From Eledone cirrhosa (lineage: Eukaryota): 64,000 bases of DNA. Both the position numbers and the translations under genes were made by a program. The notes beneath the pieces are model-generated. The model saw only the letters and a list, made by a program, of their open reading frames with translations. It was not told the DNA's origin and searched no databases. Below, piece after piece: positions 1 through 64,000 of the stretch. The number at the start of each line of letters is the position of its first letter. Position 1 is the first letter of the stretch. Location: positions 320,540,001 to 320,604,000 of the forward strand of contig OZ024741.1 of NCBI GenBank assembly GCA_964016885.1, given 5' to 3'.

Positions 1-211
1 TTGGCCAACATCTTTATAACACACACATTTTAATTTACTTAATTTTTGATTTTTCAATTTTTCAATTTTTCAATTTTGATTACTCATTATTAATTTGTTA
101 TTTGTTTTCTGTTCTCTTCACTTTATCACCTTATATTTATATAAGGTGATAAAGTGAAGAAAAAAAAAATACTTTTTCATTACTTTTTCATTAATTTTTC
201 ATTTATTCTCA

Positions 212-670
212 TAAGAGTCAACGGCCATCCAAAAGTGTGTAAATATGTATATAAACATGTACATATGTATGTATATGTATATGTGTATATACATGGGTGC
301 ATATGTATGTATATGCGCGGGGACATAGAAATAGTCGGTCGGGCTGGATACCCGAATGCGTGGTTAAAACACTGGCAGTGAAGGACCCCTAGCCTTTGTC
401 AGGGCATCCTTCTAGGAGAAGGCTACTCAGAAAACAGGGATAACTCCGATATAAAACCTGCGGCTCAGTAGTTACCGATGATGTTGATCTTTTCTTTTTT
501 TCGGGTTATAGCTACAGTTGCTCAGAGAGTGGGATTGGCTCAGTACACAGTCTTTCCTCACTTTAAAAAATATCTTCACGCACATGCATTGAACGAGAGA
601 ATTAACTGATAATTATTAATAATGGTATATCGTGCAATGGGCATACTTGATACCGAGGGGGCAGCCATTA
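212..670 (-). mobile_element. Non-coding repeat associated with (CATA)n; same family as 29590-30192 / 30265-30805
   Basis: AAAACCTGCGGCTCAG...GATGATGTTGATC...GAGAGTGGGATTGGCTCAG...GGGGGCAGCCAT recurs at 30265-30355 and 30588-30805; ends at (TATG)n. Strand inferred from flank orientation. Confidence 0.6.
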
Positions 671-854
671 TGTATGTATGTATATGTAGATATCTGGACG
701 ATTTGTAATTGAAATACGGTTATAAAATTATATCAATCCACACAAACATCGCCAGTAGGTAGTACAGAGTATCACGAAATGCGCGTTACACCTCAATAAA
801 CGTGATGAAGATCTAATACTTCGTCCTTTTTATTATCAGTATATATAGAGAGAG

Positions 855-1048
855 GGCGGTGGATTGGCAGTATTGGTAGAGGGTCGGGCGCCATTTATTG
901 ACGCATAGAGTTACGGCCCTTGCCATTCTGAGTTGAAATCCCGCCGAGGTTAACTATACCTTTCATCCTTACGGGGTCGATAAAATAAAGTACCAGAAAT
1001 ACACTGGGATAATTGCTGGCCTTGTGCCAAAAGTAAAAACAATTATTA
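855..1048 (+). mobile_element. tRNA-derived SINE
   Basis: GGCGG head, A-box-like TGGCAGTATTGG, B-box-like GAGTTGAAATCC, body CCTTTCATCCTTACGGGGTCGATAAAATAAAGTACCAG; homologous copies at 38045, 38533, 55203, 60675. Confidence 0.85.
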
Positions 1049-1371
1049 GTATATAGATAGATAAATAGATAGATAGATAGATAGAGAGATAGAGAGATAG
1101 ATAGAGAGATAGATACATAAGTACACACAACAACACACACATACATATACACTAGTGTGGGTACATATGGCACTTCGAAGCTAGGGTGTCGCACTAGGGC
1201 ACTACGGAAGTATGCCCTCTGTGAGTGTGTGTCTCCAAAGAAGAATGAACTGGACAGTAAATAATTATCATCATCATCATCACCATCATCTTCGTCAGCA
1301 TCCACAACATCATAATCATAATCATCGTCATCATCACTATCAACATCATTATCATCATCTTAAGATTCTGT

Positions 1372-2785
1372 TAAGGGATACTATGGGACTATAAGTTGGT
1401 AAAATATATCAATGGGGAGATGGTTGGTAAAATACGGCACTTCGGAGGTAGGGGCCGCACTGTGGAACTGGTGAGCTTCAATGACACCGTATGAAAATAT
1501 GGAACTAGGGTGGCCCCCCAATAGCAATGGGGAGATGGTGTGGGGAAATATCCCACTTTGAAGCTAGGGTGCCGCTCTATGGCACTGCGGATTTAGGGTG
1601 GCACACTATGGAAGTGGGAAGCTTCAGTGACAAAGTATGGAAATATGCCACTTTGAAGCTAGGGTACCGCACTATGGCACTGCGGATTTAGGGTGGCACA
1701 CTATGGAAGTGGGAAGCTTCAGTGGAACAGTATGGAAATATGTCACTTTGAAGCTAGGGTGTCGCACTATGGCACTGCGGATTTAGGGTGGCATACTATG
1801 GATGTGGGGAGCTTCAGTGACACAGTATGGAAATATGGAGTTATGGAGATCCCATATGGCAATGGGAAGATAGTGTGAGAAAATATATCACTTTAAACCT
1901 AGGGTGCCGCAGTATGGAACTGTGGAGCTAGGGTGGCACACTATGGGACTCGGTAGCTAGGGTGAAGCAGTATGGCACTGGTAAGATAGTGTGATAAAAT
2001 AGGGCATTTCGGAGCTAGTGTGTCGCACATTGGCACTACGGAGCTAGGGTGGCACACTATGAGACTGATCAGCTTCAATGACACCATGTGGAAATATGGA
2101 ACTAGGGTGACACCCTATGGAAATGGGGAGATGGTGTAGGGAAATATGCCACTTTGAAGCTAGGGTGCCGCACTATGGCACTGCGTTCTAGGGTGGCACA
2201 CTATGGAAGTTCGGAGCTTCAGTGATACAGTATTGAAATATGGAGTTAGGGTGATCCCATATGGCAATGGAGAGACAGGGTGGACAAATACGACACTTCT
2301 CGGCAAGAAGATAGGGTGGGAAAATGCGGCACTTCTGAGGTAGGGTGCCGTACTATGGCACAGCGGAGCTAGGGTGGCACACTATCGAACTGGGCAGCTT
2401 CAATGATACAGTATGGAAATATGGAACTAGGGTGTCATCCCCACCCCGCTATGGTAATGGGGAGATAGTGTGGGGAAATATGGCACTTTTAATCTAGGGT
2501 GCTGCACTATGGCATAGCGGAGCTAGGGTGGCACACTATTGAACTCTGGAGAGCTTCAGTGGCAGAGTATGGAGATATGGAGCTAGGGTGACCCACCTAT
2601 GGCAATGGGGAGATAGGGTAGCAAAATACGTCACTTTCAATCTAGGGTGCTGCACTATGGCACAGCGGGGAAAGGGTGACACATTATGAAACTGGGAAGT
2701 TTGAGTGACACAGTATGAAAATATGGAGCAAGGTTACCGCCCCCCCCCCTCCCCATGACAATGGGGTGATAGTGTGGGAAAATTT
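1372..2785. repeat. Degenerate minisatellite, ~29 bp monomer with ~95 bp higher-order unit
   Basis: Repeated TATGGCACT...GCTAGGGTGGCACAC; CTATGGCACTGCGGATTTAGGG recurs near 1577, 1672 and 1767. Confidence 0.85.
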
Positions 2786-2859
2786 GTTGCTTAAACTTTC
2801 ATCTGTACTAATAATTACATATACATATATATATATATATAACAATCTCTATACCTCTC

Positions 2860-2892
<33 letters not shown>

Positions 2893-2899
<7 letters not shown>

Positions 2900-3433
2900 A
2901 AGTTAAATAAAAGTCAAATGATTAAAATTTAGCTTCGTTTATTACTGCTATATATATTTCAGTGACAGCCATCTTTGGCTGTGAGCTCTTCAGGCAGTTT
3001 GAATTAGTATGGTATAGACAAGTACATATGTTGTTTAGGTGTATAATATTGTCAATACTCTGATATGCCCAGTTCCTTGTTGGGTTGTTAATTCACTGAG
3101 GAACTGGAGTCATATATGACTCCAGTTCCTCAGTGAATTAACAACCCAACAAGGAACTGGGCATATCAGAGTATTGACAATATTATACACCTAAACAACA
3201 TATGTACTTGTCTATACCATACTAATTCAAACTGCCTGAAGAGCTCACAGCCAAAGATGGCTGTCACTGAAATATATATAGCAGTAATAAACGAAGCTAA
3301 ATTTTAATCATTTGACTTTTATTTAACTTTATTTTACACTACTCCGGAGTAACCAAACCAACCTGCGCACTTCGTCGAGTGCTCCAGACTGCATACTGAG
3401 GTGTTGGTATACAACCAACATAAACTCAAAATC
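2893..3433 (+). mobile_element. Fold-back PLE 3' end: 444 bp palindrome plus ~100 bp tail in (TA)n
   Basis: 2893-3114 is the reverse complement of 3115-3336 with no spacer; HHR in each arm; (TA)n on both flanks. Confidence 0.85.
3231..3285 (+). ncRNA. Minimal type I hammerhead ribozyme (mirror copy 2944-2998, minus)
   Basis: ACTGC-CTGAAGA-stem II (ACAGCC/GGCTGT)-GAAA-TATAT-ATA^-GCAGT. Confidence 0.8.
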
Positions 3434-3486
<53 letters not shown>

Positions 3487-3491
<5 letters not shown>

Positions 3492-4552
3492 TGTTGAGTG
3501 AGATGGTTACCAGTCAGAGTTTACCTTTAAACTATCTCTGTTATTGTATTAATATTTTACTCTTGATTGGCCAGAGGTGTTTATTTCCAGGTACCTTATA
3601 AATTTAACTTTCCGTATTTATTACTGTTGTGCGATATTGTGGTTTTTATTGGTTGTAACTTCTCTGTTTTTTAGCCTAAGAAAAAATATATATATGCCTA
3701 TGTATATAATTATATGCATACATTTATTTTTTAAAATTAATTGAGTTCTTTACACGAGGAATTGATATTAGTTTTGAAATAACTAATTAACCCGCGTGTG
3801 TTTTATATTTTACTCTTAATTCGGCCGGGGATTTACATTCCCATTTGCCCTTTAAAGCATAACTTTCCGTATTTACTACGGTTACGAGATGATGTTTCTT
3901 ATTCAGGTACAACCTCTGATTTTAGCCTAAGAAAATATCTATATGCGGGTGTAATTTATACACGCATATATTTATTTTTTTAATTCCAATTGAGTTCTTA
4001 ACACGTTGGATTGATAATGTTTTCGAAAAAACTGATTAACCCGCGTGTATATTATTTTTTTTCCTCCTTTCCTGGATCGTAGTTGTCTCCCCTTCCCGCT
4101 TAGTGACGCTATAATACTTCCTCAGTCAAAAACTGCTGGAATTTCAAATTTGCCGGTCATTCGATGCGGGAAGGAGCAACTTAACAGACACGATTTTTAA
4201 CTGTGGTAAGAAATGTTTTTCTTATATCAAAGTTTAATGGGCATCCACTGATGATTTATAAGCACCCACCTAAATATATTCTTACATGAATGTATATTAG
4301 GCTTCTACATAAACTGGAAATATTCTCCGAATTTGTAGAAAACTTATAATGAAACAATTGTTTGGAAAGAGAGATATATTTTAACTTTAATTATATCTCA
4401 TAAAATAATACAACTGGCTTTTCCACATAATACATATTGTTAGCACCCAAACACTTAAATTGGGTTTACATTAAAATATAACCTAATGTTTGTTGAGTGA
4501 GATGGTTACCAGTCAGAGTTTAGCTTTAAACTATCTCTGTTATTGTATTAAT
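3487..4552 (+). mobile_element. Non-coding ~999 bp unit with 67 bp terminal redundancy and HHR (retrozyme-like)
   Basis: 3487-3553 repeated at 4486-4552; (TA)n on both sides; no long ORF; HHR at 4244-4366. Confidence 0.7.
4244..4366 (+). ncRNA. Hammerhead ribozyme with long stem II insertion
   Basis: TCCA-CTGATGA-TTTATAAG...CTTATAAT-GAAA-CAATT-GTT^-TGGA; palindromic loop CAATTG. Confidence 0.7.
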
Positions 4553-4686
4553 TATATATGTATATATATATATATATATATATGTTTGTGCTTATAGGAA
4601 AATAGTCAGGACACCGATGGCTGAGCTCCAGTCGTTTCGGCAGCTAGATCAGAACTGGAATGTAATATCTTACCACGCATTCTTTG

Positions 4687-4737
<51 letters not shown>

Positions 4738-4863
4738 GTAGGAGGTGAGTTTTATTGTAGTACAATAAAGCAGTGCAGATATCAGATAAGTAGCACTCTA
4801 CAGTTTGTAGGACTGGAGTATAAATAATATATAAGATCAAAAGATGGTTAAAAGAGTTCCATG

Positions 4864-4934
4864 TATTTTATTATGCGCATTTCAAAAACAAACATCATCA
4901 TGCAATAACATTTGCGTTTTCGTCAGATAAAATA
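4864..4934 (-). ncRNA. Minimal hammerhead ribozyme (second copy 6683-6753, +)
   Basis: TATTTTAT-CTGACGA-...-GAAA-TGCGC-ATA^-ATAAAATA; palindromic loop TGCGCA. Confidence 0.75.
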
Positions 4935-5240
4935 GGGAGACATGATATGAAGGTTAAAACACACTTGTGAATAGTGCAGTTTTAAATCAACATATGAAAA
5001 GTAGTTTTAGATTGATGTGTGATATTGGGAAAAAAAAAATGTAAACTCTAGGCTAATTTCATTGTAAACTCTAGGCTAATTTCTGCAAACCCAAATACAA
5101 CGTCAAACGCAACTTCGGTAAATGTTCTTACTCCCATTCTAAATCAAGAAACTATTATTCCTATCGTAAATAACTTCTCCAATCCAATCCCTTCTATAGA
5201 TAACACTAGGTCACTTGTTAATAACTCTGTTAATCTCTCT

Positions 5241-5678
5241 AATCGCAATTGCAATTGCCCTGTTAAAAATAAATGTTCTCTCAACAACCATTGTCTTGAA
5301 AAAAACTTAATCTACGAATGTAAAGTTATAACTGACACCAATTCCTTTACCTATTTTGGCTCCACTTCCACCTCCTTTAAAGCTCGTCTTTATAATCATC
5401 ATTCGTCTTTTAAATACCAACTTAAAAGAACCAACACGGCACTCTCAGAACTCATATAGTCCTTGAAAGACAAAAATATTAACTATAACATCTCTTGGAA
5501 GAAGGTTTGTTCTGCTTCTACATACTTGAACAGTTCTCTATCCAAGACATGCAATCTCTGTTTATGTGAAAAATTTACCATTATATCTAATTTAGATTCT
5601 ATAATAAATAGACGCACTGACTTGTTTTCTCTCTGCTTGCATAAATTCCACAGAACATTCCATAAAGTATACAGCTAA
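5241..5678 (+). pseudogene. PLE Zn-linker plus GIY-YIG endonuclease remnant
   Basis: Manual translation CNCPVKNKCSLNNHCLEKNLIYEC...YFGSTSTSFKARLYNH...ELI*SLKDK...CNLCLCEK...CLHK; homologous to the C-terminus of the 9357 ORF; one in-frame TAG. Confidence 0.85.
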
Positions 5679-6170
5679 TATCTAATACTTTATCAATTTA
5701 AAATCCTTTTCTCAAAGGCACATATATATATATATATTTATACATATATATTTCTTTAAAAATATACCCATCTTCCTACCTTATTTCAATGTTATTTATT
5801 ATACATTATATAATACTAGTTACTCATTCTATATCACTCCTATTTATCACTTCCCTTTCTTTCTTTTTTCCTTTTTTCTTTTCTTTTTTTCTTTTTCTTT
5901 TAACTTCTAACCCCTAATATGTACCTTTTCTTCTTAGATACTTCTCAATTATCATTGTGGCTAACTTAGAAACAATTATTACACAGCACAATATATTCTT
6001 ACTTTATATCACCTTGAAAAAATCCTTCTTAAACATAAACATTTTTTACTTTTTTCTCCCTTTCATGCTCATCTAACTTATACATATTACACTTATTCAT
6101 CCAATCTTCTACTTCTTTCACAATATATCCTTACTTACATTACTATTGCTATATTTTTATATTTTTTTAA

Positions 6171-6343
6171 TAATACATATCAACAATTTCTTTCCATCGC
6201 ACATATTATTAAACCCTTAAATATTATTCTTAATACATATTAACAATTTCTTTTCATCGCACATATTATTAAACCCTTAAATATTATTCTTAATACATAT
6301 TAACAATTTCTTTTCATCGCACATATTATTAAACCCTTAAATA
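6171..6343. repeat. 60 bp tandem repeat x~3 in PLE 3'UTR
   Basis: Lines starting 6181, 6241 and 6301 are near-identical. Confidence 0.9.
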
Positions 6344-7147
6344 TACAAACCTTAACTTAACATTATTCTAAATTTTTCTCTTCGTTAATTTTCAAATTCT
6401 TTTAATTTATATATTATCTTCCAACGGTTTTTCAACCTCTCTATGTAAAACAATATATTTTTCTCAGTTATAAAAGCTATCTCTCTCTCTCTCTCTCTAT
6501 CACCCGTCTCATCCTCCACTTTTTATTCTCATCTCCTCCTCTTTTTCATCTTTTCCACCCACCCACCCTCAAACATTTTTTTTTTCCCCCAATATTACAC
6601 ATCAATCTAAAACTACTTTTCATATGTTGATTTAAAACTGCACTATTCACAAGTGTTTTTTAACCTTCATATCATGTCTTCCTATTTTACCTGACGAAAA
6701 CGCAAATGTTATTGCATGATGATATTTGTTTTTGAAATGCGCATAATAAAATACATGGAACTCTTTTGATCTTATATATATATATATATTAGAAATTAGA
6801 AGACCAAAGCTAAACAGAAAGAATGAGTGGAACAACAACAACACCCAAACAAACAACACTGACCTAAGAGAAGTATAAATAAGTAAATAAAATAAAATAA
6901 AATAAGATAAATAAATACATACACAAGCACAATAACAACAAGCACATAAACACACACTAGTCACCCAGCAGACACAACACTATACACACTAGTCACACAG
7001 CAAACATAACACTATACACACACGCAAACGCATGCGCAAAGAAGACAAAATAAAATAAACAAACAAGCAAATAAATAAATAAATATATAGACAGACTGAA
7101 TAAAAAATGGCGTAGACATACAACACAACAGGAGGAAAAAATATAAC

Positions 7148-7189
7148 ACCACTGACGATGTTGCAGATGTGCAACGAAAGATTTATGTA
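7148..7189 (+). ncRNA. Degenerate hammerhead in (TA)n-flanked insert 6790-7390
   Basis: CTGACGA-TGTTGCA-GATG-TGCAAC-GAAA-GATT-TA; stem I weak. Confidence 0.5.
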
Positions 7190-7384
7190 AACTATATATA
7201 TGTGTTTGTGTCTATATTGTATCTGTATTATTTTTGACCGTCGGTCAGTCAATGGCAACATTGAGGACCGATTAAGTTAGATCGCAGATATAAAAGACAG
7301 CGAGAAGCGAAAACCAACCAAACAGTGAGTGTGTTCTGTTATTAATTCTGGCAATATTACACAAATATGACCCTCCCCAAGTAT

Positions 7385-7522
<138 letters not shown>

Positions 7523-7601
7523 TTTCCTTTACTATCCAGGAAAAACTTGAACCCTTAAGATCTTCTTCCTGGATATGTCAATATTTATAAAACAAACTTT
7601 G

Positions 7602-7662
7602 TATTTTATCTGATGATAGCGTACCAAATTTTTGGTACCCTTGAAATATATATAATAGAATA
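7602..7662 (+). ncRNA. Minimal hammerhead in short PLE-end insert 7521-7800 (family shared with 26377 and 58504)
   Basis: TATTTTAT-CTGATGA-(GTACCAAA/TTTGGTAC)-GAAA-TATAT-ATA^-ATAGAATA. Confidence 0.75.
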
Positions 7663-7998
7663 AATATGGTTTTATAAAGATAGTTTCCATTTATTTAATA
7701 ACGTGGAATATTATACTCCAGAAAACTTGTCGAGTGCTTCGAATCAGTTATAAACATTTATATTTGTTGAATTACCAACAAATCAAATATCCCTTTTGCT
7801 TATATATATATATATATAGTGAAAGAATGAGGTGTAACAGGTTGGCTGTACAACAAGGGGCTTTATTTCAGTTATCAACAATTGTTTCATTGATCGGATA
7901 CCCAGCGAAACATAAGTACTTGTGTATGTCACTGTTTAACTAATTATACTTCCTAGGGATTGCGTGCTCTTACCCTTGGATAATCCTACCAAACTTTT

Positions 7999-8058
<60 letters not shown>

Positions 8059-8149
8059 CGAAGGAAATGTGGTAAGGAACCAGGTGGACCATAACGCACC
8101 AAAGTACTCAATACTTGAGGTAGTAGAGTGGGTAATAGGAACCAGTAAG

Positions 8150-8243
8150 ACCCCGACAGCTGAGCTCAAGCCGTTTCGACGGCTAATTCTGGACTAAATG
8201 AAAATTTATCCTGGTATTTAAATAGCCGATCTTCTCAAGGGGT
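8150..8243 (-). ncRNA. Type I hammerhead ribozyme, U3-A8 core variant (array copy 1)
   Basis: Minus strand ACCCC-TTGAGAA-GATCGGCTA...TAGCCGTC-GAAA-CGGCT-TGAGCTC-AGCT-GTC^-GGGGT. Confidence 0.8.
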
Positions 8244-9356
8244 AATTCCATATATGGTCAAAGTGATTGTCAAAAATCAGTAGTAATTCTGTGGTTGCAA
8301 ATTAGTAGGGGAGATGGTGGCTAAACCTGCCAGTAGGAGAAAGAGGGGAGGGGTGGAGTAGACCCAATCAAGCGTTGGTAGTGCCAGCTACAGCTGGGCA
8401 TGAGGTCAAAGAAGATACAGGGGAGGGGGAGGGGGAGGAAGTCGGAACGGTAGGTAGAACAATGGGGGGTAGAAATAGGAAAGAAAAAAAAAAAAAATAC
8501 TGAGAGTGAAGAAAGGCAAATAAGTGTAAAGAAAAGTAAAGTAAATTAAATTCTACGACCTAGGTGTCAGGCTATTGTTAGGCGAGAATAAAATAAAGAA
8601 AGAAAGAAAGAAGTAAAAAAATAAATAAATGAATAAATAAGGAAATAAGTAAGAGAACTAGGTGGGACGGTTAAGGCAAGGACCCTTTTAAGAGGTATAA
8701 GTACGTAAATGATACGGTGACGGGTCAACAAAAGGGGCCAAAATACTAAAGAGACTACCACGAAATAAACAATAAAGGTTTCCATCCCGGGCCAGCAACG
8801 ACCCAGTGCAGCAAAGTGAACTTGTACGAGATAATAATTCTGAGTCCCGAGAAAAATATATACTAATGCTAACTCTAAAAGATCTAAAACAAGCTACATG
8901 AAAGTTCGTACGAAATAAAGGTAGAATACGGAGAAATAAATTCAGAATCCACCCCGCCCAGAAGAAGAGCGAAGCAAGAAATACTGAAACGAAAAAATAA
9001 GGCATGTGCCACTAAGAAATATAGAGGGCACAGAGAATAGTGGGAGCGGTCGGAAAAAGGGGGAAAGTATCCGGGGTCTAAGCCAGCTGCTATAAAGGGC
9101 GGAGTCCGCCAAATCTATCAAAGACTAGGGGAGGGGGGGGGGGGGGGTTACTAAGGCTACATGGGGCCAAAGGGCAGCCTCTGGTGGGCGAGAAAAGACG
9201 CCGACAAAGGAGAAGAGCTGGGGTAGAAGGACAAAGGGGAGAGGGGGGAAGGAAATAAAGGAAGCGATAAAAGAATACAAAGAAGATCTTACGTCTTCCT
9301 TGGCAAGCAGGGGTTACCTATTGCAAAATCGGCAACTGGGGTGTTATAGCCCTAGT

Positions 9357-11510
9357 CTACCCCCCCGGGTCATTATGGGGTTTGAGGGCGAGGTAAGTCC
9401 TACGCAATCTATGTTTACATGCAGTAACCAGTTCATCTTTCTTGTTTAGGAGTTGGTCCGTCGAAAACAGCATTTGTAAAGTTTCCTCCGAGCATAAATT
9501 GCACGGACGGCGTCCTCCCGTGTAAGAATTGGCTCTGGACAGTAATCTCCAAGTGAGATCATAGGTGATGTTGTTGTCCTTGAGGTCCCATATGTGGCCC
9601 GAAAGTGTAGTGGCGTGACGCCGGGCCGGGTTTCGGAAGGTATGTCTATGTTGGTATAGCCGGGTCTTGAAGTCACATGCGGTAAGTCCTATATAGGCTT
9701 TGATGGAGGTATCCGTCCTCACGTTGCACTGGTAGATCACATTACGGTCTCTGCATCTATTGTCGAGTGGGCAAATAGATCTATCCGGGCAGTTACACCT
9801 CCTGGTCGGTTCTCCACTGCTAATTAGGTTATTTCTGCCATCGGGGTTGAGTTTTTTGTTGTTAGAGGAGACGATGTTTTGTGCGAAGTTTGGTGTAGTG
9901 CTGTAAGAGAGTTTGATGGTATTTTTGTTAATTATGTTGTGGTAGCGGTGTTGTAATGGGAAGTGTTTTTCAATGAGCCTAAAGAATAGTTTCCCGATGG
10001 GAGTAGTCACCTCTGCGTTGTGGGGAGGATTGAACCATGTTACATTGCGTGAGCGGCGGTGTCTCCTGCTGGTTCCGCTAATGGGAGCTGGACAGTAGGA
10101 TATTTCCTCCCGGAAACCACTCCGCTTGAGGGCCTGGTTGTAATAAGGCGCATGTTCATCGAATATCCGCTCATTAGCTGACAAACGGGATATGCGGGGG
10201 GAGATGTTTTTGACCAGGTTGTTTGTGATGTTCCTAGGATGGTTTGATCGGCGGTGGATGTAGTGCAGATTGTCATTTGGTTTCCTGTATGGGTAGTACA
10301 GGTCGTTTTCGAGGTCGAGGGTTACGTCCAGGAAGTTTACTCGGGTCAGGGACGTTTGTAGGGTTATTTTAAATCCCCAGTCGCGGAAGAATCTGATTAA
10401 TTGTTTCCGGACCCGATCTGTACTACTGGGGTTGTACCCTTTAAGGGTAAGGAGCCCATCATCACGGTACAATCCACCACCGAATGCAGGAAACATATCA
10501 GTGAGTTTGGCTATTAGGAATAATCCTATAAGATCAGTGACCTCCGCCGAATCCGTGGCGCCCATGCTGACGTCGAAGGGTGAGTCGGGAGCTCTTTTTA
10601 TCCATTTAGAGTCGTCAAAGAGTAAGACTGTCTTCCTGGCGTGGAGGATGATTTTTCTTTCCTGGTCGGTGATGGGCACGAGTGTTTCGGCGAAGTCCAA
10701 GGCGGCAGTAAGTAGCGGTAAGGTGATAGAAGCATAGTAGCTCTCTATGTCGAACTGTATGAATTTAGTTTCTCGTTTATCCTCCATATTGCTGAACCAG
10801 GAGATTACTTCCTGGGTGTTGATCCATAGGCTAAGTCGGGTGTGTTGCTTGACTTTTGGTATCACGCGGTCTAGGATTATTTTGCTGATTCTCCCTATGT
10901 CGGACTTCGTTGGGTTAATAAGCCTGATGGAGGGTTTACGGTCAAAATCGGATTTATGGTCCTTCAGTGTGAAGTATGGTGTCCGTGGGTCTAGAGGTTC
11001 CGTGCGGTCGGCGACCCCGAGGCTGGAGGTGATTTGTTGTCCATCTCGATTTATGTCCTCGATACAAGAGTGGTTGGCCTTTTTATAGGTGGAGTTTAGG
11101 CTGCTCCTGATCAGTGTGTGGTATCTGTCAGGGTTGACAAAGTATAGGTTCCCAGTTTTATCCGAATGCACCATGATGTCATTTGTGTTATCATACTCTG
11201 TTAAGTTGCTACGGAGTTTTTGTAGGAATCGGTTGTGTCTGGGTTTAAATTTAATGTTCTTGACCAGTTGGAAGAGGTCATTCTCGAAGGGTGCGAGCAA
11301 GGGGTTCAGGGGCGGAGATTTGTAGGTAATAAATCCGAATCTCTCCTTGGTGCCGAAGTCTTGGTTGTCGCAATATCTGTCATAGAAAAAAGTTCTCCAT
11401 CTAAGTCTTTTCGCAAATAGATCAATTTTTTGCGTGAGCATCCGAAGGTAAAGTTTTTTCGGTGGGATTGGGATGTTCTTGGTAGAGAAGTCAATGTTGT
11501 GTTTTCGCAT
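9357..11510 (-). CDS. Intact PLE polyprotein: reverse transcriptase + Cys-rich linker + GIY-YIG endonuclease (717 aa from first ATG; frame open to 11657)
   Basis: RT motifs FDIESYY, SMGATDSAEVTDLIG, GLYRDDGL, NFLDVTL; CNC-x5-CPL-x3-C linker; VIYQC...YIG GIY-YIG; C-terminal CNLC...CKH. Confidence 0.93.
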   Translation of the reverse strand: MRKHNIDFSTKNIPIPPKKLYLRMLTQKIDLFAKRLRWRTFFYDRYCDNQDFGTKERFGFITYKSPPLNPLLAPFENDLFQLVKNIKFKPRHNRFLQKLRSNLTEYDNTNDIMVHSDKTGNLYFVNPDRYHTLIRSSLNSTYKKANHSCIEDINRDGQQITSSLGVADRTEPLDPRTPYFTLKDHKSDFDRKPSIRLINPTKSDIGRISKIILDRVIPKVKQHTRLSLWINTQEVISWFSNMEDKRETKFIQFDIESYYASITLPLLTAALDFAETLVPITDQERKIILHARKTVLLFDDSKWIKRAPDSPFDVSMGATDSAEVTDLIGLFLIAKLTDMFPAFGGGLYRDDGLLTLKGYNPSSTDRVRKQLIRFFRDWGFKITLQTSLTRVNFLDVTLDLENDLYYPYRKPNDNLHYIHRRSNHPRNITNNLVKNISPRISRLSANERIFDEHAPYYNQALKRSGFREEISYCPAPISGTSRRHRRSRNVTWFNPPHNAEVTTPIGKLFFRLIEKHFPLQHRYHNIINKNTIKLSYSTTPNFAQNIVSSNNKKLNPDGRNNLISSGEPTRRCNCPDRSICPLDNRCRDRNVIYQCNVRTDTSIKAYIGLTACDFKTRLYQHRHTFRNPARRHATTLSGHIWDLKDNNITYDLTWRLLSRANSYTGGRRPCNLCSEETLQMLFSTDQLLNKKDELVTACKHRLRRTYLALKPHNDPGG

Positions 11511-11695
11511 GGTGCGGGTGAAATGAATTGAGCTTAGCGGAAAAGTCTGGATGCGGCGTGGTAGGGTCGGAAAGTGCTCTACTACGGGAGTAGGAGCTAG
11601 ATAACGAAGGAAATGTGGTAAGGAACCAGGTGGACCATAACGCACCAAAGTACTCAATACTTGAGGTAGTAGAGTGGGTAATAGGAACCAGTAAG

Positions 11696-11789
11696 ACCCC
11701 GACAGCTGAGCTCAAGCCGTTTCGACGGCTAATTCTGGACTAAATGAAAATTTATCCTGGTATTTAAATAGCCGATCTTCTCAAGGGGT
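11696..11789 (-). ncRNA. Hammerhead ribozyme U3-A8 variant (copy 2)
   Basis: Same sequence as 8150-8243. Confidence 0.8.
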
Positions 11790-12900
11790 AATTCCATATA
11801 TGGTCAAAGTGATTGTCAAAAATCAGTAGTAATTCTGTGGTTGCAAATTAGTAGGGGAGATGGTGGCTAAACCTGCCAGTAGGAGAAAGAGGGGAGGGGG
11901 TGGAGTAGACCCAATCAAGCGTTGGTAGTACCAGCTACAGCTGGGCATGAGGTCAAAGAAGATACAGGGGAGGGGGAGGGGGTGGAAGTCGGAACGGTAG
12001 GTAGAACAATGGGGGGTACAAATAGGAAAGAAAAAAAAAAAAAATACTGAGAGTGAAGAAAGGCAAATAAGTGTAAAGAAAAGTAAAGTAAATTAAATTC
12101 TACGACCTAGGTGTCAGGCTATTGTTAGGCGAGAATAAAATAAAGAAAGAAAGAAAGAAGTAAAAAAATAAATAAATGAATAAATAAGGAAATAAGTAAG
12201 AGAACTAGGTGGGACGGTTAAGGCAAGGACCCTTTTAAGAGGTATAAGTACGTAAATGATACGGTGACGGGTCAACAAAAGGGGCCAAAATACTAAAGAG
12301 ACTACCACGAAATAAACAATAAAGGTTTCCATCCCGGGCCAGCAACGACCCAGTGCAGCAAAGTGAACTTGTACGAGATAATAATTCTGAGTCCCGAGAA
12401 AAATATATACTAATGCTAACTCTAAAAGATCTAAAACAAGCTACATGAAAGTTCGTACGAAATAAAGGTAGAATACGGAGAAATAAATTCAGAATCCACC
12501 CCGCCCAGAAGAAAAGCGAAGCAAGAAATACTGAAACGAAAAAATAAGGCATGTGCCACTAAGAAATATAGAGGGCACAGAGAATAGTGGGAGCGGTCGG
12601 AAAAAGGGGGAAAGTATCCGGGGTCTAAGCCAGCTGCTATAAAGGGCGGAGTCCGCCAAATCTATCAAAGACTAGGGGAGGGGGGGTGGGGGTACTAAGG
12701 CTACATGGGGCCAAAGGGCAGCCTCGGGTGGGCGAGAAAAGACGCCGACAAAGGAGAAGAGCTGGGGTAGAAGGACAAAGGGGAGAGGGGGGAAGGAAAT
12801 AAAGGAAGCGATAAAAGAATACAAAGAAGATCTTACGTCTTCCTTGGCAAGCAGGGGTTACCTATTGCAAAATCGGCAACTGGGGTGTTATAGCCCTAGT

Positions 12901-15054
12901 CTACCCCCCCGGGTCATTATGGGGTTTGAGGGCGAGGTAAGTCCTACGCAATCTATGTTTACATGCAGTAACCAGTTCATCTTTCTTGTTTAGGAGTTGG
13001 TCCGTCGAAAACAGCATTTGTAAAGTTTCCTCCGAGCATAAATTGCACGGACGGCGTCCTCCCGTGTAAGAATTGGCTCTGGACAGTAATCTCCAAGTGA
13101 GATCATAGGTGATGTTGTTGTCCTTGAGGTCCCATATGTGGCCCGAAAGTGTAGTGGCGTGACGCCGGGCCGGGTTTCGGAAGGTATGTCTATGTTGGTA
13201 TAGCCGGGTCTTGAAGTCACATGCGGTAAGTCCTATATAGGCTTTGTTGGAGGTATCCGTCCTCACGTTGCACTGGTAGATCACATTACGGTCTCTGCAT
13301 CTATTGTCGAGTGGGCAAATAGATCTATCCGGGCAGTTACACCTCCTGGTCGGTTCTCCACTGCTAATTAGGTTATTTCTGCCATCGGGGTTGAGTTTTT
13401 TGTTGTTAGAGGAGACGATGTTTTGTGCGAAGTTTGGTGTAGTGCTGTAAGAGAGTTTGATGGTATTTTTGTTAATTATGTTGTGGTAGCGGTGTTGTAA
13501 TGGGAAGTGTTTTTCAATGAGCCTAAAGAATAGTTTCCCGATGGGAGTAGTCACCTATGCGTTGTGGGGAGGATTGAACCATGTTACATTGCGTGAGCGG
13601 CGGTGTCTCCTGCTGGTTCCGCTAATGGGAGCTGGACAGTAGGATATTTCCTCCCGGAAACCACTCCGCTTGAGGGCCTGGTTGTAATAAGGCGCATGTT
13701 CATCGAATATCCGCTCATTAGCTGACAAACGGGATATGCGGGGGGAGATGTTTTTGACCAGGTTGTTTGTGATGTTCCTAGGATGGTTTGATCGGCGGTG
13801 GATGTAGTGCAGATTGTCATTTGGTTTCCTGTATGGGTAGTACAGGTCGTTTTCGAGGTCGAGGGTTACGTCCAGGAAGTTTACTCGGGTCAGGGACGTT
13901 TGTAGGGTTATTTTAAATCCCCAGTCGCGGAAGAATCTGATTAATTGTTTCCGGACCCGATCTGTACTACTGGGGTTGTACCCTTTAAGGGTAAGGAGCC
14001 CATCATCACGGTACAATCCACCACCGAATGCAGGAAACATATCAGTGAGTTTGGCTATTAGGAATAATCCTATAAGATCAGTGACCTCCGCCGAATCCGT
14101 GGCGCCCATGCTGACGTCGAAGGGTGAGTCGGGAGCTCTTTTTATCCATTTAGAGTCGTCAAAGAGTAAGACTGTCTTCCTGGCGTGGAGGATGATTTTT
14201 CTTTCCTGGTCGGTGATGGGCACGAGTGTTTCGGCGAAGTCCAAGGCGGCAGTAAGTAGCGGTAAGGTGATAGAAGCATAGTAGCTCTCTATGTCGAACT
14301 GTATGAATTTAGTTTCTCGTTTATCCTCCATATTGCTGAACCAGGAGATTACTTCCTGGGTGTTGATCCATAGGCTAAGTCGGGTGTGTTGCTTGACTTT
14401 TGGTATCACGCGGTCTAGGATTATTTTGCTGATTCTCCCTATGTCGGACTTCGTTGGGTTAATAAGCCTGATGGAGGGTTTACGGTCAAAATCGGATTTA
14501 TGGTCCTTCAGTGTGAAGTATGGTGTCCGTGGGTCTAGAGGTTCCGTGCGGTCGGCGACCCCGAGGCTGGAGGTGATTTGTTGTCCATCTCGATTTATGT
14601 CCTCGATACAAGAGTGGTTGGCCTTTTTATAGGTGGAGTTTAGGCTGCTCCTGATCAGTGTGTGGTATCTGTCAGGGTTGACAAAGTATAGGTTCCCAGT
14701 TTTATCCGAATGCACCATGATGTCATTTGTGTTATCATACTCTGTTAAGTTGCTACGGAGTTTTTGTAGGAATCGGTTGTGTCTGGGTTTAAATTTAATG
14801 TTCTTGACCAGTTGGAAGAGGTCATTCTCGAAGGGTGCGAGCAAGGGGTTCAGGGGCGGAGATTTGTAGGTAATAAATCCGAATCTCTCCTTGGTGCCGA
14901 AGTCTTGGTTGTCGCAATATCTGTCATAGAAAAAAGTTCTCCATCTAAGTCTTTTCGCAAATAGATCAATTTTTTGCGTGAGCATCCGAAGGTAAAGTTT
15001 TTTCGGTGGGATTGGGATGTTCTTGGTAGAGAAGTCAATGTTGTGTTTTCGCAT
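12901..15054 (-). pseudogene. PLE ORF copy 2 with nonsense codon
   Basis: Matches copy 1 except GAG>TAG at 13555-13557 and TSIK>TSNK. Confidence 0.9.
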
Positions 15055-15239
15055 GGTGCGGGTGAAATGAATTGAGCTTAGCGGAAAAGTCTGGATGCGG
15101 CGTGGTAGGGTCGGAAAGTGCTCTACTACGGGAGTAGGAGCTAGATAACGAAGGAAATGTGGTAAGGAACCAGGTGGACCATAACGCACCAAAGTACTCA
15201 ATACTTGAGGTAGTAGAGTGGGTAATAGGAACCAGTAAG

Positions 15240-15333
15240 ACCCCGACAGCTGAGCTCAAGCCGTTTCGACGGCTAATTCTGGACTAAATGAAAATTTATC
15301 CTGGTATTTAAATAGCCGATCTTCTCAAGGGGT
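15240..15333 (-). ncRNA. Hammerhead ribozyme U3-A8 variant (copy 3)
   Basis: Same sequence as 8150-8243. Confidence 0.8.
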
Positions 15334-16444
15334 AATTCCATATATGGTCAAAGTGATTGTCAAAAATCAGTAGTAATTCTGTGGTTGCAAATTAGTAGGG
15401 GAGATGGTGGCTAAACCTGCCAGTAGGAGAAAGAGGGGAGGGGGTGGAGTAGACCCAATCAAGCGTTGGTAGTACCAGCTACAGCTGGGCATGAGGTCAA
15501 AGAAGATACAGGGGAGGGGGAGGGGGTGGAAGTCGGAACGGTAGGTAGAACAATGGGGGGTACAAATAGGAAAGAAAAAAAAAAAAAATACTGAGAGTGA
15601 AGAAAGGCAAATAAGTGTAAAGAAAAGTAAAGTAAATTAAATTCTACGACCTAGGTGTCAGGCTATTGTTAGGCGAGAATAAAATAAAGAAAGAAAGAAA
15701 GAAGTAAAAAAATAAATAAATGAATAAATAAGGAAATAAGTAAGAGAACTAGGTGGGACGGTTAAGGCAAGGACCCTTTTAAGAGGTATAAGTACGTAAA
15801 TGATACGGTGACGGGTCAACAAAAGGGGCCAAAATACTAAAGAGACTACCACGAAATAAACAATAAAGGTTTCCATCCCGGGCCAGCAACGACCCAGTGC
15901 AGCAAAGTGAACTTGTACGAGATAATAATTCTGAGTCCCGAGAAAAATATATACTAATGCTAACTCTAAAAGATCTAAAACAAGCTACATGAAAGTTCGT
16001 ACGAAATAAAGGTAGAATACGGAGAAATAAATTCAGAATCCACCCCGCCCAGAAGAAAAGCGAAGCAAGAAATACTGAAACGAAAAAATAAGGCATGTGC
16101 CACTAAGAAATATAGAGGGCACAGAGAATAGTGGGAGCGGTCGGAAAAAGGGGGAAAGTATCCGGGGTCTAAGCCAGCTGCTATAAAGGGCGGAGTCCGC
16201 CAAATCTATCAAAGACTAGGGGAGGGGGGGTGGGGGTACTAAGGCTACATGGGGCCAAAGGGCAGCCTCGGGTGGGCGAGAAAAGACGCCGACAAAGGAG
16301 AAGAGCTGGGGTAGAAGGACAAAGGGGAGAGGGGGGAAGGAAATAAAGGAAGCGATAAAAGAATACAAAGAAGATCTTACGTCTTCCTTGGCAAGCAGGG
16401 GTTACCTATTGCAAAATCGGCAACTGGGGTGTTATAGCCCTAGT

Positions 16445-18598
16445 CTACCCCCCCGGGTCATTATGGGGTTTGAGGGCGAGGTAAGTCCTACGCAATCTAT
16501 GTTTACATGCAGTAACCAGTTCATCTTTCTTGTTTAGGAGTTGGTCCGTCGAAAACAGCATTTGTAAAGTTTCCTCCGAGCATAAATTGCACGGACGGCG
16601 TCCTCCCGTGTAAGAATTGGCTCTGGACAGTAATCTCCAAGTGAGATCATAGGTGATGTTGTTGTCCTTGAGGTCCCATATGTGGCCCGAAAGTGTAGTG
16701 GCGTGACGCCGGGCCGGGTTTCGGAAGGTATGTCTATGTTGGTATAGCCGGGTCTTGAAGTCACATGCGGTAAGTCCTATATAGGCTTTGTTGGAGGTAT
16801 CCGTCCTCACGTTGCACTGGTAGATCACATTACGGTCTCTGCATCTATTGTCGAGTGGGCAAATAGATCTATCCGGGCAGTTACACCTCCTGGTCGGTTC
16901 TCCACTGCTAATTAGGTTATTTCTGCCATCGGGGTTGAGTTTTTTGTTGTTAGAGGAGACGATGTTTTGTGCGAAGTTTGGTGTAGTGCTGTAAGAGAGT
17001 TTGATGGTATTTTTGTTAATTATGTTGTGGTAGCGGTGTTGTAATGGGAAGTGTTTTTCAATGAGCCTAAAGAATAGTTTCCCGATGGGAGTAGTCACCT
17101 ATGCGTTGTGGGGAGGATTGAACCATGTTACATTGCGTGAGCGGCGGTGTCTCCTGCTGGTTCCGCTAATGGGAGCTGGACAGTAGGATATTTCCTCCCG
17201 GAAACCACTCCGCTTGAGGGCCTGGTTGTAATAAGGCGCATGTTCATCGAATATCCGCTCATTAGCTGACAAACGGGATATGCGGGGGGAGATGTTTTTG
17301 ACCAGGTTGTTTGTGATGTTCCTAGGATGGTTTGATCGGCGGTGGATGTAGTGCAGATTGTCATTTGGTTTCCTGTATGGGTAGTACAGGTCGTTTTCGA
17401 GGTCGAGGGTTACGTCCAGGAAGTTTACTCGGGTCAGGGACGTTTGTAGGGTTATTTTAAATCCCCAGTCGCGGAAGAATCTGATTAATTGTTTCCGGAC
17501 CCGATCTGTACTACTGGGGTTGTACCCTTTAAGGGTAAGGAGCCCATCATCACGGTACAATCCACCACCGAATGCAGGAAACATATCAGTGAGTTTGGCT
17601 ATTAGGAATAATCCTATAAGATCAGTGACCTCCGCCGAATCCGTGGCGCCCATGCTGACGTCGAAGGGTGAGTCGGGAGCTCTTTTTATCCATTTAGAGT
17701 CGTCAAAGAGTAAGACTGTCTTCCTGGCGTGGAGGATGATTTTTCTTTCCTGGTCGGTGATGGGCACGAGTGTTTCGGCGAAGTCCAAGGCGGCAGTAAG
17801 TAGCGGTAAGGTGATAGAAGCATAGTAGCTCTCTATGTCGAACTGTATGAATTTAGTTTCTCGTTTATCCTCCATATTGCTGAACCAGGAGATTACTTCC
17901 TGGGTGTTGATCCATAGGCTAAGTCGGGTGTGTTGCTTGACTTTTGGTATCACGCGGTCTAGGATTATTTTGCTGATTCTCCCTATGTCGGACTTCGTTG
18001 GGTTAATAAGCCTGATGGAGGGTTTACGGTCAAAATCGGATTTATGGTCCTTCAGTGTGAAGTATGGTGTCCGTGGGTCTAGAGGTTCCGTGCGGTCGGC
18101 GACCCCGAGGCTGGAGGTGATTTGTTGTCCATCTCGATTTATGTCCTCGATACAAGAGTGGTTGGCCTTTTTATAGGTGGAGTTTAGGCTGCTCCTGATC
18201 AGTGTGTGGTATCTGTCAGGGTTGACAAAGTATAGGTTCCCAGTTTTATCCGAATGCACCATGATGTCATTTGTGTTATCATACTCTGTTAAGTTGCTAC
18301 GGAGTTTTTGTAGGAATCGGTTGTGTCTGGGTTTAAATTTAATGTTCTTGACCAGTTGGAAGAGGTCATTCTCGAAGGGTGCGAGCAAGGGGTTCAGGGG
18401 CGGAGATTTGTAGGTAATAAATCCGAATCTCTCCTTGGTGCCGAAGTCTTGGTTGTCGCAATATCTGTCATAGAAAAAAGTTCTCCATCTAAGTCTTTTC
18501 GCAAATAGATCAATTTTTTGCGTGAGCATCCGAAGGTAAAGTTTTTTCGGTGGGATTGGGATGTTCTTGGTAGAGAAGTCAATGTTGTGTTTTCGCAT
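16445..18598 (-). pseudogene. PLE ORF copy 3 with the same nonsense codon
   Basis: TAG at 17099-17101, same codon as copy 2. Confidence 0.9.
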
Positions 18599-18783
18599 GG
18601 TGCGGGTGAAATGAATTGAGCTTAGCGGAAAAGTCTGGATGCGGCGTGGTAGGGTCGGAAAGTGCTCTACTACGGGAGTAGGAGCTAGATAACGAAGGAA
18701 ATGTGGTAAGGAACCAGGTGGACCATAACGCACCAAAGTACTCAATACTTGAGGTAGTAGAGTGGGTAATAGGAACCAGTAAG

Positions 18784-18877
18784 ACCCCGACAGCTGAGCT
18801 CAAGCCGTTTCGACGGCTAATTCTGGACTAAATGAAAATTTATCCTGGTATTTAAATAGCCGATCTTCTCAAGGGGT
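18784..18877 (-). ncRNA. Hammerhead ribozyme U3-A8 variant (copy 4)
   Basis: Same sequence as 8150-8243. Confidence 0.8.
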
Positions 18878-19988
18878 AATTCCATATATGGTCAAAGTGA
18901 TTGTCAAAAATCAGTAGTAATTCTGTGGTTGCAAATTAGTAGGGGAGATGGTGGCTAAACCTGCCAGTAGGAGAAAGAGGGGAGGGGGTGGAGTAGACCC
19001 AATCAAGCGTTGGTAGTACCAGCTACAGCTGGGCATGAGGTCAAAGAAGATACAGGGGAGGGGGAGGGGGTGGAAGTCGGAACGGTAGGTAGAACAATGG
19101 GGGGTACAAATAGGAAAGAAAAAAAAAAAAAATACTGAGAGTGAAGAAAGGCAAATAAGTGTAAAGAAAAGTAAAGTAAATTAAATTCTACGACCTAGGT
19201 GTCAGGCTATTGTTAGGCGAGAATAAAATAAAGAAAGAAAGAAAGAAGTAAAAAAATAAATAAATGAATAAATAAGGAAATAAGTAAGAGAACTAGGTGG
19301 GACGGTTAAGGCAAGGACCCTTTTAAGAGGTATAAGTACGTAAATGATACGGTGACGGGTCAACAAAAGGGGCCAAAATACTAAAGAGACTACCACGAAA
19401 TAAACAATAAAGGTTTCCATCCCGGGCCAGCAACGACCCAGTGCAGCAAAGTGAACTTGTACGAGATAATAATTCTGAGTCCCGAGAAAAATATATACTA
19501 ATGCTAACTCTAAAAGATCTAAAACAAGCTACATGAAAGTTCGTACGAAATAAAGGTAGAATACGGAGAAATAAATTCAGAATCCACCCCGCCCAGAAGA
19601 AAAGCGAAGCAAGAAATACTGAAACGAAAAAATAAGGCATGTGCCACTAAGAAATATAGAGGGCACAGAGAATAGTGGGAGCGGTCGGAAAAAGGGGGAA
19701 AGTATCCGGGGTCTAAGCCAGCTGCTATAAAGGGCGGAGTCCGCCAAATCTATCAAAGACTAGGGGAGGGGGGGTGGGGGTACTAAGGCTACATGGGGCC
19801 AAAGGGCAGCCTCGGGTGGGCGAGAAAAGACGCCGACAAAGGAGAAGAGCTGGGGTAGAAGGACAAAGGGGAGAGGGGGGAAGGAAATAAAGGAAGCGAT
19901 AAAAGAATACAAAGAAGATCTTACGTCTTCCTTGGCAAGCAGGGGTTACCTATTGCAAAATCGGCAACTGGGGTGTTATAGCCCTAGT

Positions 19989-20555
19989 CTACCCCCCCGG
20001 GTCATTATGGGGTTTGAGGGCGAGGTAAGTCCTACGCAATCTATGTTTACATGCAGTAACCAGTTCATCTTTCTTGTTTAGGAGTTGGTCCGTCGAAAAC
20101 AGCATTTGTAAAGTTTCCTCCGAGCATAAATTGCACGGACGGCGTCCTCCCGTGTAAGAATTGGCTCTGGACAGTAATCTCCAAGTGAGATCATAGGTGA
20201 TGTTGTTGTCCTTGAGGTCCCATATGTGGCCCGAAAGTGTAGTGGCGTGACGCCGGGCCGGGTTTCGGAAGGTATGTCTATGTTGGTATAGCCGGGTCTT
20301 GAAGTCACATGCGGTAAGTCCTATATAGGCTTTGTTGGAGGTATCCGTCCTCACGTTGCACTGGTAGATCACATTACGGTCTCTGCATCTATTGTCGAGT
20401 GGGCAAATAGATCTATCCGGGCAGTTACACCTCCTGGTCGGTTCTCCACTGCTAATTAGGTTATTTCTGCCATCGGGGTTGAGTTTTTTGTTGTTAGAGG
20501 AGACGATGTTTTGTGCGAAGTTTGGTGTAGTGCTGTAAGAGAGTTTGATGGTATT
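19989..20555 (-). pseudogene. PLE ORF copy 4, 5'-truncated (linker and endonuclease part only)
   Basis: Homology stops at 20555; 5 nt filler AGTTA, then the inverted arm. Confidence 0.9.
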
Positions 20556-20560
20556 AGTTA

Positions 20561-21985
20561 ATCACCTATGATCTCACTTGGAGATTACTGTCCAGAGCCA
20601 ATTCTTACACGGGAGGACGCCGTCCGTGCAATTTATGCTCGGAGGAAACTTTACAAATGCTGTTTTCGACGGACCAACTCCTAAACAAGAAAGATGAACT
20701 GGTTACTGCATGTAAACATAGATTGCGTAGGACTTACCTCGCCCTCAAACCCCATAATGACCCGGGGGGGTAGACTAGGGCTATAACACCCCAGTTGCTG
20801 ATTTTGCAGTAGGTAACCCCTGCTTGCCAAGGAAGACGTAAGATCTTCTTTGTATTCTTTTATCGCTTCCTTTATTTCCTTCCCCCCTCTCCCCTTTGTC
20901 CTTCTACCCCAGCTCTTCTCCTTTGTCGGCGTCTTTTCTCGCCCACCCGAGGCTGCCCTTTGGCCCCATGTAGCCTTAGTACCCTCACCCCCCCTCCCCT
21001 AGTCTTTGATAGATTTGGCGGACTCCGCCCTTTATAGCAGCTGGCTTAGACCCTGGATACTTTCCCCCTTTTTCCGACCGCTCCCACTATTCTCTGTGCC
21101 CTCTATATTTCTTAGTGGCACATGCCTTATTTTTTCGTTTCAGTATTTCTTGCTTCGCTTTTCTTCTGGGCGGGGTGGATTCTGAATTTATTTCTCCGTA
21201 TTCTACCTTTATTTCGTACGAACTTTCATGTAGCTTGTTTTAGATCTTTTAGAGTTAGCATTAGTATATATTTTTCTCGGGACTCAGAATTATTATCTCG
21301 TACAAGTTCACTTTGCTGCACTGGGTCGTTGCTGGCCCGGGATGGAAACCTTTATTGTTTATTTCGTGGTAGTCTCTTTAGTATTTTGGCCCCTTTTGTT
21401 GACCCGTCACCGTATCATTTACGTACTTATACCTCTTAAAAGGGTCCTTGCCTTAACCGTCCCACCTAGTTCTCTTACTTATTTCCTTATTTATTCATTT
21501 ATTTATTTTTTTACTTCTTTCTTTCTTTCTTTATTTTATTCTCGCCTAACAATAGCCTGACACCTAGGTCGTAGAATTTAATTTACTTTACTTTTCTTTA
21601 CACTTATTTGCCTTTCTTCACTCTCAGTATTTTTTTTTTTTCTTTCCTATTTCTACCCCCCATTGTTCTACCTACCGTTCCGACTTCCTCCCCCTCCCCC
21701 TCCCCTGTATCTTCTTTGACCTCATGCCCAGCTGTAGCTGGCACTACCAACGCTTGATTGGGTCTACTCCACCCCTCCCCTCTTTCTCCTACTGGCAGGT
21801 TTAGCCACCATCTCCCCTACTAATTTGCAACCACAGAATTACAACTGATTTTTGACAATCACTTTGACCATATATGGAATTACCCCTTGAGAAGATCGGC
21901 TATTTAAATACCAGGATAAATTTTCATTTAGTCCAGAATTAGCCGTCGAAACGGCTTGAGCTCAGCTGCCGGGGTCTTACTGGTT

Positions 21986-21990
<5 letters not shown>
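20561..21990 (+). repeat. Inverted ORF end + pLTR (~1.43 kb inverted repeat of 18769-20201)
   Basis: Reverse complement of the adjacent unit with a 359 bp spacer; ends CCTAT|(TA)n. Confidence 0.92.
21882..21975 (+). ncRNA. Hammerhead in inverted arm, cleavage triplet mutated GTC>GCC
   Basis: C at 21969 replaces U16.1. Confidence 0.75.
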
Positions 21991-22046
<56 letters not shown>

Positions 22047-22050
<4 letters not shown>

Positions 22051-22984
22051 TAATATTTGATGAACATTTACATCTTATAGTTGCAATTGACTAATAAGAT
22101 CGCTAGAGTGAAAAATCTTAATTCTACAACATAAGGTCTGCCTGTACGATCTAGAAAATAATAAATCAATACTCACAGACTCATATGGGCAAAAAGCCTT
22201 GGTACCTAGACACGTTTAAAATTCAAAATACAAACTTTTTCCGCAGATCGGTCAGAACTTCAAATTTCAAACATGTTTCACAAAGGATGGTATAATAGTA
22301 AAATAATTAACTAATTAGCAGTGAGTTAATCAACTTTTTCTGTGTTTATCAATAGGTACCCAGATAAAAATAAAATAACTCTACCTCAGAAAAATATCTA
22401 AGGTCTGGTTAGCGTAGCGAAAATACACGAGGTTTTGCACACGGCTTATTCCAGTCCTCTAACGTCCCACACATAGTGCTAGAAATAACAGCCGTTTATA
22501 TGGGATTACAAAATTCAGCTCACCTGGGGGAGCAGTGATAAAAAGCTTAGAGTTTAGACTCAAAGAGGTCATTTACAATCATTTCAGCTCTAGGAATCGC
22601 TTCTGAGCAGTATAAATTAATATTTGATGAACATTTACATGTTATAGTTGCAATTGACTAATAAGATCGCTAGAGTGAAAAATCTTAATTCTACAACATA
22701 AGGTCTGCCTGTACGATCTAGAAAATAATAAATCAATACTCACAGACTCATATGGGCAAAAAGCCTTGGTACCTAGACACGTTTAAAATTCAAAACACAA
22801 ACTTTTTCCGCAGATCGGTCAGAACTTCAAATTTCAAACATGTTTCACAAAGGATGGTATAATAGTAAAATAATTAACTAATTAGCAGTGAGTTAATCAA
22901 CTTTTTCTTTGTTTATCAATAGGTACCCAGATAAAAATAAAATAACTCTACCTCAGAAAAATATCTAAGGTCTGGTTAGCGTAG
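22047..22984 (-). mobile_element. Non-coding ~567 bp tandem unit (1.65 copies) with HHR-like motif
   Basis: 22047-22417 repeated at 22614-22984; minus strand TTGATAA-ACAAAG...CTTTGT-GAAA-CAT-GTT at 22835-22921 and 22268-22354; stem I weak. Confidence 0.55.
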
Positions 22985-25900
22985 TTTTACAATAGATTAA
23001 AAGCACTCTACAGTGAAGTTTTCTGGGGTTATTAATATTATTCAGAATATTAATAAATGAAGACATTCACATAATCAAAATATATGTTTTATTATATATA
23101 TTTCGAAGGTACTGTGTTGTTTTTTCAGTACGTCCTTGTCAGATAAAATAGATGAATTGATGTATGACATACCTCAACGGTCATGATAGTTCAATTCCAG
23201 TATTGGCAGTGATTTATTACAACAAATCTCAACATTTATATACCACAAATAATAACATGATAAATTTAAATTTAAAGAAGAAGAGGACGTGGAGCGAGAT
23301 AGGGATTTAAGGAGGAGGTGAATATGAGGAGATGCAAGAAAAAAATTAAATAAATACATACATACATAAATATTCAAATGAGTAAATAGATGTATTAGGG
23401 AAGAAATATATAAAAAGACGAAAAAAAAGGAAGAAAGAGAGAAGAAGAAAGAAGAAATAACGACAAAAAAGAAAGAAATGAGGTGGGTAGATAGACAGAC
23501 CGTTGTTTTCAAATATTAAGTCAAATTGAGGCAACCAATTAAATAACATGAATTTTTTAATATCTTTTGTATTAGGTTTAAGCTAATTATACTTATATAT
23601 TATATAAAAATTAAACAAAAATTATTTTCTATAGCCGTCAGATACATAGTTTAAATAAGTAATACATTCACCAAATATTTTGTTACAACTTTTAAAAACA
23701 TTTTTATCTTTAAATAATTATTAAGTGTATTAGGATATTTATTAAAACACATATATCACATCAGTACATATTTTTTTTTATATTAAGATCATTTATTATC
23801 TGAGTTATTCTATTTTCTTTATAAAATCATTGATTGTCATTTAATTACAGGATTAAGTTGCAGTTATATTTATTTTCAAAAGTTTTATTATTTCATATTT
23901 TCGTCAGTAATTACTTATTATTATATATAGTTTCCCTTTAAGGATTTTCATATATTATTAAACTGCATAATTCAAGTTAATATATAATTTAGCAAGCTAT
24001 TCAGACAGAACAAAATTATTTACGAAGAATATAAGCAAAGGAAGATAACTCGTTCATCATATGTGAACATTTAAAACATTTAAGTACTTTGAAACCAGAA
24101 GATATTTCAAACCACAAACCAAGAAATTTCTAGTTAAACAATGACCTTTCTAAATCCAAACAAAGGATACTGAGACTCATAATGAAATTAATTTACTAGA
24201 TAAAAATGACTAAAAGAAAAAAAAAAAAAAATTTTCAGTAAGGCAAAAAGTTATATATCTAATTTTTTTAAAAATTATTAATAGTCAATATTTTTTAGAA
24301 ATTTGTATAATGCTTGGAAACTCCTACCAGACTTATGTTGACAGCTGCTAAATAACTCATTTTTCTTATTAATGTGAAATGTAGCGTCTTGCTCAATAGA
24401 GTCTCTAGATTGCAAAGATTGCAATTTGGTGAAATGGATGCGTTCTGGTAGGAATCAGATATCTTTAACTTACTCCAAGAAATTTAGTATTTGATATTTT
24501 TGTCCTTCAAAGACCATATTAATTGTGAGAGTGATGTTGAAAATTTTTTTATCTGGATTAGAAAAAGAATGTTTATGATTGTAAAAGCGATATTTAAACT
24601 TAGATGAAGTGGCACCAATGTAGTTATATGTATTATTATTATTTGTCTTAATGGTATATTCTTGTCAAGGCAGTTATTTTGTAAGGGACATTCAGATTTT
24701 CTTCTACAGTTACAATTCATCTCTATGTTATTTCTATAACTTATTCTATTCGTATTATTACTATTATTTAGAGGTGTTCTACTATTATTCGTATTTAAAC
24801 TAGTATTATTGTTATTCCAATTAACTATTGTATTATTATTATTATTGTTATTATCGCTAATTATATGTTGGTTCAAATTAAGGTTTTTACTATATATTTT
24901 TGCTATATTTTGAGCAATATTCATAGTTGTTGAATAAGAGAGTGTGTCTATTGAAGATAGAGTAATACTTATGTAATCTAGGGAAACATTTATCCAAGGC
25001 TTTAAAAAATAAATGTGTTATATGTGTTTTAATAGTTAAAGATGCTGGCGGAGCATACACAATTATAGATCTAGTCCTTATTTTTTTCCCCGATTTATTC
25101 CTCAAGTTGTTGTTATTACAGTCATTTCTATTATTAGCAGTTATTATGAAAACTGCGATTATAATTAATATTATTTTTTTCCACATGCTCAATATTATTT
25201 TTATATCCTGCTTTATGTAACGCTTCGTTATAATATACAGCTTTACTATTAAATATGGATCTATTAGCAGATAGTCTGGATATTCATTGTTGGACACTGT
25301 TGACTATTGCATTCTTAACACTTTTAGGATGATTAGAATAAAAACTAACATAATTTAAGTTTTCATTGAGTTTATGGAAGGGGTAATAGAGGCCTGTGTT
25401 CAAATTAAGAATTACATCTAAAAATTTAACTATTTTATTGTTATTTTCTACTTCTAATTTCAGGTCATAATTTTTAAAGAATTCTATAATTACTTTCTTT
25501 ACTCTATTTAATTCACTATTATTATGTTTAACCACAGTAAATAATATGTCGTCTCTATATAAACCAGCAGTAATCTCCGGCAGTTTTCTCTTTATCATAT
25601 TAAGGATGAAAATTCCCACAAGATCGGTAACTTGCGCCGAATCACACGAGCTCATAGTAATGTAAAAGTTGTTATGCCTATCAGAACTAGTCCAAAAATC
25701 ATTATTAAAATCTATCAAGGTTCGCCTAGCTGTTAAAATGATATTTATCTCATCACTAGATAGATCCGTGTGCTTATATGCATATGAAAGCGCCTTATTT
25801 AGTAGGTTACGAGTTATTGAGGAGTAATAACTCGCTATAAAAGGAATAATAACTCGCTATAAAAGGAGTAATAACTCGCAATATTTTGTTGTAACAAAAT

Positions 25901-26325
25901 ATTTGGTGAATGTATTACTTATTTAAACTATGTATCTGACGGCTATAGAAAATAATTTTATTTGTTTAATTTTGATATAATATATAAGTATAATTAGCTT
26001 AAACCTAATACAAAAGGTATTAAAATTGTCATGTTATTTAATTGGTTGCCTCAATTTGACTTAATATTTGAAAACAACGGTCTGTCTATCTACCCCCTCA
26101 TTTCTTTCTTTTTTGCCGTTATTTCTTCTTTCTTCTCCCTTTCTTCCTTTTTTTGTCTTTTTACATATTTCTTCCCTAATACATCTATTTACTCATTTAA
26201 ATATTTATGTATTTTATCAGACGAGGACGTACTGAAAAAACAACACAGTACCTTCGAAATATATATAATAAAACATATATTTTGATTATATGAATGTCTT
26301 CATTTATTAATATTCTGAATAATAT
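22985..26325 (-). mobile_element. Decayed 5'-truncated PLE with inverted pLTR
   Basis: RT fragments TMSSCDSAQVTDLVG, GLYRDDILF, FLDVILNL and CNCRRKSECPL at 24290-25840; 25880-26325 inverts parts of 23030-23690; HHR remnants 23087-23148 (-, CTGACAA) and 26212-26273 (+, CAGACGA). Confidence 0.88.
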
Positions 26326-26376
26326 ATATATATATATAATATTAATAAACGGTAACTATCTTTATAAAACCATTTT

Positions 26377-26437
26377 TATTATATTATATATATTTCAAGG
26401 GTAGCAAAATTTTGGTATGCACTCATCAGATAAAATA
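26377..26437 (-). ncRNA. Minimal hammerhead in short PLE-end insert 26337-26532
   Basis: TATTTTAT-CTGATGA-...-GAAA-TATAT-ATA^-ATATAATA; homologous to 7602-7662. Confidence 0.7.
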
Positions 26438-26616
26438 CAAATGTTGTTTTACAGATAGTGAACTATTCAAACTAGAACTTAATGTTTTGAGTTCTATTTG
26501 AATAACTCATTGCTTAAATAACTCATTGCTAATATATATATATATAAAGAATTAGTATATCTACCAACATATATATACAGATGTATACCTATGCATTTTT
26601 CATATATATATATATA

Positions 26617-27072
26617 AATGGAATAGAATGAAACGAAATTTCATTTCTCACTCTTAGTTCGGCACTTACTTAAATGTAAGTACGTATGTATGTATACGTA
26701 CATACATATATGTATACAGACGTACAGTAGTATGTATATATATACATACATGCACACATATATATATGCACGTATCGGTTTACGGAACATTTATTATAAT
26801 GCTCGGTTTGTTTGTTTGTAAACAAACAGCCCGAATTACGCCGTAAAATTTTTAGGCAACCACGTCACCTTTTTGTTCAACACAAAACTGCCTAAAAACT
26901 GTACAGCGTAATTCGGGCTGTTTATTTGTTTACAAACAAACAAACCGAGCATTATAATAAATGTTCGGTTAACCGATACGTGCATATATATATGTGTGCA
27001 TGTATGTATATATATACATACTACTGTACGTATGTATACATATATATATATGTACGTATACATACATACATA

Positions 27073-27075
<3 letters not shown>
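26617..27075 (-). mobile_element. Fold-back copy of the 428 bp retrozyme-like family
   Basis: Homologous to 63277-63805 and 53942-54200; internal inversion near 26885; (TA)n flanks. Confidence 0.75.
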
Positions 27076-27547
<472 letters not shown>

Positions 27548-27999
27548 TATATATATATATATATATGTCATTACACCGAACCGAATGACATGTGGAAAAT
27601 ATGTAAAAGTACTTGCATTATTATTTACATGTATGTGTGTGTTTTCATGTGTGCACATTTTTATTTATGTTTGTGTATATAAACGTATAGAAAGAAACTG
27701 AAACTTCAAAACACACGTGATCTTATATCTACATAAATTGAAAAAGAAATATGAAGGGAAATATAAGCACATATAGAGAAACGCACAAAAACACATAGAT
27801 ATATGTCCTCTAACTCCTCCCACATAGACAGAAATATAATTACTATATGAGAGCTAGTAATATAGCATGATTGATACGTGACTGGTTGTTGTGTATTGAA
27901 TGATATACGAAGTATTCATGTAATTAAACATCTTCACCGCCTTGCTATGAATGTTAAAATGGTGAATTTCACCGATGGTTAATAGCAACACTAGGTGAA

Positions 28000-28320
28000 G
28001 GCGAATGGCTTAGTGGTTAGAGCGTTGGGATTGCAATCCTGAGGTTATGAGTTCGATTCCCGACCAAATGGTGGGTTATACAAGACACTTTATTTCACGT
28101 TGCTCCAGTTCACTCAGTTGTAGAAATGAGTTGCGACGTCACTGGTACCACAATGAGTCAGCCATTGCCTTTCCGTTTGACAACATCGATGGTGTGGAGA
28201 GGGGAGGCTAATATGCATGGACGACTGATTGTCTTCCACAAACAAACCTTGCCCAGGCATATTCTTCGGTGGGAAACTTTCTAGTTGCAAAACCATGGTC
28301 ATTTGTGACCGATGGGGGCC
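28000..28320 (+). mobile_element. tRNA-derived SINE (second family)
   Basis: TGGCTTAGTGGTTAGAGCG A-box/D-arm, GAGTTCGATTCC B-box, then a non-tRNA body CAAGACACTTTATTTCACGTTGCTCCAG. Confidence 0.75.
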
Positions 28321-28599
28321 TTCTAAATATAGCAATTAAGGAAGGGCCCACTAACGGCTATTTCTGGTTCGGTAACTGTCTTCAGAGGGACTAATTCCAC
28401 TTGGATGCTAAGACGAAAATAAGCTTATAGTACTTTTGCTTATGAACATCGACTGATGAAGCTCATTTGCATACAAAACAAAAGCTGTTGGGCTCTAATT
28501 AATGAGAGATAGTAATGCTCTCTCATAGCATGACTGATACCTGACTGGGGCTGTATTTTGAATAATCTACGAAATGTTCTTGTAAAGATGTATGTATGT

Positions 28600-29287
28600 A
28601 TGTTCTTCTGGTTTTTACCAAAAGAGAGACGATTTCTAACATAGATACAAGACTCTCTCATTGGAATTTAAACATCAACTAGGTAAATATGTATGTATGT
28701 CTCCCTGCATGCATGTGTGTGCAGGTATGGATGTTAATGTATGCGTGGATGAGAATGTTTTGAGTTATATGTGTGCATGTGCATACGCTTTGTACAAGTG
28801 TACAAGTGTATATGAAGTTATTAGATGCAAAATTATTGGAATGTTTTACATATTTTTACTGTTCCATTAATGGATTGTACTTCTAATTTCCTAACTAGCC
28901 GTGTTCTTTCTGTTTCTGTGAAGCCTAGTTTCTCAAGATTTGTACTAAGGTAGTTACTAACATATCCCAGTTCCCCATTAATCACAGGTATAAATCTGAA
29001 GGTATAGTTAGGGTGGAGTATCTGCAGATTTCTCATTAGTTCTGCATAAATATTCTCCTTTTCGCTAATCTTTGATATTATATTGGTATCTGCTGGACAA
29101 CTAACTTCCACTACTGTGCATGCCTTCTTTTCCCAGTCCCATATCATTATATTTGGTCTGTTATGTTTACATTTTATTCGGGTTTTGGCAGGAACATTCC
29201 GTTAGTACTCTTTAATGCTGTCTTCCATACTGCTGTAACTTTTAATGTGTTTATTGTCGGGGCTATGTTTTCTACGGATTGCATTGT
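28600..29287 (-). mobile_element. 5'-truncated RLE-type non-LTR retrotransposon (family A) in (CATA)n
   Basis: KCKHNRPNIMIWD...VVEVSCP...EKENIY...IPVINGELG resembles a PD-(D/E)xK restriction-like endonuclease C-terminus; (TATG)n on both sides; homologous to 39664-40205. Confidence 0.75.
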
Positions 29288-29327
29288 ATGTATGTATGTA
29301 TGTATGTATGTATGTATGTATGTATGT

Positions 29328-29527
29328 TTTCTCTTTCTCTTAATTTCGAGTATATTTTTTGACCGGCCACCTTCCTGGTGGCAAGGTTGTAAAAGAAAAG
29401 AAATTGTCATCCCTTGAATCGCAAGAATGTTTTGCATATTTTGAAGGTGCCAGCTATCGCAGCCATTTGTAGACTATGAATTAGGGAGCTGCGCTTTTTG
29501 TCCGCAAATCCAAGTTCGGTCATACTT
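29328..29527 (-). mobile_element. RLE-LINE family B 3' fragment
   Basis: Reverse complement of 39453-39656; (TATG)n flanks. Confidence 0.75.
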
Positions 29528-29589
29528 TGTATGTATGTATGTATGTATGTATGTATGTATGTATGTATGTATGTTTGTATGTTTATGTC

Positions 29590-30805
29590 AGGTCACCAGT
29601 TGGTGCTACTGGTAACATGTATCCCAGTACAACCTGTCTCATGGTCGGGTCGTTGGCGACTAAACTGGCAATCCCACCAAGGTTTCTTGGTGAGGAGGGT
29701 GACTTTGGACATCCTGCAGGACTAAAAACAAAACCTGTCAAAGGGCAAAGGAGCTCTTAAGAGTCAATGGCCATCCAAAATCACTGGGAGAGATGACCCC
29801 TTAGCCTTTGTCAAGGCAGAATTCTAGGAGAAGGAAAACTCTGATATAACACCTGCAACTCTGATGGTATCCAATGATGTTGACTTGTTCTTCTTTTTGG
29901 TAAATATCATCTTGGTTAAGAGAGTGGGACTGGCTTTGTGCAGTGCCTTTGCTCACTATAAAAGCTTCACGGCACAGGCATTGCTTTATATCTGGAGATC
30001 TCTCTGCACTTGTCGTCACATGGTACCATGGGCCTAGCACTGTGTCAATAATTGTCACAGGTGTAGTGTTTGTACCAGAGTTTTTCAAGTCGCTGGCTGG
30101 ACTAAAGTCACATTCGTTCAGTGCATTGGTAGGAGTTCTCCTACATGGATATAAAGTAGTGGCCGTACTCGAAAACGAGTTGGCAGCCACCATGTATGTA
30201 TGTATGTATGTATGTATGTGTATGTATTTATGTGTGTGTGTGTATGTATATATGTATATACATAAAACCTGCGGCTCAGAAGTTACCGATGATGTTGATC
30301 TTTTCTTCTTTTCGGGTTATAGCTACTGTCGCTCAGAGAGTGGGATTGGCTCAGAGTTTTCAAGTCGTTGGCTGGACTAAAAAGTCACACTCGTTCAGCG
30401 CATCGGTAGGGGTTCTCCTACATGGATATAAAGTAGTGGCCGTACTCGAAAACGAGTTGGCAGCCACCATGTATGTATGTATGCATGTATATATATATGT
30501 GTGTGTATGTGTGTGTATGTATGTACGTATGTGTGTATGTGTGTATGTATATATGTGTGTGTGTGTGTATGTATATATGTATATACATAAAACCAGCGGC
30601 TCAGAAGTTACCGATGATGTTGATCTTTTCTTCTTTTCAGGTTATAGCTACTGTCGCTCAGAGAGTGGGATTGGCTCAGTGCACAGTCTTTCCTCACTTT
30701 AAAAGAAATCTTGACGCGCAGGCATTACACGATAGCATTAATTGATAATTATTAATAATGTTATATCGTGCAATGACCATACTTGATAGCGAGGGGGAAG
30801 CCATC
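29590..30805 (-). mobile_element. Stack of non-coding (CATA)n-associated repeats (29590-30192, 30265-30470, 30588-30805)
   Basis: Mutual homology and homology to 212-670; separated by (TATG)/(TG) microsatellites; shared termini GGCAGCCACCAT / GG(C/A)AGCCAT. Confidence 0.6.
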
Positions 30806-32453
30806 ATATATGTATGTATGTATGTATGCATATATGTATGTACTTACAACACTAACCTCAGACTTACAAAAAGAGTGTTAAAGCACGTTAAACAACTACG
30901 AGTAAACTAAGGAAGATTTCATTAGTTCGATCCTTTCTATTGTCTACCAATCTATATTGATCAGCTACTATTAGTTGAATTAATATTGGCGTAATCTTCC
31001 CAGAATTAATCAATCAGTGTAATAGGATTCTCTGGGTCGATATGATCACTAACATAATCACAAATAATCAATAGGCCGATTTCTTCTGAACGTCTTCAGA
31101 CGCCGAGATTCTTCATTATTTCATTGGCCATTCGATTTAATGGCTCAAATGTTGAATGCATGAAAGGTGAATTTAACTACTGCCGTTGTTATTTGAACTC
31201 ACAGTACAAAGAGCAATAATTTGGTCGTTAATCATTAGATTATTACCGTTGCAAATCTTTTCTGTCAAATATTTTCTTCTTTATGTTAGTCAAAAGATGT
31301 GATGCAAGAACTATATAGACTTGATCAGCAAGTCTATTTTCTTGACATTTACATTGATTAAGTGTTTATAACGTTAAGATTTTTTGCTATACCTCCATTG
31401 AAGAATAGTTAGAAGGACTTTTTTCACAAGGATAGAGCAGGTCTGACGCCAAGATTTAAGACTTCGAGTAGATGCCTATGTGAGGAAAGATAGTGAAACA
31501 TGAAAAGTAGTATCATTTGCATGGGAATGAGTTGTTAAAAGTAACAGCAAGTTACTGCTGTTTGTTCCCACGTCAGCCCTTCTCAAGAAAACCGATTAAG
31601 GATGACGTTCTTCGTGACTATCTGGAAATTTTGTTTCGGATAGTGTGACCATGTTTCGTGTGACAGTAATAATCGATATTAAAATCATGAGCGAATCACT
31701 GAAGTAGAGTGGGCTCAAATAGAAAGAATGAGAAGTGGAGGGAGAAAACTTCATCAACATGTACTACAACAGTGTGGTTTGACGAAAACTTCCTATACCG
31801 GAAATGAGGGGCAAATATAGACTTTAGACCGGCAGCATGTCAAAGACACATTAGACGACTCTGGGTGGTGTCATGTGCAACAAAGCTGCTTTCGTTAAAT
31901 GTCTCAAGGATGAAGGATCTCGGGTGGTTAAAACCAAATTAAATGACTGGTAGATCTGGATCGACTGAAGCCATACTGTTGGACACAGGATTGGTATAGA
32001 CATTTGAGAATGAGCGAAAAGCTAAGCAGCCTTTTATCCAGTTTTTTATGTTCTGATTTTATGTTTGCCTGCCATCTTCCTGGGGTCGATAAGAAAAACG
32101 TACCAATCAAGGATTGGGTCGATACAATCGACTTTCCTTTTCCCACAATTACAAGTCTTATGTCTAGATTAGAAAACACCGAAGAGGAAAAAAAAAGATA
32201 AATGCTCCATTCACAAACGATGTGTACCTCCCACATGTTTTATCTCGCCACGTTATTTACCCAACACATCATCATATAACACTTTCGACTGCTCGAATCA
32301 GAGACCATTTCTTCCATAAACTCTCCCTTAACTCCTTCAGGTGCGCTTGTGCGACTTGATGGTCTGAAATTTCTACATTTCCACAAATTCAATACACACA
32401 TAATATCAATTACTTTACCATTAACCGCACTACACAAAAAAAGACATCGCGCG

Positions 32454-32536
<83 letters not shown>

Positions 32537-33992
32537 ACACAGACACACACACGTCCGCACGTACAACATTCATTACTACTCACTCGTACGCACATAAATA
32601 TTACTACATATCCATACAGCCTTGCCCACTTGCTTGTTTATGATTGTCCAATTTAATTATGACTATCTCACCGTCTTTTGACAGGGAATCTTGCAGTGAC
32701 TGTAAATCGGAATCATTGATGTTCAACATATAAAGGCTTAAATATAGAAGATAGTTATTAGTCTGCGAGTATGACACTTTTCTCCCTTCTCCTCGTTGTG
32801 CTGAATGCATTTCTCTTCCATATTCTCAACCTTGATGTCCGACAGACTGCATATTCCACAACCTCAACCAACTAGGTTACGTTGCCAGTCTTCTTGCTGT
32901 CTTGAATCTATATCCAGTGTGAATGCACTGAGATTTGCAAATGTCTTTTTGCAATCCTAATCCCACGTTACCATGTGTATGAAAGTTCTCCTACGCACAT
33001 ATACACATATACCACATAATACATACATACAAGCACACGCAAATGCACTCACGCTTTACATCACAATGCTTCTATTTATTAAAGAAGAAAACACCCGAAA
33101 GCAAACAACATACATACGATATACACAAATGACATATTACACACACATAATGTATATACAGACACAATTCAGCATACGTATACTCACTTACACATGTAGA
33201 CGCGCACATATATGTAGACAGACCAACTAACACAGGAATACAGACCACAGACAAAACATACAAACACAAAATGTACATACTATACATTACACACACACAT
33301 CCGCACATCTACCTACGTACGCAACGCACACACAAACCGACCTACGCATAAACGTACACAATACCCATCTCGATTTCACGCCAATATTCACATACACTCA
33401 GAAAAAAAGCATCAATTTACTTAAGAAAATACAGACTCGATCATTATCTCTCATCACAAACTTTTTCATAGATGCTTTTTTACCTATCTTCTTCAGTTAT
33501 TCGTTCCATACCATGTCAGTTGTCAATTATAGAATTCTCTTTCTTCTGTCCTGTTTTCCCAAAACAGATAATATTAATTTTTTGAAGTTTGAAACTAGAT
33601 ATTGATTTCTTAGTTAATCAAAAGGCCAGAAAATATGAGCGAAAGGCAAAGTTAACTAATTCAACATAGTACATGTATGGTACTTTATATATACGGAATG
33701 ATAAAAAGAATGCTGTCTTGGGTGTATTTCAACTCAGAGAGTTAAGAACCAGAACCAATGCAACAATGGTGTTTTAGACAATCACCGGCCTTAGTGTAAA
33801 ACTAATATTATTCAGTAGGTAATCCTGTTTCGTCTGAGGTTTTATGCTGCCTTCTTTTATTTAGCTCCTTTTATTCTATTTCTTGGGAGTCTTAGCACAC
33901 TGACGCACAATTAGAGTCTCTGATTCTCTGACTTCCTATTTCAATTATTCAGTATCTATATTTATATACACACACGCCTACACACAGACGTC

Positions 33993-34083
<91 letters not shown>

Positions 34084-34424
34084 TGCATGTGCGTGTGTGT
34101 GTGTGTTTGCGTGTGTGTGTGCGTGCGTGTGTGCATACGTGCGTATATGTGTTTGTCTCTGTGTGTGTGCGATTAATTACTGCAAAAACGGTCAAGCAAA
34201 TAATACAGTTCAATGAAGAATTATATTAGTTTAACGCTTGATATATTATGAAAAAAATATTAACGTTTCGGAGACTGGCCCGTTCTGAAGAAGAAATAGA
34301 GAAATAGAAAGATAAAGAGTGAGAAGAGGAAGAAATGGGGAAACTTGTTTTGGGGAAAAGCACTTGCGTGTTCAGTCAGCCATTTTTTGAGAAAAACTAT
34401 ATCTAAAACCACACACAAACACAC

Positions 34425-34480
<56 letters not shown>

Positions 34481-34599
34481 TATCTTCTTTTTGTGTGTTA
34501 ACAATATAATACAATTATAATAGATTGAAGTGAAAACCAACAGATGCGTGTGGTTTTATTGGCAACATAGATAGATAGATAGATGGATGGATAGATATA

Positions 34600-37437
34600 T
34601 TTCTTTATTAGCCACAGGGGCACAAAAGAAGGGGACAAATACAAAGGGGGAAGTTTACATACAATAAAAACGTGTAAAATGTTATCACAGATGAAATTTA
34701 AAAGTTAGTCGATTTTCCCCAATAGAGGGAGACAGTTTATATGGGTAACACATACCCCCGAAAAAAAATGTGCAACCCTCATCTCCAGGAGTACGAAGAG
34801 CTTGTACTCCTTTCCTCTCCTCCTCCTTTTCCTCAACCTACAGGCTGAAATAGAGAGAAGGCCCATTCACTCGGGCCATTCTCGCCACTTTCACCCACCT
34901 TTCATAAAACTTGCTGGGGTACAGCACCTCTCTCTCCATCCTGATTCTTCTTCCAAAGTGGTATTTGAAAAAAAGAATCAGTTGTTGGCCGGAGAGAAAG
35001 GTGTCTGACCTCAGCCCTTTCAACCTTGTCCACCATACAACCTCTTTCGCCATAGCTATCACACAAAGGAAAACCGCCTCTCCTTCGTTTTTGAAGGAGG
35101 GTGGCGGTTTGATCATGACAATGGACTCGGTGGTCAACTGGATTGGTCCCACCCGCGACAATAGTCGTTCTACATAGCCCCACAGGTCAGTGACGCCCGG
35201 GCAGTGTATGAATGCGTGCGCGACGGTTTCTTCGTCTCGCACGCACCTCTGACAGATCTTTTTTGCAGGGTCCCTGTCCGGGCGCCCATGTCTTTAGAGC
35301 TTGTCTCGAACTGGTAGAGCTCCTCGGTAGCACTGCCAGGCCAGGGACTTTTGGAAGTTGTCCATCGGTCCCGGGCGGAAGGTCCTACCGAACAGACTGG
35401 CCAGTTCATCTTCCTCTACGCCTAGAGTTTCACCGAGCGCGTCGTCGCACTTGCTGCGGACCAACCCTCTATAGAATGACGAAGTGGAGTCTCCACTGAT
35501 CGCCGGGTCCGCCTGCCAGAGGGCTGTGAGCGCCTGAGCACATTCGATGTGCCAGTCGCCCATTTTCCTCGGTCTCTGCTTGACCCAGGACTGCAGCTCG
35601 GTCAGCGATACGAGTCGTGGGAAGGCTCGCCTCACGAACGGGGCCCACACCGGTTGTCCGGTGAGGAATACGTAGAGATGCCGCAGCCTGAGCGCGTGTT
35701 TGCGCATCGTCAACCACGGCATCCCCAGCCCTCCGTTAGAAGGGTGTTGGCAGTAGATGGATCTTCTCACCAAAGGAGCCCGCCTCTTCCAAAGGAATCG
35801 GAAGAGCGCGCGCTCCATTTTGGCGAGCGTTTTGGCTGGACAAGGCACGACGGTCAAGCGGTAGTAGATGGCAGACGCTATAAAAGTGTTCGCCACCTCC
35901 GCTCGACCTTTCAAGGATAGTTTGCACTCGGCCCACTTCTGGGTGAGCGCAAACACCTTGGCCGTCACCTCGTTCCGGTTCTTCTCCACCTGGAGGTCAG
36001 GACCAAACCAGACCCGAGCAGCTTTACCGGTCCTTCCATCCAACGTCCGACGACGTCATCGGAAGGCATCGGTTTGCATCTCCACGTTCCGATTTCAAAC
36101 CGACGGATTTGTCCCGGTTCAGCTTCGCTCCTGTGAATCTTTCGTATTCCTCCAGTAAGGTGCCGATCTGCCTGATTTGCGAGGTACTCGACACCATTAC
36201 TGTCACGTCGTCGGCGTAGGCCGAAGCCGCTTTTGCAGTTCCAGTTCCAAAGGGATGCCCTGCAATAGCTCCAATTTCCGCTGTAGTGGCTCGGGAGTCA
36301 GTACGTACACAAGGGAGGAGAGAGGGCATCCCTGTCGAATGGATCGCGTGATATGGAACGGCTCTGAGAGGTAGCCGTTTACCTTGACCCTTGAGCAGAT
36401 GTTGCTGTTGTGCATTGCAGCAATCCAGCCCAGTGGAGGTTGTCGTGTATGGACCTGGTCGGGATTGCGCATGTCTGCGCTTCTCCCACCAGGTTTTCGA
36501 CGACAAGCGCCAGCCTCTTTGCCAACATCTGTAACTCTGTGTTGAGCAGAGTTATGGGCCGGAAGTTGCCTATATCATCCCCTTGTTCTCGTCCTTCCTG
36601 ACTAACGTGATTATGCCCTTGGTCACAGAACTGGGAATTCTCCCGTTCTGCTGCCAGTTGCAGTAGACCGCTTCCAGGAGACCGGAGAATAAGTTCGGCA
36701 TTGCTACGTAAAATTCGTAGGGTAGACCGTCGAGACCTGGAGATTTGCGTTTGCCGCATTGGCTCAGCGCGTCCCCTATCTGAGCGGCCGAAATCGGGCT
36801 TTCGCAGAACTCCGCCTCGCTGTCCGAGAGTCGCGGTAGGCCGTCGAGGTATGAACCGAAATCCATAGCCCCTCCCGGCGTGCCGCCCTTCTCGAACAGT
36901 TGAGCAAAGTGCTGCTGAAAGGCCGCGCATATTTGCTTCGGCTCACGTATCACGCGTCCGTCTTGGTCCTTTAAAGACCGAATCGTGGACTTGTTGCCAC
37001 TTTTCGCCTCCGTCACTCGGGCCCAGCTAACAGCTTTGGCTCCCTGAGCACGTATTTTGCTTCTGATAACGCAGCCTTCAAGCTTTGCGTCGAAGAACTG
37101 GTCCAAGGCCGTTCTCGTCGCTAGCACGCTGGCTACGTTGTCACTCCTAAGTGCCTCTTCTACTTTATCTACCAGTTCCTTTTCGGTATTATTTCTATCT
37201 AACACTAATTCTTTACTAAAACTTATCGAGTCTAATTTAACTGCCCTCTTGAGAGAGTACCACCATCTGTTGTTGACAATGGCCCCCGTCAAGTGCTGCT
37301 TAACTAAAGTGCTAATCCGTCTACTGTAGGCTTTGCATGTCGGTAACGACAAGTTCAGCTTCCAGTAACCAGGTCCCTGTCTATGGGTTTTGCCAAGGTT
37401 GACTAAGCGGATAACTAATTTGTGATCTGAATAGGCA

Positions 37438-37440
<3 letters not shown>
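34600..37440 (-). mobile_element. 5'-truncated, frameshifted Tx1/L1-type LINE ORF2 in (GATA)n
   Basis: SDHKLV...GPGYWKLN (APE C-terminus), KSPGLDGLPYEFY, NFRPITLLN, IRQGCPLS, AYADDV, GGLGMP, C-terminal Cys/His (ETVAHAFIHC); AATAAA 3' end abutting (TATC)n. Confidence 0.9.
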
Positions 37441-37486
<46 letters not shown>

Positions 37487-37487
<1 letters not shown>

Positions 37488-37544
37488 TTCTTTATTTACC
37501 ATAAAGGCATAAAAAGAAGGGACAAATACAAAGGGGGAGTTTAC
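37487..37544 (-). mobile_element. Short 3'-end fragment of the same Tx1-type family
   Basis: Similar to 34600-34658; (GATA)n on both sides. Confidence 0.75.
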
Positions 37545-37609
<65 letters not shown>

Positions 37610-38044
37610 TACAATGGTGGCCATAACTGGACTCCAAAGCCTACAATCGCATTTACATATTAAGTGTATGAAATATACTAAATATACTAAATAAGATCGC
37701 TTGCAATAGATTGATCATTGTTTACATTGGGCTTCTACCTACGGATATCCTGCACACACACACACGCACGCACACACAGGCACTCAGACCCAGACACACA
37801 CACACATACATACACACATACGCACAAACACATCTATCTATCTCTCTCTATATATATATGTGTGTGTGTATGTGAGTGTATCTATCTCTCTCTATATATA
37901 TATGTGTGTGTAGGAGAAGGAGGTCCTATCCGTATGTGTGTGAGTATTTATGTCTGTATGAATTGTTACGTATATCTAAATATACATACATACCCCGCTC
38001 TTTCATGTTCCTTAGCATGATATCACTCTAACACTTTTTTTTTG

Positions 38045-38212
38045 TGGACAGTATCGGTAGAGGGTCAGACACCATGCTCTGCAGCAAAGAGTTACGGCCC
38101 TTTATGGTCTGAGTTCAAATCCCACCGAGGTCAACTTTGTCTTTCATCCTTACGGGGTCGATAATGTACTGGTATAATTGCTGGCATTGTGCCAAAACTA
38201 GAAACAATTATA
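38045..38212 (+). mobile_element. tRNA-derived SINE (855 family)
   Basis: GAGTTCAAATCC B-box; CTTTCATCCTTACGGGGTCGATAA. Confidence 0.8.
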
Positions 38213-38444
38213 ATTCCTTAGTTCTTTTACTCTGTTTCTATACAAGGATTAACGCGCAGCATCTGATCCTTTTTCTGATTATTCGGCGTTAATAGTTTCA
38301 TTGTTTTATATTTTCATACATATATTTCGTCCACTACTTTTCTTCTTATTTTTACATTTCCTTTAACTTTCTTTTAAACACCCACTTCGTTCAAGTGCCC
38401 GTCCCTTCTTCAAACGTAAATTCCCCTCCACTTGTGTATCTCTT

Positions 38445-38516
<72 letters not shown>

Positions 38517-38532
38517 GTATTAAATTAATAAT

Positions 38533-38720
38533 TGTTTCTACTTTTGGCACAAGGCCAGCAATTATCCCAGTGCATTACTGGCACTTTATTTTATCGACCC
38601 CGTAAGGATGAAAGGCAAAGTTAACCTCGGCGGGATTTGAACTCAGATCGTAAAGGCCCGTAACTCCATGCTGCAAAGCATGACGTCCAACCCTCTACCG
38701 ATAATGCCAATCACCGCCCT
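38533..38720 (-). mobile_element. tRNA-derived SINE with 17 bp TSD
   Basis: TSD TGTATTAAATTAATAAT at 38516-38532 and 38721-38737. Confidence 0.88.
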
Positions 38721-39295
38721 TGTATTAAATTAATAATGAAATTAATAATGAAAATAAAAACAACTAAGTCCATTAGATAAAATATGTACAGTATTTACTC
38801 TCCTAATCAGTATAAATCAACCACATAAAAATCATTTAAACGAGGCTATAAGTTTAAAATGTACTTATGAAGAAATAAGCATTTTTCCTTCGAGCTTCTA
38901 TTTTGTACCTAATTCCGTGTAGTTAACTATTTGATTAGTCAATTTTTACAGGCTAAAATAAATAATGTGTGTGTCTATAAGCCTGTTGATGCGCTCTCCT
39001 AAAAATAATTGTGTCACCATTATCATGTGAGAACCGACGAATCTAATCAAGCGACCAGAGGAAGTGTAAAACATAACATACACAAATATACATGCACCTG
39101 TAAATACGGAGGTCCAACCATCCATACATGAAGGCGTACATGCATATGTTTATATTCAAATATATGCTCACTCAGAGCATACAGCTCCATGTTTGCAAAG
39201 ACATACATATATACAAACATACATACATACATACATACATACATACATACATACATACATACATACATACATACATACATACATACATACATACA

Positions 39296-40205
39296 TGCTG
39301 CCCACTTGATGTAAACTTTGTCAGAAAAATACAGAAGGAGGACATCTACGGACCATTGATGAGGAGTTTACAAATCCAGTATCCAAGATACACCTTTAGC
39401 TTCATACCCATCATTATTGGAGCTACGGGTTATATACCAACCTGCTTGGACCAAAGTATGACTGAACTTGGATTTGCGAACAAAGAGCGCAGCTCTCTAA
39501 TTCATAGTCTACAAATGGCTGCGATAGCTGGCACCTTCAAAATTTGCAAAACATTCTTGCGATTCAAGGGTTGACAATTTCTTTTCTTTTACAACCTTGC
39601 CACCAGGAAGGTGGCCGGTAAAAAAAATATACTCGAAATTAAGAGAAAGAGATAACATACATAATGGAAATTAGCTGCCCAGCAGATGCCAATATAATAT
39701 CAAAGATTAGCGAAAAGGAGAATATTTCTGATGAGAAATCTGCAGATACTCCACCCTGATTACACCTTCAGATTGTTGCCTGTGATTATTGGGGCACTGG
39801 GGTATGTTAGTAACTGCCTTAATACAAATCTTGAGAAGCTAGGCTTCACATGAACAGAAAGAACACAACTAATTAGGAAATTACAAGTACAATCCAGTAA
39901 AAATATGTAAAAATATGTAAAAATATGTAAAAATATGTAAAAATATGTAAAACATTCCAAAAATGTTGCATCTAATAACTGCATATACACATGTACAGAT
40001 ACAAAGCATATACACATGCACATATACAACTCAAAACATCCACATCCACACATACAATAACATCCATATCTATACATGCATGCATACATACATAATCTAC
40101 CTAGTTGATGTTGTGTAAATTCCAATGAGAGTCTTGTGTCTATGTTAGAAACCGACTCTCTCTCTATTGGGAAAAAAATTGTGAAATTATAAAACCAGAA
40201 GAACA
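39296..40205 (+). mobile_element. RLE-LINE 3' fragments, family B (39296-39656) then family A (39664-40205), in (CATA)n
   Basis: CCPLDVN...KEDIYGPLMRSLQ...IPIIIGATG...ICKTFL; family A part is the reverse complement of 28600-29110; both end in ACATACAT. Confidence 0.78.
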
Positions 40206-41697
40206 TACATAAATACACCACTATCTAATGTCGTCTAAATTCAAATGCGCGATATTTGTTTCAGCGTTTGAAAGCCTCTGTTACTGAGAAATTATTCAAA
40301 TAAAACCAAAAGAACATAAATATTTCTATAGAAACAGAACTGTAAACTTAATTCTAAAGACTCTTGTATGCTGAGGATAGGATCAGAACAATATTTAGAG
40401 CTATGACTTCAACAATAAAAGCAACGAAGAAATTATGTCAGGCTATTTGATTCCTTATGTAATGTCCTGTCTATTATTTCTACAACTTCTTGTTTTGGTT
40501 GAGCTGCCATATCAAAGAGATTCTATTCAGATACATAATTTTATTTATTCTCATTTAATCTTTGCCTTTGATTATTGAAATTGCACTGTTGTAAGCATTC
40601 ATGTATATTTCTGATATTATACGCACATATAGACTTTTTCAGACACGCTGTTTCATCCACATACTTACACACAGATACAAATGCGGATGCACACTTACAG
40701 ACATAAATATATAGAAATAGGTGCACACACACAAGCATGTATATATGTTTATATGATGGCAGCTGATTCGTGTTCGGGAAAGACCAGCAGTGACTAATTT
40801 TATATGTATTGTGCTTTCGACAGGAGTTCTTTAAACACGTTTGGTTACAACATCTTTTAACCATACTTTTGCTCACGTTGCTCTTTAGCCCTAGGTCATC
40901 CTTGACTGAGCCGATAGATTGTCAAATGGCTATCAGTCATGATGTACTGTTAATGGCACACAAAACTATTTTATCTAACGCGTTCTTTCTATTTTTAAGA
41001 TAGCAAGGTCTAGGATAAGGCGACGTTATCGTGAGTGTTTCAAGTAGGACGACCGATTACGTAGAAGTTATTTAACCTGTTGACTGCCGTGTATATTTAA
41101 CACTACTACAATTACTGGGCCGCGTTTTTTGTTTTGTTTTTTACTCAGTAAAATGACTATTTTTTTAAACAAACATTTATTAACAAGACATATCTGAATG
41201 ATTAACGAACATCACATCAATAAACTAGTAACCCAATCTAGCTTTGATGTTTTGAAGAGTTGGAAACGAGTTCATAACTTTGAAGTTATGACTGTTGGTA
41301 AAGAGTTCAAACATGTTGGGACGAGTTATCACGTCTGTGACACTGGAATGCATACATGTTAGGACGAGTTATATCGTCTACGGCATTGAATTTTATAGTG
41401 CAGCGGTTTTTTGAATGCATGTGGCAGCGAAACGATATTTATCTAAAAAGCGAAATGCTGTTTGAAAGAGGAGCTATGGTTACTAGGAAAATTCCACATA
41501 CATTAGAAATGAAATTTTGATAGCAGGTGGTGTGGCAAAGAATGCTTGTGAAATAAAGATATTTATTTGGTGCAATCGCAATTGAAATAACACATTGTCA
41601 GCAATTTGATAACCAAATTTAATAACACAATTTTTTCAGCGTTGCAAATAGAATTTATTTGTATGTATGTATTTATGTATGTATGTTTGTGTGTATG

Positions 41698-41731
<34 letters not shown>

Positions 41732-43299
41732 TGTATGTATGTATGTATGTATGTATGTTTGTATGTATGCATGTATGTGTGTATGCATGTATATATGCAT
41801 GTATGCATGCATGTATGTATATATGTATGTATGTATGCATGTATGTATGTATGCATGTATGTATTATGCATGTAAGTATGTATATGCATATATATATTTA
41901 TCTTTCTTTTTCACACACATATGCCTATATATTTATCATCTCTTAACCTATCTATCACCCTATCTATTTAAATTTCAGCTTATCTCTCCATTTCCACCTT
42001 TACCTTAAATGAAAACCAATATGGGAATATAATAGCTCCAAAAAGGAATGAATCATTAATTTCCCCTTGCATACTTACTTGATTATCTGCTGGCTAAAAT
42101 TTATCTTTGATGTTTTCAAGTGAAAAAAGAAGTGGAACAACTTCTACTGTAAGATGAACATCATCTTCCGTCACCACGACCACCACTATCCTAAAATCAA
42201 CAACAAACACAACTACAGCAACATCAACAATGCAAAAATCAACAACAAAATCCGAAGCATTATCAGCAACAATTTTTGCGAAATAAATAACAATAGCAGG
42301 AAGATCAGCAACAGCAAACATTCATCGATTTCATTGTTTGCACTTGATGAAATTTTCATTTAATCCTAGTCGATCGTCTTTTAATATTTTCTTACAATGA
42401 TTGGGTATTGTTATCAGGATGATGGTGGTTATACTAATAGTGACGACAACGATGACAACGACGTCGGTGACGACGAAAAACAGAAGTGCGGTGAGGATAA
42501 TGGGGAGAGGTGGGTTGAAGTAAAGGATAATAACAACAAAAAGGATTTTATTATCATTATTATTCGTAGAATAATGGGAAGAACTCATGGCAAGGAAGCT
42601 GTTCAAACAGTAAAATAACGTCAATGACAGCGTCGGGTAACATTTACCACAAACGAAAGAAATCAGCGGCTAGAAATATATTGGCCCACCGAAGTGATAG
42701 AAAGAAAGGAGAAAAGGAATAAAATGTAGTCATCAGCTTTTAGACCGTCTGTGATTTCGCTGACTTAACTAAAATGGACGGTGCGTGCAACAGAGAAATA
42801 GATATTTCTGTTGGTATGATGTTTATGCGAGGAATGAACAGATCAGAAAGAGAGACAGACAGGTCAGAGAGAGAGAAAATTAAAATACGTTCACTCGGCA
42901 TCAGGTCACTGTTAGAAAATGCAACAAAAACACTCTGACTGCAGAGGTGGTAGCAAGCGGAGGTGACGAACAAGTGGGGCGTGTAGAGAAGGGAGAAGGA
43001 AAAAAAGAAGCAGCAAGAGGAAGGGAAAAATTTAGGGGAGACAGACAGTGAAAGAAAAGAGTAAAAAGAAGAAGGAAATAAATAGATAACAAACATCAGG
43101 CATGGTATCTGTCCGAAATAGAACGCTACAATGTTATCTCGAATATCTAGTTTGAAGCGCGAGTGTATTAGAATTCGTAGAAAATGGGATGGACTCAACG
43201 CGTGGGAGCTGTTAGAACAGCAAAATGCTGTCAATGATACTCCAAATGATAGAAATCAGCGACTATTTTTCGATGAAATAAGGCGTGCGGGTTGATTCT

Positions 43300-44150
43300 T
43301 ACAATAGACTCATATGATGTATTGATCCTTCCCGCGCTCCATGGCATAACTCAACATACTAGCAAAACATGAACACTGAATGAGTACATACAGGATTTTT
43401 TCCTCGTCTTACACATTTCTTGAATACACTTGGTTGTGGATGGCTCCAACATGGTCATATCGTCATGAACGTAGAGTTTATCTTGAACAGCTAATGCGCC
43501 TCTATATTACTGTCTGACTAAAACTTTTTGGAAATCCTGCATAATACCCGACCTAAAATTCCCGCAGAAGAGAAAATTCTGTCTTCATCAGCGTACCGAA
43601 TTGCACCCAAGAAATCATCGCCTATGTCTTCCATTAGTTTTCTATAGAAAGTAAGAGTTAATATTCAGCCAACTGCATAGCACATTTAGAAGAATTTGAC
43701 AAAATTCCTGATTCAAAAGGCAAGTTTGTCAGCATAAGCGCATGCCTGGGGATAACCAGCGATAGTAATTTGTAATCCCTTTCTAGCTGGAGCTGGAAGT
43801 ATTTAGGTTTTCTGATGCGCATGATCTGTTCCTTCCACAAAAAGTGAGTAAATATATGCTTCAATCTGGCCAGGTTTGCCATGGATCAAATCAATATATT
43901 TGTGGATCGAAGCAATATATTCGTTAGCTACTTCCACACTACCATTCAGAGTCAGCTTCATCTCAGCACAAGTTTTGTGAGACTGGCCAGCCTGTTCGTT
44001 AGCTTACCACTTTAACCAAACTCTCTAAAACCTTAGGAACAGTGGAAAGCTTCCTTCAACTCTCCTCTTCTCTACTGTAAAGCAGAACACCCTGAGGTGC
44101 CTTATTCTTACGCAGATGTTGCACTTGCCCTCCTATCATTCACTCGCATT
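43300..44150 (-). pseudogene. Old Tx1/L1-type ORF2 remnant
   Basis: LARLKHIFTHFLWK...RHALMLTNL and KLTLNGSVEVANEYI align by eye with LAKMERALFRFLWK...KHALRLRHL and KLSLKGRAEVANTFI of the 35294 ORF; boundaries approximate. Confidence 0.55.
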
Positions 44151-46094
44151 TTTTCACATTCTGTAAAGTAGGAGATACCAAGGTTTTCCCGAGCAATGAG
44201 TTCTTGGAACCCCCAGGATATTCCTGTCCGATTGTTATGCAGAATTGATTTCCATTCGATCAGTTTATTATACTCTTTGATAATTGTCATAACGCTGGTG
44301 TGGTACATTATTTAGGGTCAAATTCGCTGTTGGTTTTCCGGGATAGACACAAACCATAACATATTCCTGTGAAATGCAGGTTGAGGTGGTGACTCTGGTG
44401 ACTCTGCTAGCTTCCTTTTCTAAGTTGACTGAACTGAAATTACATCTATTAGTCGACACATTTTAACGTTTTCCGGGATGTCCATGATACTGTTAATACT
44501 GATTTTTCCAATACTCTCTACCTAATACAAGAGATTTCATGGCACATATAATTACTTGTAAGTTATTCACTGCGATGGATTGATATTCTTTAGCAATGTT
44601 TGATGGGTTCTAGAAGTCATCTACGTATTAAAAATGATAGTCAAGATTTTATAGCATATTAGAATTTAGCTTAACGAGAAAATTATGGGTCTGTTTCTGA
44701 ATTCTAGATTCGAGATTAAATTAAAGAGATAATTTTCAAAGGTATCTATTACTTTTGTGGTAGACATATTTCAATCTAAGTCATGTTTCTCACTCTCATT
44801 TATCGCTTAAGCTTTATAACAGTTTCTACTCTCTGCTTCTGTGTTTTAAGTAAAATTTCCTTGTTAGAATTACAATAGATTTTACTGAATTATTCCGTTC
44901 TCTGGTTTCACTGTAATAGCTGTTTGTACATTAACATGTCTTCACATGACTGGATCGATAATATACTGTGTGTTTATTTACAACGCTTTGTCATTTAGCC
45001 CCTATTCATCTTTGATTCAATCTATCAATAATCAGCAGTGTACCAGCCGCTGATAATCACATATTATTTTTTTTATGTAGCACAATAGTGATTTGAGAGA
45101 TATTCTGCTGTTATTTACAGCAGGATGAGTGAGTGCATAGATACTCCTTTGTGAGATGGTCATATGTGCTTACTGATTAAGTGGGTAAATTCTAATGTAT
45201 GTGTGTGTTTTCAGACTTTCTGCCTTCCCCTAACAAATGTTGATGGATATAAAACATTAGGATATACTATAGCTAATGGACTATACTATTTAACATGTTA
45301 CAGTTCTGTCTACTATATGTATGTATTGAGTAATTGGATTTTGTTCGCCGCGTCAACATACATACATACATACATATATATACATGTGTGTGTGTATATA
45401 TATATATATGCATGCATATATATATATATATATATATATGAATACGTTCAAGCTATCAGATGATTAGATATATACCTATATATACCTATGGGACTGAAAT
45501 ATACAACGATAATTTCAAATGTTCATATATTGTATTATTATATAGAAACTCTAATACACTCAAAATTTGAACATCTTTATTTTTAAGTATATTCATATGA
45601 TTTTTATAAATATTTATTTACGTTCAGGTTACTAGAGATACACCTATGAGACTTCATACTGTAACGGCTTTATTTCCAACAGCTCATATAACATATTTTG
45701 AATCTGACACACTCTTATCACATACAACTTATCACGTCTTTATTTTTAAATATAGTTAAATTTGGGGCTTATTAAGTCGTATCATTTTAAACATATTGGC
45801 ATGCTTTTAGATTATTAGTTACATACACATATAACATATTTTCAATCTTTGCCACTATCCACTCTAATATGATGTTAACATAAGAATTAGATTGGTTTAA
45901 GCTAAATGGATATAATAAAAGGCGCCACCCACGGGAACTGGCCATAACATAACTCCTTTCCAGTCAGAAAGTAATAATATAGTAAATTTGAAAAAAAAAG
46001 ATGATAATCTAAAGCTTAAAAGCCTTGAATTGCTGCTTCACATGCAACTCATATTGCGAAACATGAAATAGCCATCTAATTGCCGTCTAATGCA

Positions 46095-46134
<40 letters not shown>

Positions 46135-46137
46135 GTA

Positions 46138-46256
<119 letters not shown>

Positions 46257-46502
46257 CGTAAGATATTTTAGTAAGTAAGTCAATTTTATAATCTTTTTAT
46301 AATTTTCTTATCTTACGTCTATCATATTATTGTTCTGCAACCCCATGCATTGAACCACAACGTTACTAAGTCAAAACCTATATATTTGCTAGCATTGATA
46401 TGCATCTGTATGTATATAAATGTTACTAGATATAAATTCTTTATATATATATATATGGAGAAGAAGTTTACGAAATGAAAATGCGGGTATATAGAATTTA
46501 TT

Positions 46503-46619
46503 AGGTAACAATTGTTTCTATAGTGTATGGGTTACCTATACCTCGCTATTTGAATAATATACAAATATTATCATAAACCGAAGGTACACTGTAAGCAAAC
46601 ACACCATGTCTTCAGACCT
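46503..46619 (-). ncRNA. Hammerhead ribozyme with long stem II
   Basis: AGGT-CTGAAGA-CATGGTGTGT...ATACACTATA-GAAA-CAATT-GTT^-ACCT. Confidence 0.78.
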
Positions 46620-47029
46620 TTGTATTAGAATGATATGAAAATATTTTATACACTAGATAAAAGATAAAGAAGGAGGTAGGAAGAGAAGGGGAAGAGGGAA
46701 GTGAGTAAGGTGGAGGGAGTCTTAGGATTTAAGACTGTCAGACTAGTAGAGATTGTGAGGAGAAAATGTTTTGGCAGCAGTTAGCTTAATGAGGCGTGCT
46801 AAGGTTGGCGGAGAAGTAGATTCTTCTAGTGGTGTTGTTCGGACAAAATTTAGTTAAAGGGGTCAAAGTGGTACAGTGTCACAGACAAGTTATTAGGGCT
46901 ATTATAGTAGCAGGTTATTTCTAAAGGGGTCCAGAAAAACAGTGTTTAGTACTATTATTATAGAAAGCCATATCCTGTGTATAAACATATAAGACAGAAA
47001 TTTGCAAACGGTGGTGTAAAAAGGTAACA

Positions 47030-49309
47030 TTATATGCATTTAAAAAAAGAAAAGGTCGTTTTCAAACGATGGTTACAGTATAGAGAACGTTCAATTTTGC
47101 TGTTCAAAAGTTTGTTTACCGACGTTAAAATGCAGTATATCTCTAAATTGTATAACTTGCAGAATCGATGATTTTGCTGATATGCAGGCGCAGCTGCAAT
47201 AATTTGCCAATCAAGGGAGAACGCTTGATTGTTCCTCCGAAGCTGACAGGCTTTATCGGCGAGGGTTGTTACGGAGCGCATTTTCTCGTGCCTGATCGAA
47301 GATCGATGTTGGTATAGGCGAGCCTTGAAAGAAGTTGCGGTACATCCGACGTAATACCATTTGTTGGTTCCGGAATTTATTGTACATCGGTAGACAATAT
47401 TGCGTGCTAGGCACTGGTTATTCAGTGGGCACGTACCTGGTTTGGTGCAGTTACAATTATTTTTATGTTTTGCAGTAGAATCCTGGATAGTTTGGTGGGG
47501 TTGTGGATGCGTGTTAGTGCGTTGTATGTTGCTATGCTGGCGCGCTGAGTCATTAGGGATGTACTTATTCAGTATTGCTGAGTTGAGTTTTCTAATTAGT
47601 TGTTCTATGTTAGGTGCAGTGGAGTATGAGAGTCTAATGGTGCGCGAGTTAAAGATTTTATAGTATTTATGTGAAGTTGTAAAGTGTTTATTGATTAGTG
47701 TATAGAATTGTGAGATAATCTTAGTGCTAATAGAAGAATTGTACACGGGGTTATACCATATGTACTCTCTACGTCTGACTCTATTTGCTGGTTTGCACCT
47801 ATTAGTATGCCTATTGATGTGTGTGTGTGGTGCAATACTAGTTCGACTTAGATGTGTTTTATTCATAGTACTTATGTGGTTATCGTCTAGATATTCAATT
47901 TTCTCGCAGTAACCAGCTTTTCTAAGTGCGTCATTATAATATTCAGCATGCTCGTTGAAGGTCTGCAAATTAGACGACAGTCGGGAGATCCTTATGGATA
48001 TATTTTTAGGGATAGATTTAATAATGGAATGAGGATGGTTCGATTTTACATTAACGTACTTAAGATTTTCATTAAGTTTGTGAAATGGCTCTATATTACC
48101 GTTATTAAGGTTGAAGGTGACATCCAAGAAATTGACCACCTTAAGATTGTGTTCGAAGGTAATATTAAGCCCTAGTTCTAAGAAAAGTTTCCTAATGTTT
48201 TTACGTCGCCTTTCTAGGTTTTGTTTGTTCATATTCTTGACTAATAGAAGTGTATCGTCGCGGTATATTCCGCCGTGGAGGTCCGTAAATTCGCTCTGGA
48301 GTCTATGGGCTATAAGATCCCAACCAAATCCGTGACCTCCGCCGAATCATTAGAACCCATCGTAATGTCGAATTCCGAGGGTCTATCCCTGTGGACCCAA
48401 TAACTATTTTCAAAGTGCACTACTGTGCGTCTAGCTTCAAGTATAATATTAATTTCCTCGTTTGTGAGGTCCGAGTTAGTCTTAGCGAAAGAGAGGGCCT
48501 TATGCAGGGTTTCGGGTGAAATAGAGGAATAGTATTCATCTATATCGAATTGAATAAAAGAAGATTTGTTTTTGTCCCTAATGCTATTGAACCATCTTAT
48601 TGCCTGATGAGTATTACCCCATAATTTAATATCTACCTTAGCCTTAACTTGGGGGATAATACGATCTAATATGTACTTACTAATTCGACCTATATCAGAC
48701 TTAGAAGGACATTAATCTAATTTTAGGGTTAGTATCAAAGTTATCCTAATGGTCCTTCAGATTAAAAGTCGGTGTAGCTGGAGATAGGGGTACCGTTCTG
48801 TCGTCAATTTTCAGTTTCCTAACAATATCAAATGCTGCGTTATTAATGTTGGTTAGTGTAGTTGCGTTTGTTTTTTTGTACTTCCTATGTAATTCCTTAC
48901 GTATAAAATTGTTATATGTTTCTACATCCAGGGTGTATAGATTCGATGTTCTGTCTGCCTTTATGATAATTCCTTTGGTATTCCTTAGGTTGTCGAGTAG
49001 AGTTTTAATATCTCGTTGTAGTTCGTTTTTCCTTCCGTTTGTAAATTTGATTCCGGTTATCATTTTCATTAAGTCCTGTTCGAAAGAATCCAAAAGAGGG
49101 TTAGAGGGTGGGTTTTTGTGGGATTTGAAACCAAACTTATCGTTGTTGGTGTCCGAAGTTTGTGTAATCCTTTTCCTATCGAAGTGGAAGGCCTTCCATC
49201 TAATCCGCCGAATAAATTCGTTGGTCCTTTGTATCATACCAAGAATGTAATCCTTTTTACCCTGAATGGGTATGTTTTTTAAGGACATACCACAATGATG
49301 TTTTTCCAT
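47030..49309 (-). pseudogene. PLE RT + GIY-YIG ORF, frameshifted
   Basis: SLKNIP, FDIDEYYSSI, TMGSNDSAEVTD, IYRDDTL, NFLDVTFNL, WYNP, CNCTKPGTCPLNNQC, IVYRC...YYVG; frameshifts near 48330 and 48715. Confidence 0.9.
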
Positions 49310-49580
49310 TTCAGAGACGTAGGTTGATAGGTTGCTCGACTGTAAAGGAGTGTGAAGAATTAGTAAATTTGTATTCCAATGTTACTAAGTAGTTGCATTG
49401 GATGGAGTCAACCGACGTCAGAGATTGCTCAACGTATAATAAAGTGTGTTTTAAAATCCGGAGAAAATATGGAGAAGAAGTTTACGAAATGGAAATGCGG
49501 GTATATAGAATTTAATATAAAACACACTTTATTATATATATATATATAGATAGATATAGATATATAGATATAGATATATA

Positions 49581-52500
49581 CTAGCAGTTTAGCCCGGCGT
49601 TGCTCGGGTTTGTTCATTTGGCATGAAAAGTTACAAACAGGTAAACGTAGCTTAAAAGCGCATAAGCTTATCAATTAAGTGCATAAAGCAGTTGAACCGG
49701 TTATTAATAGTTACGAACCAATTAGCATTTTGGACAATCAATGATGGGTTAATAATCTTCCAATAGCGAATTTAGTAGACCAAAGCTGCAATATGGTGGC
49801 CCTGATGCCGCTAGGTGTCAGATCTGTCCGCTATGGGTGACCCTACCAGTTTTCCAGACGGCATAGCTCCAACACCTGCACCAACATCTATAGCACCTCT
49901 TTGAAGACGATATTGCGTGTCATCCCTTGAGGAGTGTAAGCAAAAAGTCCATTCCTGCTCGCTACGCGGGAACAGGCAACATAAAGTTAGCCATGGGAGA
50001 AGCATGACTCCCCCAAAGGGATGCCCTCCACCGACAATGTTTGCCCTCGTGACTTGTTAATGGACATGGCAAAACATGGTCTCCGGAAATTGGGATCGCC
50101 GGAAATCGAACTGGATATCTGACGCCGAGGGGAAAAGTTTCATCCTTGGAATGAAAACATTCTCCCCTCTCCCGCACCCCGTTACAATGGTGGCCTCAAT
50201 CTAGTGGGGCGTCAGTGACTTGACGACCATGCGAGTACCGTTGCACTCCTTATTAGCATAAGGGGACAGCCAACCCTAAGCTTAAGAATGTGAGGTGGGA
50301 GCCCTGGGGGCTCAAGGGAATTTAATAACTCAACCGGATAATTAACGATATCGTCGGGGTCTGACGTCCGGTCGATAGATTTGAAGATGTGTTCTTTACC
50401 GGGAATTTTCTCAATCAGCTGCTCATTAATAAAATTAACCATGGTATTTTTCGGAGCCAATCGAGATTTTTAAAGTTAGATGAGACATTAGCAAAAACTG
50501 CTTTCCAAAGGTCAGAAGGGCTGCTCACAATGTTGCACAGGGAGTCGATTGCTATGCCGCCCTTGTCATCCGCAGGGACCTTGCCCTCACCAAGTGCTAA
50601 AATATTCTGAGCAAATGCTGCAGACATGTTGTCACCATGCAAATGAGCACGCATATTTGTGCTCAGGTACAAACTCTTCACCTGGAGCTACAACATGGAC
50701 GCTTAAGACAGGCACGCACTTCATCAGCCCTTATCCCTTTGGGGATGACAGGCAGCGTTTGCCGAAAATCCCCTGATAGCAGAAGGGTTACGGCACCCAT
50801 AGAAGTAGTAGAATCCCTAATGTCTTTCAGGGTCCTGTCCAATGCCTCAAGAACACCCTTGTGTGCCATTGTTCACTCATCAATTTTTGAGAACCAGAGC
50901 TTCGTGTGAACTCTTGCTGATATTCCATGTTGGTGTCTCAGTTTTTACTAAATCCAAGGGGAGTTTAAAGGTTGAATGTACTGTCCTGCCTCCCGGCAGC
51001 AAAGTAGCAGCGATCCCGGACGATGCAACGGCCAACGCAATTTTTTTCTCCTGAAGAATCTTAGCGAGAATCAATTTCGTTACATAAATTTTTCCGGTAT
51101 CCCAGGGAGCATCGAGAAAGTAAATACCCCCAGTATGATTTTGAACCGCGTCAATGATAGTTAAATAGGCCAACCTTTGGTCCGACAGAAATTTGGGCTC
51201 ATTTTCCTCTAAGTATTGGGGAAAAGATTCGATGTCATATTCTGTTTCCCGCAACAAATCCGGGGTCAACGTGTTAGCTTCCTCTCTGACGATTGACGGC
51301 AAGCCATACGTCGCCAACTCACTCCCACCCATGTTGAGGAGGGCGTCCTCGATATCACTGAGTGCCCTGTTGTAGATTATGTCGCTGTAACCAACTTCCA
51401 CTGAAGTATACTGCAGATGAACCAGGCGCAGGAAGTCCTCAGACATGAAGTCTCTGTACTTGACCCATAAAGATTTGGGATCACCCAATTCACACTTTTG
51501 AAGCAAAATAGCAAAGAGTTCCCTTAGACCTTTAGGTGATTTCAACAAAGCACCCTCTGCTAAAGTGGAATCCCATTGCGAATCATCTTCCAAAAGACCA
51601 TGCTTAAAGCAGGCTTCCCGGTACGTATCACATATTTCTCCATCAACAGTTTTGATGTCCTGAAAACTGTGTGGGCCTTCAACTTCATGCAGAAGAAGGC
51701 GGAGATGAAAGCACTCATGCTGACTTGGGGGCACAGTGTAAACCTTTCCAAGACAGCTGTCAAATTTTACACCAGGATGTCTTTCAGCAGCCTGACCTGA
51801 TTTTCTTCGCACCCAAGTGTTTTTCGACCATATAAAGTAGGATGGAACCTGGGAGTATACAATTGTTTGCGCAAATGTATCGAACTGGCAAAGTTTGAAG
51901 AAACCCGTCAGAGGGGTCCCTTTTGGATCGGCGGCCAACTTGGCGGCGGTTTGGTCCGTAAAGTAAACCCTTTGCCCATTTTCCAAATGTACCGTAAGCT
52001 GTACGATGGCGGGGTGCCGTTGGTGTAGGGGTAAACCAAATAGGCGCCAAAAAGCTTCATTGCTACTGATGTACCGCCCCGCCAGGTATTCTGTGACCTC
52101 GACTCTGCTATTTTCAGCTTGAAATGCGAACATTGCGGCACCAGAGCCCTTATATACATATTTGCATATGTATTTTATCGACTTGACGGAGTTGCAAAAC
52201 GCAACGTTGATGTGGGCGTTGAACACCTTCAAGAGAAGCGGGCAGTAAGGGACCACCCATCTATTGTCGACTTGACCTCCTCTTACTGTTGTGGTGAAGC
52301 CACCGTTCTCGGGCCGTCTCCGCCTGTACAGGGGTTCCCGTCGCCACCAGTTGAATTTGGTCAACACATTTTTGGGGGTATCCCTTGCTGAACGACCCCC
52401 CCCCTTCAGACACGTGTGATGCTCATTAGGACCCAACGCACACGGACCATGAATCATGTTACCTTTGACGATGTCATGTAATTCCTGGTCAGTTGCTGGG

Positions 52501-53886
52501 TTAGGGATTTCAGCCGAAATGTAGCTGTCTATGGCATTTGAATTGATTTTATCAGCTAACCAAATCAAATGTGAGCTTGTGGCAGCCCTCGTTTTTGCCA
52601 TTCGGCGGTGAACATGTCACATTTTACAGCTCCAAATACCTGACCTTTTTTATTAAAGCCATGAGTTTAACCAGTTTCAGTCTGAACACTCTGGCAATGA
52701 GGTCATGTCTGTTCGAATAATTTTTGCCCAGGAAAAAGTTCACGGGTTACATTCCGATTCATATGTCTATCGCATTAAACTGTTATATGAAGTGTTATTC
52801 TGCGGGTTATTATTTGCAATAAGCCGATTGAAAATGCCCCAGAATAGCCGTATGTCAAAACGGAACGCTCCACTGCAGTGTTGTCATATAGGGAGTGAAG
52901 AGCGACAGAGAGAGTAAAGCAGTTAAATTATAGAGAGGGGGAATATACGGAACGGTCCATTTGATCATATACATTGTTTCTCTCTCGGCAGTGTTGTCAT
53001 ATAGGGAGTGAAGAGCGACAGAGAGTTTGTTGTCTTATAAATTCATCTGTTGCATTTGAATATTTGTTATTTGATGTAAAATGTAACTGTGTAAAATGTA
53101 ACGTTGAGAGAGCAGTATGTATTTAGTGTTATCGGCTTTTTAAATTTTGATATTTGATATATGAGTGTCGTTATGACTGTTTGTTGTTGTATAAAATGAT
53201 GTGTTGCTTAGTTATCAAAGTTCTTTTCGCGTTCCCGAACGAATAGGGCGAATGATCTATTATATACAGAAAGAAGAGCGACGGATAGAGTGAAGCTAGT
53301 GTTAAACCTCGAAGCATGAAGAGAGTAAAGCAGTTAAATTATAGAGAGGGGGAATAATTTATTGTAGAGAGAGGGAAGAGCGACGGAGGGAGTAAAGCTA
53401 TGGTTGTTGTGTTGCTTCGGTTTCAAAGTTTGTGTCGCGTTCCTTCAAAAGAAGTTTTGTCCTTGTTCTAAATTGTAATGGTGATAGAGTAGTAGACGGA
53501 GGCAGTAACCTTTTAAAGAGAGTTGCAGAGGAGATTGAGGGGGGGGGGGGTAGAGAGAGTGATTAACCTTTTAAAGAGAGTTGCAGAGGAGATTGAGAGT
53601 GGAGTAGAGGAAAGGATGAACCTTTTAAAGAGAGTTGCAACATGTATGTAGTTTCATATATTTTTGATGGTAGTAGTGAGAGGAATGAAGCGTGTAAGAG
53701 AGAGGGTTACAGCATGTATTTAGTTTTATCGATTTGTTTTCATAGAAGCAGGAAACTTTTGGCAAATATAATTACGCGTTGACCTGCCCTGGTAAATTTG
53801 GAGCACATTAGAAAAAAATCATCAAAATCGGTAGAGAAATGTGGAAATGCATATAAATCATACACACACACAGACAGACATCTACC

Positions 53887-53900
<14 letters not shown>
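49581..53900 (-). mobile_element. Helitron, decayed autonomous copy
   Basis: 3' end hairpin AACCCG-AGCAACGC-CGGGCT plus 6 nt plus CTAG|T at 49581; 5' end lost in (TA)n near 53900; Rep and Pif1 helicase coding remnants. Confidence 0.9.
50212..52720 (-). pseudogene. Helitron Rep/Pif1 helicase, frameshifted
   Basis: EWQKRGLPQAH (Rep motif 2, frameshifted), MIHGPC, DNRWVVPY, SIKYICKYVYKG, ASSGIAATLLPGGRTVHSTFKLP, GDFRQTLPVI, LSTNMR, PPHILKLRVG. Confidence 0.92.
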
Positions 53901-53941
<41 letters not shown>

Positions 53942-53943
<2 letters not shown>

Positions 53944-54200
53944 AAACAATGAAAGGAAATTTCATTTCTCAGTCTTAGTACGGCTGTTACTTAAATATAA
54001 ATATGTATACGTACATACATATATGTATACAGACGTACAGTAGTATGTATATATATACATACATGCACACATATATATGTGTACGTATGGGTTTACCGAA
54101 CATTTATTATAATGCTGGGTTTGTTAGTAAACAAACAGCCTGAATCAAGCCGTACAGTGTTTAGCAACCATCGTTGCTCTTTTGTTCAACACTGACAAAT
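53942..54200 (-). mobile_element. Single copy of the 428 bp retrozyme-like family
   Basis: Homologous to the reverse complement of 63545-63803; (TA)n on both sides. Confidence 0.75.
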
Positions 54201-54201
54201 A

Positions 54202-54272
<71 letters not shown>

Positions 54273-55202
54273 TCAGGGTGTCCCAAAAATTCTATACACA
54301 CTTTGATTACCTGTACAGGTAATATTTATTAGAAAGCCATTGAAGTTGTATGCTATTTTGAGACACTCTGTATGCATATATATATATATATGTGTGTGTG
54401 TATGTGTGTGTGTGTGTGTGTGCGCGCGCGCGTGTGTGTGTATATATATGTGTGTGTGTGTGTGTGTGCTAATATATCAGGATATATTTATGGGTTATAC
54501 GTACTGTGGAGGAAGTATGCAACAGAGCCATAGTAATGTGTTTTAATATAAACAAGAATATAGGTACAAATTACATAATTAAGTAAAATAGTCGTACTAA
54601 AATGTCAAACATACCGCAAGTTTTTGATATGCTTCTATAGTTTTGTCCACGGAGTGCAGCTGAAACACCACCCCACCCCAGACATAGAGCCTACTACCCT
54701 CACCCCCACTTTCTACTCATTGCTTTTTCCCCTCCTTTCCTATACAGTCAGATCTGCGCTTCGTTACACCCCAACCCTTCACCCTCTGTTCGTTGCTTGG
54801 TTTTGTTTCTGTTCCCTTTTTATCTTCTTTCTTTTCTTTCATATTTCCGTGAATATTTGTAATGTTATTTATACAACTGTCAATTGATTTACTGTCTGTA
54901 ATTTTATTTTATAACATGGAATATAAAACGTTGATATATTTCAAAAAGTGAGTTAGTTTGTCATACGTCATGTACATCCACATCTTTTATTGTTACTTTT
55001 GTTGATAGTCGACCGATGAAGTTGTCGTTTTACGAGGCGGTGGGGTTATCCAGTTACCATATGAATCTTTCACAATAAGGTTTATGATTACAGGGCAGAC
55101 AACAAATACGAAAACATGTATAACTGTTGGTGTTGTCGTTGTTGCCGTTTTTGTTGTTTTTGATTTTGTTATCGTTGTATGCAAGTACGTATGTATAGAG
55201 TA

Positions 55203-55365
55203 AGGCGGCAAATTGACAGAGTCGTTAGAACGACGGATAGAATGCTTTATGGTATTGGTTCCGGCTCTCTGCTCTCTGAGTTCAAATCCCGCCGTAGTCA
55301 ACTTTGTCTTTCATCCTTTCAAGGCCGATAAAAAAAAATGTACCAGTTTAGTACTGGGGTAGGTT
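55203..55365 (+). mobile_element. tRNA-derived SINE, related subfamily
   Basis: GAGTTCAAATCCCGCC; CTTTCATCCTTTCAAGGCCGATAAA...TACCAG. Confidence 0.7.
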
Positions 55366-56521
55366 CTTCCTCTATATCACTTTCTTATTTCCTCTGGAAG
55401 AAATCGTCTCTACTCAGGCCTGGAGAAGGATGGGCTCCGCAAGGCTTAAAATACCCAAGAAACGCCGGATATCAATACGGGGCCTCTACTACTCTATCAG
55501 GAGTTACGGGACCATATATACATACATGTATATAGTGACCAACGGTATCATAACGAATCAGACAGTGAAAGTTTCTGCAGCACAAACTTTCATACATCTC
55601 TGACACCCGTCTCACAATCATGGCAGATAGACTAGAGGATAGCAATGGAGACAAGGAAATAGCGGGTTGCCAATCCAAACCCAAGAAGATAAGTAGGAAG
55701 GTCGTTCGAGGATACAGAACACCAGATAATTGTTAATTCGCCTAATCTTGTGTATGTATATTTTGTGAATAGGTTACGTTAGTGAAGCTAAAGGCTTTAT
55801 ACAGTTATTGGGCAGTATATCTCTGAATGTTTACAGATTTGTCAACTTTTCCCGTCCGACGGGGAGAGCTCCTATTCACTTTGGGTGGGTGAGAGATGTC
55901 TTCTCTAGTGAAAATGGGTATAGCTTTCATCGTATAAAATCTCCCCATTTTGTCTCATTTCTTCCCGTTTTGGGACACCTTGTTTCATGCTTTTGGGTTT
56001 TTGAGGTTGGCAGGTCTGTGTTTATGTTGTGAAAACAGAATGCTTGATGCATGAAACTAAGCCATAATATATTATATAATCTAGTATACAATTAAGGATA
56101 GAGAAGACGGTAAATAAATTTCATTCTCAACATACCTCTTCTTTCGTGTTTCTATGACCACGGCTTCAGTCATTCCATCTTCTTTGTGTTTCCCATTCTA
56201 CCTACCCATAAATATTAATACACATATCTAGGTGTCTATATCCCCAATCACTGCATGCCTACATACTCCAATTATTTTAATCTTTCACTGTCTCGGTTAG
56301 GTACATGTATATACAAGCATACTCAACCCTTTTCTCATATTTTTTCGCTTTCACTTCCTTTTCTCTTTCTTACTTTTGTCTTTTTCATATATTAAGCATA
56401 TTTTTAAATTTTATTCCTTATTTTTATACTTTACTGCTTATTTATTACTTCATTTTTATCTGTTATTAGAAGTTTTACAAAACAAATCCATATATATGTA
56501 CGTATATGCGACCATATGTGC

Positions 56522-56603
<82 letters not shown>

Positions 56604-56788
56604 ATCTCTATCTCTCTCTATGCTAACTCCACTTTTCCCTTCACTGCTCTGAATACACACATACACACCCTGATATTAACATACTTTTGCTCATAGCTTG
56701 GTACTTACATGCACACACACTTTTAGTCACATATACACACACATATTTTCTTAGCTTCGTACGGACGTATAATATCACACACACATGC

Positions 56789-56895
<107 letters not shown>

Positions 56896-57132
56896 CACAC
56901 ACACACACAGACGTGCACAAGTATAGCTCTTTTTACAAAACGTTTTTTTTTCCCATTTAAGGTAGACGCGTTCCATCATCCACTTTTCTAAAAAATAAAT
57001 CATACACAAAACGCCGGCACCAACAGTTTTGCAAGAGATGTCAACATGAATGGACCTGTTATTTTTATCTAAAGACATTTTTTCCAATTCCAACCAGCCC
57101 GTCCGCTCAATCTATCTTATTTCTCATTCTTT

Positions 57133-57167
57133 CTTCTGATAAAGGCCTAGCGTCCGAAACGTTAAGG
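57133..57167 (+). ncRNA. Degenerate minimal hammerhead
   Basis: CTT-CTGATAA-AGGC-CTAGC-GTCC-GAAA-CG-TTA-AGG; G8A uncompensated. Confidence 0.4.
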
Positions 57168-57447
57168 CCCTCTCCCTGCTATATCAAGCGTTAACCTAAT
57201 ATATCCCTTCCATATACTGTGCCGATTGTGTTGTTATTTCTGTTTACATTTTACATACATATATATATATATAAATATATACATATATATATATGTGCGT
57301 GTGTGGTGTATGTGTGTGCGTGCGTGTGTGTGCGTGTGTGTGTGCGTGTGTGTGTGCCTGTATACGTATTACCGTGTTTTAGATTTTCCTGTAGACAATA
57401 GTATGTACATATGTGTATGTTCATGTGAGAGTACATTTTGATGCGCA

Positions 57448-57527
<80 letters not shown>

Positions 57528-58312
57528 TCTGTGCGTGTGTGTGTGTGTGCGTTTGCGCGCATGTATATATATATATATATATATATATACACTACCTGAA
57601 ATATCGCCGTCAGGGCGGTTTGCTGCCAGTGAAGTACATTTTGTGCGCAATGTATTCAACATTTATAGAAAAAAGTAAGCTACATATTTGACTCATAAAT
57701 GATACAAGTTGCGGTACATAAAATATACAAAGAACTTTATTTTCTATTTTAGGTAAAGATGGGATATAAGTAAGCAATAAGCAAGGCCACGATAGAAACA
57801 TCTGAGCCTCACACTTTCGAAGAGATTCAAACTCGTATCGATTTTTTAAGAAAAATCTTCCCATCGACTCTCAGATATATCATAGCCTCTTTTCTCTGAG
57901 TGCGCTGAATGGTAAATTACATATAAATAAAGAACAACATTTTTTATGTGTCCGAACAATACAAACTCGCAACATCATATTTACCGTTGTCGACATGCAC
58001 ACACTGTATATGTATATGTGCATGGGTATGCATGTACCTTATATATATATATAACACCAAAGTAACGCTGGAGCCACTTTTTTAACATAAAAACAGGTAG
58101 AATTCCCAAAACTAATCAGATCAGAGCAAACAGCACGGACACTCTATCTCAAAATTATTTTTGAAAAGCATTTAGAAATGCGCAACCGGTAAAAACTTAA
58201 AAACTTAAAACCACAACTGAATACTAACCCATACAATCACTAATACTCTTTTATTCCTAATTAAACCATTTTTCAGCTGTGAACAATTTGTCAGCATTTT
58301 CTATTCCGTTTA

Positions 58313-58371
<59 letters not shown>

Positions 58372-58374
<3 letters not shown>

Positions 58375-58832
58375 GAAGTTATATTTAATTTGTTGGGATA
58401 CAACAAGCAAATATTTTTATAACTAATATAAAGCACTCAACAAATTTTTGGAGTAAAAATACAATATATTAACAAATGGAAACTATATTTATAAAACCAT
58501 ATTTATTTCATTATGCATATTTCAAGGACACCAAAGCAAATTATGGTGCGCTTTCATCAGATAAAATATAATATAGATCAGTTTTATAAACAAATATTGA
58601 CATACCCTTAAAGAATGCAACCATGTCGGTTGGAAGCGCTCCACTATCCGGGAACTTCCAACCGGCATGGTTGCATTCTTTAAGGGTATGTCAATATTTG
58701 TTTATAAAACTGATCTATATTATATTTTATCTGATGAAAGCGCACCATAATTTTCTTTGGTGCCCTTGCAATATGCATAATGAAATAAATATGGTTTTAT
58801 AAATATAGTTTCCATTTGTTAATATATTGTAT
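58372..58832 (-). mobile_element. Fold-back PLE end (arms 58459-58636 / 58655-58832) with HHRs
   Basis: 178 bp arms, 18 nt spacer; intact HHR 58504-58568 (-); GAAA>GCAA copy 58723-58787 (+); (TA)n flanks. Confidence 0.85.
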
Positions 58833-58843
58833 ATATATATATA

Positions 58844-58981
58844 TAGTCCAGAAATAGCTGTCTAAACGGCTTGTGCTCTGCCTTCGGGTCTAAACATTTT
58901 CCTATTACCCACTCTACTATCCTAAGTATTGAGTACTCTGGTGCGTTATGGTCCACCTGGTTCCTTACCACACATCCTTCG

Positions 58982-58984
<3 letters not shown>
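58844..58984 (+). mobile_element. 3'-terminal fragment related to the array PLE
   Basis: Diverged homologue of the reverse complement of 8058-8197; same terminus CCTTCGTTA|(TA)n. Confidence 0.85.
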
Positions 58985-59033
<49 letters not shown>

Positions 59034-59129
59034 AACTGAGGTACAAGCTGCTAAATAGTCGGTCGTCCTCTTGTCTCTGATTTTCAGCCCCATGGATTTT
59101 ATCTGTTATATTCCTTTGTTATATTTCGA

Positions 59130-59187
59130 ATACCTGATGATATCACCGGATTCATACTGAACCCGGTCATTGAAATGATCATAGTAT
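59130..59187 (+). ncRNA. Minimal hammerhead in (TA)n-flanked insert 59032-59380
   Basis: ATAC-CTGATGA-(ACCGG/CCGGT)-GAAA-TGATC-ATA^-GTAT; palindromic loop TGATCA. Confidence 0.75.
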
Positions 59188-59557
59188 AATAAACCTCTCA
59201 AGGATTTACAGCAGTCCAGCCTCCTGTTATTTTATAATAATTAACTCCGTACTCGCACCACCAACTACACAAATGAAGACGGGTGAACTGCCCTACGTTG
59301 AGTACTCCCCATAATATTACATCGAGATTAACCATACGGAATGACCAGTTCTATCCAGCGGTGAACCAACTAACCTAAATATATATATATATATATATAT
59401 AAATGAAAGGTATAGAAAATATATATACTGTGCCGATTGTGTTGTTATTTCTGTATTTTATATATATAGTGGGGAAAAAGTGAAGATGTTAGAAAAAGTT
59501 CTATACAGATCACGATAAAAAAAATAGCGTTTGTAAAGCGCACCTGGTATATATATA

Positions 59558-59681
<124 letters not shown>

Positions 59682-59840
59682 TTGATATATATACATACAT
59701 ATATATTATAGTTGAAACATAAAACAAAAAAAACAACCCCGAGGAAGCGAAGAGGCGGTACAAAATGTTAATATTAGTTTCACGCTTGAGAGTGGGGGTC
59801 ATATATAGATAGATATATAGTTATATATAGTTATATATAC

Positions 59841-59878
<38 letters not shown>

Positions 59879-59911
59879 TTGTGCGTGTGTGTAAGTGTGT
59901 GTGTGTGTATA

Positions 59912-61510
59912 CTGGCTATTGGGAAAACGTGGCACAATTGTTGATGTTCAATTATACATTTATTAACATTTGAGTTTCACTTACACGTGTTTCAATATAT
60001 TACGTAACTGACGACCTGTGAAATCTATAATTCATTATTCCACTCTATTATGGCTCCAGTGCATTTCATCAGAGAGAGTTCACGGATAAAATGATGTTAA
60101 ATGCGTGTAAAACATATTTATATAAAACTCCTATACATGCACCCGCATACATATTCGCCACACCCATATATTCATGGCTGTTCCACCCCTTTGTTTACAT
60201 GCACATGTGTACTTATATATATATATTCATACATGCTCACGAACACACATTAATATACATCAGAATACATATATTTCCCTGTGTTTTCGAATTGTGAGAT
60301 GTTAATGGGATGTTCAGTATACTTGAAATTAGCCAATAGATGGTGTTAATGGGTCATTAGTTAAATGGAGATTGGTTGTAGGTATAAGTATATGTTATGA
60401 TAGGTTGTTGAAGAAATATGGTGATGTACATAATCTGCTAGGCGCATATTTGGCATTTTGTCAATCAGTGGTTAGTGTGAGGCATAAAGTGGTAGGGAAT
60501 TGAATCCCGAATACAGACAGGAAGTGGAAACAGGGGGGGGGGGTATATTGGGGAGGAGGTGACGATTAGTATTATATAGCAAATTTACGGGGGGGGGGGG
60601 TAGTGACTTTGAAGTGTAGAAGAATTGAAGAGAGGGTTGGTGTTGATAGGGTAATCATTATATCTTGGGTGGATGGGCGGTGGATTGGCAGTATCGGTGG
60701 AGGGTCGGACGCCATGCTTTCCAGCATAGTTACGTCCCTTTACGATCTGAGTTCAAATCCCGCCGAGGTTGACTTTGCCTTTCATCCTTACGGGGTCGAT
60801 AAAATAAAGTACCAGTAATACACTGGGTAATTGCTGGCCTTGTGCCTAAAGTAGAAACAATTATATCTTGGGTGGAGAAATTAGATAGCGCCATTTTAAT
60901 GGCAGGAAGACAAAACTTCATTGAATTGTAAATATCAAGAGACACATGGCTGTGGTAAGAATACGTTTATGGGGGGAGAGATGAGATATAGTGAACGTAT
61001 GTGTGGTGGTTAGTTTTACATTGAATGTGAGTGTAGAGATATGGGATAGAATTTTGGATAGTTTTGATAATGGATAGTGTGGGTGCTTTAGTTGTTGGCT
61101 GTAAATGGTTGTTTTAATTTGAAGTTAATGCATCGGTGCACTTATTATCTAAAACGTAATGCTATTATGCATACTATAATGTACTTACAGTTGTGCGTGT
61201 ATGACAATAGAATATGTATATCGTCTATGTTTAGTGGGTATGTTGGTATTATAGTTGATCTATTACGTTATATGGGCTGATCCATGGTAATGTATAGCCT
61301 CGGGCATTTCTATGTGAGCGAGGTTGCTAAATGTGAGTATTTGTGCTAGTACGGATTGTATTTCGAGGAGATTTCCAAAGTTCTATGTTGGCAATTGAAG
61401 ATTCGGTCATGTCTGGTGTTTAGTAGCTATTTTCCACTCATAACCTCGAACACTTCAAGAGAGCAAAGCTCGCATTTGTGATGGTCAACTTGGTATGGTC
61501 TGGTGGATCT
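59912..61510 (-). mobile_element. Old 5'-truncated PLE (endonuclease C-terminus, 3'UTR, HHR 59978-60076)
   Basis: Minus 61505-61380 translates RPYQVDHHKCELCSLEVFEVMSGK*LLNTRHDRIFNCQHR; HHR CTGATGA-AATG...TATT-GAAA-CACGT-GTA. Confidence 0.7.
60675..60859 (+). mobile_element. tRNA-derived SINE nested in PLE 3'UTR, 17 bp TSD
   Basis: TSD ATTATATCTTGGGTGGA at 60657-60673 and 60860-60876. Confidence 0.9.
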
Positions 61511-61737
61511 TAAAATGCATCATTAAAATATTTTTGATTCAATAATTTCTTGATTACGACATTCCTTGCAACGAGTTTGAATCCTAGATTTGACTTGAGT
61601 TTCTCCCTCTGGGCACTCAGGTCATCGCCGTATTTCCTTTTATATTCATTTAAATCAACTACAAAAATAAAATATATTCGTGCCAGTGCGTGTAAATATA
61701 TAAACTTGATACGCATTTGTCTTGGTGTTTGTATATA

Positions 61738-61816
61738 CATGGTGTCCCCCAAAAAACTCATACACACTTCAACAGCAGATAACTCAAAGTCTGTATACAT
61801 TTTTGGGACACCCTTT
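61738..61816. mobile_element. Possible Tc1/mariner-type mini-MITE
   Basis: Imperfect TIRs GGTGTCCC..AAAA / TTTTGGGACACC in TA context; the same end motif CAGGGTGTCCCAAAAA occurs at 54274. Confidence 0.45.
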
Positions 61817-62059
61817 ATATGCAAGTAATCGTTTATGCGTAGTTTTGCACACATGATAAAACACCTAATATACCCTTGCATGCTCTTTAAACAGATTTTA
61901 CATTTCCATCAACCGACTATATTTGGTACATATCAACCGTATACACGATCGTTATGTCATCCCGAAATATTAAGCCCTGTGTAAGCTCTGAAAGATTTTC
62001 AACATAAAAATAACATACGCACTCTACTTTTCACTCGATTCTTAATCAATAAATAATTA

Positions 62060-62154
<95 letters not shown>

Positions 62155-62282
62155 CACATATACATAGATATACACACAAACAGACATACTGACAGACATA
62201 CGCAATGCATACACATGCACAAATACACAAACATATAAAGCACCCTCGTGTGTATGTATATCTATAGCAATCTATATATCAA

Positions 62283-62318
<36 letters not shown>

Positions 62319-62339
62319 TGTATGTGTATATATGTGTGC

Positions 62340-62370
<31 letters not shown>

Positions 62371-62554
62371 CAAGTACAGCCACATAGACACACATATGAA
62401 GTATAGTTTCTTCAAAGTGTATTTAACGACTATTCCCTACCATTAATTAAAACAGACACGCCATAAAACGTAACATTTTGTTCAATGTTTCATAGAAATG
62501 AAAGCTATGTACGGTCTTTCGGTTACTTACATCACATAATTGCCTACAACAACA

Positions 62555-62900
<346 letters not shown>

Positions 62901-63195
62901 CAGCACTACATTGTTGTGGTTGTTATTTCGACTCTTACTATAGCCAAATCCGCCTCCAAACTGCCTAAAGAAACTTCCCCGCTCTTGTCTCTTTTCCTCA
63001 TTTAAAGAGAATCAATCGAATTTCCGATGGGAGATAAATCACTCCTGAAAGGTATGAGTTTGCCCATCACGTCATTTGAATTACGATGCCAGGAAATCAT
63101 GCATAAACACGTATAAAAATACACACACACACTCACAGAAACACGCATACACACATTTATTTATATATATATATTTATATATATATATATTTATA

Positions 63196-63258
<63 letters not shown>

Positions 63259-63276
63259 TTATATATATATATATAT

Positions 63277-64000
63277 GAAAAATGAAACGAAATTTCATTT
63301 CTCACTCTTAGTACGGCTGTTACTTAAATATAAGTATGTATACGTACATACATATATGTATACAGACGTACAATAGTATGTATATATATATACATACATG
63401 CACACACATATATATATATATGTACGTATGGATTTACCGAACATTTATTATAATGCTCGGTTTTTTTGTAAACAAACATCCCGAATTAAGCCGTACAAGA
63501 AGGTGCTGACGATAGCTAATAAGCTTGAAACTAGTACATCATTCCTTTGACAGTGTTGAACAAAAGGGCAAAGATGATTGCTAAACACTGTACGGCTTAA
63601 TTCGGGATGTTTGTTTACAAAGAAACCGAGCATTATAATAAATGTTCGGTAAATCCATACGTAGAGATATATATGTGTGCATGTATGTATATATATACAT
63701 ACTACTGTACGTCTGTATACATATATGTATGTACGTATACATACTTATATTTAAGTAACAGCCGTACTAAGAGTGAGAAATGAAATTTCGTTTCATTTTT
63801 TCTATTTATCGTTTTCGGTGCGCCCAGCCGATTGACTCACTCGATATGCATATTAGGCTGCTCAGCCGTTAATATGCATAAGGAAAGTATATACTTTCAG
63901 ACGTTCAATCATCTGCCAGGAAGGTATAAGGTGCTGACGCTAGCTAATAAGCTTGAAACTAGTACATCGTTCCTTTCTCAGTGTTGAATAAAAAGGCAAC
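63277..64000 (+). mobile_element. Non-coding 428 bp tandem unit with HHR plus 5' inverted arm (retrozyme-like); runs off window
   Basis: HHR GGTG-CTGACGA-TAGCT-AATA-AGCTT-GAAA-CTA-GTA^-CATC at 63502-63540, repeated at 63930-63968 (A9C); 63277-63496 inverts ~63590-63802. Confidence 0.8.

Follow-up and report, generated by a model that had tools for sequence, protein, structure and literature searches.

The Hydra clade of Penelope-like elements (PLEs), defined together with its listed families, among them Hydra-1_Obim, by Craig et al. (2021; PMC8557442), has one open reading frame (ORF) for a reverse transcriptase (RT) and a C-terminal endonuclease, with an RWK-type motif, DKT, CxCX5C, CxxC and CxH, an association with (TA)n, and a hammerhead ribozyme near the 3' end with the element end lying past the cut. 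The same features are found in an element from Eledone cirrhosa (assembly GCA_964016885.1, contig OZ024741.1, positions 320,540,001-320,604,000; this whole stretch of 64,000 nt is referred to as the window). Despite this likeness, the unit here measures 3544 bp whereas none of the listed Hydra families exceeds 3045 bp; exact ends number over 20,000, and the tail has 80 nt compared to the 30-40 nt described for PLEs (PMC8557442). The listed Hydra hammerheads have CUGANGA and a short loop II, whereas the ribozyme here has U3-A8 and a branched insertion in loop II that contains an edge at -45. Signed positions are counted from the hammerhead cut, +1 being the first base past it (window 11700, minus strand) and negative numbers lying upstream.

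The anole Poseidon element PAc (Frangieh et al., 2024; PMC11167929) offers a comparison at the level of mechanism. Its RT starts internally at two sites that lie downstream of the hammerhead cut and define the genomic tail, as in the present family; internal initiation past the hammerhead has thus already been published. An AT-rich target with both strands cut and extended is a further likeness, and a PAc dimer has been predicted; the protein studied here is a putative dimer. PAc starts within the ORF without homology to the target, whereas here both sites lie in the leader and share 3-4 nt (UAU) with TA. No strand difference was seen for PAc, whereas here the two sites are almost always used one each per insertion, and no RNA-seq reads ended at the PAc cut, whereas DNA ends pile up at the cut here. 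Uncut RNA is the main substrate of PAc and its ribozyme mutants still insert (PMC11167929), which counts against a circle as template in the present family.

Other systems are alike in architecture. Cervera and de la Pena (2014; PMC4209133) describe pseudo-LTRs that contain type I hammerheads, Cercyon elements of Schistosoma with a U3-A8 core, and hammerhead pairs on opposite strands 100-700 bp apart, similar to what is seen here. They also propose that the cut ends, once ligated into circles, serve more-than-unit copying, and state that they had no in vivo evidence; the family studied here supplies genomic breakpoints that bear on this idea. Animal non-LTR retrozymes similarly consist of tandem units with a type I hammerhead in each, and circular RNA and RtcB ligation in vitro have been demonstrated for them (PMC7229834; bioRxiv 10.64898/2026.07.22.740005). 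Retrozymes are non-coding, under 1 kb and have circles shown for them (PMC7229834), whereas the element here is 3.5 kb long, encodes its own RT-endonuclease and has a circle as a candidate form. Penelope of Drosophila virilis has a partial tandem with an inverted 5' copy and a transcription start in the pseudo-LTR, but belongs to a different clade and has an intron in its 5' UTR; PMC2377424 notes that how pseudo-LTRs are regenerated is not known. The role of the hammerhead in PLEs and the rebuilding of tandem pseudo-LTRs are stated as open in earlier papers, among them PMC4209133 and PMC2377424. The explanation proposed here, in which an element with Hydra motifs inserts by twin priming and would make its long insertions from a template without a 5' end that is possibly circular, is given a probability of about 45% as a whole.

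The array and the element it carries

Self-BLAST of the window identified direct repeats at 8052-20555 with a period of 3544-3546 and an inverted copy of 1430 bp at 20561-21990. On the minus strand the array amounts to 3.53 units of 3544 bp, i.e. three complete units plus another 1.86 kb, and it is flanked by the (TA)n microsatellites of the target (8006-8057 on the left, 21988-22047 on the right). The insertion has two arms, a long one of 12.5 kb from +97 and a short one of 1.43 kb from +17. The long arm begins at 8058, the +97 priming end, with the 80-nt tail (8058-8137, minus strand, +18 to +97 past the cut). Its first pass is unit 1 (8058-11603, 3546 bp by self-BLAST), which differs from unit 2 by 12 changes, followed by unit 2 (11604-15147), unit 3 (15148-18691) and a partial unit 4 (18692-20555), a pseudo-LTR with 5' truncation in the ORF, all on the minus strand. 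Unit 3 is the same as unit 2 including its stop codon, unit 4 matches unit 2 throughout, and there are no differences among the three over 8.9 kb. A filler of 5 nt (20556-20560) forms the head-to-head joint with the inverted second arm (20561-21987, plus strand), whose outer end is the +17 priming site and represents another end of the 3' type, 17 nt past the cut. In four sequencing runs, with sparse coverage at the right junction, no record crossed the locus-specific inversion joint.

The whole ORF of 717 amino acids is present in unit 1 alone (9357-11510, minus strand) and encodes an RT (YRDDG at 348) plus, at its C-terminus, a GIY-YIG-type endonuclease with Hydra-clade motifs; in unit 2 (ORF 15054-12901) and unit 3 it is interrupted at codon 500. 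The leader from the cut to the ATG (11511-11700, minus strand) is 190 nt long and includes the two priming sites as well as an upstream ORF of 13 codons from +63, and the 3' UTR of 1200 nt contains neither AATAAA nor ATTAAA. The first-pass annotation had described a young Penelope-like array of about 3.5 units of 3544 bp with a hammerhead in each, an inverted arm, (TA)n flanks, one intact ORF, a leader of about 190 nt and a genomic 3' terminus 97 nt beyond the cut. Self-BLAST and the ribozyme descriptor agree with this architecture, both coordinates hold, and the young Penelope-like element with a plausible hammerhead stands.

The ribozyme belongs to the type I hammerheads; its core is U3-A8, its stem II is long and branched, and its loop III is palindromic. 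The canonical CUGANGA core is absent, and an Rfam search at E up to 0.1 gave no match. A type I descriptor allowing U3-A8 matched at each of the four junctions (the cuts lie after 8155, 11701, 15245 and 18789) and at two further places in the window, compared to 0-1 matches per shuffle in 20 shuffles. Descriptor and fold locate the terminal copy at 8150-8243 (minus strand, cut 8155/8154) and the second, with a GUC triplet, at 11696-11789 (minus strand, cut 11701/11700). On the same strand, the hammerhead joining unit 2 to unit 3 lies at 15240-15333 and the one upstream of unit 3 at 18784-18877; the inverted arm carries one at 21882-21975 (plus strand) with GCC as cleavage triplet instead of GUC. 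The structure of minimum free energy is the hammerhead fold, its stability is no better than that of shuffles (z +0.55), and an alternative hairpin can mask the GAAA core. A C3-A8 mismatch occurs in two diverged copies and C3-G8 in none of 176 matches, so the core is without covariation support here.

Of 8000 candidates scored in the protein search, 2050 are relatives at E up to 1e-20, and those of full length have identities of about 38-43%. Motifs were read from an alignment of 114 proteins (the query and 113 of the 120 matches listed). YRDDG is found in 112 of the 114, RW[KR] in 98 (RLRWR at 35 in the query), DKT in 108 (at 117), the linker CxCX5C (C572-C574-C580) in 107, CxxC (C670-C673) in 113 and CxH (C698-H700) in 109, and the endonuclease residues Y606-G608, R617, H621, E676 and N689 are conserved in at least 95%. 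The motif G[LF]K[FY] (GxKF/Y) occurs in none, and there is no conserved CCHH, with no kept cysteine pair between Y593 and Y606 in this alignment. ESM Atlas neighbours at 0.96-0.97 have GIY-YIG and RVT_1 in part of their members; neither Pfam scans of the query and of 12 aligned proteins nor a search of PDB sequences produced a relevant match.

The single ORF with RT and GIY-YIG, the partial tandems, the inverted 5' copy and the tail at one end are those of an EN+ PLE. Insertion into (TA)n is that of the Hydra clade. A type I hammerhead is present, with a U3-A8 core and a long loop II that are unlike those of the listed Hydra hammerheads. The clades named for comparison in the first-pass annotation were Penelope/Poseidon, Neptune and Naiad/Chlamys, and the motifs point instead to Hydra, which it did not list. 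Naiad/Chlamys was rejected since the endonuclease motifs are C-terminal rather than N-terminal and DKT is present rather than DKA. For Penelope/Poseidon, Neptune and Nematis, a CCHH zinc finger in the endonuclease and DKG are expected, and neither was found. The element is almost certainly a high-copy Penelope-like retrotransposon with the protein motifs of the Hydra clade, to which these motifs and the target site assign it. The family is young; 15 of the 27 full-length ORF matches in the stretches examined are open, from 7 loci. Among 16 copies from 8 loci, where counts are small, shared changes are 4 synonymous and 3 non-synonymous, and private changes are 23 synonymous, 30 non-synonymous and 4 stops.

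As proof of rolling-circle copying, the near-identity of the units was rejected because units 2-4 carry common derived changes, including the stop, that unit 1 does not have, while unit 1 and the inverted arm have private changes of their own. As the alleles are common to units 2-4 and private elsewhere, the 3.5 units have probably grown after insertion or in the assembly. Similar allele sharing is seen in arrays E, C and G, and arrays A and B alternate with a period of two. It is somewhat unlikely that the insertion is real and its unit number inflated, units 2-4 being one unit written repeatedly by the assembler: they show no difference next to the privately changed unit 1 and inverted arm, and among the first 100 of the 294 matches listed, units 2 and 3 are the only ones with the stop at codon 500. 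Units with private changes in arrays A, D, F, H and I nevertheless show that multi-unit arrays exist in the genome, and recent unequal crossing-over would look the same as inflation.

Two fixed ends and paired arms

Exact ends joined to TA number 20,620 at +97 and 6,612 at +17 genome-wide, both counts being lower bounds, and the reversed-pattern controls gave 0. Raw reads of a second sample contain the same ends, with 5945 and 2290 loose TA ends. To map arms, the first places listed on one contig (C1) were taken and duplicates removed, giving 143 arms in 110 stretches. An inverted +97 partner accompanies 43 of the 55 arms from +17, none of which has a +17 partner; similarly, a +17 partner accompanies 54 of the 88 arms from +97, and no such arm is paired with another from +97, the remainder being one-armed or unclassified. 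The typical insertion is about 200 bp, head to head, with one arm per site. A single like-with-like case was seen, a long insertion with two +17 ends (L216). In 40 of 41 short insertions the allele at -4 is common to both arms. Both sites carry UAU, which could pair with a TA primer.

One end of each kind, head to head, with alleles common to both arms, argues for twin priming on one RNA, which is held to be very probable. Two start sites, one per arm, would also explain why a tail is often present at one end only. Searches of open-licence PubMed Central papers and bioRxiv found no earlier report of strict pairing of two start sites. The inverted arm could instead be a fold-back or self-primed copy of the first cDNA, requiring no second priming. 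Shared alleles and matched breakpoints fit this equally well, a self-priming model has been proposed for rotifer Penelope elements, and head-to-head palindromes are interpreted in this way in PMC3846280. However, the +17 arm often extends further 5' than the +97 arm (L070, L086, L118 and L120; in L212, -3272 versus -976), for which fold-back would need later deletions. Untemplated A or T between blunt ends fits the joining of two run-off cDNAs, and with the Poseidon protein both strands are cut and extended and there are two start sites (PMC11167929). Fold-back is accordingly regarded as improbable.

The -45 edge and the ribozyme cut

Most arms stop within one zone upstream of the cut. Of 101 arms reaching -34, 90 stop by -45, none stop between -46 and -112, and 11 extend beyond. 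Counts of 20-mers in the genome fall 17-fold across this edge, from 37,635 to 2,219, the second count being lowered by a subfamily variant. A 90-bp query from upstream of the cut gave no genome match, probably since very common words are skipped, and does not count as evidence. Position -45 is the A (11745) of an initiator-like word in hammerhead loop II, with a TATA-like word 25 nt earlier; this putative core promoter lies at 11740-11770 (minus strand), and the equivalents of 11745 are 8199, 15289 and 18833. The initiator-like word occurs four times per unit, and the TATA-like word, 25 nt before it, is nearer to the start than usual. On this pattern, -45 is probably a transcription start inside the ribozyme loop. 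An RNA starting there would be without the 5' half of the ribozyme and so unable to cut at its own 5' end. An extra G, as expected from a cap, is present at -46 in about 22 of 100 cases by eye, with no clear excess, so that a block by a protein or structure at -45, instead of an RNA end, is possible.

The +97 end had been taken to require priming on a multimer or a circle. For most copies this does not hold: stops by -45, seen in about 90% of the arms that reach -34, are expected from a monomer starting inside the ribozyme, and neither a multimer nor a circle is needed.

A smaller class ends at the cut itself. Both arms reach the cut, 1-6 nt apart, at 132 loci. Of the first 50, 33 have untemplated filler and no arm running past the cut, the filler being a single A or T in 19 (by eye); scaled to 132, this gives about 90 loci ending exactly at the cut. 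Most of the 15 cut-end loci that were fetched have one +97 arm and one +17 arm. In a separate search, 10 of the first 50 matches were blunt CCCCGGGG joints at the cut; these were set aside as evidence, since an overlap of CG can explain them. The control position -19 yielded 519 loci, more than the cut, but none of the first 50 has an untemplated join at the edge (by eye); all are joined through templated bases, mostly within an internal palindrome.

Both arms ending at the cut with untemplated filler are as left by run-off at a ribozyme-made 5' end, and some ribozyme cleavage in vivo is considered highly likely from these genomic ends. The earlier claim that transcripts are cut by the hammerhead is therefore upheld as to cleavage, which the ends point to, but for a minority of templates alone. 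Insertions ending at a PLE hammerhead cut were found in no earlier report within the same open-licence PubMed Central and bioRxiv scope.

Long arms and their template

Forty insertions with an arm past -57 were taken in list order, skipping six previously seen, and 13 of them were one-armed or interrupted. In the 27 two-armed cases the partner is long in 24 (one uncertain), stops early in 2 and stops between -34 and -45 in 1, although sampling by arm favours loci with both arms long about twofold. Among 30 loci picked on the leader-ORF start, not on the junction, 4 stop between +20 and +55, 1 stops at -40 and 25 continue. Second passes stop in the -45 zone in 1 of 26 cases compared to 90 of 101 arms reaching -34 (Fisher p 7e-17), the 26 being copies most like the window element and three of them coming from the window array. 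Few second-pass stops and long arms in pairs together indicate a long template without an end at -45, in a state common to both arms. The earlier suggestion that long copies derive from a template lacking a 5' end at the junction is thus supported, and such a template is likely.

Its physical form is less certain. A ribozyme-made circle of 3544 nt is a candidate at slightly under even odds. A ligated monomer is the simplest account of all-or-none passage, and the class of its precursor, whose 5' end lies at +1, has left a record in the genome. Animal hammerhead monomers are circularised by RtcB in vitro (PMC7229834). As a new idea the circular template does not stand, since PMC4209133 published it as a hypothesis in 2014. 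Passes within one array carry common locus-private alleles (600 low-complexity positions were masked). Array D carries one private allele that is confined, in both arms, to the first pass, as expected from a linear multimer and not from a monomer circle; it is the sole such allele in six two-armed arrays.

Uncut linear multimers could be produced by read-through from arrays or host promoters, with -45 acting as a protein or RNA block and unequal crossing-over renewing the arrays. The main in vitro substrate of the Poseidon protein is uncut RNA (PMC11167929), the competing hairpin can hide the GAAA core, duplication at the DNA level is evident in arrays W, E, C and G and in the period-two patterns of A and B, and the allele pattern of array D fits. 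If transcription starts at -45, however, a simple model of linear transcripts predicts second-pass stops in 33-100% of cases for donors of 1-5 units against the 1 in 26 observed (p at most 4e-4; for 10-unit donors, p 0.04). Most mid-ORF copies are single, with 7 tandem groups by eye among the first 100 listed matches, and multimers would have to be reconciled with just one first-pass-only allele common to both arms. Multimers are rather unlikely as the template of the long copies.

End-to-end jumping on linear RNA, in which the RT at the 5' end transfers to the 3' end so that failures give short insertions and successes tandem ones, would need no ligase and would account for passes with one haplotype. 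A transcript from -45 to the next cut would carry a terminal redundancy of 45 nt, comparable to the R region of LTR elements. Every pass would require a jump in each of the two arms, yet about 89% of first passes fail, and success is all-or-none per insertion (24 of 27 with both arms long, 25 of 26 second passes). Among 176 junction matches there is no excess of bases gained or lost at the cut, which speaks against sloppy jumps at the cut, not against transfer through the overlap. Jumping is judged unlikely.

Under the preferred explanation, two RTs would prime from the cut (TA)n target at +97 and +17 on one RNA. Transcription would start at -45 within the hammerhead loop, leaving the 5' ribozyme of the mRNA incomplete, and the next hammerhead would make the 3' end. 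Priming on this RNA would run off at -45 and give the 200-bp head-to-head insertions that form the large majority. A downstream cleavage product would start at +1, and priming on it would give arms that stop at the cut (of the order of 1%). A doubly cut product might be ligated into the 3544-nt circle, from which long arms would pass every junction (about 6-8% of arms) and rebuild the partial tandem needed by the promoter; after insertion, units 2-4 would have been multiplied or homogenised at the DNA level, or by assembly. The two fixed ends, their use one each per insertion, the alleles common to the arms and the three classes of 5' breakpoint are observed, and the template classes are assigned from DNA ends.

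This is a known kind of element in an unusual and very abundant variant, and its value lies in the breakpoints of the family, which point to in vivo cleavage and to twin priming on one RNA. The young ends, tens of thousands in number, sort into three template classes with the exact coordinates +97, +17, +1 and -45. They suggest that many short palindromic MITE-like repeats flanked by (TA)n are abortive Penelope insertions. A more tentative reading, somewhat doubtful as a whole, is of an autonomous, protein-coding retrotransposon that would use its hammerhead as a switch: a promoter in the loop, cleavage that ends the mRNA, a ligated circle of 3.5 kb, copying by two RTs and a rebuilt tandem promoter. 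If this is true, the genome would record three RNA forms, namely capped, cut and circular. If the circle is real, the element would be a self-encoding circular-RNA retroelement that bridges retrozymes and autonomous retrotransposons.

Variation within the family and between its arrays

L080, L115, L131, L133 and L149 belong to subfamilies with the family's hammerhead and tail, but upstream of about -115, counting from the first base past the hammerhead cut, their sequence is a different one. Two copies carry a C3-A8 mismatch in the hammerhead core. The leader of the main element holds an upstream ORF of 13 codons (11597-11638, minus strand), the end of which falls slightly beyond the priming site at +97. 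At the head-to-head joint of another, five-unit array (L172-L173, G000:C1:91.489-91.493 Mb), a single 55-bp stretch of ORF sequence occurs approximately 64 times in tandem; this minisatellite arose at the joint, either by stuttering of the reverse transcriptase or by later expansion.

Other probable mobile-element remains and a duplication in the window

A 573-aa ORF at 50880-52601 (minus strand), which matches a PIF1-like helicase (E 9e-21), is probably a Helitron fragment. Minus-strand fragments at 34200-37500 resemble ORF2 of L1/Tx1-type LINEs, and Pfam returned no match for them. Adjoining the main Penelope-like insertion is a direct duplication of 374 bp (22044-22417 and 22611-22984, 99%), part of a multi-copy repeat.

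Penelope-like relatives and palindromic insertions

Three broken older relatives of the main element's protein type lie in the window, at 47030-49309 (minus strand, frameshifted near 48710), 24397-25838 (minus strand) and 5244-5660 (plus strand), with approximately 29-53% identity in tblastn. An older short copy of the main family itself (58841-58988, plus strand, 86% identity), flanked on each side by a TA run, extends from about -45 to +97 and has the edge that marks the main family. Two palindromic insertions in (TA)n lie at 2893-3433 and 58372-58832, with hammerhead-like CUGANGA motifs in both arms of each. One arm of each palindrome is longer by 85-100 nt, and this one-tail geometry is that of the main Penelope-like element. 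Both palindromes come from families other than that of the main element, and these families are probably Penelope-like.

What the first reader, a model, noticed from the sequence alone, without database searches (positions are those of the whole stretch)
63277..64000. 428 nt non-coding HHR-to-HHR unit: candidate new retrozyme family riding on PLEs
Seen: two HHRs 428 bp apart, no ORF, a PLE-style 5' inversion and a (TA)n flank, with further copies at 26617-27075 and 53942-54200. Known: animal non-LTR retrozymes are small tandem HHR repeats that give circRNAs. Inference: a non-autonomous parasite of the Naiad-like PLEs, since it shares their target and fold-back signature.
Basis: partly seen in the sequence, partly recalled or inferred. 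Interest (0 to 1): 0.72.

Follow-up and report, generated by a model that had tools for sequence, protein, structure and literature searches.

The report
Penelope-copied hammerhead retrozyme family
This is one copy of a 428-base non-coding repeat with a predicted self-cutting RNA motif, present at over ten thousand places in this animal genome, whose copies end at two fixed sites in TA repeats just as Penelope-type jumping genes do, so it is likely a parasite copied by their enzyme, possibly from an RNA circle.

Summary
Observation confirmed. Two type I hammerhead (HHR) cores lie 428 nt apart; the 31-nt core occurs exactly 10,046 times genome-wide (control 0). Copies are head-to-tail, non-coding, 5'-truncated at scattered positions, and end at two fixed sites (unit ~252-256 and ~312) in (TA)n. 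Of 58 two-armed insertions, 43 pair one end of each kind and none pairs like with like. This is the Penelope-like element (PLE) 'tail' footprint, also seen in autonomous PLEs of this genome. Both arms share subfamily alleles (354 of 421 versus 19.5%). No copy in 123 loci joins a PLE ORF, so it is not the pLTR of any PLE sampled. It is a non-LTR retrozyme-type, non-autonomous PLE parasite. Correction: the window's PLE has Hydra motifs, not Naiad; tail length and HHR type fit the genome's Neptune elements best. Homologous sister families of 466 and ~440 nt exist. Self-cleavage, expression and circularity are untested (no RNA data). The scan noted this family before on other DNA of this genome (e1-8665316).

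The parts
63206..63276 (.). (TA)n target, left flank
63269..63497 (-). inverted arm, unit 92-312, ending outward at the distal fixed end (site B); its last bases merge with the TA run
   Evidence: (L001)
63498..63925 (+). one full 428-nt unit
63506..63536 (+). type I HHR core 1 (U10.1-U11.1 mismatch, 4-bp stem II, palindromic stem III); predicted cut after 63536; outer stem I lost at the inversion junction
63749..63809 (+). about 58-60-nt 'tail' between the two family 3' ends (site A about 63749-63753, site B about 63809); inferred RT start sites
63926..64000 (+). second, partial unit; continues beyond the window to about 64165 (site A) and (TA)n
63934..63964 (+). HHR core 2 with C in place of A9 (probably dead)
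26614..27071 (.). two-armed, HHR-less copy of the 445-nt subfamily: unit 56-312 on minus (26614-26883) and 84-253 on plus (26892-27071)
53936..54210 (-). HHR-less copy, unit 49-312, with a vestigial site-A arm of about 10 nt and (TA)n on both sides
8052..21990 (.). context: young autonomous PLE with Hydra motifs, 3544-nt period, two arms ending at its own two sites 83 nt apart; not homologous to the unit

Best explanation
The unit is a non-coding, high-copy repeat whose copies end at two fixed sites in TA runs, and it is likely a non-LTR retrozyme: an RNA predicted to self-cleave, and possibly to circularise, that a Penelope-like reverse transcriptase/endonuclease, most likely of the Neptune type, would copy into DNA in trans. 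Shown: tandem 420-450-nt units with one HHR each, two fixed 3' ends about 59 nt apart, TA targets, scattered 5' ends, tail-out two-armed insertions with one end of each kind, arms from the same subfamily, read-through across the predicted cut site, and no link to an ORF. Inferred: the endonuclease cuts both strands of (TA)n; the two 3' ends prime at site A and site B of one RNA; each RT stops at a variable point and the two cDNAs are joined head to head. Arms crossing the HHR need a circular or an uncleaved multimeric template; which of the two is not settled.
For: Copy number. 152 of 179 arms from the position-ordered loci end at A or B. Two-armed insertions: 43 of 58 are A+B, 15 have one unassigned end, 0 are AA or BB. 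(TA)4 follows 59 of 71 site-A and 62 of 72 site-B ends. Autonomous PLEs here show the same two-end anatomy, and two adjacent RT start sites explain the PLE tail in vitro (PMC11167929, parts 1-2 of 4 read). Opposite arms share minor alleles at 354 of 421 comparisons, control 19.5%. In the young 466-nt sister family the 4 rare variants shared by all overlapping segments are all A>G on the RNA strand (both arms: 4 of 59; control 0 of 2434). Circular MFE z = -6.0, -6.5, -9.0 for three copies. The fold is kept against the 62%-identical sister: 31 of 74 changed pairs still pair, null 21, P about 0.006. U10.1-U11.1 is a natural, cleavage-competent variant (PMC3088659 passage). Neptune N1 carries an HHR with the same U-U mismatch and 4-nt palindromic stem III; Neptune tails are about 37-68 nt against 83-106 nt for Hydra.
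Against: No RNA evidence either way; cleavage and circles are untested, and 8 of 9 Xenopus retrozyme dimers did not cleave in vitro (10.64898/2026.07.22.740005). No sequence homology to any sampled Hydra or Neptune end, so the helper is not identified; the Neptune preference rests on tail length and HHR shape in three families. The minus strand also folds well (z -4.1 to -6.3). Pair conservation to the ~440-nt sister is not above null (25 of 91, null 24). In this family the shared rare variants are not A>G-rich (4 of 23). 91 of 104 crossing arms cross the cut site only once, which a dimer transcript also explains. The longest array examined has a higher-order repeat of about 1295 nt, which points to DNA-level expansion.
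Confidence: 0.8

Rival explanations
1. A non-autonomous PLE copied from uncleaved linear multimeric transcripts; the HHR is weak or dispensable and no circle takes part.
For: HHR cleavage was not needed for PLE insertion in vitro and unprocessed RNA was the main substrate (PMC11167929). Most arms cross the cut site at most once. Head-to-tail non-autonomous PLEs such as MRC1 exist (PMC8557442 passage).
Against: An HHR core is kept once per unit in three homologous families that are 44-62% identical. The 5' and 3' ends of the cut monomer are predicted to pair. Arms of 3-5 units exist.
Confidence: 0.35
2. The unit is the pLTR of an autonomous PLE not yet sampled, and the copies are its 5'-truncated products.
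For: Truncated PLE ends look alike and abound here. Xenopus retrozymes are homologous to pLTRs. Only about 160 loci of more than 10,000 were read, with flanks of 1.5-2.5 kb.
Against: Arms that extend upstream of the HHR continue into the previous unit; 67 free 5' flanks share no fixed junction. 5 of 123 loci have a same-strand PLE ORF piece within 1.5 kb upstream, all across a microsatellite and at different unit positions. A Neptune-adjacent copy (L292) is separated from it by (TA)n.
Confidence: 0.07
3. A satellite or MITE-like repeat spread at the DNA level; the HHR likeness is incidental.
For: One array of about 40 units has a higher-order repeat. Two-armed copies resemble terminal inverted repeats.
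Against: The arms are unequal, end at two different fixed sites and have scattered inner ends; this is shared with autonomous PLEs.
Confidence: 0.03

Closest known systems
Metazoan non-LTR retrozymes (Cervera and de la Pena 2020, PMC7229834; abstract, sections 13, 14, 17 read)
   Same: Tandem non-coding units with one canonical type I HHR, GC 36%, no LTR, highly self-paired predicted circle, thousands of copies, coexisting PLEs; mussel units are 350-390 bp.
   Different: 428 nt is slightly above the 170-400 nt RNAs reported, inside the 150-450 bp repeat range. PLE mobilisation is only proposed there; the two fixed ends and two-armed copies are not described in the sections read. RNA is not shown here.
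Animal retrozymes as non-autonomous PLE sequences (Li, Clavereau, Pollet 2026, 10.64898/2026.07.22.740005; parts 1-3 of 5 read, supplements closed)
   Same: Non-autonomous PLE dependants with tandem HHR units of 51-972 bp.
   Different: Their evidence is co-occurrence and pLTR homology in vertebrates, three insects and one anthozoan, no mollusc. Here there is an insertion footprint but no pLTR homologue was found.
PLE tail and internal RT initiation, Poseidon PAc (Frangieh 2024, PMC11167929; parts 1-2 of 4 read); PLE anatomy (Craig 2021, PMC8557442; passages and section 11)
   Same: Two adjacent start sites downstream of the HHR, AT-rich targets cut on both strands, partial tandems, inverted 5'-truncated copy, tail at one end only.
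   Different: No ORF here. In vitro the start site did not differ between strands, whereas here the two arms always use different sites. Tail about 59 nt versus 30-40 bp.
MRC1 and other non-autonomous Chlamys PLEs (PMC8557442 passage)
   Same: Non-coding, multicopy head-to-tail, PLE-dependent.
   Different: Green algae; generally similar to autonomous families at the 3' end; most Chlamys lack HHRs.

Membership tests
non-LTR retrozyme | short tandem units each with a type I HHR | tested here: met
   core intact in the family majority
non-LTR retrozyme | non-coding; no LTR organisation | tested here: met
   longest frame 72 codons; circularly permuted tandem anatomy. PBS/PPT not searched separately
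non-LTR retrozyme | dispersed, high copy, low GC, self-paired predicted circle | tested here: met
non-LTR retrozyme | HHR self-cleaves (as monomer or dimer) | not testable with these tools
   needs in vitro transcription; U10.1-U11.1 is tolerated in PMC3088659
non-LTR retrozyme | expressed as unit-length linear and circular RNA | not testable with these tools
   no RNA holder listed
non-autonomous PLE | two fixed 3' ends (tail), 5' truncation, inverted copy, TA target | tested here: met
non-autonomous PLE | 3'-end homology to an autonomous partner | tested here: inconclusive
   none with 3 Hydra and 4 Neptune-type families sampled; many families unsampled
pLTR of an autonomous PLE | fixed junction to an RT-EN ORF | tested here: not met
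   0 of 123 loci
   the intact PLE ORFs inspected have a C-terminal GIY-YIG; one fragment in L279 was not placed

The most novel reading that the evidence does not exclude
A clade of protein-free structured RNA circles (428, 466 and ~440 nt, 44-62% identical) that has evolved apart from any pLTR and is written into the genome by a Neptune-type PLE dimer that primes both strands of a TA break at two assigned sites of a single circle. This would be genomic evidence for the proposed rolling-circle retrotransposition of animal retrozymes and a minimal 60-nt cis signal for PLE-mediated insertion.
Probability: 0.4. Interest if true: 0.72.

Novelty: new member of a known kind. Interest (0 to 1): 0.55.

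Why it matters
How animal retrozymes get into DNA has been argued from co-occurrence and pLTR likeness. Here a retrozyme carries the PLE-specific two-start-site footprint in many copies, with a strict one-site-per-arm rule that the in vitro PLE work did not see. This gives a small RNA with mapped start sites and intact candidate enzymes in the same genome, so trans-mobilisation, circle versus multimer template and the role of the HHR become directly testable. No retrozyme from a cephalopod turned up in the paper searches; Repbase and Dfam could not be checked.

Tried and rejected
Rfam: 0 hits at gathering thresholds. Pfam: no family over cut-off for three Hydra ORFs. Sequencing runs: no RNA holder listed; the one RNA-guess run laid 0 contigs, and two other runs held only 10 and 13 low-depth contigs, not read as host range. 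Homology of the unit to PLE ends by BLAST and nhmmer: none. A pyrimidine-tract likeness between site B and the ends of Hydra B and Neptune N3 was set aside as low-complexity. L292, L117 and L097 (unit downstream of a PLE) are separate insertions across microsatellites. L057 (unit abutting an inverted Hydra EN fragment) lies in a larger inverted duplication and was not taken as a chimera. Pile-up of 5' ends at the cut site: 12 of 152 at unit 37-60 against about 8.5 expected, and BLAST edge artefacts give larger piles elsewhere, so inconclusive. Co-folding two HHRs did not give the stem III dimer, and a hand-set structure was mis-specified. Searches (timeout; empty) gave nothing. The 86 monomer lengths were pre-filtered to 400-480 nt, so the unfiltered spacings are the test used. 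Look-up of earlier findings by sequence was empty.

Full report
Observation. The window holds HHR cores at 63506-63536 and 63934-63964, 428 nt apart, an inverted arm at 63269-63497 and (TA)n to its left. The window is G000:C2:320540001-320604000 of a 3.0-Gb animal genome. I take it for an octopod from its repeat make-up (recall) and from the wording of earlier notes; no call names it. Reading past the edge, the insertion is [unit 312<-92][1->428][1->~256](TA)n. The two other window copies are truncated members without an HHR.

The ribozyme. The family majority over 87 units has the core CUGACGA, a U10.1-U11.1 mismatch, a 4-bp stem II with an AAUA loop, GAAA, a palindromic stem III, a GUA triplet and a bulged stem I. 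This fits the canonical metazoan type I HHR with a short palindromic helix III that works as a dimer (PMC4209133 passages). U10.1-U11.1 occurs naturally and supports cleavage (PMC3088659 passage). Rfam finds nothing at its thresholds. In this copy HHR2 has C for A9 and HHR1 lacks its outer stem I. Activity was not tested.

The family. The 31-nt core has 10,046 exact matches and a 31-nt tail motif 12,907, controls 0. Units are 92-98% identical to the majority, median 95.1%, with subfamilies of about 422, 428 and 445 nt. Among the first 100 listed cores, all 13 same-strand neighbours under 1 kb are 420-453 nt apart. The longest frame in a doubled unit is 72 codons and GC is 36%. Most insertions total under three units; one array of about 40 units shows a higher-order repeat.

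Insertion anatomy. Of 179 distinct arms from position-ordered loci on C1, 152 end at unit 240-263 (site A, 68) or 298-316 (site B, 84); 5' ends are scattered. (TA)4 follows 59 of 71 A ends and 62 of 72 B ends. After dropping overlapping loci, the two long-array loci and edge-cut hits, 131 insertions remained; of their 58 two-armed ones, 43 are A+B, 15 have one unassigned end, and none is AA or BB (an earlier count gave 40 of 52). Opposite arms share minor alleles in 354 of 421 comparisons and tandem units in 502 of 603, against 19.5% between insertions. Rare variants sit on both arms in 20 of 442 cases against 67 of 6043, without A>G excess. 104 of 152 arms cross the predicted cut site, 91 of them once; part of this sample was chosen for holding an HHR, so the share is inflated.

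This is the PLE footprint. Craig et al. describe partial tandems, an inverted truncated copy and a tail at one end (PMC8557442). Frangieh et al. show that the tail lies between two internal RT start sites and that both target strands are cut and extended (PMC11167929). The autonomous PLEs here do the same: the young element in the window ends at two sites 83 nt apart (32 and 49 of 91 mapped ends), two related families at about 105-106 nt, and Neptune-type families at 68, about 50 and about 37 nt.

Not a pLTR. 67 free 5' flanks share no fixed junction. Of 123 loci, 19 hold a PLE ORF piece; 5 have one on the same strand within 1.5 kb upstream, each across a microsatellite. No homology to the ends of sampled Hydra or Neptune families was found. 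The sample is small against more than 10,000 copies.

Which helper. [quoted passage not shown] A GIY-YIG search also gave elements with DKG, a Cx4CxxC linker and a C-terminal endonuclease, which I label Neptune from the linker motif given in Craig et al.; no tree was built. Neptune N1 has an HHR with the same U-U mismatch and 4-nt palindromic stem III, and Neptune tails bracket the unit's 59 nt. Neptune is therefore favoured over Hydra, by inference only (about 60:30).

Sister families. A 466-nt family with copies 99% identical has the same anatomy, ends at 270 and 341, and is 62% identical to the unit. 52 predicted pairs are shared, 8 with both sides changed, and 31 of 74 changed pairs still pair (null 21). 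Its 4 rare variants shared across overlapping segments are all A>G, as expected if one edited RNA served both arms; n is small, and source-locus variants would look alike. A ~440-nt family is 51% identical, but its pair conservation is not above null. The folding z-scores of -6 to -9 come with -4 to -6 on the other strand.

Mechanism. Shown: the DNA anatomy above. Inferred: transcription of tandem copies, HHR processing and perhaps ligation to circles (as shown for coral and mussel retrozymes, PMC7229834), capture by a PLE protein, two-strand priming at A and B on one RNA, truncation and head-to-head joining. Circle versus uncleaved multimer is open (about even). No RNA data were available.

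Novelty. It works like, and on the DNA criteria belongs to, the non-LTR retrozymes, whose dependence on PLEs is proposed in PMC7229834 and argued in 10.64898/2026.07.22.740005 (its supplements are closed and may list families). Searches found no cephalopod retrozyme and no report of the two-end footprint on a retrozyme; subscription journals, Repbase and Dfam were not searchable. Earlier scan notes describe the same family and related ones in this genome; I reached the A/B result before reading them and took the editing test from one of them. Verdict: new member of a known kind with a useful mechanistic footprint, interest 0.55.

Noticed in passing
window 8052-21990: Young autonomous PLE with Hydra motifs, two-armed, 3544-nt period; at least 62 near-identical ORF copies genome-wide. 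No canonical HHR core was matched in its leader although Hydra elements are said to carry one.
   Followed up: partly
L076:2580-3135, L151-L180: 466-nt sister retrozyme family, 99% identical copies, HHR with G10.1-C11.1; the best candidate for bench tests.
   Followed up: yes
L018:2325-2714, L202-L220: ~440-nt distant sister family; HHR with an A-A mismatch at the base of stem II and a non-palindromic stem III; tail only about 25-35 nt.
   Followed up: partly
L064:400-1400, L092:900-1460: 310-315-nt tandem HHR unit, also with the U-U mismatch; apparently the family in earlier notes e1-8668911 and others.
   Followed up: no
L279:6199 and 6658: Two further HHR-like cores 459 nt apart, possibly another retrozyme family.
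   Followed up: no
window 4735-6775, 7610, 26429, 58560, 59134: Further HHR motifs with long stem II and 6-nt palindromic stem III; two flank Hydra-type ORF fragments.
   Followed up: partly
L278, L280, L281: Neptune-type PLE ORFs of 636-1096 codons; the N2 and N3 leaders carry HHR-like motifs with a degenerate first core box.
   Followed up: partly
window 46453-49381: Broken copy of a second Hydra-type family (B), about 4-7% diverged, tail about 105 nt.
   Followed up: partly
window 27161-27455: 142-nt near-perfect inverted repeat with an 11-nt spacer, flanked by (TA)n; probably another two-armed insertion.
   Followed up: no
window 50880-52616 and 34838-37640: Helitron-like helicase fragment and a broken L1/Tx1-like LINE (labels recalled from the translations, not tested).
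   Followed up: no
L117-L118 (C2:203.498-203.516 Mb): Array of about 40 units with a 3-unit higher-order repeat; a possible source locus for multimeric transcripts.
   Followed up: partly
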